A stretch of 64,000 bases of DNA from Candidatus Sungiibacteriota bacterium (lineage in GTDB: Bacteria; Patescibacteriota; Minisyncoccia; Sungbacterales; JACQCQ01). The stretch's first letter is position 1; each line of letters starts with the position of its first letter. Below the pieces are notes generated by a model. That model had not been told where the DNA came from, searched no databases, and saw only the letters and a list, made by a program, of their open reading frames with translations. The stretch covers positions 1,991 to 65,990 of the forward strand of contig JACQCQ010000009.1 in the NCBI GenBank assembly GCA_016201505.1, written 5' to 3'. This document shows, in pieces, positions 1-64,000 of the stretch. Made by a program: the position numbers and the translations under genes.

Positions 1-280
1 GGGCGAGGCGGAAGGGGGGTGTGGGGGGAATTCCGCCTCGCCCGAGCCGAAGCGAAGCCCCGCCGCCCTGCTCGGTCAGAGCAGAGTCCCGCAAAAAAGT
101 TTTCTTTTCCTTTTAGAAGAAAAAGAAATCGCGCGCCAAATCAAAAAATGCGAAGAAAACTTTTTTGCGGAACAGCGAGCGAAGCGAGCGGCGGCGGGGC
201 GGAGCGTCAGTTTCGCTCAAAGAAATTTCGCGCAAGGTTTAGAATATCCCACAAAAAAAGACGCGCCATCCTCCCATAAA
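1..280. repeat. Low-complexity GC-rich segment sharing a ~30-nt block (cgtttcgctcaaagaaaNttcgcgcaaNgt followed by a TAGAAT/TATAAT -10-like box) with 18036-18068
   Basis: Matched to 18036-18075 by eye. The ORF 19..279 is Arg/Lys-rich low complexity and not credible. Confidence 0.4.
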
Positions 281-304
281 GATGTACGCGTCAGGTTACA
301 CGTC

Positions 305-904
305 ATGAATCAAAAAATAATCTACGTCATGATTGGCGCCGCGGTCGTATCCGGCGGAATTTTGTATGCGAGTTATTATCCCGCAGAACTGGCGAGCCAG
401 TTCGCAAAAACCGCCACTGTCTACGACGAGTCTATTAAAGTCTCGCCGGGCAAGGCCATCAAAGTTGCTGAAGTTATTGATGGCGATACGATTGTCCTCG
501 CTAACGGCGACCACTTGCGCTATATCGGCATGGACACCCCCGAAGAAGTTGACCCGCGAAAGCCGGTGCAGTGCTATGCCAAAGAGGCGGCCGACGCGAA
601 TCGCCGGCTGGTTCAAGGGAAAACGATTATTTTTTATCGGGATGTTTCGGAGCATGATAAATACGGCCGCTGGCTGGGGTATGTCTACCTTTTAGACGGG
701 CCCGATGCCAAAATGAATACATTTGTAAATCGAACGCTGGTCAGGTCCGGCTTTGCCTTTGCCTATAATTACAAGCCGGACACTTCCAAAGCCGCTTTAT
801 TTAAAACCGATGAAACGGCCGCAAAAAATGATCACCTCGGCCTGTGGGCGCATTGCACTGTGACTCGCTTATCGACCGGCCGCGAGCAGACGAATAATTT
901 ATGA
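305..904 (+). CDS. Thermonuclease (staphylococcal nuclease-like) family protein with N-terminal TM/signal
   Basis: SNase-like motifs VIDGDTI, RYIGMDTPE and DKYGRWLGYVY. N-terminal hydrophobic segment. Confidence 0.7.
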   Translation: MNQKIIYVMIGAAVVSGGILYASYYPAELASQFAKTATVYDESIKVSPGKAIKVAEVIDGDTIVLANGDHLRYIGMDTPEEVDPRKPVQCYAKEAADANRRLVQGKTIIFYRDVSEHDKYGRWLGYVYLLDGPDAKMNTFVNRTLVRSGFAFAYNYKPDTSKAALFKTDETAAKNDHLGLWAHCTVTRLSTGREQTNNL

Positions 905-1623
905 ATTTTGCCCTTAGCTACATACGCTATATCGTTTTGACGGGCAGCATTATTCTGGCGGCCGTTTTATTTTTGAGTCTGGTGTCCGGGTCTTCGCTGC
1001 CTGCGAGCAGCTATCTAAAACTCGATCGGCTGTACGGTCTGATCGCCGTTTCATTTCTATACCTTGCCTTACTCGCCACACCCCTCACCCAAGCCTGGCC
1101 AACTATCCCCTATCGTGTTGTTTACGTAAAAGCCCGCCGCGCCATCGGGGTCTCGGCTTTTTTCTTCGGTCTGCTCCACGCACTGATTTCGTTTTTTGTG
1201 TTACTCGGCGGCTATTCCGGCCTTTTCTTTTTAAATTCAACGTCTGCCTTGGCGATAGCGCTCGGATTCCTTCAGCTTTTAATTTTGGCGATCCTAGCTT
1301 CGACCTCATTTGATTCTATGGTGCGAAAACTCGGCACGCGCTGGAAGCAACTACACCGGCTCGTTTACATCGCCGCGTTTTCAATTTTAATTCACGCCAT
1401 CATTCTCGGCAGCGATATCGGTGATTGGTCGAATTCCATTTCTCAAGTCTTCTATATCGCCGTCATATTTCTGTTCGCTCTCGAGGATCTGCGCATATTT
1501 GGGTATCTAAAAAGAAAATTCCCGACATTTTCACGGCGACTGCTTCTGGCCCCCTGTATTCTGGTTTATTTGGTTTTCTCCATTTTGCTCTACCGGTTCA
1601 TGAGTTTCGGCCATGCGCATTAG
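901..1623 (+). CDS. Polytopic membrane protein, ferric-reductase-like transmembrane domain (MsrQ/YedZ-like)
   Basis: Six predicted TM helices with conserved His in helices (LLHALISF, LHRLVYIA, LIHAIILG). Overlaps the upstream stop by 4 nt. Confidence 0.4.
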   Translation: MNFALSYIRYIVLTGSIILAAVLFLSLVSGSSLPASSYLKLDRLYGLIAVSFLYLALLATPLTQAWPTIPYRVVYVKARRAIGVSAFFFGLLHALISFFVLLGGYSGLFFLNSTSALAIALGFLQLLILAILASTSFDSMVRKLGTRWKQLHRLVYIAAFSILIHAIILGSDIGDWSNSISQVFYIAVIFLFALEDLRIFGYLKRKFPTFSRRLLLAPCILVYLVFSILLYRFMSFGHAH

Positions 1624-2137
1624 AAAATGGGTTGAGGTTTTTTCCATTTTCTATTTGCTGTTTGCTATTTGCTTCTCCGCCTCCGCCCATGTTTTAAAGA
1701 GCGACGGCGTAATCGGCGCCGATCTTCACATTGAGCCGGATGACGATCCTTACGTCGGAGCTCCCGCGACGCTGTACCTCGATTTTAAGGACTTGAGCGG
1801 AAAGTTTTTGCTCGATCAATGCGACTGCCGCATGAGTATTTCTCTAGATAACAGCCAGCTGTATGAAGCGAGCCTCGTCTCTTTCACCGCCTCGTACACA
1901 TTTGCCAAACCCGCAAGCTATCTGCTCACGGTGAGCGGAACACCGAAACACATTCGCGCATTCCAGCCGTTTTCACTAGAATATCCAATACGAGTCGCCC
2001 GTATGGTCCCGCCAGCCGCGGCCTCGCAAAAGTCAAAAACTCATAATCATAATTCGATAATTCTGTACGGCATTTCGGCCATCATCACGTTCTTTATTTT
2101 GTACTACGAAAAAAATAAAGCGAAGTTGTTTTCGTAA
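1613..2137 (+). CDS. Hypothetical secreted protein with C-terminal membrane anchor
   Basis: N-terminal signal-like segment, C-terminal hydrophobic helix, and coding-like composition. Confidence 0.4.
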   Translation: MRIRKWVEVFSIFYLLFAICFSASAHVLKSDGVIGADLHIEPDDDPYVGAPATLYLDFKDLSGKFLLDQCDCRMSISLDNSQLYEASLVSFTASYTFAKPASYLLTVSGTPKHIRAFQPFSLEYPIRVARMVPPAAASQKSKTHNHNSIILYGISAIITFFILYYEKNKAKLFS

Positions 2138-2226
2138 CATGCCGGAATCATTATTTACCGCGGCGCTTATCCAGCATTTGCTCCTCCGGCAATTTTTGAC
2201 ATTACCAATGGCGGGAGATAGGCTAT

Positions 2227-2871
2227 TTGAGTATGTCTAAATTTTCCATCGGCATCATGCTCTTAGTTCTGGTTCTTTCCGGCGGGCTTTTTTATATCGC
2301 GAAACATAGACCCGAAGACGCTGCCCATGTCCTAACGCTGGCCGTGACTCCCGGTGATCACGCCACGGGGACGCCGACCGCAAGGGTCACTTTGCTCGAA
2401 TACGGCGATTATCAGTGTCCGGCCTGCGCCGCCTATTTTCCGCTGGTCGAGCAAATCCGCAAAGATTATGCGGGCAAAATCCTCTTTGTCTTCCGCAATT
2501 TTCCGCTTACAGCGATCCATTCAAATGCCGAGATCGCGGCCCTGGCGGCTGAAGCCGCCGGCCTGCAGGGAAAATATTTTGAGATGTATGCAACACTCTA
2601 TCCGCATCAAAACGATTGGTCGGGTTCCCGAAATGCCAAAGATATTTTTATGGGGTATGCCGAAAGTCTCGGCCTCGATAAAACCAAGTTCTCGAACGAT
2701 CTTGATTCAGATAGCTTAAAGAAAAAAATTGAAGATGATGCCAACAGCGGACTGGCCGCGGGCGTCCAGGGCACGCCGACTTTCTTTATCAATGGTAAGT
2801 CGATTCAAAATCCGCAAAGTTATGATGGATTCAAAAAACTCATTGACGACGCCCTCGCCAAGAATCCCTAA
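2227..2871 (+). CDS. DsbA-family thiol:disulfide oxidoreductase (thioredoxin fold)
   Basis: CPAC active site (YGDYQCPACAAYFP), N-terminal TM anchor, and thioredoxin-like length. Confidence 0.8.
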   Translation: MSMSKFSIGIMLLVLVLSGGLFYIAKHRPEDAAHVLTLAVTPGDHATGTPTARVTLLEYGDYQCPACAAYFPLVEQIRKDYAGKILFVFRNFPLTAIHSNAEIAALAAEAAGLQGKYFEMYATLYPHQNDWSGSRNAKDIFMGYAESLGLDKTKFSNDLDSDSLKKKIEDDANSGLAAGVQGTPTFFINGKSIQNPQSYDGFKKLIDDALAKNP

Positions 2872-3298
2872 GTGGCTGGCACCAGCCATTATTATCGTAT
2901 CCGCCATCGGGCTGCTTGATTCCGCCTATCTGGCCATGAAGTATTATTTGGGCGAGCCCGTTACCTGCTCGCTCTTTTGGGGCTGCGAGGCCGTGACCAC
3001 CAGCCAATATGCCGCCGTGGGCCATGTTCCGACGGCACTATTCGGCGTTTTATTTTACCTCGGCACATTTTTACTCGGGATTCTCTATTACGAAACCAAA
3101 AAAGAAATCTATTTGCGCCAATTTTCGTATCTCTCCGCGATTGGATTTTTAGTTTCACTGGGTCTCCTCTGGCTTGAACTGTTTGTCATCCGCGCCATCT
3201 GCGTCTACTGCTCAATTTCAACCCTCGCCTCAACCATTCTTTTCATCTGCGGCGTCTTCAGCCTGCGTAATACATCGAGCGCGCGGAACTCTCCTTGA
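2822..3298 (+). CDS. Vitamin K epoxide reductase (VKOR) family protein
   Basis: VKOR signature CSLFWGCEAV plus C-terminal CVYC within a 4-5 TM protein. Start ATG at 2822 overlaps the dsbA end by ~50 nt (the ORF track gives a longer 2729 start). Confidence 0.7.
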   Translation: MMDSKNSLTTPSPRIPKWLAPAIIIVSAIGLLDSAYLAMKYYLGEPVTCSLFWGCEAVTTSQYAAVGHVPTALFGVLFYLGTFLLGILYYETKKEIYLRQFSYLSAIGFLVSLGLLWLELFVIRAICVYCSISTLASTILFICGVFSLRNTSSARNSP

Positions 3299-3364
3299 AG
3301 TAAAAAGACATTTTGGCATACTGGATGGTAGAGTTTGCCCCCACTCCACGAAGGAGGTGAGGCG

Positions 3365-4108
3365 ATGAGCCTTGTCGGGAGAGTCATCATCGTCGCCAGC
3401 GTTCTGGTTTTCGGATTCTCGTCCTGCGCGCCGTTCAAAGTAACGGGGGTAAAACCCGCCGCCCAGGCACAGGCCGCGGCCAGCGACTCCGCCAAATCGG
3501 CCGCTCAATGCTCGCGTACTGCGCAAGAATCGGTCGGCAAGTTTCTGGCCGGGTTGATGGAGGCCATCTGGAAATCGAGTCTCGTGCTTCTTCGTTCGGT
3601 CTTTCCGCCGGACATGAATCTTCTGCAGGCCTTCAGCGACAAGAACGACGGCGGCGAGGTGGTGAAAGCCATCATGCAATACTCGAAAGAACAAATGGGC
3701 GACCAGGTTGCCCCCGAGTACGATCCGGGGGCCGTCGTCATAGACACCGAAAACCCGCTGGTCAAGCTGGTCACGGTCCGGCGGCATATCGATCACACCA
3801 GTTACAAGACGGGCAAAACCGAGGAGTTGGATGAAGAGCGCCAATTCATGGTCATGTTTGACAGTCCGGACCGAAACTGCATCATCTGGATCCGGGCGAT
3901 TGACCCCGCTTGGAGAAGAATCAGCGAGAGCCAAACCACCGGCTCTCGTTTTATTTTGAATTATTTTTATCCGCCGTCGCAGCAGACCTCAGGCATTAGC
4001 CTAAGGGTGAGTGTGATTATGACAGATAATCTTGAGTCGAGTTTGGGAGTGGATGCTTTGGCGCCTGCTCGCCAGTGCCTGTGTCATAAGGACTCCCTAA
4101 TGTCTTAA
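3365..4108 (+). CDS. Hypothetical lipoprotein (GC-rich islet)
   Basis: Strong SD AAGGAGGTG 7 nt upstream of the ATG at 3365. Signal peptide ending ...GFSSC (lipobox-like). GC-rich codon usage unlike neighbouring genes. Confidence 0.45.
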   Translation: MSLVGRVIIVASVLVFGFSSCAPFKVTGVKPAAQAQAAASDSAKSAAQCSRTAQESVGKFLAGLMEAIWKSSLVLLRSVFPPDMNLLQAFSDKNDGGEVVKAIMQYSKEQMGDQVAPEYDPGAVVIDTENPLVKLVTVRRHIDHTSYKTGKTEELDEERQFMVMFDSPDRNCIIWIRAIDPAWRRISESQTTGSRFILNYFYPPSQQTSGISLRVSVIMTDNLESSLGVDALAPARQCLCHKDSLMS

Positions 4109-4160
4109 GCACACTCTGTATTCTCACTCTCTCCTAAGCTCGTCTAGCAGGCAGATGGCA

Positions 4161-4245
4161 GGCGGGGATTCCGCTGATCTCGCAAGAGTTCGCCTGAAAG
4201 CGAATTGCGAGATGCCACGGCCTCATGGCCGTGTAGCTTCATAAA
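4161..4245. repeat. REP-like double-hairpin element (copy A); copy B at 59195-59265
   Basis: Shared ggattccgcYgatctcgca...gcgaaNtgcgagat (hairpin 1) followed by ccacggcc..ggccgtg (hairpin 2) and gcttcat. Confidence 0.55.
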
Positions 4246-4253
4246 AAAAATAC

Positions 4254-4297
4254 CACCTCGCCCTGATCCGCCCGCTGGCGGGATCGAGGGCGAGGTG
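4254..4297 (-). terminator. Rho-independent terminator for the minus-strand gene 4326..4715
   Basis: ~19-bp GC-rich inverted repeat cacctcgccctgatccgcc/ggcgggatcgagggcgaggtg followed (minus orientation) by a T8 tract. Confidence 0.55.
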
Positions 4298-4325
4298 TGT
4301 GATGCAGGGAGCGCTGCTCCCTTAC

Positions 4326-4715
4326 CTACTTCGGGAAAGCGAAGACGGGTCCGTCGGCCAGGTTCTCGAGCCTCTTCGGCTTCAGCGGATCCACGAACCC
4401 GACCGAGACGGCGGTAGGCACCGTGCTCACGATCGAGGCGGCCGAGTCAATGGCGGTCAACGGCGTGTTAATGACGGCGGCTCCGAGGCCGGTGGCCACA
4501 CCGACGGGGCCGCGCTTGTCCACCTCGTCGCCGACGCTCTTGAAGGGGGCGAGCCCGACGTTGGCTGCGCCGACCACGACGGTCTGGACGCCGTCCCAGA
4601 GGCCCATGAGCGGGTTCGAGTTCACCTTGACCTTGATGTCCGCAGCCGCCGCCGGGGCCGGCGCGACCAGGATTAGAGCGAAAACCGCCATCACTATGAT
4701 GCCGAGTGCTTTCAT
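4326..4715 (-). CDS. Hypothetical small secreted protein (GC-rich islet)
   Basis: Signal peptide MKALGIIVMAVFALILVAPAPAAAAD and an SD-like GGGAGGG upstream. Confidence 0.45.
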   Translation of the reverse strand: MKALGIIVMAVFALILVAPAPAAAADIKVKVNSNPLMGLWDGVQTVVVGAANVGLAPFKSVGDEVDKRGPVGVATGLGAAVINTPLTAIDSAASIVSTVPTAVSVGFVDPLKPKRLENLADGPVFAFPK

Positions 4716-4896
4716 GTTCCCTCCCGGGGGATGGGGTGAACTGCGCCTACTTCGTGTGCTGAAGAAACCATACCACGCTCGTCAGTTCTTTTAAGCGGAC
4801 TTATCCACACCTGTGTATAATTCAAGCCGCAAAAGCACATAGTATAAAGAGAGATACTTCGGGTCGCAGTCAAGCCCAAGAAAAGGGAGGCGGCCA

Positions 4897-5334
4897 ATGA
4901 AGGTGCTCTTTGTCATTCTAGTCATGCTCGCGATGGTTGCCGGATCGGTTCCGGCGGCGGGACAGCCAACCCTGCCTCTCTTCAATCCCTACCCGGGAGT
5001 GACGCAGGAGAAGATGGACACGGACACCAAGTACTGCCTGAACTTCGCCACCGTTCAGGTAACGACGCAAGTGCCCGGCCAAGATAACACCGGCCGCGAC
5101 GCGGCTGTCGGCGCGCTCGGCGGTGCCGCTACCGGTGCCGCCATCGGTGCGATCGCCGGGGGTGGCAAAGGCGCCGGCAAAGGCGCTGCGATCGGTGGTC
5201 TGGCGGGACTCATTTTCGGTGGGCTATCTGGCGCAAGCCAGGCACAGTCGAGTCAAACCCAAACGACGCCCATGCTTGATGGAAATCGATATGCCGCCTG
5301 CATGAACCAGTTGGGATACCCGCGCGTGCCGTAG
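4897..5334 (+). CDS. Glycine-zipper (YMGG/Pcp-like) small secreted/membrane protein
   Basis: GxxxG/AxxxG zipper run AVGALGGAATGAAIGAIAGGGKGAGKGAAIGGLAGLIFGG, signal peptide, and SD GGGAGG upstream. Confidence 0.55.
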   Translation: MKVLFVILVMLAMVAGSVPAAGQPTLPLFNPYPGVTQEKMDTDTKYCLNFATVQVTTQVPGQDNTGRDAAVGALGGAATGAAIGAIAGGGKGAGKGAAIGGLAGLIFGGLSGASQAQSSQTQTTPMLDGNRYAACMNQLGYPRVP

Positions 5335-5359
5335 CCGGTGATCCCCAGGAGGAGAAAAG

Positions 5360-5890
5360 ATGATCACTACGACGACACTGCAGTCAAACGGGGCTGGAGT
5401 TACCGCCAAGTCAAGAAGCATGGGCACTCGCCAGGACGGCCTTGTCGGTTGGAAGCTGGTGCTGCCGATCGTTCTCGGCCTGCTCGCAATGTTTGCCTTC
5501 TCGACGGGGATCATGCTCGCGGCAGATCACGGCGGACGGACGCTGCGTAACGCCGTCATGACGACCTGGCTGCTCGCGTTCTTCTATCCGATCAGCATGC
5601 TCTTCCTGACGCTCGTTCTCGTGCGGATCGGCTGTCAGATCTCGAGATACCCGCCGAGTTCGAAGCTCACCAGCTGGGGATCGAATGCCCCCGGACTCGC
5701 AGTCGGGGTTCTTCTGCTCGCTGTGTTCATTGGTCTAAAGATTCTCACGGGGATGCCGACGAAGACGGGAGCAGAAGCGCTTCAGTCACTGCTCACCTAC
5801 TTCTGCGCCTTGGCGGTCCTGGTGGCCATCTGCGAGGTTGTCCGCTGGCTGGGGCGAGAGATCACGCATCCAGCCTTGAGCCTCATGTAG
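5360..5890 (+). CDS. Hypothetical polytopic membrane protein (GC-rich islet)
   Basis: SD CCAGGAGGAG upstream; 4-5 predicted TM helices. Confidence 0.5.
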   Translation: MITTTTLQSNGAGVTAKSRSMGTRQDGLVGWKLVLPIVLGLLAMFAFSTGIMLAADHGGRTLRNAVMTTWLLAFFYPISMLFLTLVLVRIGCQISRYPPSSKLTSWGSNAPGLAVGVLLLAVFIGLKILTGMPTKTGAEALQSLLTYFCALAVLVAICEVVRWLGREITHPALSLM

Positions 5891-5922
5891 CAGAGGTACT
5901 GCTACATGATCTCGGCTTCGAG

Positions 5923-5964
5923 AGCCGGCCGCTTCCTTCATCTGAAGCGACCGGCTATTTTTTT
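5923..5964 (+). terminator. Rho-independent terminator after 5360..5890
   Basis: Inverted repeat agccggccgcttc/gaagcgaccggct followed by a T7 tract. Confidence 0.55.
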
Positions 5965-6080
5965 GTCAATCGATTTTACTACCACACCAGAAAGCCTCGT
6001 CTCTAAAGACGCGAGTGAATGATTAAAAAATGCCACGCCTTAGTCAGAAAGCCGCGGATTTGCACCCGTGGTGTGGGGGT

Positions 6081-6656
6081 TTACTCAAGATCCGATAGTC
6101 TCCCGATCAAAAATTCAAGCAGGATGAATACCAGCAGACCCGAAAGTAGCGCGATCTCGGTAAATCTCAAATAGTGCCGGACATGAATGAGCGTCGCCGA
6201 TGAAAAAAAGCCCAGCGAAGCTACAATTAAAAACCACATGAAAACAGCCAGAGAATCTTTGCGCCAGATTTTTTTTGGCTCTATATTTAAGAGTCCGGCT
6301 TTGACCACCATCAAATGGCCGAGGCCGTACATAAATTTTGAAATGAAGAGTGTGCGGGCGGTTCGTTCGGCGAGATGAGTGTTGAAACGATTGGTCAGCC
6401 GTTCAATCCAATGGCGGACAAAAAGCCAAACTTTTGTTTCGCGGAGCCAGACGCCGATTTGATACCAGAATGTCTCGCCGATCAGCAGTCCGACAGCAAC
6501 GACCAGAATTGTTTTTGCCGGATTTAAATACCCGAGACGCGCGAGAAAAGCCGCGGTAAATAAAATGATATCGCCTTCAAAAATCATGCCGAAGAATATA
6601 AATGCATAGGCCAAGGGTCGCGAAATAAGTAAATACGGCAATAAAAAAGAGCGCAT
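6081..6656 (-). CDS. DedA/SNARE-associated (VTT domain) membrane protein
   Basis: DedA-like motifs (FIFFGMIFEGD, LARLGYLNP, FISKFMYGLGHL) and topology. Confidence 0.7.
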   Translation of the reverse strand: MRSFLLPYLLISRPLAYAFIFFGMIFEGDIILFTAAFLARLGYLNPAKTILVVAVGLLIGETFWYQIGVWLRETKVWLFVRHWIERLTNRFNTHLAERTARTLFISKFMYGLGHLMVVKAGLLNIEPKKIWRKDSLAVFMWFLIVASLGFFSSATLIHVRHYLRFTEIALLSGLLVFILLEFLIGRLSDLE

Positions 6657-6660
6657 CCGT

Positions 6661-7401
6661 TTAGGGTTTTATCAATTGGTAGAGCTCATCATCCAGTCGG
6701 AACACTTCCTCCGATCTCATATTGCGCGGTCGCGGCAGATGATTTTGGATTATGCGTTCAACCCGGGCTGGCGGTTTTGTCAGCACAGCAATGCGGTCCG
6801 CCATTTCGACCGATTCGTGGATGTTGTGCGAAACCATCACGATCGTAACTTTTCGCTCGGCCCAGACGTCGAGCAGTTCTTGGCGCAGGGCGTCGCCGGT
6901 GAATGAGTCAAGTTCGGAAAACGGCTCGTCCATGAAGATTATTTTTGGGTCGGTGGCGAGCGCCCGGGCAATGCCGACGCGCTGCTTCATGCCGCCGGAC
7001 AATTCATGCGGGTGATGATTTGCGAATTTTTCCAGTCCAAAGATTTTAAGTTCTTGCCAGACGCGTTCTCTTCGTTTCTCCTCCGAAGTCTCGCGCTCGA
7101 GGAGACCGAGTTCGATATTCTCGCCGACCGTCAGCCAGGGCAGAAGCGCAAACTGCTGAAAGACAAAGCTGATATCTTTTTGGCTAAGCCCTGCGCCTAA
7201 GACCCTCTCCCCGGTGTAAGCTGGCTCGATGCCGGCGAAGATGCGGAGCAAGGTTGATTTGCCTGAACCCGAGGGCCCCATTAGGACAAAGAACTCGCCA
7301 AAATGAATTTCCAGGTTGATGTCTTTTAACGCATGAAAAGGACTGGCGTTTTTTCCGTCCATAAAAGTTTTATTTATATTTTTTGCTTCAAGTGCAAACA
7401 T
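6661..7401 (-). CDS. ABC transporter ATP-binding protein (NitT/TauT/SsuB-like family)
   Basis: Walker A GPSGSGKST, signature LSGGMKQRVGIARAL, Walker B IIFMDEP. Confidence 0.85.
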   Translation of the reverse strand: MFALEAKNINKTFMDGKNASPFHALKDINLEIHFGEFFVLMGPSGSGKSTLLRIFAGIEPAYTGERVLGAGLSQKDISFVFQQFALLPWLTVGENIELGLLERETSEEKRRERVWQELKIFGLEKFANHHPHELSGGMKQRVGIARALATDPKIIFMDEPFSELDSFTGDALRQELLDVWAERKVTIVMVSHNIHESVEMADRIAVLTKPPARVERIIQNHLPRPRNMRSEEVFRLDDELYQLIKP

Positions 7402-7404
7402 AGG

Positions 7405-8136
7405 TCAATCGTCGGTCCGCGTGTGCGACCACTCAAGCAACGGCAGCCAGATTATTTTATTGATGAGGAAGATGAGCGCGAGTAATCCCAAAATGCCAAA
7501 AGCGGTCACGGTGGGGTTGCTGGAAAATGATTGGAAAAATTCCCCCAGCCCGCGCGGCGCGCGCGCGATAATTTCGGTGGCCACCAGTCCCTCCCAGCCG
7601 TTGCCCAAGCCGATGATGGAGCCGGTAATAAATCCCGGTGCGGAGGCGGGCAGCAAAAATTTTTTAATATAGGTCAAGCCGCGCAAATCGGCGATGGCTA
7701 CGGCCTCATGCCAGTCGCGCTTAATAAGCCGCAGCGAGCTGGTAATCGTAAAAAAAATCGGCCAGACGATGATCATAAAAAGAAAGAAAATAACAACCAG
7801 ACTAGCGTTCCCAAATACTAAAACGGCAAACGGCAGTGCCGCGAATGTCGGGAAACTCTGTAGCACATCAAAAAACGGCAGGGCCCATTCTGCTTTCTTG
7901 CCGCGGTAGAACAAAACCGCCAGAACCCAACCAACGCAGGAAGACAGAAAATACGCAATCGCAAGCCGCAATACAGATATGCCGACATCGTACGAAAGCC
8001 GCCAGAGCTCAATGTTGGCGTAGGCCGAGAATAATGCCAAAAGAAAAAAGGGCAGAGCGACGACAGCGGCTGTTACAGCCAGATGCCGTGAAGAGGTATA
8101 TATGCCTACCGGGACCCGGTGCGCGTGATGTCTCAT
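7405..8136 (-). CDS. ABC transporter permease (binding-protein-dependent inner membrane component)
   Basis: Six predicted TM helices with an EAA-like loop (IADLRGLTYIKKFLLPASAP). Adjacent to the ATPase with a 3-nt gap. Confidence 0.8.
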   Translation of the reverse strand: MRHHAHRVPVGIYTSSRHLAVTAAVVALPFFLLALFSAYANIELWRLSYDVGISVLRLAIAYFLSSCVGWVLAVLFYRGKKAEWALPFFDVLQSFPTFAALPFAVLVFGNASLVVIFFLFMIIVWPIFFTITSSLRLIKRDWHEAVAIADLRGLTYIKKFLLPASAPGFITGSIIGLGNGWEGLVATEIIARAPRGLGEFFQSFSSNPTVTAFGILGLLALIFLINKIIWLPLLEWSHTRTDD

Positions 8137-8448
8137 GTATTTTCTATTATGCCGGTAGATAAACTGCGGAAGGTTCCGTTAAAACCGAACTGGATCTACC
8201 GCTGAAAACTAAAAATCTATAACCAACCGACTGTCCATGACAAAATAGTAGCATAAAAATTCGAAGTTATTCTCACCGGGTATGCGCTAGACGAGGTTCT
8301 TTCCAAAGACAGCAAAATAGCGTATAACAATCAGTATTATGCCCGCCTAAATTTTTTGGCGGGCAGGATAATCTGAAGAAACATAAAATTTCCAGTATAA
8401 TTTAAGAAGTCGAAACATATGCTGCGTGACTTAAAAACTTAAGCCGGT

Positions 8449-9378
8449 ATGCCGCCGGAAACTCGCACGTCGCCGAAAGATGTCTTTTTGCATCTGCTCG
8501 CCCTGCTGACGCTTTATCTCTCGGCGATCTCGGCCATCGCTTTGCTATTTCAGTACGTTGATTATTTTTTTCCTGATGCCCTAAATCCATACGCACCGGG
8601 TGCCGGCATTCGTTGGGCAATTGCCGCGCTCGTCATTCTTTTTCCGGTGCATGTCATCATCATGAGACTACTGCAAAAAGATTTTGTAAAGACGCCCGCG
8701 CATCGCGAGGGACGACTGCGCAAATGGCTGATTTATTTTACGCTGTTTGCGGCGGCCGTTACGCTGATCGTCGATCTTGTCGTTTTGGTGTTTCACTTTT
8801 TAGACGGTGATTTAACATTTAGTTTTATCGGCAAAGTCTTGTCGGTGGGGCTGGTTGCCGGCGGGGTATTTGGCTATTACATCTGGGATTTAAAAAGACA
8901 AGAGGTTCGCATATCGGTTAAAGCCGCGCGAATTCTTTGGGCCGCGGGTGTGGTTCTGGCTCTTACCGTCATTGGCGGATTTTTTGTCATCGGCTCGCCG
9001 TTTGCCCAGCGCCAAGTCCGATTCGATGAAGAGCGCGTAAATAATTTAATGCTGGTTCAATCAGAAATAATTTCATACTGGCAGGCCAAACAAAAACTGC
9101 CCCCAAGTTTGAGTGATCTGAAAAATGATATCTCGGGATTTGTTCCGCCGCACGATCCGGAGTCCGGCGCGTCATATCAATATGCGGTGACGGGACAATA
9201 CGCATTCGATCTCTGCGCAGTCTTTGATCGGCCGAGTTCTAAAACTCCCTCGCCAGCCTACCGCTATCCCGCCAGCCAGAACGATGTCTGGCAGCATGCC
9301 TCCGGCCGCGTCTGCTTTTCGCGTTCCATTGACCGAGAGTTGTATCCGCCGAATGCGGGCCTAAAACCAGTGCGCTAG
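8449..9378 (+). CDS. Hypothetical membrane protein (N-terminal multi-TM region plus C-terminal soluble domain; DUF5671-like by recollection)
   Basis: Hydrophobicity pattern only; no catalytic motifs recognised. Confidence 0.45.
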   Translation: MPPETRTSPKDVFLHLLALLTLYLSAISAIALLFQYVDYFFPDALNPYAPGAGIRWAIAALVILFPVHVIIMRLLQKDFVKTPAHREGRLRKWLIYFTLFAAAVTLIVDLVVLVFHFLDGDLTFSFIGKVLSVGLVAGGVFGYYIWDLKRQEVRISVKAARILWAAGVVLALTVIGGFFVIGSPFAQRQVRFDEERVNNLMLVQSEIISYWQAKQKLPPSLSDLKNDISGFVPPHDPESGASYQYAVTGQYAFDLCAVFDRPSSKTPSPAYRYPASQNDVWQHASGRVCFSRSIDRELYPPNAGLKPVR

Positions 9379-9465
9379 GCAGAGAAAGCCCCCGCGCGAG
9401 ACGTTGCGGGGCTTTTCAATCCGGCCAAACGTCCGTAGAGTGGAACGGTTATACGTATAAGAGAT

Positions 9466-9741
9466 ATGCAGCGGCTTGAAGCAAAAATATTTGGGCGCGT
9501 CCAGATGGTACTGTTTCGCGATTTTACCAGGAGACACGCTCTGAAGCTGGGGCTTTCCGGGTTTGTGCGCAATGAAACCGATGGCAGTGTGTTGGTAGTT
9601 GCAGAAGGTAAGAAGGAGTTTCTGGATAAGCTGCTTTCCAAAATTCACCGCGGGCCGATGTTTTCGCGCGTTTCTGACGTTGAGATCGAGTGGAAGGAAG
9701 CTGACGGGAAATTCCCGACGTTCAGTATTGATTTTTCTTGA
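9466..9741 (+). CDS. acyP: Acylphosphatase
   Basis: Acylphosphatase motifs VQMVLFRDFT and GFVRNETDGSV; ~90 aa. Confidence 0.8.
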   Translation: MQRLEAKIFGRVQMVLFRDFTRRHALKLGLSGFVRNETDGSVLVVAEGKKEFLDKLLSKIHRGPMFSRVSDVEIEWKEADGKFPTFSIDFS

Positions 9742-9742
9742 A

Positions 9743-10429
9743 ATGAGCCAAGCAGGAAGGATCCCGACTTGTATCGGCATTATTCCCGATGGCAATCGCC
9801 GCTGGGCGAAGGCTAACGGCCTCTCGTCGCTCGAGGGCCATCACGCCGGGTATCAAAAATTTAAGGAAGTAGTCCATTGGGCTTTTGAGCGCGGCGTGTC
9901 CACGGTGATTTTTTATGCTTTCTCGACTGAAAATTGGCGACGTGAACCCAAAGAAGTTAAATATTTAATGAAAATGCTGGAATGGGTTTTGTCGAGCGAA
10001 GTCGATGAACTGCATACGGAGGGCATTCGAGTTCGCGTCATCGGCGATATCCGATCACTTTCCGACAGGCTCCAAGAGTTAGTTCGTAAAACCGAGGCGA
10101 AAACAAAAGATAATGCAAATGGGACTGTTGCGATTTTGCTCTCTTACGGGGGCAGAAAAGAAATCATGGAAGCTTTAAAAAAAGCGCGGCTTGATCCCTC
10201 GCTCGCGGCCGAAGAAAGTTTTGCCAAACTCTTATGGACAGAGGAATTGCCCGACCCTGATTTGGTCCTGCGGACGAGCGGCGTTAAACGCCTGTCTAAC
10301 TTTTTGATCTGGCAGACGGCCTACAGCGAGCTTTTTTTCTCCGATACGCTCTGGCCGGATTTTTCGAGGCCGGAATTTGAGGCGGTACTCGCCGAATTCG
10401 CCGAACGTGAGCGAAGATTCGGCGCCTAA
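9743..10429 (+). CDS. uppS: Isoprenyl transferase (undecaprenyl diphosphate synthase)
   Basis: IIPDGNRRWA, FSTENWRR and RTSGxxRLSNFLxWQ motifs. ATG at 9743 (the track ORF starts earlier in frame). Confidence 0.85.
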   Translation: MSQAGRIPTCIGIIPDGNRRWAKANGLSSLEGHHAGYQKFKEVVHWAFERGVSTVIFYAFSTENWRREPKEVKYLMKMLEWVLSSEVDELHTEGIRVRVIGDIRSLSDRLQELVRKTEAKTKDNANGTVAILLSYGGRKEIMEALKKARLDPSLAAEESFAKLLWTEELPDPDLVLRTSGVKRLSNFLIWQTAYSELFFSDTLWPDFSRPEFEAVLAEFAERERRFGA

Positions 10430-10430
10430 G

Positions 10431-10455
10431 AAAAAATCCCTTAGCGGGATTTTTT
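10431..10455. terminator. Bidirectional hairpin aaaaaatccc-ttagc-gggatttttt
   Basis: Perfect 10-bp stem with an A-tract on one side and a T-tract on the other, immediately after the uppS stop. Confidence 0.55.
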
Positions 10456-10674
10456 CTTAGGCTTGACCAGTCGTTTCAGCGACCTTTTATGCTTTCGTTT
10501 CAGCAGTGTTCCCAACTGCAGCCCATCTTTCCCTAGGGTGCGGTGGTAGATTTGCTGAAGCGTTCCGATCTTGGTATCGTTTCGCTTTCGGCGCAATTTG
10601 CCCGAACTTTTTACTCGAGAGCGCGAGCCTCGCATACCGGGGGCATCCTTGGCTTTTTTTTGCCGTCGTTTCAT
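10441..10674 (-). CDS. Hypothetical very basic small protein (possibly spurious)
   Basis: Lys/Arg-rich 77 aa ORF with no recognised family; its 3' end overlaps a terminator hairpin. Confidence 0.25.
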   Translation of the reverse strand: MKRRQKKAKDAPGMRGSRSRVKSSGKLRRKRNDTKIGTLQQIYHRTLGKDGLQLGTLLKRKHKRSLKRLVKPKKKSR

Positions 10675-10787
10675 CCCGTTAGAAGCAGATCGCGATAAAT
10701 GCTGCTTTCCGCTTAATTAGTTTTTTAATTTTATTAAACAAAGTTTTATGTCCAAAGATTCTACCGTGATCGCGGCTTCTAACGGGA

Positions 10788-11276
10788 TCAATCTGATTTT
10801 ACCCGAAGTTTTTGCGCCTTGTTGCGATCGCGTTTCGGCAGCTTAACGGTCAGCAGGCCGTTTTTCATTGAAGCTTCGGCTTCATCGGAAATAATCTCTT
10901 GCGGCAGGATAATAGATCTGACAAACGACCCCCAGTAGAGCTCCTGGTAGAAGAAATTTTCTTCACGCACCTCATTCGTTCTCGAGCGTTTTCCGCGGAT
11001 GGTGACCATTTCATCCGTTACTTGCACATCGAGGTCCTCGGGTTTTACGCCGCCGACGATGGCCTGCACCGTGACATAATCCCCGTCGTCAAAAATATCA
11101 ACCGAGAGTTCGCCCTCCTCGACAGTCTCCGCCTCCCCCTCTGGTGCTGCTTCAAGTTCTGGTTTTGCGGCTTCGGCAATTTTTTTTGTAGTTTGTGAAA
11201 TTCGCTCGCGCGGCGGCTCGGACGGCGTGGGCGCGGGTTTCGATCCCGTCAGTCTTTCAAAAAAAGATTTTGCCAT
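10788..11276 (-). CDS. Hsp20/alpha-crystallin family small heat-shock protein
   Basis: Alpha-crystallin domain (DIFDDGDYVTVQAIVGG...MKNGLLTVKLPK). Confidence 0.8.
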   Translation of the reverse strand: MAKSFFERLTGSKPAPTPSEPPRERISQTTKKIAEAAKPELEAAPEGEAETVEEGELSVDIFDDGDYVTVQAIVGGVKPEDLDVQVTDEMVTIRGKRSRTNEVREENFFYQELYWGSFVRSIILPQEIISDEAEASMKNGLLTVKLPKRDRNKAQKLRVKSD

Positions 11277-11302
11277 AGAATTGAGAGCTGATGTTCAAAA
11301 AA

Positions 11303-12022
11303 TTATCCGGCCGTCTCTCCTTTCAATTTATGAAAATCAATCAAAATAACGATGAGCGCCGAGGAGAGAAGGGCGGCCAGGTAGAGCGCGCTGCCCGGCA
11401 GATGGTCTTTCAATATAATAAGGTAGTCAAATCCGGCATGCAAGCAGGCCGCAGCCAGGATGCCGAGGGCGATAACATGTTTCCGGTGGGGAGAAAACCA
11501 AGCTCGGGCAATGGCGTAGCCCACGACGCCGGAAGACAAGGCATGCAGAAAGTTGGCGCCAATAAATCGAGCGATGGATAATTTGGCGCCGAGGATTAAG
11601 TTTCTGCCAATCAGCATTTGCGGATTGTAACTTTGATTGAAGAGAAACAGGATATTCTCCATCGCCGCAAAGCCCATGCCGGCGGTCATCATATAAATCA
11701 TGGCGTCAATCGGTTCGTTAAAATCCTTTCGGGAGAAAGCCAGTAATTTTGCCGCCAGGTATTTGGCGTATTCCTCAACCAGCGCCACGATAAAAAATGT
11801 AAAGAAAAAATTCGTAAACGGGTCGGTTTTATAAAACAGCGCTTCTTGCGCGAGCAAAGCAAAAATGGCCGCGGCCGCCCCGCCCAAAAACGTGATTAAA
11901 ATAAGATGCACGGGTTCGGCATGCCGATCCTCCCGCAGGTAAATCAAAAGCCAAATGATCGGCGGAATAACGCCAAGCGCCAGAAATCCCGAGCTGGTGG
12001 AAACAACGGCCGCGTAATCCAT
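11303..12022 (-). CDS. PrsW-family intramembrane metalloprotease
   Basis: EExxK motif (ALVEEYAKYLAAK), FxxxH, and HxxxD-like (ACLHAGFDY) in a multi-TM protein. Confidence 0.65.
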   Translation of the reverse strand: MDYAAVVSTSSGFLALGVIPPIIWLLIYLREDRHAEPVHLILITFLGGAAAAIFALLAQEALFYKTDPFTNFFFTFFIVALVEEYAKYLAAKLLAFSRKDFNEPIDAMIYMMTAGMGFAAMENILFLFNQSYNPQMLIGRNLILGAKLSIARFIGANFLHALSSGVVGYAIARAWFSPHRKHVIALGILAAACLHAGFDYLIILKDHLPGSALYLAALLSSALIVILIDFHKLKGETAG

Positions 12023-12159
12023 CCCGTTAGAGGCGGACCTGCCTGCCGGCAGGCAGGATCGCGATCAAACGCGTTCGCCGCACAATAATTTTATAAATTG
12101 ACATATATCTAATATATAACTTTTGCGGTCGCGGCCTCTCACGGGATCCATTTTTTTAT

Positions 12160-12225
12160 TGTCTACCGTCTACCGACTACAGTCTACTGCCTAAACCTTT
12201 GCGGTAGTCAATGTCAGTAGCCCGT
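12160..12225. repeat. Leader-repeat family copy (gtctaccgtctaccgactacagtctactg...gcggtagtcaatgtcagtag)
   Basis: Same word composition (CTACAG/GACTAC/GGTAGTC) as the copies at 26432, 44505, 45410 and 46010. Confidence 0.5.
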
Positions 12226-12234
12226 GGTCTTTAA

Positions 12235-14493
12235 TCAGTGTCGGGGCCAAGGCTCAATCATGAGCAATCTTTTTTCTTTCACGGGCAGATGCTCCCAAAT
12301 GGCTTCGGTCACGTAGGGCATAAAAGGATGCAGTAAAATCAAGCTAGTTTTTAAGATCGTGTAGATCAAAATTTTTGCCGCTTCTCGGTCTTTTTCATCA
12401 TCTGATTGGAGCCGCGGTTTCGCCGACTCGATGATTGTGTCGGCGAAGGTGTGCCAGAAATAATGGTAGAGAGTTTCCGCGGCGTGATGGAACTTAAACG
12501 CTTCCATATCTTGGCTGACTTGTTTTGTGAGCCCATCCAAGTCTTTTAGCAGTTTTTTGTCATGCTTCGTTAGCTTGGCTTTTTTCGCATTCGGCTCCGT
12601 ATCTTCGAGATGAATCAAGACAAACCGCGAAGCATTCCAAATCTTATTGGCAAAATTTCGATAGCCGCGGATTTTATCTTCAGAGATAATCGGATCATTC
12701 CCCGGCGTGTTGCCGACAACCAGCGACATGCGAACGGCGTCGGTGCCGTATAATTCTGCGACACCCAGCGGGTCAATTACATTGCCCTTTGATTTTGACA
12801 TTTTCTGCCGATCCTGATCGCGGACGAGGCCATGCAGATAGACTTTTTTAAACGGCACTTTCCCGGTCCGGTACATGCCAAGCATAATCATGCGAGCCAC
12901 CCAAAAAAAGAAAATATCCCAGCCCGTTTCCATGACTGAAGTCGGGTAAAATTCTTTAAAATCTTTGCCGTCAGGATAGCCGAGCGCCAAAAACGGCCAC
13001 TGGCCGGATGAAAACCAGGTATCAAGAACGTCCGGATCTTGAATAAGATTATGATCGCCGCATGCGGGGCATTGGAGAGGCGCTTCCTTTGAAACAATCG
13101 GGGGGCAGCCCTCCCTCGCTCTGCCGGAGCTTTGGCGGGCGCTCAATTCTCTGGCCGCACCCTCGTCGCGGAGAAAATTGGCGCAAAACCAGGCCGGAAT
13201 GCGAATGCCCCAGCTAATCTGGCGCGAAATATTCCAGTCGCGGAGCCCTGACATCCAATGATAAAAAACTTTTTCAAATCGCTTCGGGATGAACTCGATT
13301 TGTTTTGATTTAATGGCCTTTACGCCGAGATCGCGCAGCGAAGTTTTTGTATTTCCTTTGTCGGTCATTTTTACAAACCACTGCGGGATGACCATCGGCT
13401 CAATAATGCCGCCCGATCTCGCCGAAACCGCGACCGAATGTTTATATGACTCATCGATTTTAGTAACGAGGCCCTTGGCTTGCATATCTTCTACGACCTT
13501 TTTGCGCGCTTCTTCGACTTTCATCCCCTGATAGGGCCCAGCCCGTTCATTCATTCGTCCGTATTTGTCGATGACCTGCTTGATTTCAAGATTATGCCGC
13601 AAGGCGATTTCAAAGTCGGCCGCATCATGCGCCGGCGTTACTTTGACAACACCCGTGCCGAATTCGGGGTCGACCGCCGCATCTGCGATGACCGAAATTT
13701 TTGCTGGTCCCAAAACTGTTTCAATATCAATCATCTGGCCGACAAATTCCCTGTATCGTTTGTCTTTCGGGTTTACCGCGACCGCTGTATCACCAAATTT
13801 AGTCTCGGGACGAACTGTCGCGAGTTCCAACGGCCCGTATTTTATGAAATAGAGCGGATCATTGCGCTCTTCGTATTTTATTTCTAAATCGGAAAGCGCT
13901 GTTTGATCTTTGACCGACCAATTGATGATGCGCCTCCCGCGATAAATGAGACCATCTTGATACATTTGGACAAATGAATCCTCTACTTTTCCAACGATGT
14001 CGGCATCAAGCGTAAATTTTTCTCTAGACCAATCGCATGAAGCGCCCAGTTTGCGTAACTGGTTTTCCATGACGACTTTATTTTTTTGCGTGAACTCGAA
14101 AATTTGGCTGTACAATTCTTCACGCGAAAAATCTGACCAGCGCTTGCCTTCTTTTTCCAACTTTTTTCGATAGACAAATTCGGTTTCGATGCCGGCGTGA
14201 TCGGCGCCCGGCAGCCAAAGCGCTACTCGCCCGCGCATGCGCTCGAACCTCGTCATAATATCCTGAAGCGTCACGAATAAGGCGTGGCCGATATGGAGTG
14301 CTCCGTTCGCATTCGGCGGCGGCATGATGATGGAAAATAGCTCTTTCTGCTTACCGGCCTTACCCCGCGAAACTCCAGTTGAGCGGAGTGGGGGCAGTTT
14401 GTCGGGATTAAAAAAACCAGACGCTTCCCAGCGCTTGTAAATCGCACCTTCTACTTTTTGCGGCAGATAAGCCCCGTTAGGAAATGTATCCAT
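12235..14493 (-). CDS. valS: Valine--tRNA ligase (class I aaRS; compact form without C-terminal coiled coil)
   Basis: PPPNANGALHIGHA (HIGH), KMSKSKGNV (KMSKS) and DWNISRQISWGIRIP; 752 aa. Confidence 0.7.
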   Translation of the reverse strand: MDTFPNGAYLPQKVEGAIYKRWEASGFFNPDKLPPLRSTGVSRGKAGKQKELFSIIMPPPNANGALHIGHALFVTLQDIMTRFERMRGRVALWLPGADHAGIETEFVYRKKLEKEGKRWSDFSREELYSQIFEFTQKNKVVMENQLRKLGASCDWSREKFTLDADIVGKVEDSFVQMYQDGLIYRGRRIINWSVKDQTALSDLEIKYEERNDPLYFIKYGPLELATVRPETKFGDTAVAVNPKDKRYREFVGQMIDIETVLGPAKISVIADAAVDPEFGTGVVKVTPAHDAADFEIALRHNLEIKQVIDKYGRMNERAGPYQGMKVEEARKKVVEDMQAKGLVTKIDESYKHSVAVSARSGGIIEPMVIPQWFVKMTDKGNTKTSLRDLGVKAIKSKQIEFIPKRFEKVFYHWMSGLRDWNISRQISWGIRIPAWFCANFLRDEGAARELSARQSSGRAREGCPPIVSKEAPLQCPACGDHNLIQDPDVLDTWFSSGQWPFLALGYPDGKDFKEFYPTSVMETGWDIFFFWVARMIMLGMYRTGKVPFKKVYLHGLVRDQDRQKMSKSKGNVIDPLGVAELYGTDAVRMSLVVGNTPGNDPIISEDKIRGYRNFANKIWNASRFVLIHLEDTEPNAKKAKLTKHDKKLLKDLDGLTKQVSQDMEAFKFHHAAETLYHYFWHTFADTIIESAKPRLQSDDEKDREAAKILIYTILKTSLILLHPFMPYVTEAIWEHLPVKEKRLLMIEPWPRH

Positions 14494-14873
14494 AGACTCA
14501 CAACAAATTTTATAGGCTGATATTCAGATTTTCAGATATAAATCTCAAGTTAAATTTTCTAACGGGGTAAACTTGCCATGGTCAAATTTCTTCGATATAT
14601 CTAAAGCGGGCTCGTGGTTAGCGTACCATAGAGAAGAACGCTCGTTCCATTCTTGAAATTTCGGCCTTGAGGAGGTGAATAGGCAGTCATGAATTTTTAC
14701 CTCTGCGAATTCAGTGATCTCGAGCCGGTCATCGCGGCGAGACTCGCCGAAGAAGGTTTCTGTCCCGGAATTCCCCAGTGCGGCATTCGGGCTAAGGATT
14801 ATCGCGCGGGGAAGTGCGATCTCGAAGGCTGTCCCCGGCGAGCCCGGGAGAAGGCCTATCTGCAAACCACTGG

Positions 14874-16088
14874 CTAGGCCAGGCGCAGCGCCGGCTCGGC
14901 GCGGAGATCGCTCCGCGCCGCTTTTTTATTTCGCTGGTAATAGGCCGCCACCGCAATCATTAAGCCGTTATCGGTCGTTTCTTTTGGGTGCGGCAGAAAT
15001 ACTTTCACGGTGGGCAGCGCGCGAGAAAAACTTTCAGCCAGATCTTTGCGCAATTTTTTATTTGCCGCGACTCCCCCGCCGAGAATGAATGTTTTCACGC
15101 CGTATTTTCTGGCCGCAGCAATAGTTTTTTTAACGAGTACCTCAACCACCGCATTCTGAAACTCATGCGCGATATCAGCGAATAACGAATCTCCTTCGAA
15201 TATACGAATTCGTTTATTCGTTTTAAATTCGGTATTCGTTGTTGTGAGTTCACGAAGTTTATATAACACCGCTGTCTTTAACCCTGAAAACGAAAAATCA
15301 AAGTTGGGTGAATCGATCATCGGCCTCGGCAGCCTGATTCTCGGTTCTTTATTCTTGATTCTAAATTTCTCGGCGAGCCGAGAAATTTGTGGTCCTCCCG
15401 GATACGTAAGGCCCAAGAGTTTTGCGACCTTATCAAAAGCTTCGCCGGCGGCATCGTCCCGCGTCTCGCCGATAATTTGATACGCGCCGTGTTTTTTCAT
15501 GAGCACGAGTTCGGTATGTCCCCCCGAGACAATCAAAGCCAGCGCCGGGAAATCAATTTTTTTCTGATGCAGGAGATTGACATATATATGGCCCGCCAGA
15601 TGATTTACGGAAACGAGCGGCACCTGCCATACGCGCGCCAGGCCTTTAGCAAAATTAACCCCGGTCCAGAGCGCCGGCGCCAGCCCCGGCCCGTAGGTGA
15701 CGGCAATGACATCAATGGCGGGTTTTTCAATTTTAGGGATTTCTTTTTTAAATTGACGGAACAACTCCGGCTCGTGCGAAAAACAATCAGCCAATATCGA
15801 ATTGTTTGCGAATATACGAATTCGCTTATTCGTTTTAGATTCGTTATTCGCTGATGAGCGATAGAGCCTCGCTTCTTTGAGCGCTGTTTTTAATACCGGC
15901 ACTAAGTTTTTCTCATGCTCTCTTTTCGCCAGGTTTGGCACGACGCCGCCGAACTTGGCGTGGATGGCAATCTGCGATGAGACAACATTGGCAAGCGGCT
16001 TAAATTTCGGCGCGTTGATACGTCCATCTGCTTCAAGCACAGCAATCGCCGTTTCATCACATGATGTTTCAATGGCTAGAATTCTCAT
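14874..16088 (-). CDS. tsaD: tRNA N6-adenosine threonylcarbamoyltransferase TsaD (Kae1/Gcp family) with two in-frame insertions
   Basis: ILAIETSCDETAIAV N-terminus, HLAGHIY, DFSFSGLKTAV and ILGGGVAAN. 404 aa versus ~340 typical. Confidence 0.85.
   Translation of the reverse strand: MRILAIETSCDETAIAVLEADGRINAPKFKPLANVVSSQIAIHAKFGGVVPNLAKREHEKNLVPVLKTALKEARLYRSSANNESKTNKRIRIFANNSILADCFSHEPELFRQFKKEIPKIEKPAIDVIAVTYGPGLAPALWTGVNFAKGLARVWQVPLVSVNHLAGHIYVNLLHQKKIDFPALALIVSGGHTELVLMKKHGAYQIIGETRDDAAGEAFDKVAKLLGLTYPGGPQISRLAEKFRIKNKEPRIRLPRPMIDSPNFDFSFSGLKTAVLYKLRELTTTNTEFKTNKRIRIFEGDSLFADIAHEFQNAVVEVLVKKTIAAARKYGVKTFILGGGVAANKKLRKDLAESFSRALPTVKVFLPHPKETTDNGLMIAVAAYYQRNKKAARSDLRAEPALRLA
15197..15241. 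repeat. Intragenic palindromic element copy 1 inside tsaD (cgaatatacgaattcgtttattcg...)
   Basis: Near-palindrome centred on GAATTC. An 86% identical copy lies at 15808-15850. Translated in frame as KTNKRIRIF. Confidence 0.6.
15808..15850. repeat. Intragenic palindromic element copy 2 inside tsaD (cgaatatacgaattcgcttattcg...)
   Basis: See copy 1; same in-frame peptide KTNKRIRIF. Confidence 0.6.
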
Positions 16089-16196
16089 GACTGAAGCATT
16101 ATATCCCGAAATAGTAAGTTTACAATTAGGCGGATTTGAGTTATTTTGGGCTTCAGTTAATTAGAAATTAAGAATTAGAGATTAGGAATTCTTCCT

Positions 16197-16269
16197 GCTC
16201 CCATCGTCTAGAGGCCCAGGACCCGGGCTTTTCAAGCCCGTTACACCAGTTCGAATCTGGTTGGGAGCG
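16197..16269 (+). tRNA. tRNA-Glu (anticodon TTC); no encoded CCA
   Basis: Cloverleaf read by hand: acceptor gctccca/tgggagc, anticodon loop cttttcaa, T-loop ttcgaat. Confidence 0.85.
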
Positions 16270-16318
16270 CAAAGCAGAGTTAGTTTCTTAGTTCAATCTC
16301 CTGCGATAGAATAGTCTT

Positions 16319-16861
16319 ATGCCTGACCGACGCGTCATTGATTTAAAAAATTCAATTGCGGCAACCGAATCTGACGCCGAGGAAAATTCTGATTCTTTTT
16401 TTTCAATTCTGCATTCGTGGAGAGCTCCGGAGTATCACCACATTCCGAAAGAACGAAACTGGTATATTGCCGGCGCGATTATCGCCGGCAGTCTTCTCGT
16501 TTACTCCCTGATGACCGCAAATTATTTTTTTGCGATATTCACTCTGCTTGCGACATTTATCGTCTATACCTATTCCGTCCGCCTGCCTAAAGAAATGTAC
16601 GGCGCGATCACCTCGCACGGCGTGCAGATCAACAATCGATTGTATGGCTTTGAGGATTTAAATTCTTTCTGGATTTTTTATGAACCCGGTGGTATAAAAG
16701 AGCTTAGCCTTGAATCAAAAAAAGCCGTTATGCCGTATATTCGCCTGCCGCTGGGCGATGCCGAGCCGGTAAAAATTCGCGAAATTTTGGTCCAATACGT
16801 ACCCGAGGTGCGTCACGAAGAATCTCTTGCCGAGACTCTTTCAAGGTTTATAGGATTTTAA
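16319..16861 (+). CDS. Hypothetical membrane protein
   Basis: Two central TM helices; no recognised motifs. Confidence 0.4.
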   Translation: MPDRRVIDLKNSIAATESDAEENSDSFFSILHSWRAPEYHHIPKERNWYIAGAIIAGSLLVYSLMTANYFFAIFTLLATFIVYTYSVRLPKEMYGAITSHGVQINNRLYGFEDLNSFWIFYEPGGIKELSLESKKAVMPYIRLPLGDAEPVKIREILVQYVPEVRHEESLAETLSRFIGF

Positions 16862-16888
16862 TTCAGGCAAGTGCGCGACAAGCGCCCT

Positions 16889-16963
16889 GCGCTCGTCGTT
16901 CAACGGATAGGACACAAGCTTGCGGAGCTTGTAATAGGGGTTCGATTCCTCTCGAGCGCACCA
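16889..16963 (+). tRNA. tRNA-like gene, apparent anticodon GCG (Arg), with encoded 3' CCA (atypical for this genome)
   Basis: Acceptor gcgctcg/cgagcgc, D-loop aacggata, anticodon stem caagc/gcttg with loop ttGCGga, T-loop ttcgatt, then CCA. The other tRNAs here lack CCA. Sits at the edge of a degraded mobile region. Confidence 0.5.
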
Positions 16964-17103
16964 ATCAGGAAAAGTCAAATCCTCGCGGCGCGTGCCGCGC
17001 CGCTCGGCCACCAATTCGTACGGATTTTTTGGCTCAAAACGGAACTGACGGTTTTCGGCGGGAAAAGAAAATTTTTTCATTTACTAATTAACCAAACAAA
17101 ACT

Positions 17104-17313
17104 ATGCGCTATGTAATCTATGCTCGTAAATCTACCGAGGACGAAGATCGTCAGATTTTGAGTATTGAAGCTCAACTCGTTGAACTCAAAGAATTTGCCG
17201 CCAAAGAAAAACTTGAAATTGTCGCTTCCTTTCAGGAAGCAAAAACTGCCAAAGAACCTGACGAAAAACATCGACTCGAACCATATTTTTGGGAAAAGAA
17301 AATTTTTTCATAA
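17104..17313 (+). pseudogene. Serine recombinase (resolvase/invertase) N-terminal fragment, truncated
   Basis: MRYVIYARKSTEDEDRQ..SIEAQ is the catalytic N-terminus of serine recombinases; the ORF stops after 69 aa. Confidence 0.55.
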
Positions 17314-17451
17314 GATTTTTCAGAAAAGAAACTCAATGAGTTTCTTTTCTGTTTTAGCTTGATTTTCCTTGGTATTTTTGCTAATGTAATTTTGGTAATC
17401 AGCCCGATAGTCGGGCTGAAGTCGCACATTCCCAACTAGGAGGATAGACGC

Positions 17452-17790
17452 ATGGAGCTACAAACCGAAGTCGCAGATATCCGATTGGAGCACCCGTTGA
17501 TGAACGCGGCAGGAACGTGCAAGATGCTGGTGACAAGCCCCAGAAAAACTAGACAGTTGCGGATAAAGAATTATGGCCGGAAGAAAGCTCGGAGAGCCGA
17601 GTTTTCTCCTGTTCGTAAAATGTATGCGGCGGCATTACGCACGGCGAAGACATTCGGGAGTATCGCGAGAGCGGCGCTGTGGCAACGCAAGTGGCCACTG
17701 CCTATCTCGAGCGACACGAGCAAGTGTTCAGTTCACTCCTCGGCGAGCTCCTCGAAGTTGCGAGCGCGTGAATCGCTCGCGGAAAACCGT
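17452..17790 (+). pseudogene. Dihydroorotate-dehydrogenase-like (FMN TIM-barrel) gene remnant with an internal deletion/frameshift
   Basis: Frame A gives LEHPLMNAAGTCK (N-terminal DHODH-like motif). Frame +1 at ~17640-17780 gives GGITHGEDIREYRESGAVATQVATAYL (C-terminal motif). No intact ORF. Confidence 0.35.
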
Positions 17791-18035
17791 CCCACGGGAC
17801 GCTCATCGGCAACAGTGTGCGTCCCTTTCTTTTTAAATTTGAAAGAACAAAGAATTTGCCGCCAAAGCTGAAATTCGCTAGAATTTCAGTAATCCGAATT
17901 CCGCCAAAGAAAAACTTGATTCGCCAGCTGGCGAATGTCAGCGGTGCGGCTCACTTCGACTTCGCTCAGTACGAGCCGCCGCCTTTCCGTCCGCCAGCTG
18001 GCGGATTCGCGGGGGGTTCTCGCCGCAGGCGTTTC

Positions 18036-18075
18036 GCTCAAAGAAAGTTCGCGCAAAGTGTATAATTACAGCATT
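18036..18075 (+). promoter_or_regulatory. Candidate promoter for hicBA (extended -10 TGTATAAT), within a block repeated at 205-250
   Basis: gtttcgctcaaagaaagttcgcgcaaagtgtataattacagc lies ~40 nt upstream of the hicB ATG. Confidence 0.35.
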
Positions 18076-18112
18076 GTACGATATTCTTTGATTATGTTAG
18101 AGTGCCCTTGTT

Positions 18113-18355
18113 ATGAAGAAATCAGGAGGCAAAAAGTTATCGAAATTTAGTATTGATCTGGATCGTGAGGAAGATGGACGATGGATTGCAGAAGTTCCCA
18201 AAGTTCCCGGTGCTATGGCATATGGCAATACGAAGCAAGAGGCGGTCCGAAGGGCATATGCCATTGCTTTACGAACACTTGCAGATAGCATAGAACAAGG
18301 CCATACACCCGTGATCGTTTCTCGCTTACTTGAACATGCAATGGCACGCCGTTAA
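18113..18355 (+). CDS. hicB: HicB-family antitoxin (UPF0150)
   Basis: EDGRWIAEVPKVPGAMAYGNTKQEAVRRAYAIAL matches the HicB N-domain pattern. Confidence 0.7.
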   Translation: MKKSGGKKLSKFSIDLDREEDGRWIAEVPKVPGAMAYGNTKQEAVRRAYAIALRTLADSIEQGHTPVIVSRLLEHAMARR

Positions 18356-18545
18356 AGCGCGGGAGGTTCTTAAGGCATTGCTGGATTCCGGGTGGCGGAT
18401 CAAAAGACAAAAAGGGTCGCATAGAATTCTTAGTAAAGTTGGTTACACCAATTTCACTTTTGCTTTCCATGATCGAGAAGAAATCGGTCCCCGAATGCTT
18501 GCTCGAATTGCGAAGTATACCGATATAACTCCGGACGTGTTTTGA
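18330..18545 (+). CDS. hicA: HicA-family mRNA-interferase toxin
   Basis: LDSGWRIKRQKGSHRIL (the KGSH motif of HicA/YcfA). Overlaps hicB by 26 nt. Confidence 0.7.
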   Translation: MNMQWHAVKAREVLKALLDSGWRIKRQKGSHRILSKVGYTNFTFAFHDREEIGPRMLARIAKYTDITPDVF

Positions 18546-18731
18546 CTCTCAAACGTAATATAGGTGAGATGGGGGTAGCGTCCACGAAGGTGAGGCTCGA
18601 TTCCTCACGGGGGCGCCACCAAGAAAAAATACACCCTGGGGTGTATTTTTTCTTTGCGGTTGCATTTTTTAAATATTTGAGGTACACCAGTAACCAAGCC
18701 GAGGATAGAACAGGAAAACAGGAGGAGGCCG

Positions 18732-19304
18732 ATGGCCAAAAAAGGCTACGTGACGTTCCCGAAGAAGAAACGTAACAGTAAGTCGAGAGAACCTCTCTCG
18801 AGGGCGGTCGCTGCTGTGTTGGATCCGATTCTCGTCGAGGCTCGTTCAGTCGATGAGGCGAAGTACCATGTCGTGCCGCTTGGGGCCGGTGATACGGCCG
18901 CGTCGCTGGCGCTCGCATATAAGGTCGCACTCGAGGCTTCCCGAGCCACTGGCGTCGTCCTTGAGGCCGCGAAAGCCAAACTTTTCGCGGCCTTTGTCCA
19001 GAAGGGATGGAAAGAGTTCCCGGTCTCACCAGGGGTGGCCTTCAAGGTAACGACTCCCGATGTGGTCTACGTGGATACCGAAGAGCTCCCGCATCTCGGC
19101 GAGCCGATGCACATCGCGCTCACTCGTTCTGCTCGTGTTATTGATCTCGAGAAGGTCGCAAGAGCACTCGTCGAGAAGGACTCACGGGTGACGCATTTGA
19201 CGTCGGGGCAACGGGAGCAACTCATTGTCGTCGAGTGTAAGATGCAAGTCAGCGGGGGTGGCGACAAGGAGTCGCCCCTTGAAGAGCTGGATGAGCTGGG
19301 ATAG
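18732..19304 (+). CDS. Hypothetical protein (GC-rich islet)
   Basis: SD AGGAGGAGG 6 nt upstream of the ATG; Ala/Val/Glu-rich GC-rich composition; followed by a strong terminator. Confidence 0.5.
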   Translation: MAKKGYVTFPKKKRNSKSREPLSRAVAAVLDPILVEARSVDEAKYHVVPLGAGDTAASLALAYKVALEASRATGVVLEAAKAKLFAAFVQKGWKEFPVSPGVAFKVTTPDVVYVDTEELPHLGEPMHIALTRSARVIDLEKVARALVEKDSRVTHLTSGQREQLIVVECKMQVSGGGDKESPLEELDELG

Positions 19305-19345
19305 TTCAGCTAGACCCCGCAGTCCCGCCGCCGGCGGGACTGCGG
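19305..19345 (+). terminator. Rho-independent terminator
   Basis: Perfect 14-bp inverted repeat cccgcagtcccgcc/ggcgggactgcggg followed by atatatttttt. Confidence 0.65.
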
Positions 19346-19406
19346 GATATATTTTTTAGGCGCACCCCGCGAGAAAATTTTCGCGTTCGATTTTTGATAA
19401 GCATAA

Positions 19407-21584
19407 TTGAGGTTTAATTTTCTCGCGGGGTATACTTTTTATATGTTGACAGCGGAAACGCCAATCGAAAAATTGCCGAAGGTAATTCCGGCACTCGCTA
19501 AACGGCTGCATCACCTGGGCATTAAAACCGTTCGCGACCTCTTATTTCATTTTCCCGCCCGCTATGATGATTTTACAAATGTAAAATCCATCGGCGATTT
19601 GACAATCGGCGAAATTGCGACCATTTCAGGCCGCATTAAAAAAATTTCATCAACCCGCGCCTGGCGCCGCCGTATGTCCATTACGGAGGCGATTGTCGAA
19701 GATGATTTAGATTCGATACGCGTCATTTGGTTTAATCAGCCCTACCTCGTCAAAACCTTGCCGGTTGGTTCGCGAGTGAGTCTGGCGGGAAAATTAACCA
19801 CATCCAAGCGCGGCGAATATTTTGCCAACCCAGCATATGAAAAAATCGGAATGTCAGACGGCCTGCGGCATACCGGCGGATGGGTGCCCATTTATCCCGA
19901 GACGACTGGGCTTACCTCGCGCTGGATTCGGTTTCTGATGCGTGAAGTCGCCCCCGTTATAAAAAAAATTCCCGATCCCTTGCCGTCGGCCTTGCTTAAA
20001 AAAAGCACCTTACTTCCGCTTGAGCGCGCGCTTAGTAAAATCCATTTTCCTGAATCAAAAGACGAGTACGAAGAAGCTCGCAAGCGCTTCGCCTTCGAGG
20101 ATATTTTATTGATTCAGCTGCGCGTGTTGATGTCCAAAAAACAACTGGAAGAAAAAAAAGCGCCGCCGATTCCTTTAGGCCTCGAAGAAATTAAAAAGTT
20201 TATCGCCTCTCTCCCGTTCTCCTTAACCGATGGCCAACGCCGGGCCGCCTGGGACATCATGCGGGACACGGCAAAATCGGTGCCCATGAACCGCCTGCTG
20301 GAAGGCGATGTCGGATCGGGAAAAACCGTTGTGGCCGCGCTCACCTCGTTTAATGCCATCAGGTCCGGCTACCAGGTGGCCTATCTCGCGCCAACCGAAA
20401 TCCTGGCCATCCAGCATTTTAATACCTTAAGGCACTGGCTCTCTCCGTTTGGCGTTTACGTGGGTCTCCTGACAGCGGCGCATAAAAAATTTATTTCAGA
20501 TTACGGCGAGAGAGACCGAGTAAGCATCAGGAGCATGACCGAGGCGGGCGAAATTCCTATGCTGATCGGAACCCAGGCGGTGATCCAAGACGGCGTCAAA
20601 TTTAAAAACTTGGGTCTCGTGATTGTTGACGAACAGCACCGCTTCGGGGTCGCACAACGCGCCAAGCTGCTTCGGCAAAAGCAAACAGGCAATAGCCAAG
20701 AGGACTATTCCCCATCCCTCATCCCCCATTTTCTCTCCATGACGGCAACGCCCATCCCGCGAACTCTCGCGCTTACCATTTACGGCGATCTCGATGTTTC
20801 AATTTTAAATCAAGTCCCTCAAGGACGAAAGCCGATTGTGACCAAAATTGTGCCGGAAGAGAAAAGAAGCGCCTGCTATCAATTCATCCGAGACGAGGTG
20901 CATCGCGGCCGCCAAGTTTTTGTTATTTGTCCCAGAATTGAATTAAACGAGGAAATGGGAAATGGGAAATGGGAAATGGGAAATGTTTTGCGAGAAGAGG
21001 TGAAAGCCGTCAAAACCGAGTATGAAAAATTATCAAAACAAATTTTCCCTGACTTAAAAGTCGCCATGCTCCACGGCAAAATGAAATCAAAAGAGAAAGA
21101 AAATGTTATGCGCGATTTTAAAGAGGGAAAATCGGATGTCTTGATTTCAACTTCAGTGATTGAAGTTGGTGTCGATGTGCCGAATGCCACGATTATGTTA
21201 ATTGACGGAGCGGAAAAATTCGGGCTGGCGCAAATTCATCAGTTCCGCGGCCGGGTGGGCAGAGCCTCGCATCAGTCGTATTGTTTTTTAATGACCGGCT
21301 CAAGGGCCGCAGCAGAATCACAACGCTTAAAAGCCTTGGTTACTGCCAAAAATGGATTTGAACTGGCCGAAAAAGATCTCGCCATCCGCGGCCCCGGAGA
21401 TTTTTTGGGCACGCGCCAATCCGGCATCCCGCCCTTTGCTTATAAAAGTTTTAATGATCTGGAACTGGTTCAATCATCTCGCGATGCGGCGCGGGAGATT
21501 ATCGAGAAAGATCCGAAACTGGAGAGGCACGTCGCGCTGCAGAAAAATCTGGTGAAATTTGAAGAGACCGTGCACTTTGAATAA
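19407..21584 (+). CDS. recG: ATP-dependent DNA helicase RecG
   Basis: TDGQRRA, GDVGSGKT (Walker A), DEQHRFGV (DEQH), helicase C motifs (QFRGRVGR). Possible later start at 19443. Confidence 0.85.
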   Translation: MRFNFLAGYTFYMLTAETPIEKLPKVIPALAKRLHHLGIKTVRDLLFHFPARYDDFTNVKSIGDLTIGEIATISGRIKKISSTRAWRRRMSITEAIVEDDLDSIRVIWFNQPYLVKTLPVGSRVSLAGKLTTSKRGEYFANPAYEKIGMSDGLRHTGGWVPIYPETTGLTSRWIRFLMREVAPVIKKIPDPLPSALLKKSTLLPLERALSKIHFPESKDEYEEARKRFAFEDILLIQLRVLMSKKQLEEKKAPPIPLGLEEIKKFIASLPFSLTDGQRRAAWDIMRDTAKSVPMNRLLEGDVGSGKTVVAALTSFNAIRSGYQVAYLAPTEILAIQHFNTLRHWLSPFGVYVGLLTAAHKKFISDYGERDRVSIRSMTEAGEIPMLIGTQAVIQDGVKFKNLGLVIVDEQHRFGVAQRAKLLRQKQTGNSQEDYSPSLIPHFLSMTATPIPRTLALTIYGDLDVSILNQVPQGRKPIVTKIVPEEKRSACYQFIRDEVHRGRQVFVICPRIELNEEMGNGKWEMGNVLREEVKAVKTEYEKLSKQIFPDLKVAMLHGKMKSKEKENVMRDFKEGKSDVLISTSVIEVGVDVPNATIMLIDGAEKFGLAQIHQFRGRVGRASHQSYCFLMTGSRAAAESQRLKALVTAKNGFELAEKDLAIRGPGDFLGTRQSGIPPFAYKSFNDLELVQSSRDAAREIIEKDPKLERHVALQKNLVKFEETVHFE
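20951..20978 (+). repeat. (GGAAATG)x4 heptanucleotide tandem repeat inside recG
   Basis: ggaaatgggaaatgggaaatgggaaatg encodes ..EEMGNGKWEMGN.. in a loop of the helicase C-domain. Confidence 0.8.
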
Positions 21585-21594
21585 TGAGGTTTTA

Positions 21595-23187
21595 TCAAAT
21601 AGTGGCAGGCGTTTCTGTCCGCGACAATCTAACTTTTGGTGTCACCCAAAACCCCATGTAGCGCCCCAGCATGAGCCGCGTTTCGGCATCAATTCCCGGG
21701 ATTGAACCAAACACAATGAGCGTTATCGGAATCAAAACCCACTGAAGCGCAATCCAGAGATAGTGACGCGGGGAGCGATGCGCGGGCCGCGGCGGCAGAA
21801 GTTTTAATGAATATATGGCAGAAGTTATCATGCCGATGGAGGCAAGCGTCATGAGATAGCGCGTAATCCGCGGCAGGTTGTAGGCCAGCACCGAGACTTC
21901 AAATTTGTGCCCGCCGATTACAATCGGCAGCCAGCCGAGCAAAAAAATCATCAGCGCGTTTGTGCCGATTGACCAGAAGCCCTCGATTTGATTAAAACCA
22001 AAGAACAATTTTTTGGAGAATGGAATTTTTTTGTTTTTTACGAAACCGAATAAAAGATAAGGCACGTTTTCCACTCCCCAAATCCAGCGGCGCTGCTGGC
22101 GGTAGACATTTTTGACGGTCTCATATGTTGTTGGTGCCAGATTCGCGTCCATCGAAACGGGATAATACAACGGGACGACTTCATAGTTGCCGTCATAATA
22201 CATAAGCGCTTGCCAGAAGATGCGCGAGTCCTCCGAGACCATATTGGTGTGCCAATAATTCATTTCGGCGAGGGGTGAGAGCGGAATCGAGTGCGAGGAA
22301 AACGTGGCCAGGCGCTCCGGCCGGGCTTGTTGCATCATCTGCCAAAACGTGCCGGATGTGGCGACAACTCGCGAAAAGGCCGACGCGTCCCAGACGTTGT
22401 TGTTGTAGACCGGAATCGGCTGGAATGACGAGTAGAGAGGTTTTCGAGCCGTGATATATGAATACGTGAGTATGCCGAAATATTCCGGGTAGACTTCGGT
22501 ATCAACATCAAATGAGGAAACCAGGACGTGCTGATAAGGGATATGATTTCTATCGATCAGTTCGGGTATGGCGGTTTTGGCCGCATATGATTCGTTTGAA
22601 CCCTTGCCGGGAATCTCACCGGCCAGGTTCGCCGGATGCTTTGTAACGAGAATTGAGCCAAAGTGCTTGGAAAATTCATTTTTGGCGCGGATGGCATCGG
22701 CTTCCGCCTCCTGCCCGGCCCGCTCCTCGGCCGCGAGAACTATAAAAAAGTTCTCCAGCGGATAATTTGATTTTACTATTGCGTCCAGCCCGCCCTTTAA
22801 AACTTCATAGGGTTCTTTATAGAAGGGAATGATGATAAGCTGTTTGATTTCGCGCCAGTCCGAAACCTGAAGTTCAGCCGCGTATTGACGGGGTACAAGC
22901 GCATCTAATTTTTCCCTCCAATTAATTTTTAGGTTCTTCTGCATTTCGTTAAATGAGTGACGCAGATGGAGCGAGAGAAAAATAGTTTTGAGTAGCCAAT
23001 AAATGTCAAAGGCAATGATGAAAAAGCTGGCGCCAATCGGGAAAAAGTATGAGGCGAGCACAGTGCCCGCAAGTGTCGCCCACATTAAAACCCCGGGCAA
23101 GATTTCAAAAAACCGGAATAGGGCGTAGTCGCCCGGTTTTTCAAAATCCGGCGCGTGAGCCGCTTTGAGATACCACTTTTCTTCCAT
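21595..23187 (-). CDS. Membrane-bound family-2 glycosyltransferase (processive, cellulose/chitin-synthase-like)
   Basis: Q(Q/R)xRW motif (YRQQRRWIWG), D-containing motifs (SSFDVDTE), multiple TM helices. Confidence 0.65.
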   Translation of the reverse strand: MEEKWYLKAAHAPDFEKPGDYALFRFFEILPGVLMWATLAGTVLASYFFPIGASFFIIAFDIYWLLKTIFLSLHLRHSFNEMQKNLKINWREKLDALVPRQYAAELQVSDWREIKQLIIIPFYKEPYEVLKGGLDAIVKSNYPLENFFIVLAAEERAGQEAEADAIRAKNEFSKHFGSILVTKHPANLAGEIPGKGSNESYAAKTAIPELIDRNHIPYQHVLVSSFDVDTEVYPEYFGILTYSYITARKPLYSSFQPIPVYNNNVWDASAFSRVVATSGTFWQMMQQARPERLATFSSHSIPLSPLAEMNYWHTNMVSEDSRIFWQALMYYDGNYEVVPLYYPVSMDANLAPTTYETVKNVYRQQRRWIWGVENVPYLLFGFVKNKKIPFSKKLFFGFNQIEGFWSIGTNALMIFLLGWLPIVIGGHKFEVSVLAYNLPRITRYLMTLASIGMITSAIYSLKLLPPRPAHRSPRHYLWIALQWVLIPITLIVFGSIPGIDAETRLMLGRYMGFWVTPKVRLSRTETPATI

Positions 23188-23188
23188 G

Positions 23189-23260
23189 TGCGCGCGCTAG
23201 GATTCGAACCTAGGACCCACTGTGTATAAGACAGTTGCTCTACCGCTGAGCTACGCGCGC
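23189..23260 (-). tRNA. tRNA with anticodon TAT (tRNA-Ile UAU), no encoded CCA
   Basis: RC reads gcgcgcgtagctcagcggtagagca-actgt-cTTATac-acagt-gggtc-ctaggttcgaatcctag-cgcgcgc-a, a regular cloverleaf. Confidence 0.6.
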
Positions 23261-23352
23261 CAATCAAGAATCAAGAATGATGAATTATGGATACTATAAA
23301 GCCAGCGGGCCGTCTACCCATGATGCTTGATTCTGTATCCTCGATTCTTTTC

Positions 23353-25176
23353 CTAGGCGCGAGCCGCGACTAACGTATTAAACTCATCCTGTTCGATGGT
23401 TTCTGTTTCAATCAAGCGCCTGGCAATTTTATCGAGGATGGATCGGCGTTTTACAATAATATCTTTGGCGCGCTTTAAGGCTTTGCCTAAGAGGTTTTTT
23501 ACTTCGCTATCAATCAGTTCCGCCGTGGCTTCCGAATAATTTTTCGGACTCGATATGTCTTTACCCAAGAAGGTAAGCTCGGGCGCATCAGTAAATGAAA
23601 GCGGCCCCAACTTCTCCGACATGCCGTATTTGGTGACCAAGGCACGGGCTAAATCGGTTGCTTTCTGAAGATCACTATGAGGTCCGGTGGTTAATTCTTT
23701 AAAAACTAAAAGTTCGGCCGCATACCCGCCTAAGTCCACCGCTAACTCATCCAAGAAATGCGGCCGCGAGAAGAGATGCCGATCTTCGCTCGGCAATTTT
23801 AAGGTGTATCCCGCGGCGCGGCCGCGGGCGACAATCGAGACTTTGTGCACCGGATCGGCGTTCGGCAGTGAAGCGGCAACCAGCGCATGTCCGGCTTCGT
23901 GATAGGCCGAGATTTCTTTTTCTTTTTCTGAAAGCAAATGACTTTTTCGTTCTGGGCCGAGCAAGACTTTTTCAATCGATGAAATTAAATCCAGTTGGGC
24001 GATGACGGTACGATTGGCGCGGGCCGCTAAAATCGCGGCTTCATTGACCAAGTTTGAAAGATCGGCCCCCGCAAATCCGGGTGTCCTCTCGGCAATTTTT
24101 CGTAACGCCACATCCGGCGCCAATTTTTTGTTTTTAGCGTGAATGGCTAAAATTTCTTCGCGATCATTAATATCCGGAAGATCGAGGATGACGCGCCGAT
24201 CGAACCGGCCCGGCCGCAAAAGCGCAGGATCCAAAACATCCGGCCGGTTGGTCGCTGCCATTACGATCACGGATTCATTGGTTTCAAATCCATCCATTTC
24301 GACTAGAATCTGATTTAAGGTTTGTTCTCTTTCATCATGTCCCCCGCCGACGCCGGTGCCGCGATGTCGTCCGACGGCGTCAATCTCATCAACGAAGATA
24401 ATCGAAGGGGCTGATTTTTTGGCGAGTTTAAACAAATCGCGAACGCGCGCGGCACCCACGCCGACAAACATCTCGACAAACTCGGATCCGGAAAGATGGA
24501 AAAAAGGCACGCCGGCCTCTCCGGCCACCGCGCGGGCCAGCAAGGTCTTCCCCGTTCCGGGCGCACCCATTAAAAGGACGCCTCGCGGAATCCGCGCGCC
24601 AATATCAAAAAACTTTTTGGGACTCTTCAAAAAGTCAACGATCTCAACTAATTCTTCTTTGGCTTCTTTGGCCCCCGCGACATCCTTAAACATGACGCGT
24701 TCTTTGGCATCATCCGGCGAAATGACGCGGGCTCTCGTTTGGCCGAATGAGAAGGCTTGCATGCCGCCTTGTTTTAATTGGCGCGCCGAAAACCAGATGA
24801 AAAAGGCGATTAAGAGCACCGGGCCGGCAATCGGGATGATGACCGAAAGCCAGAGCGAAAGTGTGCTTGCGCCTTTTACATCCAGCTGAATTTGGCCAAG
24901 CTTCTCCGGGTTGACACTGTAATTTTTCAAAGTTTCGGTGAATCCGGCCTCTGACTCTTTCCGGGAAACTTCAACCGAGCCGTCTTTTTTGGTCGCCTCA
25001 ATATCATTGTCCTGGACGACAATTTTCTGAATCTCCCCGCCGTTAATCTGCTGAACCAATTGCGAAAGCGAGACCTCCGGTTTTGGTTTAAAAGGATTGG
25101 CAAGCAATGCATACAGACCCGATAAAATCATCAGGATCAGCAAGGCGTAGACAAATTGTTTGGAGAATTGTTTCAT
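23353..25176 (-). CDS. ftsH: ATP-dependent zinc metalloprotease FtsH
   Basis: AAA motifs GAPGTGKT and IIFVDEIDA, the SRH region, and HEAGHAL zinc site. Confidence 0.9.
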
Positions 25177-25234
25177 TTTTATTTTTAATCCACCGCTCCC
25201 CTTTCCCCATTTCCCATTCTCTATTCCCTATTTC

Positions 25235-26425
25235 CTATTCTGCGGTTGCCTCAAGACGAGACGCCGTCGTTTCATCTACGGGGGCAGCTGCCTCCGCTGC
25301 TTTTGGCGCGAGAAAGCCCTCAAGCGCCAGCGAAAGCCGATGTTCCGGGATATCAATCGAGACGATTTTGAAGTCGTAGGTTTTGCCAAGCTCCAAGACT
25401 TCGCGCATTTTGGTGCGTGTCCCGAATTCGGAGATGTGGGCCAGTCCCTGGATCGTCTCGTCAATCTGGACAAATGCGCCGTAGGGATTAAATTTGGTCA
25501 CTTTGCCTGAAATAATTTCACCCTTTTTATACTTCTCACCGGCGGCAATCCAAGGGTCAGGTGTTAGGGCTTTCAATGATAACGAAATTTTATCGCCCTC
25601 GATATCAATAATTTTAGCCTGCTTTTTCTCGCCGACTTTCAGCACCGCTTTCGGGTCTTCAATCAGCTGCCAGTCAATTTCCGAGATATGAATCAGACCC
25701 TCAAGCCCGTCGTCAAATTTCATGAAGGCGCCGAAGTTAACCACACCGGTAATTTCACCCTCGACCGTGTCGCCTTTGGCATATTTTGCAAGTTTCTCTT
25801 TCATTTCAGCCGAATCACTATCACGTTCGGAGAAAATCAGTTTATTTTCATACGGATTTACATCCAAAATTTTCACTTTCAACTCTTGGTTCATAAATTT
25901 CTGCAGTTCGGCAAGGATGCGCTCTTTGTCGCCGTTTTCGACTCTCGGGTAGTGCTTTAAGGCAAGCTGTGAGACGGGCAAAAATCCGCGCACGCCGTGA
26001 AGCTCTAAAATCAGTCCGCCGCGGTTAGCTTCTTTCACCGGAAGTGATAAAACTTCGCCCGCTTGCATCTTGTCTTTTAAGTCACGCCAGGACTTTTCGC
26101 GCCCGGCTTCTTTTAAGGAAAGTTCAACGTAGCCCTCGTCATTATCCAGTTCGACGACTTTCGCCGTAACCAGGCTGTCGGGCTCGATATTCTTGATGAT
26201 GTCTTGGGCTTCATAATATTCGCGGCCGTAGATAATGCCCGTGCCGCGAACGCCAAGATCGATAAAGAGTTTGGCACCTTTTTTCTCGATGGCCGTGCCC
26301 TCGACAATCTCGCCGACTTTCGGCACGTTTAAAAAGTCACCGCGTGACTTGAGCATATTCTCCATCGGATGACGGATGGCGCTCGCCACCGCCGTCTTCC
26401 CATCTTCGGCTGTTTCGTCGTTCAT
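25235..26425 (-). CDS. rpsA: 30S ribosomal protein S1 (short four-S1-domain form)
   Basis: Repeated S1-domain pattern (GxVxGxVxxIxxFGAFV...) four times. Confidence 0.8.
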   Translation of the reverse strand: MNDETAEDGKTAVASAIRHPMENMLKSRGDFLNVPKVGEIVEGTAIEKKGAKLFIDLGVRGTGIIYGREYYEAQDIIKNIEPDSLVTAKVVELDNDEGYVELSLKEAGREKSWRDLKDKMQAGEVLSLPVKEANRGGLILELHGVRGFLPVSQLALKHYPRVENGDKERILAELQKFMNQELKVKILDVNPYENKLIFSERDSDSAEMKEKLAKYAKGDTVEGEITGVVNFGAFMKFDDGLEGLIHISEIDWQLIEDPKAVLKVGEKKQAKIIDIEGDKISLSLKALTPDPWIAAGEKYKKGEIISGKVTKFNPYGAFVQIDETIQGLAHISEFGTRTKMREVLELGKTYDFKIVSIDIPEHRLSLALEGFLAPKAAEAAAPVDETTASRLEATAE

Positions 26426-26431
26426 CTGGTT

Positions 26432-26505
26432 GACTGCTGGCTACGATCTACAGACTACGGCGTGAGTTGCAGTAGTCGGTAGTCAGTTTGCTGTAGACCG
26501 TACTA
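26432..26505. repeat. Leader-repeat family copy immediately upstream of the rpsA start
   Basis: ctacgatctacagactacggcgtgagttgcagtagtcggtagtcagtttgctgtagaccg. Confidence 0.5.
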
Positions 26506-26871
26506 CTATATGGAATAGACGCCTTCATGTAAAGTCTCTGGCGCACCATTTTTCTTCACGCCTCCATTTTTTAAGCTCGCCTGCGGCGAGCTTCTAAAGA
26601 TCCCACCGCCAGCCCGATGAAGAAAAATGGCGCGCTTGGATGAGGGCCTACCGAAAGTAGCGCTTCACGCTTTGCTGGACTTTCAGAGAGAATCGGATAA
26701 AAAATGCTGGTAGTGAAAATTATGCCTATTACAGTGACAGATGGACCGACCAGTTCATAACTTTTTTGTCAGTCAATTTCGACCTTTTCAGCTCTTCAAA
26801 AACGGCTCAAAAAATGCTAAAATACTTGAGTTATCATTGAAAATTTAGCCTTTATCCTTCAGCCTTTCCGT

Positions 26872-27537
26872 ATGGTTATCTCCTGGTACGGCCAGTCTTC
26901 GTTTAAGATTCAATCCGGGGAGCTCGTGATTGCGACCGACCCCTATCATAAAGAAATTGGACTTACTCCGCCTCGCTTCAAGGCGGATATTGTTGTCGTA
27001 ACCCACGAGCATCCGGACCACAACAATATAGAAACGATACCCCAGGCCGGCGAGGCGGAGGGCGCATTTATCGTAAGAGGCCCCGGCGACTACGAAATCA
27101 AGGGAGTGACCATCACCGGCATTGAGACCTTCCATGATAAGGTGAGTGGGAAAGAACGCGGAGCCAATACCGCCTATATCATTGAGTTAGAAAATATTCG
27201 GCTCTTGCATCTAGGAGACTTCGGCGAGGCCAAGCTGCGGCCGGAGACAATTGATGCCCTCGGTGAAATCGATATTCTCTTGGTGCCGGTTGGCGGGACA
27301 TATACCATTGACGCTGAAGAAGCGGCAGAAATCGCCTCTCAAGTCGAACCAAAAGTTGTCATTCCGATGCACTATAAAATTCCCGGGCTTAAAGTAAATT
27401 TGGCGCCCGTGGATACATTTTTAAAAGAAATGGGGGCGAAGTCAGCCGAAGTCGAAGATCGGCTCACGATCAAAAAGAAAGATCTGGCCGAAGATGAGAG
27501 CGCAAAAGTCGTTGTCTTAAAACCAGTCAATTCATAA
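26872..27537 (+). CDS. MBL-fold metallo-hydrolase
   Basis: HEHPDH metal-binding motif plus downstream HLGDFG/His ligands. Confidence 0.75.
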   Translation: MVISWYGQSSFKIQSGELVIATDPYHKEIGLTPPRFKADIVVVTHEHPDHNNIETIPQAGEAEGAFIVRGPGDYEIKGVTITGIETFHDKVSGKERGANTAYIIELENIRLLHLGDFGEAKLRPETIDALGEIDILLVPVGGTYTIDAEEAAEIASQVEPKVVIPMHYKIPGLKVNLAPVDTFLKEMGAKSAEVEDRLTIKKKDLAEDESAKVVVLKPVNS

Positions 27538-27544
27538 CCCGGGC

Positions 27545-27988
27545 ATGAAATCATTTTTTTCGTTTATCGAATCATTGCGAAACAAGCCCGAGCCCGTGCG
27601 CTGGGCGGCGGTTTTCGGTATCACCGCGGTTTTGAGTATTTTGCTTATTTTCGGCTGGATCTCAAGCGTGAAGCAAAAATTTACGCCTATGAATCCAGTT
27701 GATTTGATTGCCATTTTAGAAACGAAAAGCCAAGTAGCCGCCGAGCCAAAACCCGCCGAACCGTCTTTTTTTGATAATCTCTCGGAGACTTTTTCGAGTC
27801 TCTTGGGAAAAACGGCCGGGCTCTCGGCCGTCCACGAGGGCATCGTCAATGAAAAGCCAGCGCGCGTCGAGACGGTCGCTGCGGTTTCCGCTCCGGGGTT
27901 TATGGCCCGTCTCGTGACAGTCGTTCAATATAATGTAGGAATTATGATGGAGATGTTTCGGAGCTTCGGCAAGTCGTTCAAGTTTTAA
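27545..27988 (+). CDS. Hypothetical membrane-anchored protein
   Basis: Single N-terminal TM helix; no recognised motif. Confidence 0.4.
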   Translation: MKSFFSFIESLRNKPEPVRWAAVFGITAVLSILLIFGWISSVKQKFTPMNPVDLIAILETKSQVAAEPKPAEPSFFDNLSETFSSLLGKTAGLSAVHEGIVNEKPARVETVAAVSAPGFMARLVTVVQYNVGIMMEMFRSFGKSFKF

Positions 27989-28010
27989 GATTGAGAAATC
28001 TCGTTGAGTC

Positions 28011-31000
28011 ATGGATATCGGCGAAGTAAAAAATCGAGAAATAGTGGCGGAAATGCAGGAGTCGTATTTGGATTATGCGATGTCGGTTATTGTCTCTCGG
28101 GCTCTGCCCGATGTACGAGACGGATTAAAGCCCGTCCATCGCCGCATTCTCTATGCCATGCATTTACTCCATTTAACGCGCCAATCCAAACATCGAAAAT
28201 CGGCATTGGTGGTTGGCGAGGTGCTGGGTAAATTCCATCCGCACGGGGATGTGGCGGTGTATGACTCAATGGTGCGGCTGGCGCAGGATTTTTCGATGCG
28301 GTACCCCTTAATCGACGGGCAGGGAAATTTCGGTTCGGTGGACGGCGACGGAGCCGCCGCCATGCGGTATTGCATCACCGGCGATACGCGCGTTGTCACA
28401 GATAAAGGCCTTATTCCAATCCAAGAAATTTCCGAGAGCGGGCATGAAGACATCTCAATTTCTGTGTTATCAAAACATAGCATTCAAAATAAAGCGACCA
28501 AATGGTTTGATAGCGGATTTCATCCCACGATTAAAATCGAGACTCGTTCTGGTCAGTCGCTCCAAGGTTCATATAATCACCCTATTTTAATCTGGGCTAA
28601 AAATCCCGTAAGCGGATCGCCTGAATTTCGTTGGAAACTCTTAAGTCAATTGAAAATCGGCGACGTGGCAGTCGTTGATCGCAGGGCCGACACTTTGTGG
28701 CCTAAGGCCGAGCCTTCTCTTTTGCCATACGAGCCCAAAATTCTCGGCAGGAGACAAAAGAAAGTGTTGCCTCAATCTCTGTCTTCTGATCTTAGTTTTC
28801 TCTTAGGTTCATTAACCGCTGAAGGAACCTTAAAAGAACATGCATTGGGATTCTGCAGTAGTGACCTCAATTGGATAGAAGAGTTCAGTCAAAAATGGCA
28901 ACTGGTATTTCCCGATTGCAGATTGCATTCATTCCGGCGCAATCCAAATTCATACGGCAAAAAATCTTATTTTACTCATGAAATTCATTCTCGTCACGTC
29001 ATCGAGTTTCTTAAAAATTTGGGGCTCTCTCCGGTAAAATCAGTCGATCGACAGGTCCCCGGAGTCGTATTTAAAGGCACGAAGTCAACGGTCGCCTCAT
29101 TTTTACGAGCTTATTTTGAAGGCGGCGGGAGCATAAGCTTCAGCGGGAAAATGACAGAGTTGAGCTGTTGCTCGAAGAGTGAGATTCTTTTAAAACAAAT
29201 TCAAATTCTTCTGCTTCGTTTTGGGATCGCCTCCACGCGGCGATATGACCGCTATAAATTAACACACAAAATTTATATTCGCGGACTGGCTAATTGCCGT
29301 CTCTTCCAAGAAGCCATCGGCTTTAATTCCAAAGAGAAACAAGAAACGCTTGAAATGGCTATTCAAAGATTGCATAAAGAATACCCCGCGACAGATTTTA
29401 TTCCGTTCATCAGCGATTTTGTTCGAACGAATGAAAATCGGGCGGTTCGTTTTCGCGAGCGCAGCTTTATGCATAAGCCTAACTTCGATCGGTACGGCTC
29501 TCTTAAAACAAACGGCGAAGCAATTCTTAACCTTCTTCGACCAAGCATTCAATCGGAAATCGGATTTCTGTTTCAAGAATTAATTGAGCAGAATTATTTC
29601 TTTGATCCGGTGGTAAAAATTGAAGCGGGCGGAGTCCACAGAGTCTATTCTATTAAAGTTGAAAGCACCTGCCACTCATTTGTGGCGAACGGGTTTATCA
29701 ACCATAACACCGAAGCACGGATGGCCGATATCACCGCGCTACTCCTTGAAGACATTGATAAAGAGACCGTTGACTTCGCGGATAACTATGACGGGACGCA
29801 AAAAGAGCCGCGCGTTTTGCCGGCGGCGGTGCCCAATTTGTTACTAAACGGCACGCTCGGGATCGCGGTTGGCATGACCACCAATATTCCGCCGCACAAT
29901 TTAACTGAAGTCATTGATGCGGCCGTAACACTGATTGATAAACCCAAATCCACCAATGATGACCTGCTTGAATATGTAAAGGGACCCGATTTTCCGACGG
30001 GCGGCGTCATCTACAACGAAAAAGAAATTAGGGAGGCTTATGCCACCGGCAAGGGCTCGATTGTGATGCGCGGGGTGGCGGAAATTGGCGAAAAGAAAAA
30101 CGGCTATCAGATCATCATCAGCGAAATCCCCTATCAGGTAAATAAATCCGAGTTAATCGAGAAAATTGCCGATCTCGTAAAAGAAAAAAAGATTGAGGGC
30201 ATCCGCGATCTGCGTGATGGGTCGGATCGGGAAGGTATGCGCATTGAGATTGACCTAAAAGCCGACAGCTATCCGCAGAAAGTTTTAAATAATCTATTTA
30301 CGCATACGGATCTAGAAAAGCGCTTTCATATCAATATGTTGGCGCTCGTCGACGGCATCCAGCCGCAGGTTCTGTCGCTTAAATCGATCCTGGAGGAATA
30401 TTTAAAGCACCGATTTCAAATTGTCACGCGGCGCAGCACATTTGATCTGGCCCGCGCCAAAGACCGCGCTCATATTTTAGAAGGACTGAAAAAAGCGCTC
30501 GACAATATTGATAAAGTTATCGACACGATTAAAAAATCGGCCGATCGGGACGTAGCGCGCGATAATTTAATCAAAAAGTTTTCTTTGTCCGAAAAACAAG
30601 CACTCGCCATTTTGGAGATGCGGCTGGCCACACTTGCTGGTCTCGAGCGGCAGAAAATCGAGGCTGAATTAAAAGAAAAACTGGCCTTAATCCGCGATCT
30701 GGAAGCCTTACTAAAAGATCCAGCCAAAATTCAGACGGTGATTAAAAAAGAATTAGTAGCTACACGCGAGAAATACGGTGATGAGCGGAAGACGAAAGTC
30801 ATCAAATCCGCCGTTCGCGAATTTTCCGATGAAGATTTGATTCCCGAAGAGGAGACACTGGTGGTGGTGACCCGCGGCGGCTACATCAAGCGGGTAAAAC
30901 CGGAATCCTACCGCATGCAAAAGCGCGGCGGCAAGGGGTTGATTGGCATTGAAACGAAAGAAGAAGACGTGGTCGAACATCTAGTTTCGGCGAGCACTCA

Positions 31001-31787
31001 TTCGGATCTTTTGTTTTTTACCTCATCCGGCAAAGTTTTTCAGGTGAAAGCCTATGAGATTCCCGAAGCCTCCAGGACCGCCAAGGGCAAGGCCATTTTT
31101 AATTTCCTTTCGGTAAATCAAGATGAATTAATCACCTCGATTTTAGCTGCTCCCAAAACGCGGGCGCGCCGCGGCGAAAGAGAAAAATCGGAATTCTTTG
31201 TGATGCTAACGCGCCGCGGCGTGATTAAAAAAGTAGAGGCCTCGGCTTTTGGCGATGTGCGACATTCGGGCTTAATCGCCATCGGCTTAAAATCAGATGA
31301 TACGCTGGGCTGGGTTAAATTAACCAATGGCGCCCATGATATTATCGCGGTCACTAAATTGGGCCAGGCCATCCGGTTCTCCGAGCGTGATGTCCGAGCC
31401 ATGGGACGTACCGCCTCCGGCGTTACCGCCCTGCGGCTTAAAAAATCAGACGAAGTCGTCGGCATGGACGTGGTGATTGATGCCGGCGCTAATCTTTTGG
31501 TTATCATGTCGCAAGGCTACGGCAAGAAGACCCCCTTAAAACAATATAAGCGGCAGAAACGCGGCGGCTCGGGCATTAAAACAGCCAAAGTCGTACCCAA
31601 AAACGGCTACGTCATTTCGACTCACGTCATCCAGGCTGAAGAAACCCAACTCGTCTGCATTTCGCGCAAAGGCCAGGTCATTCGGATTGAGCTTTCGGCC
31701 ATTCCAACGCTCGGCCGCGCCACCCAGGGTGTTCGCATCATCCGACTCGAGACCTCGGACGCGCTCGCCTCAATGACGACGTTTTAA
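28011..31787 (+). CDS. gyrA: DNA gyrase subunit A containing an in-frame intein (extein ~812 aa)
   Basis: GyrA N-terminus ([21 protein letters not shown]), active-site AAMRY followed by CITGDTRV (intein N-terminus). ...FINHN|TEARMADI restores the GyrA sequence, and the C-terminal beta-pinwheel repeats follow. Confidence 0.9.
28371..29708 (+). mobile_element. GyrA intein (446 aa) with LAGLIDADG homing-endonuclease domain
   Basis: Cys1 after MRY (canonical gyrA-a insertion site) and C-terminal HN followed by Thr+1. Internal LAGLIDADG-like blocks [10 protein letters not shown] and [12 protein letters not shown]. Confidence 0.8.
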
Positions 31788-31853
31788 AAAATGAGCGTAG
31801 AGAAGCGTCCCCGACCAAATCGGGCGTTTTTCTTTTGCGCCTCCTCATTTATA

Positions 31854-32405
31854 ATGAGATGTATGCAAGACCCTTCGTCTTTTTTAAATCCCGAACGGGT
31901 GGTTTCTTATTTTGACATCGCAAAAGGCTCGATCGTCGCTGATTTCGGCGCTGGTGCGGGGTATTACACCATTCCGCTGGCGCGTAAAGTCGGGCCGGAG
32001 GGGAAGGTCTACGCCTTCGACATCCAGCCGCATTCGGCCGACCTTGTCCGGTCGAAAGCCCGCATGCATCATATATTGCAAGTTGAAGCCTTGACGGCGG
32101 ATCTGGAACGAAATCATGGGACGCATTTAAAAGATGCAGTCGTTGATTTTATTCTTTGCTCATCAGTCCTGCATCAGGCCGAGGATAAACTGGCCGTATT
32201 GCACGAAGCCGCACGCATTCTAAAACCCGGCCGCCTGCTGGCCGTAATTGAATGGGATCTTATCCCTGCGCCCGGGGGGCCCAAGCCGGAATTTCGCATT
32301 GCCAAAGCTCGCGCGCGCGAGCTTTGCGAGTCTTCCGGTTTCATGCTCGATCGGGAATTCGAAGCCGGCACGCATCACTACGGACTTTTATTTAAAAAAC
32401 GCTGA
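31854..32405 (+). CDS. Class I SAM-dependent methyltransferase
   Basis: Motif I DFGAGAGYYT and an acidic post-I residue (YAFDIQ). Start chosen at ATG 31854; the track start 31791 overlaps the gyrA end. Confidence 0.6.
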   Translation: MRCMQDPSSFLNPERVVSYFDIAKGSIVADFGAGAGYYTIPLARKVGPEGKVYAFDIQPHSADLVRSKARMHHILQVEALTADLERNHGTHLKDAVVDFILCSSVLHQAEDKLAVLHEAARILKPGRLLAVIEWDLIPAPGGPKPEFRIAKARARELCESSGFMLDREFEAGTHHYGLLFKKR

Positions 32406-32411
32406 TCGGCC

Positions 32412-33719
32412 ATGCTGAAAAATCTCAAATCTAAAATTATAGCTTTCGCTGTTGCGGGGTTTGTCATTTTGTTGGCCATGCTGATTTTGACTGGTGTCAT
32501 TTCGCCGTTTAAAGCTAAGCCCGTCTCCGGCCAAGTTACGGTCTGGGTGCCGCCGCAATATAAGAGCGCCATGGCTCCAATAGTTACTTCTTTTCAATCT
32601 CAATACCCGGCGGTCAAGGTGACGCTAGAGGAAAAAAACGAGACGACCTACGAGACCGATTTAATCAATGCTCTCGCCTCCGGCGCGGGGCCGGATGTCA
32701 TCCTCCTGCCTTCTTCTGATATTGGTCTTTGGCAAAATAAGTTACTCCCCGCTCCTAGAACGAATGTCCTAACACTTGATCAATTTGAGTCCCAAGCCCC
32801 TGACGCGGCGATTGCCGACCTGGTAACGCAAAAAGGCGAGATGCTCGGCCTTCCGCTCTCCGTCGATACGTTGGCGCTCTACTATAATAAGGATTTGTTT
32901 AACGCGGCCAATATCATTAGTCCGCCGCAAACCTGGGATGATTTTGCCGCCGCTTCAGGCCTCATGGTGGCCCGTTTAATAAACGGCGACCTGACTCAAT
33001 CCGGCGCCTCGATCGGAACGGCGCAAAATGTAAATCATTTTTTTGAGATTCTTTCTGAACTGATTTTGCAAACGGGAAATCCGATCGCGACACTGGATGG
33101 GCATGTAACACTCGCGGATAAAACCGGCGACTCCTACCCCGCTCTTTCGGCGCTTAACTTCTACACCTCCTTCGCCGATCCCTCAAATAAAAACTATTCT
33201 TGGACGAATGCCGGCCCCAATTCGCTTGAGGCCTTCGCCCAAGGCCAGGCGGGCATGTATTTCGGCTATGCCGCTGATTTAGAGACGATTATTACCAAAA
33301 ACCCGCATCTTAATTTCAGCGTGGCGCCCTTCCCCCAGCTTGCCAAAGGCAGCCGCAAATCGTTCGCCCGCTATCCGGTTTTAGCGGTCACGCGCGCCTC
33401 GACCAATCCAACTATTGCCTGGGCTTTCATCAGTAATTTTTATACCGCGGCCAATCAAAAAATTCTGATTGACGCGCTTGGCCTTCCGCCGGCGCGGCGC
33501 GATTTGATACATTCGTTGCCGCCGAATAAAATTTTGCGCCCCTTTTATGATCAGGTGCTGTCCGGCCAGTCCTGGCCCATTCCGGATTACGGCCGCGCGC
33601 AGTCTATTTTCCGCACGATGATTGAGTCGGCCGTATCGGGCGGCTCGATTGGTTCGGCTGATGCCATCAGTCGGGCCGCAGGCCAATTAAAACTTTTGTT
33701 AAATCCCAATGGCCAGTAG
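32412..33719 (+). CDS. Extracellular solute-binding protein (ABC transporter, family 1; orphan)
   Basis: N-terminal TM/signal, MalE-like length and composition. No permease genes adjacent. Confidence 0.6.
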   Translation: MLKNLKSKIIAFAVAGFVILLAMLILTGVISPFKAKPVSGQVTVWVPPQYKSAMAPIVTSFQSQYPAVKVTLEEKNETTYETDLINALASGAGPDVILLPSSDIGLWQNKLLPAPRTNVLTLDQFESQAPDAAIADLVTQKGEMLGLPLSVDTLALYYNKDLFNAANIISPPQTWDDFAAASGLMVARLINGDLTQSGASIGTAQNVNHFFEILSELILQTGNPIATLDGHVTLADKTGDSYPALSALNFYTSFADPSNKNYSWTNAGPNSLEAFAQGQAGMYFGYAADLETIITKNPHLNFSVAPFPQLAKGSRKSFARYPVLAVTRASTNPTIAWAFISNFYTAANQKILIDALGLPPARRDLIHSLPPNKILRPFYDQVLSGQSWPIPDYGRAQSIFRTMIESAVSGGSIGSADAISRAAGQLKLLLNPNGQ

Positions 33720-34650
33720 AAAAATAATTATAATCTTTTTTAGTCTCTTGGGGCTCGCGCTGGTTGCTTCGCCGATTCTCGTCATGTCGCAAAGCTCGGG
33801 GATTGTGCCGTGCGGCAACGGCGGCGGGCTTTCTGGCTGGATACCCTGCACCTTCTGCGACTTTTGGGGGCTGTTAAAAAATCTGATTGATTTTATCGCC
33901 GTAAAGTTAGCGCTCCCGCTCGCGGTCATTATGTTCATCTACGCCGGATTTCGCTATGCGTTTTCCGCCGGCAAGGAATCAAACATTAGCGCCGCGCGCG
34001 AGATTTTAACCCAAACGGCGATCGGCCTTTTAATCGTCTTCGGCGTCTATTTCATAACCGATACTTTGATAAAAATTATCGCCGGCGGCGCGCCGAAAGC
34101 CATAGAAAATCTTGGGCCCTGGAGGAATCCTTTTGAGCCCGGCAAATCAATCTGCACGCCACCTGTTTCAGTCCCCATTTCAAAAGAACCTCCCGTTCCT
34201 TACCCCCGATCAAATGATCAGTCAATTCCTTTGCCGCAGGGAACATTGTCACGGGCTGACGCCGTCGCTCGATTACAGGCGGGAGGGGTAGATACGGGGT
34301 TTATCAGCGCCGAATGTTCTCCCGGTGTCGGTCGCGGGTGCACTTCTCTATCCGGCGTTCTACCCTCGACCATTGATGGCGCCGTCGCCCTGCAAAAGGC
34401 CTGTGATGCGGCAACAAGCGGCGAGAGATGCCAATTATTGATTACCGGGGGCACCGAGACGGGGCACTCTGACAACGGCGTTACGCACGCCAGTGGTCAA
34501 AAATTAGATTTTGCAAATTCACCCACTCTCTATCGCTACCTGCAACGCTTGCCTGATATGGGCAATGGCGTTCGGCAAGGACCGGATGGAACACTCTATA
34601 GATTTGAAACTAATCCGTTTCACTGGGATGTCGCATTCCCCAAGAAATAA
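33709..34650 (+). CDS. T4SS-pilin-like (VirB2/TrbC-type) N-terminal domain fused to a peptidase M15-like (D-Ala-D-Ala/L-Ala-D-Glu peptidase) domain
   Basis: Signal peptide, then IVPCGNGGG...CTFCDFW...LPLAVIMFIYAGFRYAFSAGKE..AREILTQTAIGLLIVFGVYFI (the pilin module). C-terminal half carries the M15-like zinc-ligand spacing ITGGTETGH...THASGQKLDF...FHWDV. Confidence 0.5.
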   Translation: MASRKIIIIFFSLLGLALVASPILVMSQSSGIVPCGNGGGLSGWIPCTFCDFWGLLKNLIDFIAVKLALPLAVIMFIYAGFRYAFSAGKESNISAAREILTQTAIGLLIVFGVYFITDTLIKIIAGGAPKAIENLGPWRNPFEPGKSICTPPVSVPISKEPPVPYPRSNDQSIPLPQGTLSRADAVARLQAGGVDTGFISAECSPGVGRGCTSLSGVLPSTIDGAVALQKACDAATSGERCQLLITGGTETGHSDNGVTHASGQKLDFANSPTLYRYLQRLPDMGNGVRQGPDGTLYRFETNPFHWDVAFPKK

Positions 34651-34671
34651 TATTTCGCCTACAATAGACCT

Positions 34672-35529
34672 ATGGAAATTTCAATCATGAAGTCGGGATC
34701 CCGACGTATCGTCGGGATTGTTTCCGCATTTTGTTTCCTGTCGCTTGTTTTCTGTATTCCGGCTTTCACATCTGCTCAAACTGCCTACCCCAATCCGATT
34801 GATCCGATCAACTCCATTCCGGCGCTGGTTGATGGTTTGGCGAATTCAATCAAGCCCATTGTTATCACCTTATCCGCCATTTCGATTTTGATCGGCGCGT
34901 TTTTGTATGTCACTGCGGGCGGGGATGAGAAAAAAATTAAAACAGCCCATGCCGCGCTGACCTATGGTGTTCTGGGCATCATCATCATGCTTTCCGCCAG
35001 CACGATTTCAGAGACCTTAAAAAGTTTTGGCGACCAAGCCAAAGGCAAAAGCCCGCAAGAGTTCCTTGACTTTATCATCAATCTCTTTGGGACGTTAATT
35101 ATGGCGATTTCGGTATTCGCCATTTTGTATGCCGCGTTTCTTTACATCACTTCTGGCGGAGATACCACAAAAGTCTTCCAAGCCAATCGGCTTATTTTAT
35201 ACGCGGTGGTAGGTATCGCTATTGCGGTACTCGCCAAGATCATTCCTAAGGCGTTAGAAACACTCCTTCCCTCCGCCGGTTCAGGCCCGATTTCAAATCA
35301 AATCAGCACGCTCGCTGGCAGAATCGCGCAGGCTTTTGGCACCATCGTGATGGCCGCCTCGGTTCTGGCCGTTCTCTACGCCTCATTCTTATTTGTAACG
35401 GTAACAGAGGATTCTGATCGGGCCACGACCGCGCGCCGCGTTCTGCTCTATGCCTTAATCGGCGTAGCAGTTGGCCTTTTGGCGTATATCATTCCAAATG
35501 TCATTTTGAAATTTGCCCAGTCGTTATAG
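34672..35529 (+). CDS. Protein with three tandem T4SS-pilin-like modules
   Basis: Signal peptide then three repeats of [TM helix]-LY(V/I)T(A/S)GGDxxK-[TM helix], for example ILIGAFLYVTAGGDEKKIKTAHAALTYGVLGIIIMLSA. Confidence 0.5.
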   Translation: MEISIMKSGSRRIVGIVSAFCFLSLVFCIPAFTSAQTAYPNPIDPINSIPALVDGLANSIKPIVITLSAISILIGAFLYVTAGGDEKKIKTAHAALTYGVLGIIIMLSASTISETLKSFGDQAKGKSPQEFLDFIINLFGTLIMAISVFAILYAAFLYITSGGDTTKVFQANRLILYAVVGIAIAVLAKIIPKALETLLPSAGSGPISNQISTLAGRIAQAFGTIVMAASVLAVLYASFLFVTVTEDSDRATTARRVLLYALIGVAVGLLAYIIPNVILKFAQSL

Positions 35530-35590
35530 TACCTTTCTGCGGCTGGGGATAAGTTTTTTCTAAAGTAAGGGTCGATTCTATATAATAAAG

Positions 35591-36013
35591 ATGCTGGAAA
35601 GTACTCAATTTTTGGTTAAGAATTTTATGAAATATCACTCATTACTCAAAATAGGCACTGTGGCGACAGTTGTTGTTTCGTTAGGTCTTTTTATCCCGCA
35701 AATCTCCGGTGCGGCTGCGGTCCCTACGCCATCGTATGCGCCAAATAATACCGGCACCATAAGTGATTTTCCGAATTTTATCTCGAGACTAGGTGGGAAC
35801 GTTGCTAATATTTTTGGGACACTTATTTTGGCTATTTCTGTGATTATGATTCTCTATTCAGCTTTTTTATTTCTCACTGCACAGGGTGATGCGACAAAAC
35901 TTACCACAGCTCGTAACGTGTTACTTTTTGCTTTGGTTGGTGTAGCAGTAGCATTGCTGGCATATATTCTGCCGAATGCTGTAAGTAATTTTGTTCAAAC
36001 AAACGTACAATAG
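35591..36013 (+). CDS. T4SS-pilin-like protein (single module)
   Basis: Signal peptide then ILAISVIMILYSAFLFLTAQGDATKLTTARNVLLFALVGVAVALLAYILPN. Possible start at 35627. Confidence 0.5.
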   Translation: MLESTQFLVKNFMKYHSLLKIGTVATVVVSLGLFIPQISGAAAVPTPSYAPNNTGTISDFPNFISRLGGNVANIFGTLILAISVIMILYSAFLFLTAQGDATKLTTARNVLLFALVGVAVALLAYILPNAVSNFVQTNVQ

Positions 36014-36032
36014 TCATACAGCAAACAAGAAA

Positions 36033-36093
36033 CCGCCCAGCTCCCCTTGCGGGGAACTGGGCGGTCTTCGTTTCGCGGGGCATCCGCGAAACG
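36033..36093. terminator. Two consecutive hairpins forming a bidirectional terminator between convergent genes
   Basis: ccgcccagctcccc-ttgc-ggggaactgggcgg and cgtttcgcgg-ggcat-ccgcgaaacg. Confidence 0.6.
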
Positions 36094-36099
36094 GTTGGG

Positions 36100-37356
36100 T
36101 CAGGATTTCGCTTGCGGCGTTACCCTGACCGTGAAGACGGCTCGCGCGACTTTGTCGCGCGAGCGCTCCTGAACAAGAAGACGCAGGTCGGAGAGCCCAG
36201 GTTTCTCCGGCAAGGGGAAACTTCCCATTGTCGGCTCGCCGTTTTGGCAGGGCCAGCGAACGTTCTCGTACTTCCATTCGCTGGTTTCCGCGTTGAACGT
36301 CGCGAGATTGGTCTCGACATCGCAAAGAGCAACCGGCAGGCCGTTACCGGCCCTTTCGCCAGTCAGTCCCTCGCGGTACTCGAGCACCGACTCCGATTTG
36401 GCGAGAATCGGCCGCGAGACCAGTTTCCACTTGGTGTCGGTCGGCTGGATGACGACGTCCTCCCGCCAAGCCTCGACCGCGATCTGCCGCGGCGTGAAGC
36501 TTGTCGCCGGCCGCGACGTGATCCAGTTGTGCCCCCACATGAGACCAAGTCCCACCAGGAGCACAAGCACTGCGAGCGCTACCTTCTGTGTGAACCAGCT
36601 AAGCACCACCGCCGTCTTGGTACCGGCTGCAGCGACTTGCCGCTTCTCTCTCATCGCGAGGATGATCAAGATGGCGGCAACGGCAACAGCGAGGAACCGG
36701 AGGATGGTGGCGTAAGGCGTCCACCAGCTGGACGAAAAGATCGTCTGCTTATCGAAGACCGTCCGCCAGCTTGCATCGCTCGGATACAGCCAACAGCCGA
36801 GGCTCACCAGCACATGGATCGCGAAGATGACAAGGACCAATTTCTTGATCCGTCGCGATCCACTCTGGTCCCAAACCCCGTAGAAAATTGCCAACCCGAT
36901 GCAGCCGAGGAAGACCATGAAGGCAACCTCGGGCCGCTCATCAACGGGGAGCCAGACTTCGGCGAAGCCGATCATCATCAGGACGCAGACGACGCCTGCG
37001 GCGAGTTGTAGATACTTTTTTGCCGACTCGATGATGATGTGGGCGATGCGCTCGTCTCGCACGGGCGACGTAGCCGGTTGCCGATTGAACAGAGTCTCCA
37101 GCTCGATACCGATCACGGCACGCCGCCACTCGAGCCAGAAGAAGATTCCCATGCCGATCGGCATGGCGACGTCGAGCGCCACGAGCTTCTGGTAGAAGCC
37201 GTAGGCTCCGGCGATTCCGCCTGCCAGGATCAGCCCGAGCGTAGCAAGAACGGCCACGAAAACCGAGTTCCGCAGCCGGCGCAGCTCGGTCAGGTGCCAG
37301 GTCAGAGCCTCCTGGATCGTGTGGATAATGGTCATGAAGGTTTGCATTAGATCCAC
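36100..37356 (-). CDS. Hypothetical polytopic membrane protein with C-terminal soluble domain (GC-rich islet; third gene of an overlapping operon)
   Basis: ~8 TM helices; its start overlaps the upstream gene's stop by 10 nt; GC-rich. Confidence 0.5.
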   Translation of the reverse strand: MDLMQTFMTIIHTIQEALTWHLTELRRLRNSVFVAVLATLGLILAGGIAGAYGFYQKLVALDVAMPIGMGIFFWLEWRRAVIGIELETLFNRQPATSPVRDERIAHIIIESAKKYLQLAAGVVCVLMMIGFAEVWLPVDERPEVAFMVFLGCIGLAIFYGVWDQSGSRRIKKLVLVIFAIHVLVSLGCWLYPSDASWRTVFDKQTIFSSSWWTPYATILRFLAVAVAAILIILAMREKRQVAAAGTKTAVVLSWFTQKVALAVLVLLVGLGLMWGHNWITSRPATSFTPRQIAVEAWREDVVIQPTDTKWKLVSRPILAKSESVLEYREGLTGERAGNGLPVALCDVETNLATFNAETSEWKYENVRWPCQNGEPTMGSFPLPEKPGLSDLRLLVQERSRDKVARAVFTVRVTPQAKS

Positions 37357-37958
37357 CTCCTCCAGCCGCGGGCGTTTCGAGCGTTGATGGCCCGGAGGCC
37401 ATAAGCAATTCGATCGATTTGCTGTGCGACCGCCTGGTCAGCCGCAGCCAGTCTCGGCAGTGTCGTTTGGGCTACCACATGGATGGCCATCTTCAGAAAC
37501 TCGGCCAGTCCATCATTATGGTAGATTCCGAGACGTGCGATGAAGTTCGCGACTCCCTGTCGGGGGTCGGAATCCCAGAGCAACTGCTCAAGCTCAGGGT
37601 AAACCTTAGCACGGTCTCGCTGGGGAACCTTCGTCAACATGTTGACGATCCAGTTCTCCCGCGTGTACGTGTCACCGACAGGGATGAATCCCCCTTCGGT
37701 ATTCATGTACTCGAGGAGCTGCACGATCCTCTGGCAGTTGAACCTGCCGAGGTCCTGTACCATCTCGATGCGGTCGGTATCGAAGATGTGGCCGAGTTCT
37801 CGGCCAAACCCCTCCGCCGCACGCCGGTGGCGCTCTTTCGGGTCGCTCGTCATCTCGGCATCAGGATTATGCTTGTGCCAGAAATGTAACCCGACCCCGA
37901 GAACGCTCCAGAACAGCGTTTCCGTCCCGACCTCTTTCAGCCAGTCAGGGATTCTCAT
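37347..37958 (-). CDS. Hypothetical protein (GC-rich islet; second gene of the operon)
   Basis: ATGA start/stop overlap with the upstream gene; His-rich N-terminus (HFWHKHNPD). No confident family. Confidence 0.5.
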   Translation of the reverse strand: MRIPDWLKEVGTETLFWSVLGVGLHFWHKHNPDAEMTSDPKERHRRAAEGFGRELGHIFDTDRIEMVQDLGRFNCQRIVQLLEYMNTEGGFIPVGDTYTRENWIVNMLTKVPQRDRAKVYPELEQLLWDSDPRQGVANFIARLGIYHNDGLAEFLKMAIHVVAQTTLPRLAAADQAVAQQIDRIAYGLRAINARNARGWRRWI

Positions 37959-38551
37959 GGCTTCAGTCCTTTCAGCCAGCTCTTGTCAGCCGGCCCGAAG
38001 TTTTTCCCCGGGAGAATTTTCTCCCAGATGAGTTCATCGTTGAGTCCGGCGATGACGCGAACGAGTGCACCCTCGTTTCCCGTGAAGGAAAATGAGAGCG
38101 AACCATCCGCTTCAGTCTTGAGGTTCGACTGCTTGATTCCCGCGACCTCGACAGTCACGGGACAGTCACCGATCAGCTGATCATCCGCGTCCGCGGCGCT
38201 GATAAGAAGACGCCAGTTGCCCGGCTCGCCCGTGTCGCTCACGCGGAGCTTCGCGGGCTTCTTCTTTTCCCTCATCTTCGGGGTCTCGATCGTCTCACGC
38301 GCATGATCTTCCAAAGCTTCGCACTGCGCGGTGATGAGATAGTTCCCCGCGGCAAGACCCGACCATTTGTAATTTGCACGACCGTGGTCGCTTGTCCGCC
38401 TTTCCTCTTGCGCGGCGATGCCGTTCAAAAAAAAGGTGACACGCTTGTTGATGTCTGGTTGCCTGCGTTCTCTTACGAGAACAGTCGCTTCGACTGTCCC
38501 CATGTCACCTTCTTTATTGGCGACGGTTTTGAGACTTATCCAGTCCGCCAT
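37955..38551 (-). CDS. Hypothetical protein with two carboxypeptidase-regulatory-like (transthyretin-like beta-sandwich) repeats (GC-rich islet; first gene of the operon)
   Basis: SD AGGAGGA upstream; repeats VTFFLNG..SGLAAGNYLITAQ and VTVEVAG..TEADGSLSFSF. Confidence 0.45.
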   Translation of the reverse strand: MADWISLKTVANKEGDMGTVEATVLVRERRQPDINKRVTFFLNGIAAQEERRTSDHGRANYKWSGLAAGNYLITAQCEALEDHARETIETPKMREKKKPAKLRVSDTGEPGNWRLLISAADADDQLIGDCPVTVEVAGIKQSNLKTEADGSLSFSFTGNEGALVRVIAGLNDELIWEKILPGKNFGPADKSWLKGLKP

Positions 38552-38823
38552 TTTCCGATCCTCCTGCCGCGAATGCGGCGTCCACGTTCTCTACGTGGGT
38601 TAAGGTTAGATTCGTTTGCTTGCGCTCGTATCTATCGGAAAAGGCAGTTTTTGCCTTTTGTTAGTATATTCAGCTGTCAAACAGCCTTAGTTAAGCCAAA
38701 TTTCAGGCTCAACCAACTGGCCGCTATTTTAAACTATAATTATAGTAAAAGTCAACCGCTTGTCATGGTTCAATAGCTTGGCGATAATTTACCAAAATCT
38801 AACTCCCCGTACCTACCGATATC

Positions 38824-38851
38824 TCCCTATAGTACAATATAGGTATGAAGT
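38824..38851. repeat. Inverted-repeat motif copy (RC: attgtactatagggagatatcggtagg) left of the PaaX-like gene
   Basis: Pairs with 39415-39441. A third, near-identical copy lies at 48066-48098. Confidence 0.5.
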
Positions 38852-39393
38852 CTAAGATGGGGCCCATCCAAAGTTCATTGCTTGAGGCGTTGTCCGAACT
38901 CGGCACAATCACCTACGCGGTTTTGACATCGTCGAGGAACACAAAGCTCCTGCGGCGTAAACTCGGCGCGTATGGAGTACCCAATCCGGCATTTCGCCGT
39001 TCTCTGGAGAAACTTAAGGAACGCGGCTACGTGGAATTTAAAATTATCCAGGGGGAAGAATATTTGGTACTGTCGAAATCAGGCAAAGAAAAAATGAAGA
39101 GTAAGGAAGTGCTTGAATTAAAATTGCCTCGGCAGCCAAAGTGGGACAAGAAGTGGCGCGTCATACTGTTTGATATCCCCGAGCGTTTTAAAACGGCGAG
39201 GCGTGCACTCTCATTTCAATTGCGATCGATGGGGGCCGTTCCGTTTCAGAAAAGTGTCTTTGTCTTCCCCTACCATTGCAAAAAAGAAGTCGAGTTTGTG
39301 TCAAATTTTTTCGGCGTGGGGCCATACATTCGTTATATGGAAGCCAAGATTATGGGCGATGACGAATCTTTGCGAAAGCACTTTAACCTTTGA
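38845..39393 (+). CDS. PaaX-like regulator: winged-HTH N-domain plus Cas2/VapD-fold-like C-domain
   Basis: C-domain WRVILFDIPERFKTARRALSFQLRSMGAVPFQKSVFVFP follows the Cas2/PaaX pattern (hhhhYDI..RR..L...L...G.R.Q.SVF). Family assignment is from memory. Confidence 0.45.
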   Translation: MKSKMGPIQSSLLEALSELGTITYAVLTSSRNTKLLRRKLGAYGVPNPAFRRSLEKLKERGYVEFKIIQGEEYLVLSKSGKEKMKSKEVLELKLPRQPKWDKKWRVILFDIPERFKTARRALSFQLRSMGAVPFQKSVFVFPYHCKKEVEFVSNFFGVGPYIRYMEAKIMGDDESLRKHFNL

Positions 39394-39414
39394 CACAGCC
39401 GACACGACCGATAG

Positions 39415-39441
39415 CAAACTATAGGGAGATATAGGTCGGTT
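39415..39441. repeat. Inverted-repeat motif copy (aaactatagggagatataggtcgg) right of the PaaX-like gene
   Basis: Shares the 14-nt core actatagggagata in opposite orientation with 38826-38839. Confidence 0.5.
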
Positions 39442-39644
39442 GTGTCGATGGGCCAGAGTTTCAAATTTGATGCTAAGACGGTATGCTGACGGAGCGCCGA
39501 GATGGCGGAACCCAGCACCAAATTCCGAGATGAGAAAAACTTTCATATTGCCCGTGGTCATGTCTTTAATTCATCCTGATCTGATTTGCGGATAAATTTG
39601 TAGAATTGATGCTGGGCGAGCTGGTATATCTACCCCGTACCAAT

Positions 39645-39726
39645 GCCTCTGTGGCGGAACTGGAATACGCGCGCGGCTTAGAACCGCGTGGGGAAACCCT
39701 TACAGGTTCAAATCCTGTCAGAGGCA
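39645..39726 (+). tRNA. tRNA-Leu (anticodon TAG), embedded in an extended hairpin
   Basis: ggcggaactggaatacgcgc D-arm typical of tRNA-Leu, anticodon loop cTTAGaa, long variable arm, T-loop ttcaaat. Flanks ccccgtaccaat and attggtacgggg extend the acceptor stem by 12 bp. Confidence 0.85.
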
Positions 39727-39749
39727 TTGGTACGGGGCGCGTACGGCCT

Positions 39750-39797
39750 GTAACCATATCCCGAAGGTCTTGAGGGTTCGACTCCCTCTCTCGACAC
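39750..39797 (+). other. Orphan tRNA 3'-half-like fragment (T-arm gagggttcgactccctc plus acceptor-3' tctcgaca)
   Basis: Canonical T-arm and acceptor strand with no matching 5' half nearby. Confidence 0.35.
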
Positions 39798-39853
39798 AAA
39801 CTAAAGTGCCATTGGCTATTTGCGAGTTGCGGTTGGCTTAGTAAACTAAAAAT

Positions 39854-40315
39854 ATGGCAGACGAAAAAATATTTCCCAAATCAGAAAACGAAGTTTTCTC
39901 GCGTCACGAGGCGCGCAATCGCGCGATTGCCAAAAAGATCGCCGATTTGAAGTCAGAAAAATTCACGCGGCTGGATCGTGTGGCGTTATGGGTCAATCGC
40001 GCTATCGGCTCCTTCCGTTTTTTTATACTGCTGGCGCTGTGGACTGGCGGCTGGCTTTTATGGAACGCTTTCGCGCCGCCAGAATTTCGTTTTGATCCGT
40101 ATCCGGCATTTGTGCTTTGGCTTTTTATTTCCAATATGATTCAGCTGTTGTTCCTGCCGCTTTTGATGGTCGGCCAGGATTTGCAGGGGCGGCACGCCGA
40201 GCTCCGGGCTGAAATCGATTTTGAAATCAATCGGAGAGCCGAAGAAGAACTGCATGAAGTCTTGCGCCGGCTTGAACTGCAGCAAAGAGAAATTAAGCAG
40301 ATTCTCAAACAATAA
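39854..40315 (+). CDS. DUF1003-family membrane protein
   Basis: FDPYPAFVLWLFISNMIQLLFLPLLMVGQ block recalled as DUF1003; coiled-coil C-terminus. Confidence 0.55.
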   Translation: MADEKIFPKSENEVFSRHEARNRAIAKKIADLKSEKFTRLDRVALWVNRAIGSFRFFILLALWTGGWLLWNAFAPPEFRFDPYPAFVLWLFISNMIQLLFLPLLMVGQDLQGRHAELRAEIDFEINRRAEEELHEVLRRLELQQREIKQILKQ

Positions 40316-40378
40316 TCGAGTTGCGAAAGAAAGAACTTCGCGATACTATTTGTCAGGCATTAAAAATTATGAAATAGT

Positions 40379-40450
40379 GCCGGAGTAGCTCATCGGTAGA
40401 GCAGCACCATGGTAGGGTGTTGGCAGCGGGTTCAATTCCCGCCTCCGGCT
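40379..40450 (+). tRNA. tRNA-Thr (anticodon GGT)
   Basis: Acceptor gccggag/ctccggc, anticodon loop atGGTag, T-loop ttcaatt. Confidence 0.85.
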
Positions 40451-40495
40451 CCGTAGATTAGAAATTAAGCGATAGGAATTAGAAATTTAGTTGAT

Positions 40496-40657
40496 ATGCC
40501 CCAAGATAATCTTATTAGATTTCAGTGTTCACAATGTAAGCGCTATAACTATTGGGCGCATAAAAATGTTCGCAAAGTCGAACGCAAATTAGAGTTCAAA
40601 AAATTTTGTAAGTGGTGCCGGAAACACACGAAGCATACGCAGGCGAGGAAAACTTAA
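40496..40657 (+). CDS. rpmG: 50S ribosomal protein L33 (zinc-ribbon form); 53 aa, below the ORF-track cutoff
   Basis: MPQDNLIRFQCSQCKRYNYWAHKNVRKVERKLEFKKFCKWCRKHTKHTQARKT with CxxC...CxxC. Followed by the hairpin cttaatcc-ttaa-ggattaag. Confidence 0.7.
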   Translation: MPQDNLIRFQCSQCKRYNYWAHKNVRKVERKLEFKKFCKWCRKHTKHTQARKT

Positions 40658-40708
40658 TCCTTAAGGATTAAGTTTTGCAAATAGCCTGCGGCTGATAGTA
40701 TGTAGCTA

Positions 40709-41062
40709 ATGTTTCGGTTTGAAAATTTGGAGATTTGGAATTTTGCGATCGGATTCGCAAAATCAATCTATGGAGTTACTGAGAAGTTCCCGCAAATTGA
40801 ACAATTCACTCTTGGTGACCAATTGAGACGTGCATCGGTCTCGGTATCGGCTAATATTGCTGAAGGCAGTGGAAGTTCGACCAATAAAGATTTCCAAAAT
40901 TTTTTGTCCATTGCCGCCAAATCTTTATTTGAAGTTGTCAGTTTATTGAAAATTGCTGAGCAAAATGGCTATATGAGTGAATCAGAGTATAACGATACAT
41001 ATCAGACAGCCGAAAACCTTGCGAAGAAAATCTACGCTTTCAGGAACGCTATCAGCAATTAG
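40709..41062 (+). CDS. Four-helix-bundle protein (the family often encoded in 23S rRNA intervening sequences)
   Basis: FENLEIW..A, SANIAEG and LSIAAKSLFEV motifs typical of the TIGR02436-like family. Confidence 0.7.
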   Translation: MFRFENLEIWNFAIGFAKSIYGVTEKFPQIEQFTLGDQLRRASVSVSANIAEGSGSSTNKDFQNFLSIAAKSLFEVVSLLKIAEQNGYMSESEYNDTYQTAENLAKKIYAFRNAISN

Positions 41063-41085
41063 CTATAAGCCATTTGCATAAGCAT

Positions 41086-41156
41086 GGGGAATTGGTGAAG
41101 TGGTATCACAAGGGCCTCCAAATCCCTTGTCGGGGGTTCGATTCCCTCATTCCCCG
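41086..41156 (+). tRNA. tRNA-Trp (anticodon CCA)
   Basis: Anticodon loop ctCCAaa, acceptor ggggaat/attcccc, T-loop ttcgatt. Confidence 0.8.
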
Positions 41157-41176
41157 CAGGATTTGACCTACGTAGG

Positions 41177-42148
41177 CTACTGGTTCACGATCAGGGCCTC
41201 GCGATCATGCTGGTCCAGGAAATTGGCCATGGCATCGGCGACTGCCTTTCTTGCGGGCGACATATCGGCGGTAATCGGCGAGGGGATGAGACCGTGCGCG
41301 GCATTTTTTACCAGCCTGAACTCGGTCGGAACACCAACTTTTTCTAACGCATTGAACAGGTTTTGAGATTCAGACCAGGGCACGGTCGAATCTTTATCGC
41401 CATGAAAGAAGGCGATCGCGGGGCTTTGCGGCCCAACATACGAAATGGGACTTGCCTGTTGTAATGTCGGAATAGCGGCGGGGTCGCCAGTTCGGTAGCC
41501 AAAAACTCTAGGCATGGGGTCGTCGTTTTGGTTGTGGAAAAAATATGATTGAGTCAGATCAGTTGGGCCGAAGTAGCTGACGACGGCTTTGACTTGGCTT
41601 GAGACGCCCGCGTATCCACCGTTTCCCTCAAGCCCCGCCTCGGGCCCCGCGAGGCCGAGCATCAACGCAATATGCGCGCCGGCGCTCGCGCCAAAAACGG
41701 CGATACGATTAGGGTCGATGCCATATGATGCGGCATTGGCGCGGATATGGCGCACCGCGCATTTGGCATCTTCCATAAATGCCGGCCATTTGTTCTCCGG
41801 CGCCAGCCGATAATTGATTGCGGCTACAAAATATCCGCGCTCGATCAGGACTGCTTTTTCAGGCAAGAGATCAATGGCCAGTTTATCGCCCGTCCGCCAG
41901 CCGCCGCCATGAATAAAAATGACGACGGGCTTTAGTGCTTTTGACCCATCGAGCGGCGTGTAGGTATCCATCTTGAGATCCTGTCCGCCGCCGGTGCAGT
42001 AGACGATGTTATAGGTTGATTTAATACGGCCGCCGCCCGCCACAGGCAGTTTTCGCCAAACCCAAAATGAGGCCAGAGCTAAGCCGATGATGAAAAGAAT
42101 CAGCGCCGAAAACATCAAGCTGTGAGATTTAAAATATTCGCCGGTCAT
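41177..42148 (-). CDS. Alpha/beta-hydrolase-fold esterase/lipase
   Basis: HGGGW oxyanion motif, GASAGAH nucleophile elbow, N-terminal TM anchor. Confidence 0.8.
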   Translation of the reverse strand: MTGEYFKSHSLMFSALILFIIGLALASFWVWRKLPVAGGGRIKSTYNIVYCTGGGQDLKMDTYTPLDGSKALKPVVIFIHGGGWRTGDKLAIDLLPEKAVLIERGYFVAAINYRLAPENKWPAFMEDAKCAVRHIRANAASYGIDPNRIAVFGASAGAHIALMLGLAGPEAGLEGNGGYAGVSSQVKAVVSYFGPTDLTQSYFFHNQNDDPMPRVFGYRTGDPAAIPTLQQASPISYVGPQSPAIAFFHGDKDSTVPWSESQNLFNALEKVGVPTEFRLVKNAAHGLIPSPITADMSPARKAVADAMANFLDQHDREALIVNQ

Positions 42149-42290
42149 ATCTATCTAAAATGGTGGCGGGGGAGCGGCGAGGTGTCAACCCGTTTTGCTT
42201 CATCAGCCGATAGAAAATAGGCAGTTGCCATTTTTTACTCCGGAGTTATACTAGAAATCGTCGAAATTAATATTAATATTGTTCTCATCT

Positions 42291-42731
42291 ATGGATAAAG
42301 CAAAAATCATATCAGCTGTTTCACTTGGCGCTTTGCTCTTGGGTATAGTGCCGGCACTCGCCCAAACAGGAACCACGACACCGCCCACAAATTCAGCAGC
42401 GATCGCCTGCCTTGCGGCGGCTGTCAGCACTCGTGAAAAAGCACTTGGCGCCGGAGTCGGCACCTATACCGGAGCGATCAACGCCGCCTACACGGCGCGC
42501 GCCTCGGCACTCGCCTCGGCCTATGCCCAAACCGGAGGCAATACTGCCATCCGCACGGCGGTGCGTGCCGCCTGGAGCGCCTTCAATAAATCCATGCGCA
42601 GCGCCCGCCAGACCTGGAATTCTACGCGTCTTTCGGCCTGGTCCCAATTCCGCACGGCCGCCAAAGCCTGCAGAGCGCCATCGTCGGTCAGCGACTCGGC
42701 GAATGCGGCCAGCGAAGTCTCGGGTCAGTAA
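42291..42731 (+). CDS. Hypothetical Ala-rich secreted protein
   Basis: Signal peptide ending ALAQ; low-complexity Ala-rich helical repeats. Confidence 0.4.
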   Translation: MDKAKIISAVSLGALLLGIVPALAQTGTTTPPTNSAAIACLAAAVSTREKALGAGVGTYTGAINAAYTARASALASAYAQTGGNTAIRTAVRAAWSAFNKSMRSARQTWNSTRLSAWSQFRTAAKACRAPSSVSDSANAASEVSGQ

Positions 42732-42743
42732 AGTTAAATCCAA

Positions 42744-42783
42744 CCAAAACAAAAGCGGCATTCCAGCGCCGCTTTTGTTTTGG
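42744..42783 (+). terminator. Rho-independent terminator
   Basis: ccaaaacaaaagcggc/gccgcttttgttttgg 16-bp stem. Confidence 0.6.
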
Positions 42784-42810
42784 TCGGCTTCGGGGTAAGG
42801 TGGAAAAATC

Positions 42811-43908
42811 ATGGAATCGGAGTTCGGCCATCCCAAAACCCCGCCTCGTGCGCCGCTTTTTTGGTTTTGGGTTATAACCAGCGCCATGGGCGTAATTTTG
42901 ATGCTGGGGTTTGGCTGGCTCGTCTACGAAGTTTATCTGCCACACACGTCATTTTTCGGCGAGAAGAAAATTGTGATACCGGCAAGTTACGGCTCACGCC
43001 TGATCGGCGATCTTTTAAAACAAGGAGGTTTTATCGGCTCTAAATGGGCTTTTGTAACCTATGCCACGTTTAAAAATCAAGCTTCAAGTTTAAAGCCGGG
43101 GACATACTCTTTCTCGGAAAACTCGACAATGATTGAGATTTTGCATAATCTCGTCGTCGGCGAGCCGTATGCCAACGAGCGCTTTGTCGTTATTCCCGAG
43201 GGCTGGAATCTTGGCGACATCGGCCATTATTTAGAGACAGAGAATATTGTCGCATCCAAAGAATTTTGGCGCGTCGCCGGATATCCCGCCAAGGATTACA
43301 CTTTTGCGCTGGCCTCATCCAGACCAGAAGATTTTAGCCGAGACTTTCCCTTCCTGGTTGGTAAAAATAATGGCACGGGACTCGAGGGCTACTTGTTTCC
43401 CGATACCTATCGCGTCTATCGGAACGCCACGGCTGAAGATATTGCCAAAAAAATGCTGGCCAATTTTAAAACCAAGGTGATTGGCGCCTACGGCGATGAA
43501 GTCTTGGGCCAAAATAAAAAACTGGCCGATATTATTACGGTTGCCTCATTAGTTGAAAAAGAAGTCAGGCAAGACAATGACCGTGCGGTTGTGGCGGGAA
43601 TATTATGGAAACGGCTTAGCGCAGGCTTGCCTCTGCAAGTCGACGCAAGCTTAATTTATATTCGCGGCGTAAGTGGCGCGCCGATCACCGCACGCGACAA
43701 AGAGAGCCTTTCCCGATTTAATACCTATCGCTATCCGGGCCTGCCGCTCGGCCCGATTTCGAATCCGGGAATTTCAGCCATCACCGCGGCACTGCATCCG
43801 AACAATTCGCCCTATCTCTATTATCTTTCCGCGCCCGACGGAACGACGATATTTTCCAAGACTCTAGCCGAGCATAATGCGGCCAAAGCGAAGTTTCTCG
43901 GCAAATAG
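42811..43908 (+). CDS. mltG: Endolytic murein transglycosylase MltG (YceG family)
   Basis: N-terminal TM anchor, YceG-like blocks (LVEKEV, LQVDASLIY, YNTYRYPGLP). Confidence 0.8.
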   Translation: MESEFGHPKTPPRAPLFWFWVITSAMGVILMLGFGWLVYEVYLPHTSFFGEKKIVIPASYGSRLIGDLLKQGGFIGSKWAFVTYATFKNQASSLKPGTYSFSENSTMIEILHNLVVGEPYANERFVVIPEGWNLGDIGHYLETENIVASKEFWRVAGYPAKDYTFALASSRPEDFSRDFPFLVGKNNGTGLEGYLFPDTYRVYRNATAEDIAKKMLANFKTKVIGAYGDEVLGQNKKLADIITVASLVEKEVRQDNDRAVVAGILWKRLSAGLPLQVDASLIYIRGVSGAPITARDKESLSRFNTYRYPGLPLGPISNPGISAITAALHPNNSPYLYYLSAPDGTTIFSKTLAEHNAAKAKFLGK

Positions 43909-44091
43909 CAAAAAGCCAATAGCCAATAGTTTTGAACCGAAAATCCTTCCGCCTCGGCGGAAGGATTTTCGGTTTTCCTGCTCAGTTTAAGTGAGCCGCT
44001 TCTAAATTTTTTATCGGGTTGGCCGTGGGGACATTTTAGCCCGAAGGCTTTCAGAATAGGGGCGTAAAAAATTTGAAGACGCGAGTGCTCT

Positions 44092-44499
44092 CTACATACC
44101 TGACGACATAGGCATTGAAGCCATGGCGGGCTTTTTCATGGCCGCCCAGAGCGCCCAGGCGCCGACAACCAAGTGCAGAAAGGTGTCTGCCGGATTCTCA
44201 AGGTTGGCACCTAAGAAGTTGCTTGAGTAGACGAGGCTATAAAGGCCTACGAGTACGCCGATGACGCCAAGCAATAGCACTAATGGCTTTTGCAGTGATG
44301 CGGGAAAGGCGAATGCCGCAATCAGGCCCACGACTCCCAAGACCAAGTGCGCCCAGTTTTCTCCGTTATCAAACCACCAGGTAGCGCCGAAGATGCTCCC
44401 ATCAGGCGAGGGGCCGATAACGCCCATAAAACCAAGGATGGCGACCAGGACGAGCACAATACCGCCGATAGTTAGAAATCCTTTTGGAGTTAAGATCAT
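44092..44499 (-). CDS. Hypothetical small membrane protein
   Basis: Four TM helices, Gly-rich. Confidence 0.45.
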   Translation of the reverse strand: MILTPKGFLTIGGIVLVLVAILGFMGVIGPSPDGSIFGATWWFDNGENWAHLVLGVVGLIAAFAFPASLQKPLVLLLGVIGVLVGLYSLVYSSNFLGANLENPADTFLHLVVGAWALWAAMKKPAMASMPMSSGM

Positions 44500-44504
44500 T
44501 TAGA

Positions 44505-44570
44505 ATGACTACCGACTACCGCCCACAGTCTACGGCACTAGGCGTAGTCTGTAGTCAGTCGACTGTAGAC
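44505..44570. repeat. Leader-repeat family copy upstream of the 44499 start
   Basis: gactaccgactaccgcccacagtctacggcactaggcgtagtctgtagtcagtcgactgtagac. Confidence 0.5.
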
Positions 44571-44796
44571 ATTATAAAAAAACGAGCTCGACCTTTTAAC
44601 CCCGTTAGAAAAATACCTTGTGCTTCAGCTTAAAACTTAAATGCGAAGCTCTAACGGGGTGAACTGAACTTTAGTATAGCATTGTCGTTTATAGGCTCAA
44701 GAGTTTTAGCGGTTTATTTTTCGACGCGATTATTGACATATGCATATTTATATGATATAAGACATGAAGATTTGATCATTCTAGTTTCTTGGGGGT

Positions 44797-45129
44797 GTGT
44801 CCATGGGATTCGTCCTCGTCTCCATCGCACTCGTCGTTCTCGCTCTCGGCATCATCTACTACCTCCGCCAGCCGAAGCCCGAGCCGCCCTCCCCCGCCGT
44901 GACGAGCCTGGCGCCTATCCGTCTCGCGAAGACCGATGCGGTCGGGCAGCTCAACGGGCACCCGACGGGCGCCCGGCGCGGCGACCTGAAGGGTCAGCTC
45001 GTCGCCTTCCGTGCTTCGCGCGGAAGGCGCGCCTTCGGCGTCGTGGAGCGCGGCCGGTACCGGCTCCGCGTCCGTCAGCCGGACGGTTCTCGTCGCCACC
45101 CCTGGCGGCGGGACGTCACCGTCGTCTAG
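44797..45129 (+). CDS. Hypothetical protein (GC-rich islet)
   Basis: GC-rich 110-aa ORF with an N-terminal TM helix. Competing antisense ORFs make the call uncertain. Confidence 0.3.
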   Translation: MSMGFVLVSIALVVLALGIIYYLRQPKPEPPSPAVTSLAPIRLAKTDAVGQLNGHPTGARRGDLKGQLVAFRASRGRRAFGVVERGRYRLRVRQPDGSRRHPWRRDVTVV

Positions 45130-45409
45130 TTTCGTCCCCATGCGGGGCGGCGCGTAACGCGCCGCCCCGCTCTTCATTTTCGCCCGATTGTTGACAGGCG
45201 GTTATCGCCTTCCTATACTTCTCATGCAATCGCTTCAGAGACAGCAGGCAGGCTAGGTAATAGAAAATAGGCAATGGGGAATAGCGGTAACTGCGTACCC
45301 ATTGCCTGTTCCCCAGTCCCTATTCCCTAGCCGTAAGTCCCGCCGAGAGGCATATTCTCTTCCCTTCTTAGGGAATCTCTGTGGCCCTTGGGGTCATTTT
45401 ATTGTAAAA

Positions 45410-45477
45410 GTCTACAGTCTACTGGCTACAGACTACGGCGCATTGAAGCTGTAGTCGGTAGACGGTAGTCGGTAGCC
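45410..45477 (+). repeat. Leader-repeat family copy immediately upstream of rplJ (~90% identical to 46010-46077)
   Basis: tctacagtctactggctacagactacggcgcattgaagctgtagtcggtagacggtagtcggtagcc. Confidence 0.6.
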
Positions 45478-45483
45478 AAAGCA

Positions 45484-46005
45484 GTGTTAACCAAAGTCGA
45501 AAAAGGAAAAATTGTGGAGGAGTTAAAAGAAAAGATTGCCAAACAACGTGTGGCGATTTTCTCCAACTTCCATGGCTTGTCGGTAACGAAACAGCAAGAA
45601 CTGCGGCGCAGCCTTAAAAAAGAAAATGCCGAATACAAGGTGGCGAAAAAAACGCTGATCAGCCGGGCCTTTGAATCCGCTAAAATTCCCTTTGTGCATA
45701 AAGATTTTAAGGGAGAACTGTCCGTCATTTTTGGATACGGCGATGAGGCGAGTCCGGCGAAGTCGCTTTTTAAATTTGGCAGAAAAAATCCTGATGCCAT
45801 CTCCATCGTAGGCGGCATTTTGGGTTCACGCGCGCTTTCCAAAGATGAAGTCGTTTCGCTCGCAAAATTGCCGTCGCGAGAGGAACTCTTGGGCCAAGTG
45901 GCCCGTGCAATTTCCGCTCCGATCCGGGGGTTCCTGAACGTACTAAACGGTAATCAGCGAAAGCTCGTTCTTGCACTTTCGGAAATTGCCAGAAAGAAAT
46001 CATAA
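45484..46005 (+). CDS. rplJ: 50S ribosomal protein L10
   Basis: L10 N-terminal pattern (KVEKGKIVEELKEKIAKQRVAIFSNFHGLSV); GTG start. Confidence 0.85.
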   Translation: MLTKVEKGKIVEELKEKIAKQRVAIFSNFHGLSVTKQQELRRSLKKENAEYKVAKKTLISRAFESAKIPFVHKDFKGELSVIFGYGDEASPAKSLFKFGRKNPDAISIVGGILGSRALSKDEVVSLAKLPSREELLGQVARAISAPIRGFLNVLNGNQRKLVLALSEIARKKS

Positions 46006-46009
46006 AATA

Positions 46010-46077
46010 GTTTACAGTCTACTGGCTACAGACTACGGCATATTGAAGCGGTAGTCGGCGGACGGTAGTCAGTAGTC
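46010..46077 (+). repeat. Leader-repeat family copy immediately upstream of rplL
   Basis: tttacagtctactggctacagactacggcatattgaagcggtagtcggcggacggtagtcagtagtc. Confidence 0.6.
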
Positions 46078-46085
46078 ATAAATCA

Positions 46086-46457
46086 ATGAAAGACATATTA
46101 GAAAAAATTGAGAAGATGACGGCGCTTGAATTATCGGAACTGGTGAAAGCGCTGGAAGAAAAATTCGGCGTCTCGGCTTCGATGCCGATGATGGCGGCCG
46201 CGGCTCCTGCGGGTGAAGAAGATGAGAGTCCGGCCAAAGAAGAAAAATCCACCTTCACGGTTGAACTAAAATCAGCTGGCGGTCAGAAGATCGCCGTCAT
46301 TAAAGCGCTTCGCGAGATCATGGGGCTGGGACTCGCCGAAGCCAAAGGCGTGGCCGATGCCGCGCCGAAAGTTGTGAAAGAAGGCGTAGCCAAAGCCGAG
46401 GCCGAGGAAATAAAGAAGAAGCTGGAAGAGGCCGGCGCGACTGTGGAACTAAAATAG
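46086..46457 (+). CDS. rplL: 50S ribosomal protein L7/L12
   Basis: Ala/Glu-rich hinge and C-terminal domain ([39 protein letters not shown]). Confidence 0.9.
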
Positions 46458-46725
46458 TGCCGCGGGTATATCTTTCTTCGACTCGCGCGGAAATCCCAGC
46501 GAGATTTTCGCGCTCAGCGCTCGCCTCACTCGTCCCTCGATTTTACTCGGGACACTATACTCGCTCGGCTCGCGATGGTCTCAGAAAGATATACCCCGTG
46601 TCGCACCGAGGAAGAAAAAGGAACAATACCAAAAAGCACCCTCGATGGGTGCGTTTTGGTAAGCAGGATAAAAAATTTGGCGCATGGGGTCTTCCCCCAT
46701 GCGCCTCTGGTCGCCGACTCCTTTC

Positions 46726-46884
46726 CTAGGCGGCCTTCGGCCGCAGATCTCGCCGAAGGAGCTCCCTTTCGAGCGGTTCGAGCTCCTCGTCGAACGCCTT
46801 CTCGAATTGCTTCAGGCTCATCTCGTCGATCCGGCCAGTGTCCAGGATGGAAAACCCATCTCCGGGATTGTCCATGATCTCCAT
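46726..46884 (-). CDS. Hypothetical 52-aa acidic protein (GC-rich islet)
   Basis: SD AGAGGAGG 7 nt upstream of the ATG. Clean helical acidic sequence MEIMDNPGDGFSILDTGRIDEMSLKQFEKAFDEELEPLERELLRRDLRPKAA. The larger competing ORFs here are Arg-rich frame shadows. Confidence 0.3.
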   Translation of the reverse strand: MEIMDNPGDGFSILDTGRIDEMSLKQFEKAFDEELEPLERELLRRDLRPKAA

Positions 46885-46988
46885 GTGCCGGCCTCCTCTG
46901 GGTCAGTAACTCATTCAATATACCGACAGAAATAGCTTGTCAATTTCAGGTTTAAATCGAGCCTATCCAGCCTTGCGCGCTCGGGACG

Positions 46989-47645
46989 TTGGCATATAGT
47001 GAAGATGCTATGGAACTTGTCTTAGAAAAACTTTTCGAGTCGAAGGCAAAAGTCAGAATTTTGCGCTTATTTTTAAGGAATCCGGCCAGTCATTTTTCGC
47101 TCGATCAAGTCTCGCGTCTGGTGGGATTGAAAGAAGAAGAAACGGCAAAAGAAATTTCAAAATTTTTGCAGCTTGGCATTTTAAAATGGCGCACGACGCA
47201 AGTCGTCGTTTCGGAACTTTCCGGCAAAGGCAAAATGAAAAAATTGCGCATGCGCCAAAAAACGGTCAGAGTTTTTATCGCCGATGAGAACTTTTATTTT
47301 TTCAAGGAACTGCAGGCCTTAATTCTGCGCCAGGTGCCGGAGTCGCGTCATCGGCTGGTTTCAAAAATCAAAAAACTGGGCCGCGTGAAGCTGGCCATCG
47401 CGACCGGCGCTTTCGTCAATAATGATTCGGCGCGGGTTGATCTTTTAATCGTGGGTGACTCTATCAATCGCCGCAGGCTCGAGAACATGCTGCATACCTG
47501 GGAGGCCAACGCCGGCAAAGAACTGACTTATGCCCTGATGACGACTGAAGAGTTTAAATATCGCGTGGATATGTTTGACCGGTTTACCCGCGACATTCTT
47601 GAAACTTCGCATGATAAGTTGATCAATGCGCTGAATGTGAGTTAG
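46989..47645 (+). CDS. Hypothetical protein (possible wHTH N-terminus)
   Basis: Coding-like composition; no confident motif. Confidence 0.45.
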   Translation: MAYSEDAMELVLEKLFESKAKVRILRLFLRNPASHFSLDQVSRLVGLKEEETAKEISKFLQLGILKWRTTQVVVSELSGKGKMKKLRMRQKTVRVFIADENFYFFKELQALILRQVPESRHRLVSKIKKLGRVKLAIATGAFVNNDSARVDLLIVGDSINRRRLENMLHTWEANAGKELTYALMTTEEFKYRVDMFDRFTRDILETSHDKLINALNVS

Positions 47646-47761
47646 GAAATGGGAAATTGGAAATAGTGAATAGACGCTTGAACCAAAAAGTCGCCTCGAC
47701 TTCCGCCAGCCGGCGGATCGCGGACGATTTTTTGCTACTATCACTTCGTGACAGATCATCT

Positions 47762-47800
47762 GCGCGCATAGCTTGGTGGCAGAGCGTTCGATTTCGCGGA
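47762..47800 (+). pseudogene. Mini pseudo-tRNA (tRNA-Val-like acceptor plus D-arm joined directly to a T-loop)
   Basis: gcgcgcatagcttggtggcagagcg|ttcgatttcgcgga; the D-arm is nearly identical to that of the neighbouring tRNA-Val. Confidence 0.35.
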
Positions 47801-47834
47801 CACTTAGTTCAGTGGTAGAACGTCGCATTCATTC
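47798..47834 (+). other. 5' half of a split tRNA (acceptor, D-arm, anticodon stem tcgca and loop ttCATtc; anticodon CAT)
   Basis: Pairs with the 3' half at 47949-47983: anticodon stem tcgca/tgcga is perfect and acceptor ggacact/agcgtcc matches 6 of 7. Confidence 0.4.
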
Positions 47835-47851
47835 ATCCCATTAGATTTCCT

Positions 47852-47923
47852 GGGTGATTAGCTCAGTGGCAGAGCGTTGCATTCACATTGCAAAGGCCAC
47901 AGGTTCGATACCTGTATCACCCA
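47852..47923 (+). tRNA. tRNA-Val (anticodon CAC)
   Basis: gggtgattagctcagtggcagagcg-ttgca-ttCACat-tgcaa-aggcc-acaggttcgatacctgt-atcaccc-a. Confidence 0.8.
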
Positions 47924-47948
47924 CTCAAATAAATCTAACGGGACAAGT

Positions 47949-47983
47949 TGCGAAGGCCGCTGGTTCGATCCCAGCAGCGTCCA
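47949..47983 (+). other. 3' half of the split tRNA (anticodon stem 3' strand, variable loop, T-arm, acceptor 3' strand)
   Basis: tgcga-aggcc-gctggttcgatcccagc-agcgtcc-a. Confidence 0.4.
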
Positions 47984-48065
47984 TCGCTGGAAACACTCTG
48001 GCAAAACGCCGAAGAGACGAAATCAAAAAGAATGAATTGAAATTAGTCTCGTCTTAGACCTCATA

Positions 48066-48098
48066 CCGATATTGTACTATAGGGTAATATAGGTATAT
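48066..48098. repeat. Third copy of the attgtactataggg... motif
   Basis: cataccgatattgtactatagggtaatataggtat matches the RC of 38824-38851 at 22 of 23 positions. Confidence 0.5.
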
Positions 48099-48196
48099 TT
48101 CTATCCGCGCTCCAATTTCTGCCAACTGGCGGATCGCGAATCGATTCCGACTAAAAAAGAACGGCCCGCATGAACTTCATGGTTCATGCGGGTCTA

Positions 48197-48430
48197 TTAG
48201 GTCCCCGCTGCTTCTGCAAAAATCCAGACCTCGTCCTCCGAGCGCAGATCTTTCGGAAGCCGCGCCGGTATCCGGCCGCGATGGATAAAGTCGCACATCA
48301 GCCGATTGCCTTCGGCCCAGTTTGCTCCCAGCCCAGAGTGGTGGTACGGACAGAGCGCCTCCTCACCCTCCTCACCCTCCTCACTTCTCGTCGCGGTTAT
48401 TTCCGCGCCGCAGTAGCTACAGCGTGGCAT
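48197..48430 (-). CDS. Hypothetical zinc-ribbon protein (GC-rich islet)
   Basis: SD TAGGAGGT upstream. CxxC...CPYHH. Contains an internal 9-bp tandem repeat (cctcaccct) x2.5 encoding EEGEEGEE. Confidence 0.4.
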   Translation of the reverse strand: MPRCSYCGAEITATRSEEGEEGEEALCPYHHSGLGANWAEGNRLMCDFIHRGRIPARLPKDLRSEDEVWIFAEAAGT

Positions 48431-48593
48431 AGGAAGGACCTCCTATCTTTTTTGTATTCTTCAATCTAAATCAGGTCAAGCTCGCGGGTAGAGGAAAACT
48501 TTTATAGTTGTTCATTTTGTCTCATAAGATTCTATAGGACATTATATAAAATCTAAAGGACATCAGAGACAGTCTCATAGATGTCCTTTAGAT

Positions 48594-48610
48594 GTAACAC
48601 GTAAAACTTT
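48594..48610. repeat. Left 17-bp inverted repeat GTAACACGTAAAACTTT abutting the homing-endonuclease stop codon
   Basis: Perfect reverse complement of 49028-49044. Confidence 0.8.
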
Positions 48611-49027
48611 CTAGTAAAGGTCTGGGAACTTGAGCCTAAAGGCATCATGGAAAAATCGATATGAGGGGTTAGTAGCACTGGATTTGAATTGCTTGAACCA
48701 CCATTGGAATTGACGTTTTTTATAACCTGAAAGTTTTGGCCACAATAGAGGTATCACGATATTTTTAAGGCTGCCGATGTTTCGTACAATTAGCATCGCA
48801 TAATGGCGGCCTCCATGATGATATTCGTATACCTTTTCTGACGTTAGGCCAAGAGAGTCTCGTACATCCATAACAAGGTTATAATCCCGGATAGGCATTT
48901 TTAAGCAAAATACAGGCCGCTTATACCCGTCGCCAGCCATAGTCCAATAAAAAGTCCCTTCGCCCACTACGAGTCCAGCAACAAAATCCAAGCTCAAGGT
49001 TTCACGTGTTACGCCAATTTCAGTCAT
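48611..49027 (-). CDS. Free-standing LAGLIDADG homing endonuclease (single-motif, I-CreI-like)
   Basis: LDFVAGLVVGEGTF LAGLIDADG motif; 138 aa; markedly AT-rich compared with its flanks. Confidence 0.7.
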   Translation of the reverse strand: MTEIGVTRETLSLDFVAGLVVGEGTFYWTMAGDGYKRPVFCLKMPIRDYNLVMDVRDSLGLTSEKVYEYHHGGRHYAMLIVRNIGSLKNIVIPLLWPKLSGYKKRQFQWWFKQFKSSATNPSYRFFHDAFRLKFPDLY

Positions 49028-49044
49028 AAAGTTTTACGTGTTAC
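49028..49044. repeat. Right 17-bp inverted repeat AAAGTTTTACGTGTTAC abutting the homing-endonuclease start codon
   Basis: Perfect reverse complement of 48594-48610. Confidence 0.8.
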
Positions 49045-49091
49045 ATTGAAAGTGTGTACGGGTACTACAATTATACAAGTTTCACAAAATA

Positions 49092-49481
49092 ATGTCATTA
49101 TCTAACGCTCAAATAGCCCAGGCTGGAGAGGACGCAGCCGCCGATCTGCTCAAACAGAAGGGCTACGCTATTATTACCAGAAACTATGATCTGCCGATGG
49201 GCGAGATTGATATTGTGGCCCAAAGGAGGGGGAAACTTCGGTTCATTGAGGTAAAAGCCAGCCTTGATACATATCGGGACGTTTTTAGCCCAGAGGAGCG
49301 GGTGGATAGGCGAAAGAGGCAAAGGTTGCAGGGACTTTGTGAACTGTACTGCCTGCGGGAGGGGATTAAGCCTGGAACTGACTGGCAGATTGATATCATA
49401 GGCGTAACACTCGACACGGAGGGGAAAACCCAGCATATTGAACATATCGAAAATGCAGTTTGGGACTATAGGGGGGTGTAA
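49092..49481 (+). CDS. YraN-family (UPF0102) PD-(D/E)xK endonuclease-like protein
   Basis: GEDAAADLLKQKGYAII..GEIDIVA..LRFIEVKAS pattern of the UPF0102 family. Confidence 0.7.
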   Translation: MSLSNAQIAQAGEDAAADLLKQKGYAIITRNYDLPMGEIDIVAQRRGKLRFIEVKASLDTYRDVFSPEERVDRRKRQRLQGLCELYCLREGIKPGTDWQIDIIGVTLDTEGKTQHIEHIENAVWDYRGV

Positions 49482-49522
49482 ATCCAGATTAGGCTAGATG
49501 GTTTTGATTAAAATTTAGAAAT

Positions 49523-49585
49523 GACCCGCCATAGCTCGGCTCGGCTGAATGGATTTCGCCCGCCGAAGCCGAGCTATGGCGAGGC
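49523..49585 (+). other. Long imperfect hairpin (18-bp stem) preceding tRNA-Pro
   Basis: cgccatagctcggctcggc ... gccgaagccgagctatggcg. Confidence 0.5.
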
Positions 49586-49590
49586 GAAGG

Positions 49591-49661
49591 CGGGCTGTAG
49601 TATACCGGTAGTACGCGTGCTTTGGGAGCATGTAGACTGGGTTCAATTCCCAGCAGCCCGA
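49591..49661 (+). tRNA. tRNA-Pro (anticodon TGG), C1:G72 acceptor pair
   Basis: cgggctg acceptor, anticodon loop ttTGGga (G37), T-loop ttcaatt. Confidence 0.8.
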
Positions 49662-49887
49662 TTGTAAGGATTTCTAACGGGATGAAGGAGCACGTAGTCC
49701 AAGTTCTTCGCCAGCCGGCGGATCGATAGCCCAACTAGAAAAGTCTATAAAGTCTATCTATATAAGAATTTACCCCTGCGTCCTAGGAGGACGCAGGGGG
49801 CATTGGCCGTTGTTTCACTTCAGTATCTCTTCCAGTCGGCCGATGAGGTAGACAGCGCAGTTTGGGTTATATCCCGACTGATTAAAC

Positions 49888-50594
49888 TCATCGACCATGC
49901 TCTTGATTTTCATGAGCTTGGTGTCTTCGGCTGGTTGGCGGTGCTTCCGGCGCCGGCTCCACCATAGGTGGTGGTAGCGCCTGAGGCGGCTCCTCAACCA
50001 CCAGCTCCCAGCGCTCGTTTCGCTTGACGCTCCTTGTGCGTCGAAAGCGACTGGGGTAGGCGGTGAGGACTCTGCCGATGGCCTGATGGGCATTCTCTGG
50101 CCAGCCCGCGAGCTTCAAGATCTCCGAGCGAGTTAGGGGTTTATCTGCCTCGCGCATGATGCGCTCGACGATCGGCAGCCGCTCCTCAACCCTCACAATC
50201 GACTTGGGTAGAGCTTCACTCATGGATTTCGTCTCCTCTTGGCAACTTAACCTCCACCGCTCGGCCTCGCTTTGATTCCATGCTTCCAAGTCCTCGCGTG
50301 TGCCCGGCGCGGCTCTTTGCAGCTGATCGGGCCTCTGCGCGAGCTGTGATTTAGCTGGTGCTCCGCTCGTGGGCTTGCCGCCTCGCTTTTCGGGGGGCCT
50401 TATCAGACCCTCTTCAAGCGCCATGCGGTTTGCTAGAACTTCATAGTTTCGGAAAGCCCTTGTGCCGCTAAGATTGCTCGGTACAGGCAGAACCTTATTT
50501 CCGATCTGCCATCGGCGGTGTTTCCTCCCTGGGGCGATCTCCTTCGCTCCCAGTGAGCGAAGGAACTTAAAGAAGTCCGATATCTCGCTCACAC
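49888..50594 (-). CDS. Hypothetical protein (GC-rich islet), possible HTH
   Basis: GTG start with SD AAGGAGGTG upstream; a second internal SD+ATG sits at 50223; Arg/Pro/Glu-rich. Confidence 0.4.
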
Positions 50595-50726
50595 CACCCA
50601 CCTCCTTTCTTTTGCGGTAGGTATTAAGCTGTACAATTATGGCAATTTTTATCTTTTTATCAATAGAATTCGTAGAAGATTGCTTTTTCACTCTATTTCT
50701 TACAAAATATTTGAGTACTCAAAATT

Positions 50727-50797
50727 GCGGGTATCGTATAGTGGCAATACCACAGGTTTCCAACCTGTTGCCAGGGGTTCGATTCCCCTTACCCGCT
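50727..50797 (+). tRNA. tRNA-Gly (anticodon TCC)
   Basis: gcgggta acceptor, anticodon loop ttTCCaa, T-loop ttcgatt. Confidence 0.85.
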
Positions 50798-51071
50798 CAA
50801 GTATTAGAAAAAGTAAGAGCTCTCGTAAGAGAGCTCTTACTTTTTCTGTTTGTGATAGTCGGGGAATCGCAGGGTATTTCAAAAACTAAATTGTTTATAT
50901 TTTAAAAACCCGGGCCTGGAAGAGCCGCGGAGCCTGCGCATTCTTACACGCGCGAAGCAGCGGAGGAGAGGATTCCTCTTACCCCATATTTTTTTATCTC
51001 TTCTTACTGACTGACCCGATTTCGGTCCTGCGATGTAGTCATCTGCAACTTTAGCGATACTCAACGCTTTT

Positions 51072-53129
51072 TTGTGCTATAATTCCTACATGTTCAGGAA
51101 AGTATCAGTCGGTATCGTTATTAGTTTTGCTTTGGCTACGCCTTTAATGAGTTGGGGACAAAACAATCCGCCAACTTCAAATTTGCAGGCACTCATAGAG
51201 CAACTTCAGACACAGATAAAAACTCTGCGGGGGCAGGTAGTATCACTTCAGGCACAGCTTGAAACCACCAAAAAAGAAGTGGCCGAGGTGAAAGAAGAAC
51301 TCAAAATCACTCGCTCACTTCAGAGAGGAGTAAGCGGCGATGAAGTAAAGAAACTTCAAGAATTCCTGAAGAAGTTCCCGGACATTTATCCGGAGGGATT
51401 AGTGACCGGTTACTTCGGCCCCCTGACTGAGGCGGCAGTGAAAAAACTGCAAGAGAAACAAGGCATAGAGGCTATTGGCATTGTCGGCCCAAAAACTGCC
51501 ATAAAGATCAACGAACTCCTGACTCAAGGTGCTGGCGCTTCGGGTATTGTCCCGCCCGGACTCACTACTGCCCCCGGAATTCAGCAGAAGTTGGGTGAAA
51601 CGACAACCACCATCCCACCGACAGCCACCACTACAACTTCAACTTCAACTTCTACTCCACCCACGGCAATCGCAACTACTACTCTCGCTGTTACCCCAAA
51701 CACAGGCAGTTCTGCTGTGCCGCCTCCGGTGACTGCTTCGCCGCCGACTACCACGAGCACTACTGCCACCACGTCTACCAACGCGACATCGGACACAACG
51801 TCTCCCTCTGTGCCCACCAATTTGAGCGCATCCGCTGTTTCAACCAGCCAGATAAATCTTTCGTGGCTTAACTCTACGGATAATGTTGGGGTATCGGGAT
51901 ACAAAATTTATCGAAGCGGCGCGCAAATAGCGACCGCCGTTGCATCTACGTCAGCCACAGCAACCGCCGCCTATTCAGATACCGGCCTCCAAGCTTCCAC
52001 TGCGTATACCTATGCCGTCGCTGCCTATGACGCAACGGGAAATAATAGTGCTCAGTCAGCGAGTGCGAGTGCGACAACGCAGTCGCCGCCACCTGCTTAC
52101 AATACACCCCCCGTCATCTCATCTGTTGCGGTGTCTTCGATTACCTCAAATTCAGCCATGATTAGCTGGATAACCGATGTACCCGCTACTGGATTTGTAA
52201 ACTATGGCACACCGACTATCGGGATAGTTACTCCAGAAAATACTTCCTATCTTACGTCACATTCTTTTACCATCTCAAACTTAGCGGCCAGCGCGCTTTA
52301 TAATTTTAGAGTTTATTCTCATAATGCGTATGGAGATCAAACCGATTTGGTCAGTGGCTATCCGCCCAATCGTACTTTCACAACTTTGAGCGGTCCTCCA
52401 TCTTGTTCAAGTATAAATGTAACCCTTAACGATGGTAAAACCACCTATATCAAAGGCGTAGATAATTTTGTGAATTATACTTGGACATGCGCTCCCGGTG
52501 GTTCAGCTGATGTAAATGTCGGGATTCAAAAACCGGGAGGCTGGATATCTCTTAATACAACCACGAATAGTCCAACACAAACTTTGTTTATTGATATTTC
52601 TAGTGATAGCTACCCGATAGGAACATACCGGTTAGAGGCCTGCTTCAATGTTTGCGGAAGTATTGTCGCCGGACAGACATTTAGTATTTCATCTCCGCCG
52701 GTCGACACCACACCGCCTGTCATTTCTTCACTTAGAGTGGATGTCGCTTATAGTTCTGCCATGGCCTCATGGACTGCCCTTCCTGTCTGGATTACAGATG
52801 AACCTTCTACATCACAGGTAGAGTTTGGATTAACATCTTCCTATGGCACTATAACCCCGCTTGATTCGTCCGGAGCCTTTCTGCGTACGGTGCATTCCAT
52901 TATTCTTTCCCCGGAATACGGATATAACCTCACCAGCAACACGACTTACCATTACAGAATGATATCAAAAGATGCTCAGTGGAATTCTGCTGTCAGCGGC
53001 GATTATACATTTACGACCGCCTCATCTACCACCTCTGCAGATTTTACTCATTCTAATTTAGCTTCTATTTTTGAATCTTTGCGATCTTTAGCCCTAATAC
53101 TTCAAAAACTTCAGAGCTTATTTCATTAG
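51072..53129 (+). CDS. Large secreted surface protein: coiled coil, peptidoglycan-binding (PG_binding_1-like) domain, Thr/Ser/Pro-rich linker, fibronectin-III-like domains
   Basis: Signal peptide. GVSGDEVKKLQEFL...LVTGYFGPLTEAAVKKLQEKQG (PG-binding-like). Linker TTTTSTSTSTPPT. FN3-like SPSVPTNLSASAVSTSQINLSWL..GVSGYKIYRSG. Confidence 0.65.
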   Translation: MCYNSYMFRKVSVGIVISFALATPLMSWGQNNPPTSNLQALIEQLQTQIKTLRGQVVSLQAQLETTKKEVAEVKEELKITRSLQRGVSGDEVKKLQEFLKKFPDIYPEGLVTGYFGPLTEAAVKKLQEKQGIEAIGIVGPKTAIKINELLTQGAGASGIVPPGLTTAPGIQQKLGETTTTIPPTATTTTSTSTSTPPTAIATTTLAVTPNTGSSAVPPPVTASPPTTTSTTATTSTNATSDTTSPSVPTNLSASAVSTSQINLSWLNSTDNVGVSGYKIYRSGAQIATAVASTSATATAAYSDTGLQASTAYTYAVAAYDATGNNSAQSASASATTQSPPPAYNTPPVISSVAVSSITSNSAMISWITDVPATGFVNYGTPTIGIVTPENTSYLTSHSFTISNLAASALYNFRVYSHNAYGDQTDLVSGYPPNRTFTTLSGPPSCSSINVTLNDGKTTYIKGVDNFVNYTWTCAPGGSADVNVGIQKPGGWISLNTTTNSPTQTLFIDISSDSYPIGTYRLEACFNVCGSIVAGQTFSISSPPVDTTPPVISSLRVDVAYSSAMASWTALPVWITDEPSTSQVEFGLTSSYGTITPLDSSGAFLRTVHSIILSPEYGYNLTSNTTYHYRMISKDAQWNSAVSGDYTFTTASSTTSADFTHSNLASIFESLRSLALILQKLQSLFH

Positions 53130-53324
53130 TCCTAAAGCCAAATGAAATATCAAAGACCAAGATGGAGGGTAGACGATGATGGGGCTACGCAAAATTCGGA
53201 ATTAGGCTTTATCTGTTAGACTGAAAATAGGTTCTCGCGTAATTCACTAACCCGCTCAAATTTCATTTAAATAATTTAAAATAGGAATCGGAGCGAGGCT
53301 CGCCCGTAGGGCGGCTCGTTCAAG

Positions 53325-53363
53325 AAAATCAAAATCCCGGATAAACTCCGGGATTTTGATTTT
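53325..53363. terminator. Bidirectional terminator (perfect 17-bp hairpin aaaatcaaaatcccgga/tccgggattttgatttt)
   Basis: Between the convergent 51072..53129 (+) and hup (-) genes. Confidence 0.7.
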
Positions 53364-53415
53364 AGTAATTTATCTAACTGCTGGCTGTGAGGTTACCTGA
53401 CCGTTTGTAGTGAGC

Positions 53416-53688
53416 TTACCGAACTGCTTCTTTTAAAACTTTGCCGGCGCGGAATTTCGGCGTCGTGGTGGCTTTAATCTGAATCTTCTCGCCGGTGCGC
53501 GGATTGACACCCTGGCGTGCGGCCCGTTTCCTTACAATGAACGTGCCAAAACCCGAGATCGAAACTTCTTGGCCTTTTGAAAGTCCATTGGTGATGCTTC
53601 CAAATACTACTTCGACGGCCTCCTCGGCTGACTTTTTGGTGCCTTGGAGTTTTCCGTGCACCGCCTCAATAATGTCTGCTTTGTTCAT
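53416..53688 (-). CDS. hup: DNA-binding protein HU
   Basis: MNKADIIEAV..., GFGTF..R.ARQGVNPRTGEKIQI arm. Confidence 0.85.
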   Translation of the reverse strand: MNKADIIEAVHGKLQGTKKSAEEAVEVVFGSITNGLSKGQEVSISGFGTFIVRKRAARQGVNPRTGEKIQIKATTTPKFRAGKVLKEAVR

Positions 53689-54032
53689 GAGTATGTTTTT
53701 TCCTTGAAGTGTTCGACCTTTTTACCTAGTTGTGATCCTAATAATCCGGATGCATCCGAATGACCCGAAACAATCTGAAGTAACAAATTACTTCATCCAT
53801 CTCCATCGTATTTTTGGTCTGCGGAACATTCGCGAGCTATGCGGGATGTTCGGATCGGCACGTGAACTACTCAACTATTGTAGATGAGGCCGCGATTATT
53901 ACGCAAGGCCCGTTACTCGGTAGACTTTTAGAAAAAATATGTCGCTGTGATTAACTTTTTATTTTCGTGAGGACCGAGTAACGGGCCAAGCCCGCCTAAA
54001 TTTTGCTATATAAAACTTGGCCGGGCAAGGGC

Positions 54033-54845
54033 TTAGGTTTGGAGAATCGGTTGATTTAAAATTTGTCGCAGTCGGATTATTTCCGTACTTTTTCCAGTCG
54101 TTTCATCGATAGTGACGAGAATAGCATTGACCTCATAGGGCGGGGCTTCGGCAATGTCCGGCTTTACCTGTTCCTGCCGCACCAAGATACCAAGTCTCGG
54201 GTCAATGGCCTCGCCAATGATGGAATTATGTGGTCCGGTCATGCCAATGTCCGATATGCAGGCTGTTCCATAGGACAAAATGCGCTCATCAGCCGTAGCA
54301 ATATGGGTATGTGTCCCATAGACGCATGAAACTTTGCCGTTGAGCCACCAGCCCATAGCCATCTTTTCGGAGGTCGTATCGGCATGCCAATCAACGATGA
54401 TAATCTTAGTTTTTTGATTTTCGGAGTTCTCTGTTAAAACTTTTTCAATCGCGGCGTAGGGCGAATCATAATGGGTTCGCATGTGCGTTTGGGCTATCGC
54501 ATTGATAATTAAAATCTCTTGCCCCTTTTTTACGAGCCTCAAAAGTCCACGTCCTGGATGAGACGCGATAAAATTTATGGGGCGCGTGAGCGGAAGTTTT
54601 GGGTCATCGAGTAACTCACCCGCATTTTTTCCTTCGAGTGAATGATTGCCGCCAGTGATGACATCAACGCCGGCATCCAACATTTCGCGGACGGTGATTT
54701 CAGAAATGCCTTTGCCGTGTGAAAGATTTTCTCCGTTCGCCATTATTAAATCGGCAGAATATTCTTCTTTCCATTTCGGCGCGATATATTTGATGGCTTC
54801 TCTGCCCGGCCGCCCGAAAATGTCGCCGAAAATTAACAATTTCAT
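54033..54845 (-). CDS. ymdB: YmdB-like TIGR00282-family metallophosphoesterase (2',3'-cyclic-nucleotide phosphodiesterase)
   Basis: MKLLIFGDIFGRPGR N-terminus, GNH, and conserved His/Asp motifs. Confidence 0.75.
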   Translation of the reverse strand: MKLLIFGDIFGRPGREAIKYIAPKWKEEYSADLIMANGENLSHGKGISEITVREMLDAGVDVITGGNHSLEGKNAGELLDDPKLPLTRPINFIASHPGRGLLRLVKKGQEILIINAIAQTHMRTHYDSPYAAIEKVLTENSENQKTKIIIVDWHADTTSEKMAMGWWLNGKVSCVYGTHTHIATADERILSYGTACISDIGMTGPHNSIIGEAIDPRLGILVRQEQVKPDIAEAPPYEVNAILVTIDETTGKSTEIIRLRQILNQPILQT

Positions 54846-54966
54846 AGTTACAAATTCTAAATCAGAATATCGAAATCCGAAACAATATCAAAAATCAAAA
54901 TCAAAAAACTGGTGAAACGTTTAGATATCGGAATTTGTTTCTAGTTTCGTATTTCATGCTTCGGGT

Positions 54967-56502
54967 TTAGCGCGCGTATTCTATGACGCGGGTTTCCCGA
55001 ATAACGTTGACTTTGATTTCGCCGGGGTATTTGAGTTCTGACTCAACACGGCCGGCAATTTTTTGGGCGAGGTCGCGTGCCTCAAAATCGCTAACTTTTT
55101 CGGGCGTAACAAAGATACGTATCTCGCGGCCGGCCTGAATGGCGTATGATTTTTCCACGCCCTCAAATGAATTGGCGATGGCCTCAAGATCTTGCAGTCG
55201 TTTTAAATAATTCTCAACCGAGTCTCTGCGCGCCCCGGGGCGTCCGGCGGAAATCACATCAGCTACTTGGACCAGGATCGATTCCAGCGTTTCGTAGGGG
55301 TACTCTTCGTGATGCGATTGCATGGCCTGGATGATGTGCGGATCGGCGTTGAACTTTTGTAAAATGCGCCGCCCGATTTCAACGTGCGTGCCCTGCACTT
55401 CATGGTCGACAGCCTTTCCAATGTCATGAAGCAGGGCGCCTTTCTTGGCGACCACCACATCACCGCCCAATTCTTCGGCTAGCATGCCGGCCACATGCGC
55501 CATCTCAATTGAGTGGACCAGGACGTTTTGGCCGTATGAGGTGCGGAATTTAAGCCTGCCAAGGAGCGAAATGAGCCGCGGGTCGAGGTCAAAGATACCA
55601 ACTTCAAAGGCGGCCGTATCACCCGCGGCTTTAATCTGTTTTTCGATTTCCTGCCGCGCTTTATCCACGGCTTCTTCGATGCGGGCTGGCTGGATGCGGC
55701 CATCACTAATCAGGACTTCGAGCGCATTTTTGGCAATATGGCGGCGCACCGGATCAAAGGCCGAGATAACGATGGCTCCCGGCGTATCGTCAACAATAAT
55801 TTCAACCCCGGCCGCGCGCTCGAGCGCGCGGATGTTGCGACCCTCCCGCCCAATGATCTTGCCCTTAATTTCATCATTCGGAATCTGAACGGTGGTAGTT
55901 GTTACTTCCGAAACAGTCGGAGTCGATACCCGTTGAATAATCGTGGCGAGTATTTGTTTGGCGCGGCGCTCCAATTCATCCAGTCCCGTGGTTTCCAACT
56001 TGCGGATTCGCTGCATCAGGCTCTCACTGTGGTCTTTTTCAATTTTTTTGTTTAATTCTTCAAGCGCCACATCTTGCGAGAGTCCGGCGACGCGTTCCAA
56101 TTCCTTGCCAACTTTAGTTTTTGTTTCCTCAATTTCGGTCTTTATACTTTTTACCTTCTCAACATTTTTTTCGAGATCCTTTTCGCGCTCGTCAATTTCG
56201 AGCATCTTTCGATCGAGTAACGATTCACGGTTTTCGAGTCGGTCCTGGAGACGCTTAATTTCCTGCTCGCGATCTTTTTCTTCTTTTTTGGCTTCTTCTA
56301 AAATTTGAACCGCATTAGCTTTGGCTTCGATGAGTATTTCTTTGGCTTCGGTCTTCGCGTCTTCGATTAATTTTTGTGTGCGCTGTTCGAGTGAATTGAT
56401 GCGCTGCTTTGAAATCAACTGGCGGAGAATGTAGCCGAGACCCGCGCCCACCGCGATTAAAAGCACCGCACCGACGGATAACGTCAGGGTGATTGATTGC
56501 AT
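54967..56502 (-). CDS. rny: Ribonuclease Y
   Basis: N-terminal TM, long coiled coil, KH domain (IGREGRNIRALE), HD domain (LLHDIGK). Confidence 0.9.
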   Translation of the reverse strand: MQSITLTLSVGAVLLIAVGAGLGYILRQLISKQRINSLEQRTQKLIEDAKTEAKEILIEAKANAVQILEEAKKEEKDREQEIKRLQDRLENRESLLDRKMLEIDEREKDLEKNVEKVKSIKTEIEETKTKVGKELERVAGLSQDVALEELNKKIEKDHSESLMQRIRKLETTGLDELERRAKQILATIIQRVSTPTVSEVTTTTVQIPNDEIKGKIIGREGRNIRALERAAGVEIIVDDTPGAIVISAFDPVRRHIAKNALEVLISDGRIQPARIEEAVDKARQEIEKQIKAAGDTAAFEVGIFDLDPRLISLLGRLKFRTSYGQNVLVHSIEMAHVAGMLAEELGGDVVVAKKGALLHDIGKAVDHEVQGTHVEIGRRILQKFNADPHIIQAMQSHHEEYPYETLESILVQVADVISAGRPGARRDSVENYLKRLQDLEAIANSFEGVEKSYAIQAGREIRIFVTPEKVSDFEARDLAQKIAGRVESELKYPGEIKVNVIRETRVIEYAR

Positions 56503-56797
56503 ATAGCATTGCAGGTCTCGACCTCTGCTGAGGTTTGGCGAATCGTTCGGAAAACTTAAGAAGGTCTCTTTCTAAAGAGGCAAAAGGCTGTCTTTAAACT
56601 GTTGCGAAATTTTTTTTCGACGAGACTCTTTCATTGAACGGTTGGCTTGTTTCAGCAGCGGGTTCGAGTGCCCGCTGTTTTAAGTTCCAGATAGTTTAAT
56701 ATGAACGTGGTGCGAGTATACTGCAAACATATACAATCGTCAACGATTTTAGGTTTTAGCTATTCGTTTATGAGCCTAGAATGATAGAATTAAGCTA

Positions 56798-57030
56798 TGA
56801 ATCCCGTTAGAGAATGAATCAGAGACTACATTTCGAACATGAAACTCACGACACATAAAGACATGAGACCAGCAACAGAGTTAGTAGTTAATTCTCTAAC
56901 GGGATGAATCCCGTTAGAGAATGAATCAGAGACTACATTTCGAACATGAAACTCACGACACATAAAGACATGAGACCAGCAACAGAGTTATTAGTTAATT
57001 CTCTAACGGGATGAATCCCGTTAGAAGCCG
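56798..57030 (+). repeat. Tandem direct repeat, 107-bp unit x ~2.2, each unit bounded by the cccgttagaga...tctctaacggg inverted repeat
   Basis: Units start at 56798, 56905 and 57012 and differ at one position. Lies upstream of gpmI. Confidence 0.85.
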
Positions 57031-57239
57031 TGATCGTCGAAAGATCAAAAACAATGTGACGCCGGATAAATTAGATAATTTAATGCAGACTCCGCGTAGG
57101 GTCGCGATCCCGCTACCACAAAGCCTTCATGGATTTGACTACGGGACAAGCCTAACTATGACAGACTTACTATTCACTACGGCTCACCCCGTAGTCACCG
57201 AGCACGCGAGGTGTACTACCGGGGTCTCTCTCTAACGGG

Positions 57240-58844
57240 ATGAAAGCCTATAAACCCGTCGTACTCATCGTCATGGATGGATTCGGCGTTTCCTTGGAAG
57301 AAAAAGGCAATCCCGTCGCGCTCGCCAAAAAACCGACGCTGGATTTATTTGACGCCAATTTTCCCATGACGACACTGCAGGCTTCAGGCGTCGCCGTCGG
57401 GCTGCCCTGGGGCGAGGCGGGAAACTCGGAGGTCGGCCATTTAACCATGGGCACCGGCCGCATCAACTATCATCACCTGCCGCGGATTATCTACTCGATT
57501 CGTGACGGCAGTTTTTTTGAAAATCCGGCCTTTCTGCACGCCGCCGAGCACGTTAAAAAAAATAATTCAAAACTGCATATCATTGGGCTTGTTTCATCCG
57601 GCTCGGTCCACAGCTACATCGATCATCTGTATGCACTGTTAAAATTTGTTGAACTGCAGGGTCTTGCGCAGGCATTTTTGCACGTTATTACCGATGGCAA
57701 AGATTCTCCGCCGCAGGAAGGCGTTAAATTTTTAGCGCAACTTGAAGAAAGAATGATTAAAGAATTTCCGCAGACGAAAATCGCCTCAGTTGTCGGCCGA
57801 TTTTTTGCCATGGACCGCGATGAAAAATGGGATCGGATTGAGAAAGCTTATCAGTTGTGGACCGAAGCCAAAGGCAGTCCGATAACGAATATATCCGAGT
57901 ATGTATCGAGCGAATACCAAAACGGGCGCAGTGACGAATTTGTTGAACCCGGCTATGTCGCGCCAAATAATGCTCCCTTGGCTACGATCCACGACGGCGA
58001 CGCAGCCATTATTTTTAACTTCCGTGAGGATTCAGTCAGAGAAATTTCGCATGCCCTTATTGACCAGGTTTTTGATCGCTTCCCGCGAACGCAGGTCGCC
58101 GATTTATTTTTGGCGACGATGACGATGTATGAAGATTCACTCGCCGCCGAAGCGGCGTTTCCGCCGCTTCAGGTCAGTTATCCGCTCGCCCGCGTCATTT
58201 CGGACGCCGGCCTGCGGCAACTCCATATTGCCGAAACGGAAAAATACGCGCATGTAACCTATTTTTTCAATGGCGGGCGTGAAAAACCGTTTCCCAGCGA
58301 AGAACGCATACTCGTCTCCTCGATTTCGACCGCCCATTTTGATGAAGTACCCGAGATGAAAGCGGCCGATATTACAGCCAAAGTTATTGCCGAGCTCCCG
58401 CGGCATGATTTTGTCTTGGTTAATTTTGCTAACGCCGATGTGGTGGGCCATTCCGGCAATCAAGCAGCGGCCATCAAGGCAGTTGAGTCGGTTGATCGCT
58501 GTATCGGCGAAATTTATGAGGCGGTCGCGCGTGAGGGCGGCGTTTTAGTGGTCACCGGAGACCACGGCAACGTCGAGGCCAAACGCAACCTGCTGACGGG
58601 CGAGCGGCTGACCGAGCACTCATTAAATCCCGTACCGTTCTATTTAGTCGGGGCAGACTTTCGTGTTTCAGTGGCCCGCTCTCGCGATGAAGTGATCAAA
58701 CAGAAGAAAGAAACCGGCGGCATTTTAACCGATGTGGCGCCGACCATCATTGAGCTGATGGGATTAAAAAAGCCGCTTGAGATGACGGGAAGCTCGTTGC
58801 TACCCATGCTGATCTCACAGCACTTTGTTCACCCCGTTAGTTGA
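57240..58844 (+). CDS. gpmI: 2,3-bisphosphoglycerate-independent phosphoglycerate mutase
   Basis: PVVLIVMDGFG N-terminus, SEVGHL, metal-binding His/Asp blocks (VVTGDHGN). Confidence 0.9.
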   Translation: MKAYKPVVLIVMDGFGVSLEEKGNPVALAKKPTLDLFDANFPMTTLQASGVAVGLPWGEAGNSEVGHLTMGTGRINYHHLPRIIYSIRDGSFFENPAFLHAAEHVKKNNSKLHIIGLVSSGSVHSYIDHLYALLKFVELQGLAQAFLHVITDGKDSPPQEGVKFLAQLEERMIKEFPQTKIASVVGRFFAMDRDEKWDRIEKAYQLWTEAKGSPITNISEYVSSEYQNGRSDEFVEPGYVAPNNAPLATIHDGDAAIIFNFREDSVREISHALIDQVFDRFPRTQVADLFLATMTMYEDSLAAEAAFPPLQVSYPLARVISDAGLRQLHIAETEKYAHVTYFFNGGREKPFPSEERILVSSISTAHFDEVPEMKAADITAKVIAELPRHDFVLVNFANADVVGHSGNQAAAIKAVESVDRCIGEIYEAVAREGGVLVVTGDHGNVEAKRNLLTGERLTEHSLNPVPFYLVGADFRVSVARSRDEVIKQKKETGGILTDVAPTIIELMGLKKPLEMTGSSLLPMLISQHFVHPVS

Positions 58845-59043
58845 TTTATAGCAGTGAAACTAATCTTAACAGGGATCTATTCAAGCCTAAGGTCAGATCA
58901 ACTGACGGGGCAAGCCCATTACGCGGATAGGAGGCGATCAAACACGAGCGCACGGTGGGAAAGTTCTTGCTAGATTCCGTATAAGTCGAGCTCCGGTAAC
59001 ACAGAAGAATTCGCCCCCCGCTTTTTACATAATTCTCGCAACC

Positions 59044-59079
59044 AAAAAACTTCTCCGACGAATGTCGGAGAAGTTTTTT
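59044..59079. terminator. Bidirectional terminator (cttctccgac-gaat-gtcggagaag with A- and T-tracts)
   Basis: Between the convergent gpmI and clpP. Confidence 0.6.
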
Positions 59080-59194
59080 GGGTTTTGTTTTCTGTTTTTT
59101 TATCCCCCGCCGCAGAAGACCACAGGCGTCAGCCTATGGCTGAATGCAAAAATAAGTAAGTATTTCCATGTGAGCTTCAATGCGTATGCGCTGG

Positions 59195-59265
59195 GGGATT
59201 CCGCCGATCTCGCATTTCGCCCGAGGGCGAAATGCGAGATACCACGGCCGTAGGGCCGTGGCGGC
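59195..59265. repeat. REP-like double-hairpin element (copy B)
   Basis: ggattccgccgatctcgcatttcgccc-gag-ggcgaaatgcgagat plus ccacggcc-gtag-ggccgtgg, then gcttcat. Same family as 4161-4245. Confidence 0.55.
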
Positions 59266-59266
59266 T

Positions 59267-59971
59267 TCATTTCTCTTTCTCCGTTTTCTTTCCGCTGCGC
59301 TGGATGATTTCATCAATGATGCCGTATTTTAAGGCTTCCTCGGTATTCATCCAGTAGTCCCGCTCGGTATCAGCTTCAACTTTTTTCAAATTCTGTCCGG
59401 TGTGATGCGCCAGAACTTCGTTGGTCTTTTGTTTCATCTTTAAAATCTGGCGCGCGGCGATTTCGATTTCGGTGGCTTGGCCCTCCGCTCCGCCCATCAC
59501 CTGATGAATTAAGATTTGCGAATTGGGCAGTGAAAAACGCTTGCCCTTTTTCCCGGCGGCCAGTAGCAGTGCTGCAGCCGAAGCCGCAGTGCCGACAACG
59601 ATTGTGGCTACATCCGGTTTTACATACTGCATGGTGTCGTAGATCGCCATGGCGGCATAGACCGACCCGCCGGGGGAATTGATGTAAAGTTTGATGTCGT
59701 TTTTGATGTCCTGCGCCTCTAAAAATAAGAGTTGGGCAATCACGGTGTTCGCCACGGCATCATTGATCGGCCCGCCGAGGAATATAATGTTGTCTTTTAG
59801 GAGGCGCGAATAAATATCATAGGCGCGCTCGCCAAACTGCGACTTTTCAATCACGGTCGGGATTAAATATTGTCCGTAGGGTTCTTGGGTCATGAGAATA
59901 GTCTTCGATGTATCAGTATAATCGCAACTTCTTTTTAAATCAAGGAGATTTTCAATCAGGGGCATGACCAT
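59267..59971 (-). CDS. clpP: ATP-dependent Clp protease proteolytic subunit
   Basis: Catalytic-Ser block [32 protein letters not shown]. Likely true start at ATG 59893. Confidence 0.85.
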
Positions 59972-60009
59972 AGTCAGTTCATTCTCATATTCTCAAGAAT
60001 ATGAGAATT

Positions 60010-61293
60010 CTATTCGAGCCCTTCTAGATATTGAAACACCAATTCATTCCGGCGAATCCCTCGCGCATAGCTGCGAAGGGCTTGAGGCTCAACTTGCTTT
60101 TTGGCTTCCTCGGGGGACTTAAATCGCGAAAGGATGGCCTGCATTTCTTCATCGACATCTTCCTTGGCCGGATCTAAGTGCTGGGCTTCGGCAATTTTCC
60201 GTAGCACTAAAGCAATTTTTACCCTGCGCTCGGCATCCGGCCGCATGTCTTTTTTCAGCACCTCCTCGGTTTTTTTAAGATGCGAAAGATAATCATCGTA
60301 TTTTAGTCCCATAGACTCGATACTCTCGCGGAGCTCGGCCAGCATTTTCTCCAATTCCTGCGCGACCATGACTTCCGGGATTACGATGCTGACTTCTGTG
60401 GCAATCGAGTCCAAGATGCGAACGCGAATCCGATCCTTTTCTTTTATTTTTTTCTCCTCGCCGATACCCTCATGGACGCTCTGACGCATCTCATCCATCG
60501 AGTTAAATCTACCGATTGTTTTGGCAAAGTCATCATTTAATTCAGGCAGGATCTTTTCCTTGATTTCATTCATGCGGACGGAAAAATCCATCTTTTTGCC
60601 GCGGAGTGCTGCTTGCGCGTGCGACTCCGGAACGAGAAGCGAGAATTTTTTTTCATCCCCGACCTGCATGCCGATCAGCGCCTCTTCAAATCCGGGAACC
60701 ATTGTGCCTTTGCCGATGGTGAGCGGATGATTTTTGGATGGTTCAGAAATTGGCGAGTCGCCATCACTCATCTCAAAATCAATTTCAACGTCGTCGCCTT
60801 CGCGCGCCGGTCGTGAGACGAGTTTTAATTCGCCACGTTCTTCCTGCAGCCAGCGCAAGGCCTCATCAATTTCTTTTTCTTCAACGTTCGGGGCTATTTT
60901 TGTTTTTAAAACTTTCTTTGCGATTGATTCAACATCGGGCAGTGAAAATTCCGGCACGAGGGCGGATTTCAAACTAAATTCGAGCGGATTTCCCGGCGCT
61001 AACTTTTTAACCGAGACCTCGGGGCGCCCAACAAGCTTTAATGTATGCTCGGCAATAATCTGCGGCATCACACCGTTTACGGCAAAGGGCACCGCGCGCT
61101 CCAAAATCGCCGCTTCGCCGTAGCGCTCTTTTAACACCTGGTAGCTGGCTTTCCCCGGGCGAAACCCTTCAATCGGCCGCTCCTTCGATAATTCTTCGGC
61201 GGCGCGCGCGAGATAGGGTTTTAGTTCGTCGGGTGAGAGCTCGACGGCGATTGTTACTGTTGAGTCAGAATTTTTCGTGACCTTGGTTTGCAT
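60010..61293 (-). CDS. tig: Trigger factor
   Basis: MQTKVTKNSDSTVTIAVELSPDEL N-domain, FKBP-like middle domain (PGFEEALIGM). Start at the ATG encoding MQTKVTK (the track ORF extends further upstream). Confidence 0.85.
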   Translation of the reverse strand: MQTKVTKNSDSTVTIAVELSPDELKPYLARAAEELSKERPIEGFRPGKASYQVLKERYGEAAILERAVPFAVNGVMPQIIAEHTLKLVGRPEVSVKKLAPGNPLEFSLKSALVPEFSLPDVESIAKKVLKTKIAPNVEEKEIDEALRWLQEERGELKLVSRPAREGDDVEIDFEMSDGDSPISEPSKNHPLTIGKGTMVPGFEEALIGMQVGDEKKFSLLVPESHAQAALRGKKMDFSVRMNEIKEKILPELNDDFAKTIGRFNSMDEMRQSVHEGIGEEKKIKEKDRIRVRILDSIATEVSIVIPEVMVAQELEKMLAELRESIESMGLKYDDYLSHLKKTEEVLKKDMRPDAERRVKIALVLRKIAEAQHLDPAKEDVDEEMQAILSRFKSPEEAKKQVEPQALRSYARGIRRNELVFQYLEGLE

Positions 61294-61378
61294 ACAAATT
61301 GATCTGCTGGAGTATAACGAAGAATGGAAGAGATAGAAAGGCGCGGCCCCGAAGGGGCCGCGCCGTGCCGCGCGCACG

Positions 61379-61930
61379 TTAGCGGAGATCTAGCCCGGCG
61401 AGCTCGCGCGTCTCATCTCCCCGCAGCTGAAAGATCTGGGAAAACGATTGCTCGCTCTCGCGGCTTCGAGGAGTATCCGGCGGGATGAAGGCGTCGCGGA
61501 TCCATTGAAAGTGACCCTTCAAAATTCCGCGATCTTTTTCACAAGAGGGGTGGTGGATCTCGCCCCGCCAGGCGCGAACAAGCTCGGTGCCGGCGGCAAA
61601 CAAAATTGAGGTGCGTTTTTTCAATGCCTCGGACTCTGGAACGCCGACGATATGATTCCAGAAAAAGTCTCGCGGGACCTCCTGCTCGCCTTCAGCGGCG
61701 TAGCGCTCCATCTCGCGCGCAAGCGCGAGGGCGGCTTGATACTGCACGGCCTTCTCGAATCCTTCGCAGGATTTTCCCGCGCGAGGGAAATAATCCGCGG
61801 TTGCCCGATAGACCGTCCGGAAGAGAAGCACATTTTCATATGACCTCTGCGAGACGACGATGAAGGCGGAGGCGGAAATCGGCCCGAAACCAAAAGAACA
61901 AACGAGGAGCAGGATTAGCCATCGCGTCAT
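61379..61930 (-). CDS. Hypothetical secreted protein (GC-rich islet)
   Basis: SD AAGGAGGT upstream; signal peptide MTRWLILLLVCSFGFGPISASA. Confidence 0.45.
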   Translation of the reverse strand: MTRWLILLLVCSFGFGPISASAFIVVSQRSYENVLLFRTVYRATADYFPRAGKSCEGFEKAVQYQAALALAREMERYAAEGEQEVPRDFFWNHIVGVPESEALKKRTSILFAAGTELVRAWRGEIHHPSCEKDRGILKGHFQWIRDAFIPPDTPRSRESEQSFSQIFQLRGDETRELAGLDLR

Positions 61931-62056
61931 CGCGAACCTCCTTTCTCAACGTGTATCCATTCAATTCGAGAATGAAAAAATCCGCAAGGCTTACAAAATC
62001 TAATGTTTGTGCTACCATCGGCTTGGTTTTTTAAGACACATATCAGGGAGGGAAGC

Positions 62057-63409
62057 ATGCTTCCACGCTATACCCGGCCGCCGTTTGATCAGCTCTGGTC
62101 CGAAGAGGCGAAATTCCGCCGCTGGCTCAATGTAGAGATGGCAATCATAAGTGCCCGGGCGAAGCTCGACGATCTTTCTCCAACGATCGCCGGTCGCATT
62201 AAGAACCATTTTCGGTTCCTGGAAATCAACTCGAATGTCGTTTGGCAAATTGAAGCGATCGAGGTTGAGCTCGTGCATGACATGAACGCCTTCATCGTGG
62301 CCATGCGGGAGACGATGACGGGCGACCTCGAGCCTCACCGCGGTGAATTCCACAAAGGAGTTACCTCCTACGACATTGAAGATCCCGCCTTTATCCTGGC
62401 GTTGCGCCTCGCCGCCGGCTGCATCCTCGACAACGTAAGGGCGCTCCACCAAGCACTGCAAAAAAAGTCCTACGAGCATCGCTCGACACTCATGATCGGC
62501 CGAACGCATGGACAATACGCAGTGCCGGACACTTTCGGCCGATTACTCCGGACATTCGCCGAGGCACTCCGGAAGGACATCCAGGCGATCGAGCGATCGG
62601 TGGCCTACGACCTTTCGGAGGGGAAGATCTCAGGCGCCATCGGAAACTACGGCGACATGGATCCGCAGATAGAAGAGTTAGCACTCGCAGAGCTCGGCCT
62701 GCAGGCGGCGATCTGCGAGACGCAGATTCTGCATCGCGGCAGACATTTCAGCTTCATGGCGGCGCTTGCTAGGGCCGCAGGCACGATCGCCGGAATGGCA
62801 AAAACGTTCTGGCCCATGATGCGGAGCGATGTCGGCGAGTTGGAAGAGCCGCGAAAGTCAAAACAGCGCGGATCGTCCACCATGTCGCAGAAGAAAAATC
62901 CGATCAAGGTCGAGCAGATGGATGATGGAATTCCGCGGTTGTTTGCCGGTTACCTCGCGGCGGCATTCGCCAACATCGGCTCGCGCGAGGGGCGTGATAT
63001 TTCGCAATCCATAGTTGAGCGGCACATCTGGCCTGACGCCACGTCCCTCATCTACTATATGGCCGAAACGATGACGAGGGTCGTCGATGGTCTCGTCGTC
63101 CACGCCGACGATATGTATCAAAGGTTGGAAGTTGAGACGCGAGGCGTTTGGGCGGCCGAGCGAGTTAGGCTCGCGCTCGTTGATGCGGGCGTTGACCCGA
63201 ATCTCGCCTACGACTACACGCAAGCAGTTTCCTTCGAGGCCACGAAGACAAAAAAGCAACTTTACGTTCTGCTTCAAACTCGAGCCTTGAAGAGCGATGA
63301 TCATCGCACTGCTTATGAGATCCTGGGGGAAGAAAAGCTCGTTTGGTGTTTCGACGCGAGAGGCTACGTCGCCAACGGCGTGAAGCACATCTTCGGTAGT
63401 GACGAGTAA
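62057..63409 (+). CDS. purB: Adenylosuccinate lyase-like class-I fumarate-lyase superfamily enzyme (GC-rich islet)
   Basis: SD AGGGAGGGA upstream of ATG 62057. N-terminus MLPRYTRPPFDQLWSEEAKFRRWLNVEMA is PurB-like. Signature GSSTMSQKKNP. Confidence 0.7.
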   Translation: MLPRYTRPPFDQLWSEEAKFRRWLNVEMAIISARAKLDDLSPTIAGRIKNHFRFLEINSNVVWQIEAIEVELVHDMNAFIVAMRETMTGDLEPHRGEFHKGVTSYDIEDPAFILALRLAAGCILDNVRALHQALQKKSYEHRSTLMIGRTHGQYAVPDTFGRLLRTFAEALRKDIQAIERSVAYDLSEGKISGAIGNYGDMDPQIEELALAELGLQAAICETQILHRGRHFSFMAALARAAGTIAGMAKTFWPMMRSDVGELEEPRKSKQRGSSTMSQKKNPIKVEQMDDGIPRLFAGYLAAAFANIGSREGRDISQSIVERHIWPDATSLIYYMAETMTRVVDGLVVHADDMYQRLEVETRGVWAAERVRLALVDAGVDPNLAYDYTQAVSFEATKTKKQLYVLLQTRALKSDDHRTAYEILGEEKLVWCFDARGYVANGVKHIFGSDE

Positions 63410-63414
63410 CATAC

Positions 63415-63464
63415 CCAGCACTTTGTTTGCGACAGCAAACAAAGTGCTGGGCTCTTTCGTTTTT
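63415..63464 (+). terminator. Rho-independent terminator
   Basis: 16-bp stem ccagcactttgtttgc/agcaaacaaagtgctgg followed by gctctttcgttttt. Confidence 0.65.
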
Positions 63465-64000
63465 GAGCAAATTTAAAACTTTTATGAAAACAAAAACACC
63501 TTGGAGAGCGATGCGAGAGGAGATACTTTCAAATGAAAGAACATTCGCACCGCTCTCTAAGGTGTCACTGGATTCTTTTTCGCGACATTCTCACATTCTC
63601 AAGAATGTTGGAATGTCATAAATTGTTTTTATATTCTCTAATTCCTGCCTGCTGGCAGGCAGGCGCGCGAATAAGCGAATGGACAAATCACGCGTGACTT
63701 TTATTCTAATGTTCTTAAGAACTTGAGAATAAAGAATCTTTTTGCTACTTCTCAAAGTCCGCGAATCAAGTCGTGAGCTTAGTTGAAGCACGAGGTGCGT
63801 CTTGCGAACTTCGCAAGACGCACCTCGTTTTCGCGTGCCTCGTCCGAGGCTTCCCGCCGCGAAGCGGTTCGGTTCTCTTTGGCGTAGATTGTGGCAGGGC
63901 TCTACGCTCACCAAAACCGAAAAAGGATTTGCCAGCCCCAGGAAGATATTTTTAGTCTTGGTGATCTCGCCGTCTTCCCCGACGAGGCCAAGTGTTTTCA

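Follow-up and report, generated by a model that had tools for sequence, protein, structure and literature searches.

Free-standing homing endonucleases are known from the tRNA gene region of phage T4 (SegB) and from the 'collaborative homing' of mobE or F-CphI with endonuclease-less introns, while MITEs, REPINs and mobile insertion cassettes are non-autonomous elements bounded by inverted repeats. In the tRNA-dependent lysogeny of actinobacteriophages, the element is an entire temperate phage whose integrase is of the tyrosine type and whose att core is short (Guerrero-Bustamante & Hatfull 2024, PMC10865867). Disrupted tRNAs of archaea occur as split (Nanoarchaeum), tri-split (Caldivirga) and multi-intron forms that are spliced at bulge-helix-bulge (BHB) motifs (PMC4390854, PMC4090602; PMC10714607), and Nakagawa et al. 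2026 (PMC13011429) described group I introns in the tRNA genes of Patescibacteria, including introns at position 35/36, with no mention of tRNA-Val or nesting. Our full-text literature searches on split or nested tRNAs in CPR bacteria and on the arm sequence found nothing relevant, and the tRNA-Val nest described here exemplifies a recurrent arrangement of which we found no published account in the literature searched.

The window analyzed is a 64,000-nucleotide stretch from a Candidatus Sungiibacteriota bacterium, and the nest lies on its forward strand at 47762-47983, with an ORF (47010-47645) directly upstream that is preceded by rplJ and rplL. The product of this ORF is the same, residue for residue, as an NCBI protein from a Candidatus Sungbacteria MAG. 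The order HTH gene, tRNA-Val(CAC), tRNA-Pro(TGG), tRNA-Gly(TCC) is kept in 80 Parcubacteria loci, and since most of these contain a plain tRNA-Val gene, the nest is a derived state. An assembly artefact was ruled out: the same architecture is found in many independent assemblies, and Logan unitigs from two independent SRA runs (L001 and L140) are 100% identical to the window on both sides of the nest and share a 30-nt overlap within the inner tRNA-Val.

The innermost layer is an intact tRNA-Val(CAC) at 47852-47923, detected by ARAGORN and by Rfam (RF00005, 70.1 bits, E 3e-13) and presumed functional. Around it are the two halves of a second tRNA gene, which form the middle layer. The 5′ half (47798-47831) is made up of the acceptor strand GGACACT (47798-47804), T, A, the D-arm GTTC/AGTGGTA/GAAC (47807-47821), G, the 5′ strand of the anticodon stem TCGCA (47823-47827) and the loop nucleotides T32 T33 C34 A35. 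The 3′ half (47948-47983) begins with T38 (T at 47948) and continues with TGCGA (47949-47953), the variable loop AGGCC, the T-arm GCTGG/TTCGATC/CCAGC (47959-47975), AGCGTCC (47976-47982) and A73 (47983). All five anticodon-stem positions pair, as do six of the seven in the acceptor stem, the exception being an A5·C68 mismatch. The earlier note had described these pairings, which direct reading confirmed, and a tRNA split at its anticodon loop with a complete tRNA-Val(CAC) between the halves, which is borne out by ARAGORN, Rfam and the pairings. The halves are separated by a 116-bp insert (47832-47947) consisting of the terminal word TTCA (47832-47835), a 13-bp arm (TCCCATTAGATTT, 47836-47848), 3 nt (CCT, 47849-47851), the complete tRNA-Val(CAC), 7 nt (CTCAAAT, 47924-47930), the opposite 13-bp arm (AAATCTAACGGGA, 47931-47943) with the motif TAACGGGR, and the terminal word CAAG (47944-47947). 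The arms were recovered by an inverted-repeat search as a 13-nt repeat with 92% complementarity.

When the split halves are joined, ARAGORN recognizes a cloverleaf tRNA, which it did for 0 of 200 joins of random window pieces. Scanning metagenomes with the 5′ half gave 11 loci, and in L087, L089 and L093 the gene is uninterrupted (GGACACTTAGTTCAGTGGCAGAACGTCGCATTCACATTGCGAAGGCCGCTGGTTCGATCCCAGCAGTGTCCA), is called tRNA-Val(CAC) by ARAGORN and has the loop region TCGCA-TTCACAT-TGCGA. Because the halves match this intact 72-nt gene at 33 of 34 and 35 of 36 positions, chance is excluded as their origin. The sole difference of the 3′ half from the L087 gene is a T to C change, the source of the A5·C68 mismatch. 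Together the halves cover 70 of the 72 nt, and C36-A37, at the junction, are the only nucleotides missing. By its sequence the split gene is therefore a disrupted tRNA-Val(CAC), in the sense of a pseudogene, as it has no continuous 7-nt loop and removal of the insert leaves TTCA+T.

This identity differs from that of the earlier note, which read the loop as ttCATtc and the split gene as tRNA-Met/Ile2(CAU). The letters are there, since TTCA TTCA stands at 47828-47835 directly 3′ of the strand TCGCA, and ARAGORN labels three artificial joins as tRNA-Met(CAT). However, the first TTCA is native and the second is the insert's own, so the apparent CAT is a product of the junction and not an anticodon. 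The same TTCA precedes the left arms of related repeats at non-tRNA sites (window position 58832, L055 position 3767 and L127 position 3958), just as the same CAAG follows right arms at such sites. With the uninterrupted orthologue reading TTCACAT, that is CAC, with T32 T33 C34 A35 and T38 all kept in the window, and with A73 and the AGGCC variable loop common to the split halves and the inner tRNA-Val, we give hardly any credence to a split or interrupted CAU gene. What did stand is the proposal that a tRNA gene was disrupted by insertion at its anticodon loop, as comparison of the intact and interrupted forms bears out; the comparison with syntenic loci in relatives that the note had suggested upholds the disruption, shows that the nesting recurs, and removes the CAU identity.

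Upstream of the split gene, at 47762-47797 on the same strand, is the orphan 5′ half of a third tRNA-Val-type gene, identical at 28 of 33 positions to the 33 nt with which the tRNA-Val(CAC) of L055 begins. It reads GCGCGCA / TA / GCTT-GGTGGCA-GAGC / G / TTCGA / TT, then TCGC. It had been described as an armless mini pseudo-tRNA; the fragment is real, but it is not armless, having an acceptor strand, a D-arm and the 5′ strand of an anticodon stem. No significant 3′ partner was detected within 280 nt downstream, where scores were no better than those of shuffles. All three layers are thus of the Val type, and because the split gene follows an older Val 5′ stump, read as the outermost layer, two sequential invasions are suggested.

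We lean towards a reading in which the anticodon loop of tRNA-Val(CAC) has been repeatedly invaded at the DNA level by inverted-repeat cassettes that carry a replacement gene, leaving dead shells behind. A resident tRNA-Val(CAC) of the GGACACT type would have been hit in its anticodon loop by the 116-bp cassette, which would have destroyed it through the loss of C36-A37, and the tRNA-Val carried as cargo would have taken over its function. Only the innermost gene would then be expected to yield a working tRNA, and the outer halves would be relics. The arms of the cassette belong to short MITE- or REPIN-like inverted-repeat elements spread in this genome and its relatives. A neighbouring LAGLIDADG endonuclease is one candidate driver, and a gene for a large serine recombinase adjoins the nest of L075. 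We infer that the shells are non-functional and that insertion took place by DNA transposition or recombination.

This reading resembles tRNA-dependent lysogeny in that an essential tRNA gene is disrupted while the same isotype is supplied. It differs in that the insert is only 116 bp, the tRNA is its sole gene, its ends are a 13-bp inverted repeat and the process is iterated to up to five layers; moreover, the insert is no temperate phage with an integrase and att core, and an integrase-type gene lies next to the nest in L075 only. If the reading is right, ultra-small CPR bacteria host selfish cassettes of ~110 bp, an essential single-copy tRNA gene can be safely broken when the cassette carries its replacement, and this would be the smallest known form of 'disrupt and complement'.

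The arms TCCCATTAGATTT and AAATCTAACGGGA belong to a genome-wide family of the form YCCCGTTAG...CTAACGGGR. The window has 18 copies of the motif TAACGGGR where 3.2 are expected, and 0 of 100 shuffles reached 18; most copies belong to convergent pairs (YCCCGTTAG...CTAACGGGR) with 60-440 nt between the arms. We collected 24 distinct arm pairs from the window and the other loci, most of them members of the family and a few without the core. Most share the core YCCCGTTA/TAACGGGR, so that the family has the terminal inverted repeats of a MITE. The first eight arm positions change little, while at positions 9-13 the letters differ from pair to pair and complementarity is kept. Identical 4-nt TNNA words flank 8 of the 24 pairs (TAAA, TTGA, TGGA and TGAA once each, TCCA and TTCA twice each); they are target-site-like and would be the signature of a target-site duplication. 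In a second class of flanks the left word is always TTCA and the right word CAAG; this class is found at all Val nests and at some non-tRNA sites. At the tRNA-Val and tRNA-Pro sites no target-site duplication is seen, the flanks being TTCA...CAAG or the reverse complement, and because the words at the Pro nests are exactly reverse-complementary to these (CTTG...TGAA), the element is oriented.

The family is like MITEs and REPINs in its short terminal inverted repeats, conserved core, many mostly intergenic copies and transposase-free cargo, and in the target-site-like 4-bp duplications that flank about a third of its copies. In contrast to those elements, nearly every copy has an internal sequence of its own, the arms vary in their inner part while remaining complementary, and the tRNA sites show the fixed TTCA/CAAG words with loss of 2 nt instead of a duplication. 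Among the ORFs scanned, we noticed no transposase or recombinase that would recognize the arms. Three distinct IMG/VR contig sequences contain cargo-free hairpins of the family (TTCA, 13 bp, CCA, 13 bp, CAAG) as well as nested copies. A scan of viral contigs with TTCAYCCCGTTAGAAR gave 45 matches, about the estimated chance number, and real paired arms were present only in L104/L128, L117/L124 and L127.

The 4-bp duplications within the repeat family favour insertion at the DNA level, and several observations count against it. The tRNA sites have fixed TTCA...CAAG words, have lost two target nucleotides and show no duplication, and to our knowledge this combination of fixed words and a 2-nt target loss fits no known transposition chemistry. 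The cargo differs in almost every family member, which is unusual for MITEs, and the inner 4-6 bp of the arms vary yet stay complementary; such a covarying inner arm needs gene conversion between the arms, many master copies, or selection on the hairpin. No stalk-flanked tRNA was present among the at least 120 viral-contig matches listed for an arm plus a tRNA D-arm, which also speaks against invading cassettes. Finally, the well-kept stems of the shells and inserts confined to loops would also fit shells that are selected as folded RNAs. Three models of integration were tried by hand on the junctions and rejected as each misfits some junction types: a serine recombinase with a shared central dinucleotide, a tyrosine recombinase with the same overlap at the two junctions, and insertion 3′ of TTCA in the manner of IS200/IS605.

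Roughly a dozen other Parcubacteria show the same nesting at the syntenic locus, with as many as five layers. In a motif scan of 63 loci, 16 had extra D-arm or T-arm pieces beside the Val gene, a few of them spurious. Inverted repeats flush with the tRNA were counted at 14 of 67 non-redundant Val genes, at 2 of 17 Pro and at 1 of 5 Leu genes, compared with 0 of 46 genes for other tRNAs. There is one complete shell each in L055 and L056 and two each in L004 and L075, and L087/L093 have four or five shells around a GGACACT core (GGGCAGT/ACTGCCC, GGGCGCA/TGCGCCC, ...GGCGTCC and GGGTGAC/GTTACCC); three shells of L087 are properly nested with 7/7 pairing, plus one more by eye. L072 has three orphan 3′ halves and a second nest, and only stacked 5′ halves are present in L030 and L083. 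Mirror order of the 5′ and 3′ halves holds throughout, and the acceptor strands pair 7/7 in about 9-11 shells, including those of L004, L055, L056, L075 and L087. In Val and Pro the element replaces loop nucleotides 34-35, and in the window 36-37. Removing the insert leaves TT+CAT in L055, L072, L087 and L013, as against TTCA+T in the window; all seven loop nucleotides are kept in L056 only, where the insert lies exactly at 35/36.

Evidence for movement comes from the unit CCCCGTTGCAATTT-TAA-GGACACT Val-...-AAATTGCAACGGGG, which sits inside different host shells in L084, L087 and L089. In L084 (the same sequence as L054, L085, L088 and L091) a GGGCGCA-Val is the intact core within a split GGACACT gene, whereas in L087 the GGACACT-Val is the core and the GGGCGCA-Val is the split shell, with halves that, read by eye, are identical to the L084 core at every non-loop position. 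The same cassette in different hosts and this swap of shell and core roles between L084 and L087 argue that the cassette is mobile. Shells also decay, with truncated T-arms in L084 and L089, orphan halves in L067, L072 and L030, and the uncompensated T-to-C change (A5·C68) in the window, and the core of L083 is chimeric, its two acceptor strands no longer matching. Extra palindromic inserts in the shells are located in D-, anticodon-, variable- and T-loops and not in stems. If repeated invasion is the right reading, its repetition writes a readable history of the locus, up to five layers deep, and forms a natural record of tRNA gene turnover and of horizontal exchange between related populations.

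The kept stems of the shells, the inserts that avoid them and the complementary variable part of the arms favour some constraint on RNA or on a DNA hairpin, and the earlier note had offered an intron-like arrangement as its second alternative. In such a model the whole nest would be one precursor, from which RNase P and RNase Z free the inner tRNA and an endonuclease and a ligase remove the stalk; the outer halves would be joined to working tRNAs, or would make a two-piece tRNA-like RNA with another role. The minimum-free-energy fold of the whole unit reproduces the outer acceptor stem, the anticodon stem, the stalk and the inner cloverleaf, and these nested cloverleaves agree with such a precursor, but a palindromic DNA insertion of any kind would fold likewise. 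Agreement also comes from the almost perfectly conserved shell stems with their extra inserts in loops, from the constrained linkers between stalk and tRNA (0-4 nt on the 5′ side and 3-7 nt on the 3′ side, for CCC...GGG-type stalks at tRNA-Val and tRNA-Pro) and from the richness of Patescibacteria in tRNA and rRNA introns (PMC13011429). Arms that abut start codons could likewise mean processing at the base of the hairpin. Such an arm directly precedes the iPGM-like gene at 57241 (TAACGGG|ATG), and others adjoin the start codons of a minus-strand gene at 12022 and of a radical-SAM-like ORF in L127.

Against this, cutting at the stalk base and joining gives loops of 5 nt or 13 nt, and not TTCACAT, except in L056, which disfavours splicing to working outer tRNAs. 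Splicing is further disfavoured by the many truncated or orphaned shells, the uncompensated acceptor mismatch in the window shell, and arm mismatches that are mostly A·C and not G·U (six A·C/C·A against two G·T/T·G), a ratio without the wobble bias that selection on RNA would give. ARAGORN run in intron mode (0-300 nt), one of the checks that had been proposed, reported only the inner tRNA-Val at the locus. An Rfam search of 47600-48200 at E<=10 returned the inner tRNA and chance matches, with no RF00028 or other intron. We regard maturation of the nest at the RNA level as quite improbable, and the intron-like alternative is left without positive support, there being no BHB motif, no Rfam intron match and a 5-nt loop after removal.

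The likeness to archaeal split tRNAs lies in the halves parted at the anticodon loop, complementary sequences beside the break and inserts at several loop positions. The differences are that the host is a bacterium (the genes for ribosomal proteins L7/L12 and L10 are just upstream), that the intervening sequence is a complete tRNA of the same specificity, that the joined product has no normal anticodon loop, and that no BHB motif can be drawn at any junction type. A BHB intron or split tRNA was rejected on junctions drawn by hand, in which the stalk abuts an internal loop of 6x7 or 8x5 nt with no 4-bp central helix. The group I introns of Patescibacteria share the phylum and the target, the anticodon loop, and the L056 insert is at 35/36; here, in contrast, there is no ribozyme. 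The ~44 nt of the insert outside the tRNA cargo are far too short for one, and U...G boundaries fail at some junctions, so a group I intron was rejected as well.

An ORF for a free-standing, single-domain LAGLIDADG-type endonuclease of 138 aa lies on the opposite strand at 48611-49027, 630 bp downstream of the nest. It matches Pfam LAGLIDADG_1 at E 7e-4, under the curated cut-off, and the LAGLIDADG endonuclease of PDB entry 4efj at E 3.8e-8. Homologues adjoin the tRNA-Val locus in L007, L087/L093 and L005, again just downstream on the opposite strand, so that such an ORF stands beside the locus in four lineages, three of which carry shells, and the ORF is possibly linked to the nest. A mechanistic variant of DNA-level invasion, with the same anatomy, is recursive homing, in which the endonuclease would cut intact tRNA-Val(CAC) genes near the anticodon loop and repair would copy in an immune, interrupted allele with a fresh tRNA-Val, itself a new target, so that layers repeat. 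As with known free-standing homing endonucleases, the interrupted allele would be immune to cleavage. The same junctions, of the type TTTTCA...CARGCAT or TTCATTCA...CAAGT, are seen with more than one acceptor stem, which is what co-conversion of the flanks would produce, and the swap of shell and core between L084 and L087 fits as well. We nonetheless consider recursive homing unlikely. The link is positional only, with no LAGLIDADG homologue within the 4 kb fetched at most nest-bearing loci; L005 has the ORF without a nest, the Pfam score is under its cut-off, and family members with 4-bp duplications at non-tRNA sites are left unexplained.

A broader proposal is that the nests are an active self-repeating system, either through homing-type re-invasion that buries one gene after another or because the YCCCGTTAG...CTAACGGGR hairpins act as intervening sequences of a new bacterial type that are cut out of RNA; we see only a small chance of this. 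If the hairpins were removed from RNA, nested tRNA-Val isodecoders and the mRNAs whose start codons the arms abut would be matured from interrupted genes, and an inverted-repeat family acting at the RNA level would add a new class to the intervening sequences of bacteria.

Since tRNA genes are classic integration sites, the shells could also be scars of prophages or islands integrated into tRNA-Val by an integrase, that is, att-site duplications that remained after the element was deleted. A large serine recombinase (Resolvase, Recombinase and Zn_ribbon_recom domains) directly follows the nest of L075, and L072 and L067 have arrays of orphan 3′ halves, as such scars might leave. However, an attP with the 3′ part of a tRNA duplicates that part only and leaves a hybrid intact gene. 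Instead of a direct repeat of a tRNA end and a hybrid intact gene, the complete halves of one gene here flank a complete, different gene in strict nested order, and an inverted repeat bounds the insert, which measures only 116 bp. Such scars are therefore a very unlikely origin of the nests, and repeated invasion by replacement-carrying cassettes remains our preferred reading.

The nest also bears on annotation, as standard tRNA finders report the core gene only and a naive reading invents a split tRNA(CAU). Two other tRNA sites in the window show the same pattern. Beside tRNA-Pro(TGG), at 49670-49706 on the forward strand, a right arm (ATTTCTAACGGGA) is followed by TGAAG and then by a 3′ fragment of a tRNA-Pro anticodon arm; complete tRNA-Pro nests are found in L025 and L089. 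At 39633-39737, also on the forward strand, a tRNA-Leu(TAG) lies between the arms of a similarly styled 10-bp inverted repeat (CCCCGTACCA / TGGTACGGGG) and is followed by a T-arm-like fragment. Copies of the inverted-repeat family are numerous both in these genomes and in phage-like contigs, and many of them are placed exactly at a start codon.

Convergent inverted repeats of the form YCCCGTTAG...CTAACGGGR, at 10674-10787, 12022-12146, 14472-14567, 44600-44659, 53907-53987, 56802-57240 and 58832-58910, make up one family in the window, with an interior that is unlike from copy to copy and with 4-nt TNNA duplications flanking many of the copies. Three family repeats, with TGAA as the spacer, stand in tandem immediately 5′ of the iPGM-like start codon (57241). 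Start codons exactly abutted by the right arm, TAACGGG running directly into ATG or GTG, were found in both the bacterium and phage-like contigs, namely in the window at 57233-57243 and at 12022-12030 (minus strand), and at 3245 and 3958 of L127, an IMG/VR viral contig. This abutment could reflect processing to leaderless mRNAs, or it could stem from a target preference for (A)TGAA.

A 20-nt GC-rich palindrome, CCTGCCTGCCGGCAGGCAGG, lies within a repeat element of the window (12040-12059) and is identical in the related metagenome locus L004 (5609-5628), where it occupies position 37/38 of an outer tRNA-Val shell; it is also found at about 1375 of L007. The element is apparently another small palindrome that is mobile and shared between genomes. 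A motif with GCCAGCCGGCGGATCG is present in three copies (47692-47722, 48108-48138 and 49706-49725), with 8 loose matches vs 1.2 expected. The first copy sits within an A-run/T-run hairpin directly 3′ of the HTH gene, and the motif could represent a decayed T-arm or else a terminator module.

In related loci the outer tRNA shells carry 40-190 nt extra hairpin-rich inserts in the D-loop, variable region and T-loop, with the stems still paired (L004 5300-5590, L056 4690-4790, L072 4770-4830 and L013 3880-4070), and the T-loop insert of L072 has a GGTT repeat on its flanks. In L004 (5475-5575), L006 (4787-4890) and L052 (4825-4925), a 12-13-bp leader-trailer helix that shows covariation across genomes directly extends the acceptor stem of an intact tRNA-Val, in the order CGAATACAAAGT, tRNA, ACTTTGTATTCG, and the outer Val gene of these loci is broken in the D-loop, not in the anticodon loop. 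At L083 (942-1180) two 5′ halves with the junction TTTTTA-CCCCGTTAGA are stacked, and after them comes a core whose acceptor strands (5′ GCACCCT and 3′ AGTGCCC) do not pair, apparently a recombinant collapse between layers.

A free-standing, single-domain LAGLIDADG-type ORF of 138 aa (48611-49027, minus strand) has the tRNA-Val nest on one side and the YraN gene on the other, and L007, L087/L093 and L005 each have a homologue at the corresponding site. L075 has a two-layer tRNA-Val nest with a large serine recombinase (Resolvase, Recombinase, Zn_ribbon_recom; 5426-7003) about 300 bp downstream.

The earlier note had proposed a split tRNA(CAU) within the locus 47762-47983. A tRNA-Ile with anticodon TAT at 23188-23260 (minus strand; Rfam 74.9 bits) bears on this idea, and suggests that AUA is read by tRNA-Ile(UAU) and not by a lysidine-modified tRNA-Ile2(CAU).

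In two runs the Logan unitigs break off within the inner tRNA-Val, at a 30-mer of its anticodon arm (47877-47906), and also at the tRNA-Pro 3′ end (49661). The breaks imply that further sequences in the samples, strain variants or other copies, contain these tRNA segments too. G+C is about 0.60 in two 2-kb blocks of the window (4001-6000 and 36001-38000), vs about 0.49 elsewhere.

Follow-up and report, generated by a model that had tools for sequence, protein, structure and literature searches.

We tentatively interpret the inverted repeats that enclose a free-standing LAGLIDADG gene in the window (the whole 64-kb stretch of DNA analysed here, from a Candidatus Sungbacteria genome) as parts of a site-specific homing-endonuclease module, in which they would serve both as the enzyme's own recognition or operator sites and as recombination breakpoints, a reading to which we give a probability of roughly 0.45 on the strength of the sequence comparisons. 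The arrangement looks like a previously undescribed mobile endonuclease cassette. This reading draws on the anatomy of the locus, its conservation, the constraint on its motif at the DNA level, and a swap of modules with its breakpoints, and it would make the LAGLIDADG protein the binder of the motif, able to cut it and to regulate through it. The features of the locus, from left to right, are the following.

47852..47924, plus strand: tRNA-Val(CAC), left syntenic anchor of the variable slot in Sungbacteria
48551..48593, minus strand: M2 hairpin, ATCTAAAGGACATC...GATGTCCTTTAGAT, a 14-bp perfect stem, terminator-like, 3' of the module
48592..48610, plus strand: S3, motif copy directly after the stop codon, in exact inverted repeat with S1
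48611..49027, minus strand: LAGLIDADG ORF, 138 aa, single motif GLVVGEGTF, predicted catalytic Glu23
48996..49012, minus strand: S2, motif copy in ORF codons 5-11 (GVTRETL)
49028..49046, minus strand: S1, 5'-UTR copy of the motif, directly before the start codon; sense strand ATGTAACACGTAAAACTTT, then ATG
49053..49098, minus strand: putative LAGLIDADG promoter region (promoter scan, 11/12 match)
49092..49481, plus strand: yraN/UPF0102, a PD-(D/E)xK nuclease (Pfam UPF0102, E 3e-20), divergent neighbour of the module
49591..49661, plus strand: tRNA-Pro(TGG), right syntenic anchor, downstream of yraN

The sequence GTAACACGTAAAACTTT stands at 48594-48610 (+) and its exact reverse complement at 49028-49044, and these 17-mers directly adjoin the two ends of the minus-strand ORF of 138 aa, the first its stop codon (cta, 48611-48613) and the second its start codon (cat, 49025-49027). 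The preliminary description of perfect 17-bp inverted repeats hugging this ORF was correct and can be extended, the perfect repeat being in fact 19 bp long (48592-48610/49028-49046) and reaching 25 nt at 92% complementarity (48586-48610/49028-49052). A third copy of the 17-mer with two mismatches, missed in that description, lies within the ORF at 48996-49012 (-), in direct orientation to the upstream copy S1, 32 nt from it and identical to it at 15/17 positions. At up to three mismatches, the 17-mer was observed three times in the 64-kb window against 0.09 expected by chance, always at the LAGLIDADG gene, and in a comparison of start-flank with stop-flank sequences the LAGLIDADG ORF had an inverted-repeat score of 19, versus best scores of 5-12 among 85 control ORFs, with a second outlier (score 17) at an unrelated PaaX-like ORF. 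The inverted repeats are non-random and belong to the LAGLIDADG gene; they are not a chance palindrome. A genome-wide palindrome was likewise rejected within the window, where the heptads that make up the motif occur elsewhere at background frequency, and the search for the 17-mer that the preliminary description had proposed found no copies elsewhere in the 64 kb and lineage-specific variants at the relatives' loci.

The ORF is AT-rich: its GC content of 42.7% compares with 50.1% in the entire window and is lower than that of any ORF of 150 aa or more (minimum 44.9%). Its match to Pfam LAGLIDADG_1 (PF00961; 20.9 bits, E 7e-4) falls slightly below the gathering score of 23.1 bits, several homologs carry a precomputed PF00961 match, and a profile of the family found I-OnuI-type, I-AniI and I-HjeMI chains among PDB sequences at E 6e-17 to 1e-12. 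The AF2 model (pLDDT 93.2) has an alpha-beta-beta-alpha-beta-beta-alpha topology (H13-23, E24-30, E36-45, H46-58, E66-71, E74-81, H84-98), and its best Foldseek matches were I-OnuI, I-LtrI, I-CreI and the bI3 maturase, with a probability of 1.0 to I-OnuI, I-LtrI, I-CreI and I-MsoI. In the motif region (LDFVAGLVVGEGTF in the window protein), 18 homologs share an invariant G22-E23-G24, which also occurs in at least 26 of the 32 distinct proteins of related loci, the predicted catalytic Glu being kept in nearly all members. The motif helix with its acidic residue, the profile match and the predicted core fold mark the ORF as a genuine member of the LAGLIDADG endonuclease superfamily, whose modelled fold resembles that of active homodimeric or pseudo-dimeric LHEs. 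An enzyme encoded in an intron or intein was ruled out, because the Rfam search of the whole window at gathering score returned tRNA families only and that of 47-51 kb at E<=1 no intron family, just tRNAs and sub-threshold noise, because the ORF has its own start and stop and a putative promoter with an 11/12 match, and because no extein surrounds it, all 138 aa belonging to the predicted LAGLIDADG fold. The initial view of an AT-rich, free-standing, single-motif LAGLIDADG ORF outside any intron or intein therefore agrees with base composition, with the Pfam, PDB, AF2 and Foldseek matches and with Rfam. A phage origin was also rejected, since IMG/VR holds no relatives of this LAGLIDADG family.

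Among roughly 30 distinct lineages of ultrasmall (CPR) bacteria, with LAGLIDADG identities of 40-69%, the gene lies divergently beside UPF0102 in nearly all loci with enough flanking sequence, and this adjacency to yraN, a fixed target locus across hosts, holds down to about 40% protein identity. The family is one of compact LAGLIDADG proteins of about 135-150 aa tied to a single chromosomal site, the yraN 5' flank. The suggestion that the gene sits in a tRNA hotspot was accurate as to the presence of tRNA-Val, of tRNA half-fragments around it (at about 47753-47835 and 47948-47983) and of tRNA-Pro, but the conserved partner is yraN/UPF0102 and not the tRNAs. YraN is a nuclease that resolves transformation D-loops and is elsewhere found among regulated competence functions (bioRxiv 10.1101/2024.02.06.579203). 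Genes for winged-helix, TrmB-like and PaaX-like proteins occur near several of the loci. The non-CPR yraN contexts compared (L070, L072) contained neither a LAGLIDADG gene nor the motif. A replication origin was considered and rejected: perfect DnaA boxes stand at the module edges of several related loci (11 versus about one expected), but none at the window locus, which likewise shows no switch of GC skew or gene orientation.

The putative LAGLIDADG promoter has its -35 (ATGACA) at 49098-49093, overlapping yraN codons 1-3, and its -10 (TATAAT) at 49075-49070; a heptad, GTGAAAC, lies just upstream of the -10 at 49085-49079, and a palindrome, TGTAGTACCCGTACACA, occupies the 5' UTR at 49069-49053. 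This layout of heptad, -10 and palindrome is kept in relatives, with co-varying sequence. S1 lies just upstream of a putative yraN -35, with a 1-nt overlap. At the opposite end of the module, S3 stands at a fixed spacing from the downstream M2 hairpin, which is conserved in sequence at related loci and forms the left edge of the exchanged block; the juxtaposition of S3 and hairpin is kept in L003, L045, L020 and L066 and in the LAGLIDADG-less L057.

Across the CPR loci, the motif is about 18 bp long and composed of two GTRAAAC-like heptads (family consensus T-GTAAAAC-GTGAAAC-AT), and it is a partial palindrome, ATGT-nnn-ACGT-nnn-ACAT, in which 6 of the 9 position pairs of the 18-mer are palindromic. 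Depending on the lineage, copies are found at the start codon, after the stop, within the N-terminal codons or flanking the promoter; in most related lineages one lies 0-7 nt before the start codon, and several lineages have the motif downstream of yraN as well. Loci that lack the LAGLIDADG gene also contain it. Its sequence is lineage-specific and varies fast among closely related Sungbacteria, yet copies within one locus are highly identical (19/19 in the window, 15/15 in L003, 17/17 in L023, 17/17 in L036, 16/16 in L066, and four identical 15-mers in L031). At least 10 lineages have the copies in inverted orientation and about four (L026, L028, L031, L048) as direct repeats, and in L022, L024 and L025 they flank the promoter. 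At the position homologous to S2 in these last three loci, third codon positions are identical at 7/7 sites, compared with 28-43% in the remaining gene. The in-ORF copy is thus constrained at the DNA level, within a protein segment that is disordered in the AF2 model, residues 1-10 being of low confidence. The preliminary description had set against itself an ORF conserved at this locus in distant relatives and lacking the repeats; half of this was found, as the ORF is conserved there, mostly with the repeats.

The mixture of inverted, direct and promoter-flanking copies fits DNA sites and not an obligate RNA stem, which bears on the suggestion, also made at the outset, that the transcript ends pair to enclose the ORF. 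In such an arrangement S1 and S3 would form a 17-25-bp closing stem in the mRNA, occluding the region 5' of the AUG and/or acting as an RNase III-type processing or stability element, and stems framing rRNAs and intervening sequences are known processing elements of this type. For the window genome the suggestion is in keeping with prediction, because the predicted transcript includes both arms, which lie between its -10 (49075-49070) and the M2 hairpin, and the MFE and centroid folds of 48540-49075 (-) both hold the S1:S3 stem (z = -3.1); moreover, the perfect or near-perfect inverted arms of differing sequence in at least eight lineages resemble compensatory covariation. However, the pairing is not conserved across the family: it is impossible with the direct repeats of L031, L026, L028 and L048, the L022/L024/L025 copies lie upstream of the -10 and would be untranscribed, and the mismatches in the imperfect pairs of L038, L020 and L030 are G-G, C-A or A-G rather than wobble. 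No compensating SNPs between S1 and S3 were seen in 12 contigs of the L003 species, where seven columns vary, none of them in the motif. A stem would not need a motif sequence conserved across distant lineages, nor would it explain S2, the promoter-proximal heptad or the retention of the motif in loci without the LAGLIDADG gene. We consider this explanation unlikely.

The DNA of L020 and L066 is 98.4% identical from yraN codon 7 onward and 87-90% identical up to the M2 hairpin, with homology stopping exactly past that hairpin, but the modules between (about 600 bp) cannot be aligned, the LAGLIDADG proteins are 44% identical as against 93% for UPF0102, and the motifs differ (GTAAAACATGAAAC versus ACTTTTCACGGGAAAC). 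The motif variant here follows the LAGLIDADG variant and not the host. Hitch-hiking of flanking DNA with the ORF, that is, linkage alone, could also explain motif variants that travel with LAGLIDADG variants. Between L003 and L045, homology runs through yraN and the promoter, ends inside S1 and resumes at the stop codon and S3, so that the breakpoints sit at motif copies. Over the family as a whole, the identities of the LAGLIDADG proteins correlate poorly with those of UPF0102 (Spearman 0.27), and truncated LAGLIDADG copies are present in L047 and L052. A fixed locus, presence and absence, degenerate copies and replacement incongruent with the host locus, features expected of a homing gene, can all be recognised in the sequences. 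The idea of a mobile cassette was broadly right, because in relatives the gene has been swapped or lost here, the breakpoints falling at the repeats or next to them; the repeats are nevertheless not simple cassette termini or TIRs, since copies of the motif also stand within the ORF, on the upstream side of the promoter, on the downstream side of yraN and in gene-less loci.

The L020/L066 comparison weighs on a second alternative, in which the motif would be the operator of a host transcription factor controlling yraN, for example a competence regulator, and the LAGLIDADG gene would have inserted among pre-existing sites, borrowing some of them as N-terminal codons. A trans-acting host factor would not be expected to tolerate differing motif variants and architectures in L020 and L066, whose flanks are 98% identical, nor a motif that changes fast between close Sungbacteria and is identical within a locus; in addition, there are no further copies in the 64 kb of the source genome, and the motif is absent from non-CPR yraN loci. 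On the other hand, the motif is present upstream of yraN in gene-less loci and downstream of it in several lineages, the putative yraN -35 is next to S1, several loci have winged-helix, TrmB-like and PaaX-like genes in their neighbourhood, and YraN, as the transformation D-loop nuclease, is a regulated competence function in other bacteria (bioRxiv 10.1101/2024.02.06.579203). We rank a host operator below pairing in the mRNA, as a rather improbable explanation.

Three syntenic loci with the order tRNA-Val...yraN-tRNA-Pro (L057, L067, L068) lack the LAGLIDADG gene and still hold several motif copies, so the motif can persist without that gene in cis. They did not define an empty site, as none of them exceeds 77% DNA identity to an occupied locus and the intergenic regions cannot be aligned, and among the loci compared there was no pair with and without the LAGLIDADG gene that had near-identical flanks. 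Such loci could suggest that the two arms are halves of one long palindromic homing site, with the ORF inserted at its symmetry centre, so that empty alleles, in which the palindrome is intact, would be recognised by the homodimer, whereas an occupied one would be protected. Besides the exact fit of the arms to the ORF, L057 contains a 46-bp perfect palindrome, GCGTTCCACGTGAAAGTTTCACG-TTC-GTGAAACTTTCACGTGGAACGC (the right arm being GTGAAACTTTCACGTGGAAC followed directly by GC), whose arms match the window arm at 13/19 positions and whose centre is a near-perfect 22-bp palindrome, and in L067 an inverted pair is only about 52 nt apart. But the palindrome is separated from the yraN start by 10-17 nt, a position other than that of the ORF in occupied loci; L057 and L067 have an extra copy at the S3 position beside the M2 hairpin; a single arm already makes up a complete site with partial symmetry; and neither S2 nor the lineages with direct repeats would be explained. 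A possible LAGLIDADG C-terminal remnant in L057, between the S3-position copy and the palindrome (39 aa, 22.3 bits, a score reached by 1 of 200 shuffles), would also speak against a split site, but it is weak and unreliable because an equal-scoring spurious match exists in the unrelated L070. Taken together, we regard a split site as very doubtful.

Least credible, to the point of being almost negligible, is that the repeats are TIRs or recombination sites of a transposon-like or integron-like cassette moved by a recombinase encoded elsewhere: the tight inverted-repeat frame is superficially like that of a MITE, an IS or an attC cassette, but there is no target-site duplication (beyond the arms the inverted symmetry continues, with no direct repeat), no second repeat locus in 64 kb, and neither a transposase nor an integrase among the neighbours, and the family occurs at one type of locus only, beside yraN. 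A transposable element or MITE was ruled out by the lack of a transposase within the module or next to it, of a target-site duplication and multiple copies in the 64 kb. Integron core sites have the consensus GTTRRRY/RYYYAAC, which the heptads GTTTCAC/GTGAAAC (GTRAAAC/GTTTYAC) do not fit, and with no integrase among the neighbours an integron gene cassette was likewise ruled out.

In the reading that we favour, that of a homing module framed by its own sites, the two 17-mers are the outer members, S1 and S3, of an element of about 18 bp that is specific to the locus and present there three times. The module is compact and self-contained, comprising a putative promoter of its own, the 5' palindrome, S1, the LAGLIDADG ORF, with S2 in presumably dispensable N-terminal codons, and S3. 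It fills the yraN 5' flank in many CPR bacteria and behaves like a free-standing homing gene, with one site, block replacement between near-identical genomes, occasional truncation and absence from some syntenic loci. The motif copies may be DNA sites recognised by the LAGLIDADG homodimer of the module itself; placed around the promoter, the start and the end of the module, they would act as operators or confer immunity. Binding there would hold down expression of the nuclease and might regulate yraN as well, S1 being adjacent to the putative -35 of that gene. During homing, breaks and recombination would take place at related sites of alleles that are empty or carry a rival. Since cleavable sites in and around the enzyme's own gene would be self-destructive, a state in which it binds and does not cut must be assumed. 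Motif copies or half-sites are found at the LAGLIDADG -10, in the 5' UTR and in the first codons. The heptad pair is arranged head to tail, unlike the symmetric site expected of a homodimer, which counts against this reading.

Several known systems resemble parts of this arrangement. Intronless homing by free-standing endonuclease genes beside conserved genes (T4 SegF/SegG, MobE) is said to have been described by Belle, Landthaler and Shub in 2002; the present module is alike in that a small, AT-rich ORF for an endonuclease, with a putative promoter to itself, is lodged between genes next to a conserved one, in its presence/absence and replacement polymorphism, and in exchange tracts that end in the flanking gene (here at about yraN codon 7), but those are phage GIY-YIG/HNH enzymes whose genes are not known to be framed by repeated cognate-looking motifs, whereas here a LAGLIDADG enzyme is encoded in a cellular CPR chromosome. 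I-TevI, according to what Edgell and colleagues reportedly found in 2004, represses its own promoter through an operator that resembles the homing site and is bound uncut, which by analogy would be a precedent for the role proposed for S1, S2 and the promoter-proximal heptad; unlike our case, I-TevI is a GIY-YIG enzyme with one operator, and there are at least three candidate copies here, including post-stop and in-ORF ones. The PeSL (promoter-early stem-loop) cassettes attributed to Arbiol and colleagues (2010) reportedly mediate modular shuffling of small ORFs in T4-type phages; there too, promoter and stem-loop repeats bracket small ORFs as recombination substrates, to which the S1/S3/M2 breakpoints are comparable, but PeSLs are generic, multi-copy and serve many ORFs, whereas this motif belongs to one locus and one gene family and diverges jointly with it. 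HO (F-SceII), an intein-derived two-domain LAGLIDADG enzyme whose cut triggers replacement of mating-type cassettes within one genome, shares the free-standing LAGLIDADG gene and the variable cassette between conserved flanks, and differs in having two domains and acting within a genome. WhiA, a domesticated LAGLIDADG regulator with two degenerate domains and an HTH, lacks the catalytic acidic residues and shows that the LAGLIDADG fold can become a site-specific transcription factor; the yraN-side family keeps its predicted catalytic Glu. I-ShaI is a CPR single-domain LHE, active as a homodimer that cuts its own insertion site (PMC11270868), which shows that LAGLIDADG enzymes of this class can be active and mobile in CPR bacteria, and enzymes of its type share with the window protein the single LAGLIDADG domain and the same host radiation, but are found inside group-I-like insertions in 16S/23S rRNA, whereas the window gene is intron-free, has a putative promoter, stands beside a protein gene and is framed by the motif; that study makes no mention of free-standing or palindrome-framed cases. 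In the literature searched on LAGLIDADG in CPR, on YraN/UPF0102 and on free-standing LAGLIDADG genes with inverted repeats, this arrangement was not described.

To our knowledge, free-standing LAGLIDADG genes in bacterial chromosomes are poorly documented. Those of CPR have so far been described inside rRNA insertions (PMC11270868). In each member of the present family, the gene appears to be surrounded by candidate recognition sequences, of which several lineage-specific variants exist; if these sites are cognate, nature would have supplied, with no biochemical screening, many matched enzymes and sites on a minimal homodimeric meganuclease scaffold, which could serve engineering and the study of specificity. 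Our reading, if true, would offer a tractable case of the self-control of a selfish nuclease and of its exchange among genomes whose hosts presumably rely on taking up DNA, and with YraN, which acts on transformation D-loops, as constant neighbour (bioRxiv 10.1101/2024.02.06.579203), a link between homing and natural transformation becomes directly testable. It is even conceivable, though we hold it to be quite unlikely, that LAGLIDADG and yraN form a CPR-specific functional pair spread by natural transformation, in which the endonuclease would cut cognate sites flanking a resident (rival or decayed) cassette and YraN would help to install the incoming single-stranded copy ('cut-and-replace'), or that the enzyme has been domesticated as a sequence-specific regulator of yraN and of competence-linked recombination. 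Either, if true, would be a new wiring of a homing endonuclease into a recombination pathway of its host.

The LAGLIDADG ORF, which derives from a Candidatus Sungbacteria (CPR) MAG, is abutted at its stop and start codons by perfect inverted repeats, as the preliminary description had stated, and the perfect repeat is longer than the 17 bp first described, comprising 19 bp (48592-48610 / 49028-49046) and extending to 25 nt at 92% complementarity. When up to three mismatches were allowed, GTAACACGTAAAACTTT occurred three times versus 0.09 in window shuffles, always at the LAGLIDADG gene, and the start-flank/stop-flank inverted repeat score was 19 for this ORF versus a best of 5-12 for 85 other window ORFs that served as controls, so that chance is no explanation for the repeats. 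The third copy, S2, has the same orientation as the upstream copy S1, from which it is spaced by 32 nt. The higher AT content noted for the ORF was also borne out (GC 42.7% against 50.1% for the window, below every window ORF of at least 150 aa), and a putative sigma-70-type promoter with an 11/12 match serves it on the minus strand. The features of the locus are:

48551-48593, M2 hairpin ATCTAAAGGACATC...GATGTCCTTTAGAT, 14-bp perfect stem, directly after S3
48594-48610, left repeat GTAACACGTAAAACTTT, abutting the stop codon of the 138-aa ORF; S3 is the motif copy after this stop codon
48611-49027, minus strand, LAGLIDADG ORF, 138 aa
48996-49012, third copy S2, codons 5-11 of the ORF, 2 mismatches
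49028-49044, right repeat, exact reverse complement of GTAACACGTAAAACTTT, abutting the start codon; S1 is the motif copy in this 5' UTR
between S1 and the -10, short palindrome TGTAGTACCCGTACACA
49075-49070, minus strand, -10 TATAAT of the LAGLIDADG promoter
directly upstream of this -10, GTGAAAC heptad
49098-49093, minus strand, -35 ATGACA, within the first codons of the neighbouring yraN
49092-49481, yraN/UPF0102, divergent from the LAGLIDADG ORF, Pfam E 3e-20

The protein belongs to the LAGLIDADG family, and its element works much as a free-standing homing-endonuclease gene does. The Pfam LAGLIDADG_1 match (E 7e-4) is slightly below the gathering score, and a profile of 18 homologs matches the solved I-OnuI-type, I-AniI and I-HjeMI structures (E 6e-17 to 1e-12). 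AlphaFold2 returned a confident model (pLDDT 93) of alpha-beta-beta-alpha-beta-beta-alpha topology, with low confidence for residues 1-10, whose coding region includes S2, and Foldseek matched this model to I-OnuI, I-LtrI, I-CreI, I-MsoI and the bI3 maturase. The acidic motif residue E23 (GLVVGEGTF) is invariant in 18/18 homologs and retained in nearly all related proteins, which is why the family, unlike the domesticated WhiA-type proteins, looks catalytically competent. The earlier view that the ORF is outside any intron agrees with Rfam, in which no intron family matched within 47-51 kb even at E<=1 and only tRNAs reached the gathering score. No relatives were found in IMG/VR.

Homologous loci (L handles) were gathered through exact-protein look-ups and pattern scans. 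By tblastn, nearly all loci with enough flank have a UPF0102 gene upstream of the LAGLIDADG gene and divergent from it, even where LAGLIDADG identity is ~40% and UPF0102 identity 27-40%; the exceptions are L022, where the genes are convergent, L051 (35% identity), which gave no UPF0102 match in its ~490 nt of upstream flank, and L054 and L056, the two most distant LAGLIDADG relatives (<=32% identity). Both the LAGLIDADG gene and the motif are missing from the non-CPR yraN loci L070 and L072. YraN has been described as a transformation D-loop nuclease (bioRxiv 10.1101/2024.02.06.579203).

The synteny in Sungbacteria is tRNA-Val, a variable slot, yraN and tRNA-Pro, then tRNA-Gly. Around the intact tRNA-Val of the window (47852-47924), itself framed by a 13-nt inverted repeat (47836-47848 / 47931-47943), are tRNA half-fragments that look like scars of repeated recombination at the slot: two tandem 5'-half-like pieces upstream (47753-47835) and a 3' half downstream (47948-47983) that matches the tRNA-Val 3' half at 75% identity. 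In L057, L063 and L066, tRNA-Pro 5' halves are duplicated in a similar way. A GC-rich (61%) 77-aa ORF (48197-48430, minus strand; also called in contig L002) occupies the interval from the tRNA-Val fragments to the LAGLIDADG module. It encodes Cys/His pairs (CSYCG...CPYHH) together with an acidic EEGEEGEE stretch, and its sole match is a weak RMF-like Pfam hit below cut-off (E 1e-3). A 22-mer, TTCCGCCAGCCGGCGGATCGCG, has three copies around the locus (47701-47722, 48117-48138, 49706-49727), and the 9-mer CTAACGGGA/TCCCGTTAG occurs 11 times in 64 kb versus ~0.5 expected (10674, 10779, 12022, 47935, 49674, 56802, 56896, 56909, 57003, 57016 and 57232), including directly after tRNA-Val and tRNA-Pro. 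A perfect 15-bp hairpin between yraN and tRNA-Pro (CGCCATAGCTCGGCT ... AGCCGAGCTATGGCG, 25-nt loop, 49527-49581), whose sequence is not conserved in L057 or L063, could be a terminator or processing element.

Copies of the repeat are found in the flanks of ~30 distinct loci, with the consensus T-GTAAAAC-GTGAAAC-AT (54 copies); this motif is built of two heptads and has partial palindromic symmetry (ATGT-nnn-ACGT-nnn-ACAT). The variant differs lineage by lineage:

window, GTAACAC-GTAAAAC
L003, GTCAAAC-ATGAAAC
L013, GTAATAC-GGGAAAC
L030, GTAATCC-GATAAAC
L031, GTAAATT-GTGAAAC
L036, GTTTGTC-ATGAAAC
L066, ACTTTTCAC-GGGAAAC

Within a locus the copies differ little or not at all (19/19 in the window, 15/15 in L003, 17/17 in L023 and L036, 16/16 in L066; four identical 15-mers in L031). 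In most lineages one copy lies 0-7 nt upstream of the LAGLIDADG start codon; another lies 3' of the stop codon at a fixed spacing to M2. The orientation of the copies varies: at least 10 lineages have inverted copies, and L026, L028, L031 and L048 have direct ones. L022, L024 and L025 carry two copies upstream of the -10 and one in codons 3-9, and several lineages have additional copies directly past the yraN 3' end. The idea that the repeats are cassette termini fails on these copies inside the ORF, upstream of the -10, beyond yraN and in gene-less loci; on sequence comparison they are a family-wide motif. Constraint on the in-ORF copy acts at the DNA level: in L022/L024/L025 (68-72% nucleotide identity) it is identical at 7/7 third-codon positions, versus 28-43% third-position identity in the rest of the gene.

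Mobility itself, suggested at the outset, gained support from two cases of exchange and from gene-less syntenic loci. LAGLIDADG and UPF0102 identities are poorly correlated (Spearman 0.27). The clearest example is the pair L020 and L066. Their DNA is 98.4% identical over the 732 bp that start at yraN codon ~7, and 87-90% identical on the opposite side, as far as the final base of the M2 hairpin. The intervening ~600 bp (S3, ORF, S1, promoter region and first six yraN codons) are unalignable, the LAGLIDADG proteins are 44% identical and the motif variants differ; the exchanged unit is thus the whole expression module, repeats included. When L003 is compared with L045, yraN and the promoter region are homologous, but similarity breaks off inside S1 and picks up again at the stop codon/S3. 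Here the exchanged unit is S1 plus the ORF, with breakpoints at motif copies, and L045 has mismatched S1 and S3 as a result. The L045 protein lacks the catalytic Glu (GAG); in the L044/L045 ORF (L045 ~1068-1496) the motif reads GLVEGAGC, a Glu to Ala change suggesting that this recombinant module is an inactivated copy heading for decay.

The M2 motif (CTAAAGGACAT / ATGTCCTTTAG; AAGGGACAT in L057), which bounds one edge of the exchanged module, is present 2-4 times per locus and is conserved across Sungbacteria in sequence as well as structure (window 48551-48593 and 48530-48541; L003, L020, L036, L045, L057, L060, L063, L066, L067); it may serve as a terminator in both directions or as a further site of protein binding. 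Related loci contain 11 perfect DnaA-box 9-mers (TTATCCACA) in 130 kb, versus ~1 expected (among them L013 944, 1019; L016 3895, 4400; L026 718; L028 463; L041 2466; L067 30, 62). Most sit at module edges, either directly 5' of the yraN start, just past the LAGLIDADG stop codon, or joined to the AAAGGACAT motif; the window locus has no DnaA box and no GC-skew switch. The only other window ORF with an outlier start/stop inverted repeat encodes a 182-aa PaaX_M (Cas2-like domain) protein (38845-39393), framed by a 23-nt imperfect repeat, ACCTACCGATATCTCCCTATAGT / ACTATAGGGAGATATAGGTCGGT (38812-38846 and 39417-39441). A related palindromic element, ACCGATAT-N14-ATATAGGT, has three copies in the window, including 18519-18565 and 48065-48094, the latter ~500 bp from the LAGLIDADG gene.

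Three syntenic loci (L057, L067, L068) lack the gene, a NUDIX gene filling part of the slot in L057, and L047 and L052 carry truncated versions. L057 retains one motif copy at the M2-adjacent S3 position, and two more copies, inverted and situated 10 nt before the yraN start, form a perfect palindrome of 46 bp (3948-3993). This palindrome may be a homing target that is still intact, a hairpin with a regulatory role or a scar left by deletion. L067 has the S3-position copy and an inverted pair ~52 nt apart. These copies may be virgin sites or decay products, and the statistical support for a possible LAGLIDADG remnant in L057 is weak. The palindrome lends some support to a split palindromic homing site, but the positions in gene-less loci differ from that of the ORF in occupied ones. 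Persistence of the motif without the gene would also suit a host regulator of yraN, a possible reading that is nevertheless difficult to square with the divergent motif architectures found on backgrounds that share 98% identity.

Taken together, the data are consistent with a site-specific, free-standing homing-endonuclease module. We infer that the motif is recognised by something encoded in the module, whose only ORF is the LAGLIDADG protein, because the copies are 15-19 bp long, partly symmetric, identical within a module and divergent between modules, because the motif tracks the LAGLIDADG variant between otherwise near-identical genomes, and because it is constrained at synonymous sites. 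Against this reading, linkage alone could carry the motif along with the gene, two heptads arranged head to tail make a less than ideal homodimer site, and the motif is retained where the gene is absent. Copies located at the -10, within the 5' UTR and the opening codons, and next to the yraN -35 would suit autoregulation or immunity, for which I-TevI is a precedent, and the coincidence of copies with exchange breakpoints would suit a role in homing. Pairing of the transcript ends, also proposed initially, holds insofar as an S1/S3 closing stem of the mRNA is physically predicted in the window genome, but such a stem is unlikely to be the conserved function, because other lineages have direct-repeat and promoter-flanking arrangements, the motif sequence itself is conserved and the mismatches are non-wobble. 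A transposon or integron cassette was rejected: neither a target-site duplication nor a recombinase among the neighbouring genes is present, all cases share one type of locus, and the sequence does not fit the core-site consensus.

The free-standing gene beside yraN resembles the intronless homing of T4 Seg/Mob, and also CPR rRNA-insertion enzymes such as I-ShaI (PMC11270868). As far as we could find, three features appear to be new to the literature: the consistent pairing of the gene with yraN, its organisation as a module that runs from promoter to terminator and has its own lineage-specific motif both around and within it, and direct evidence that such modules are replaced.
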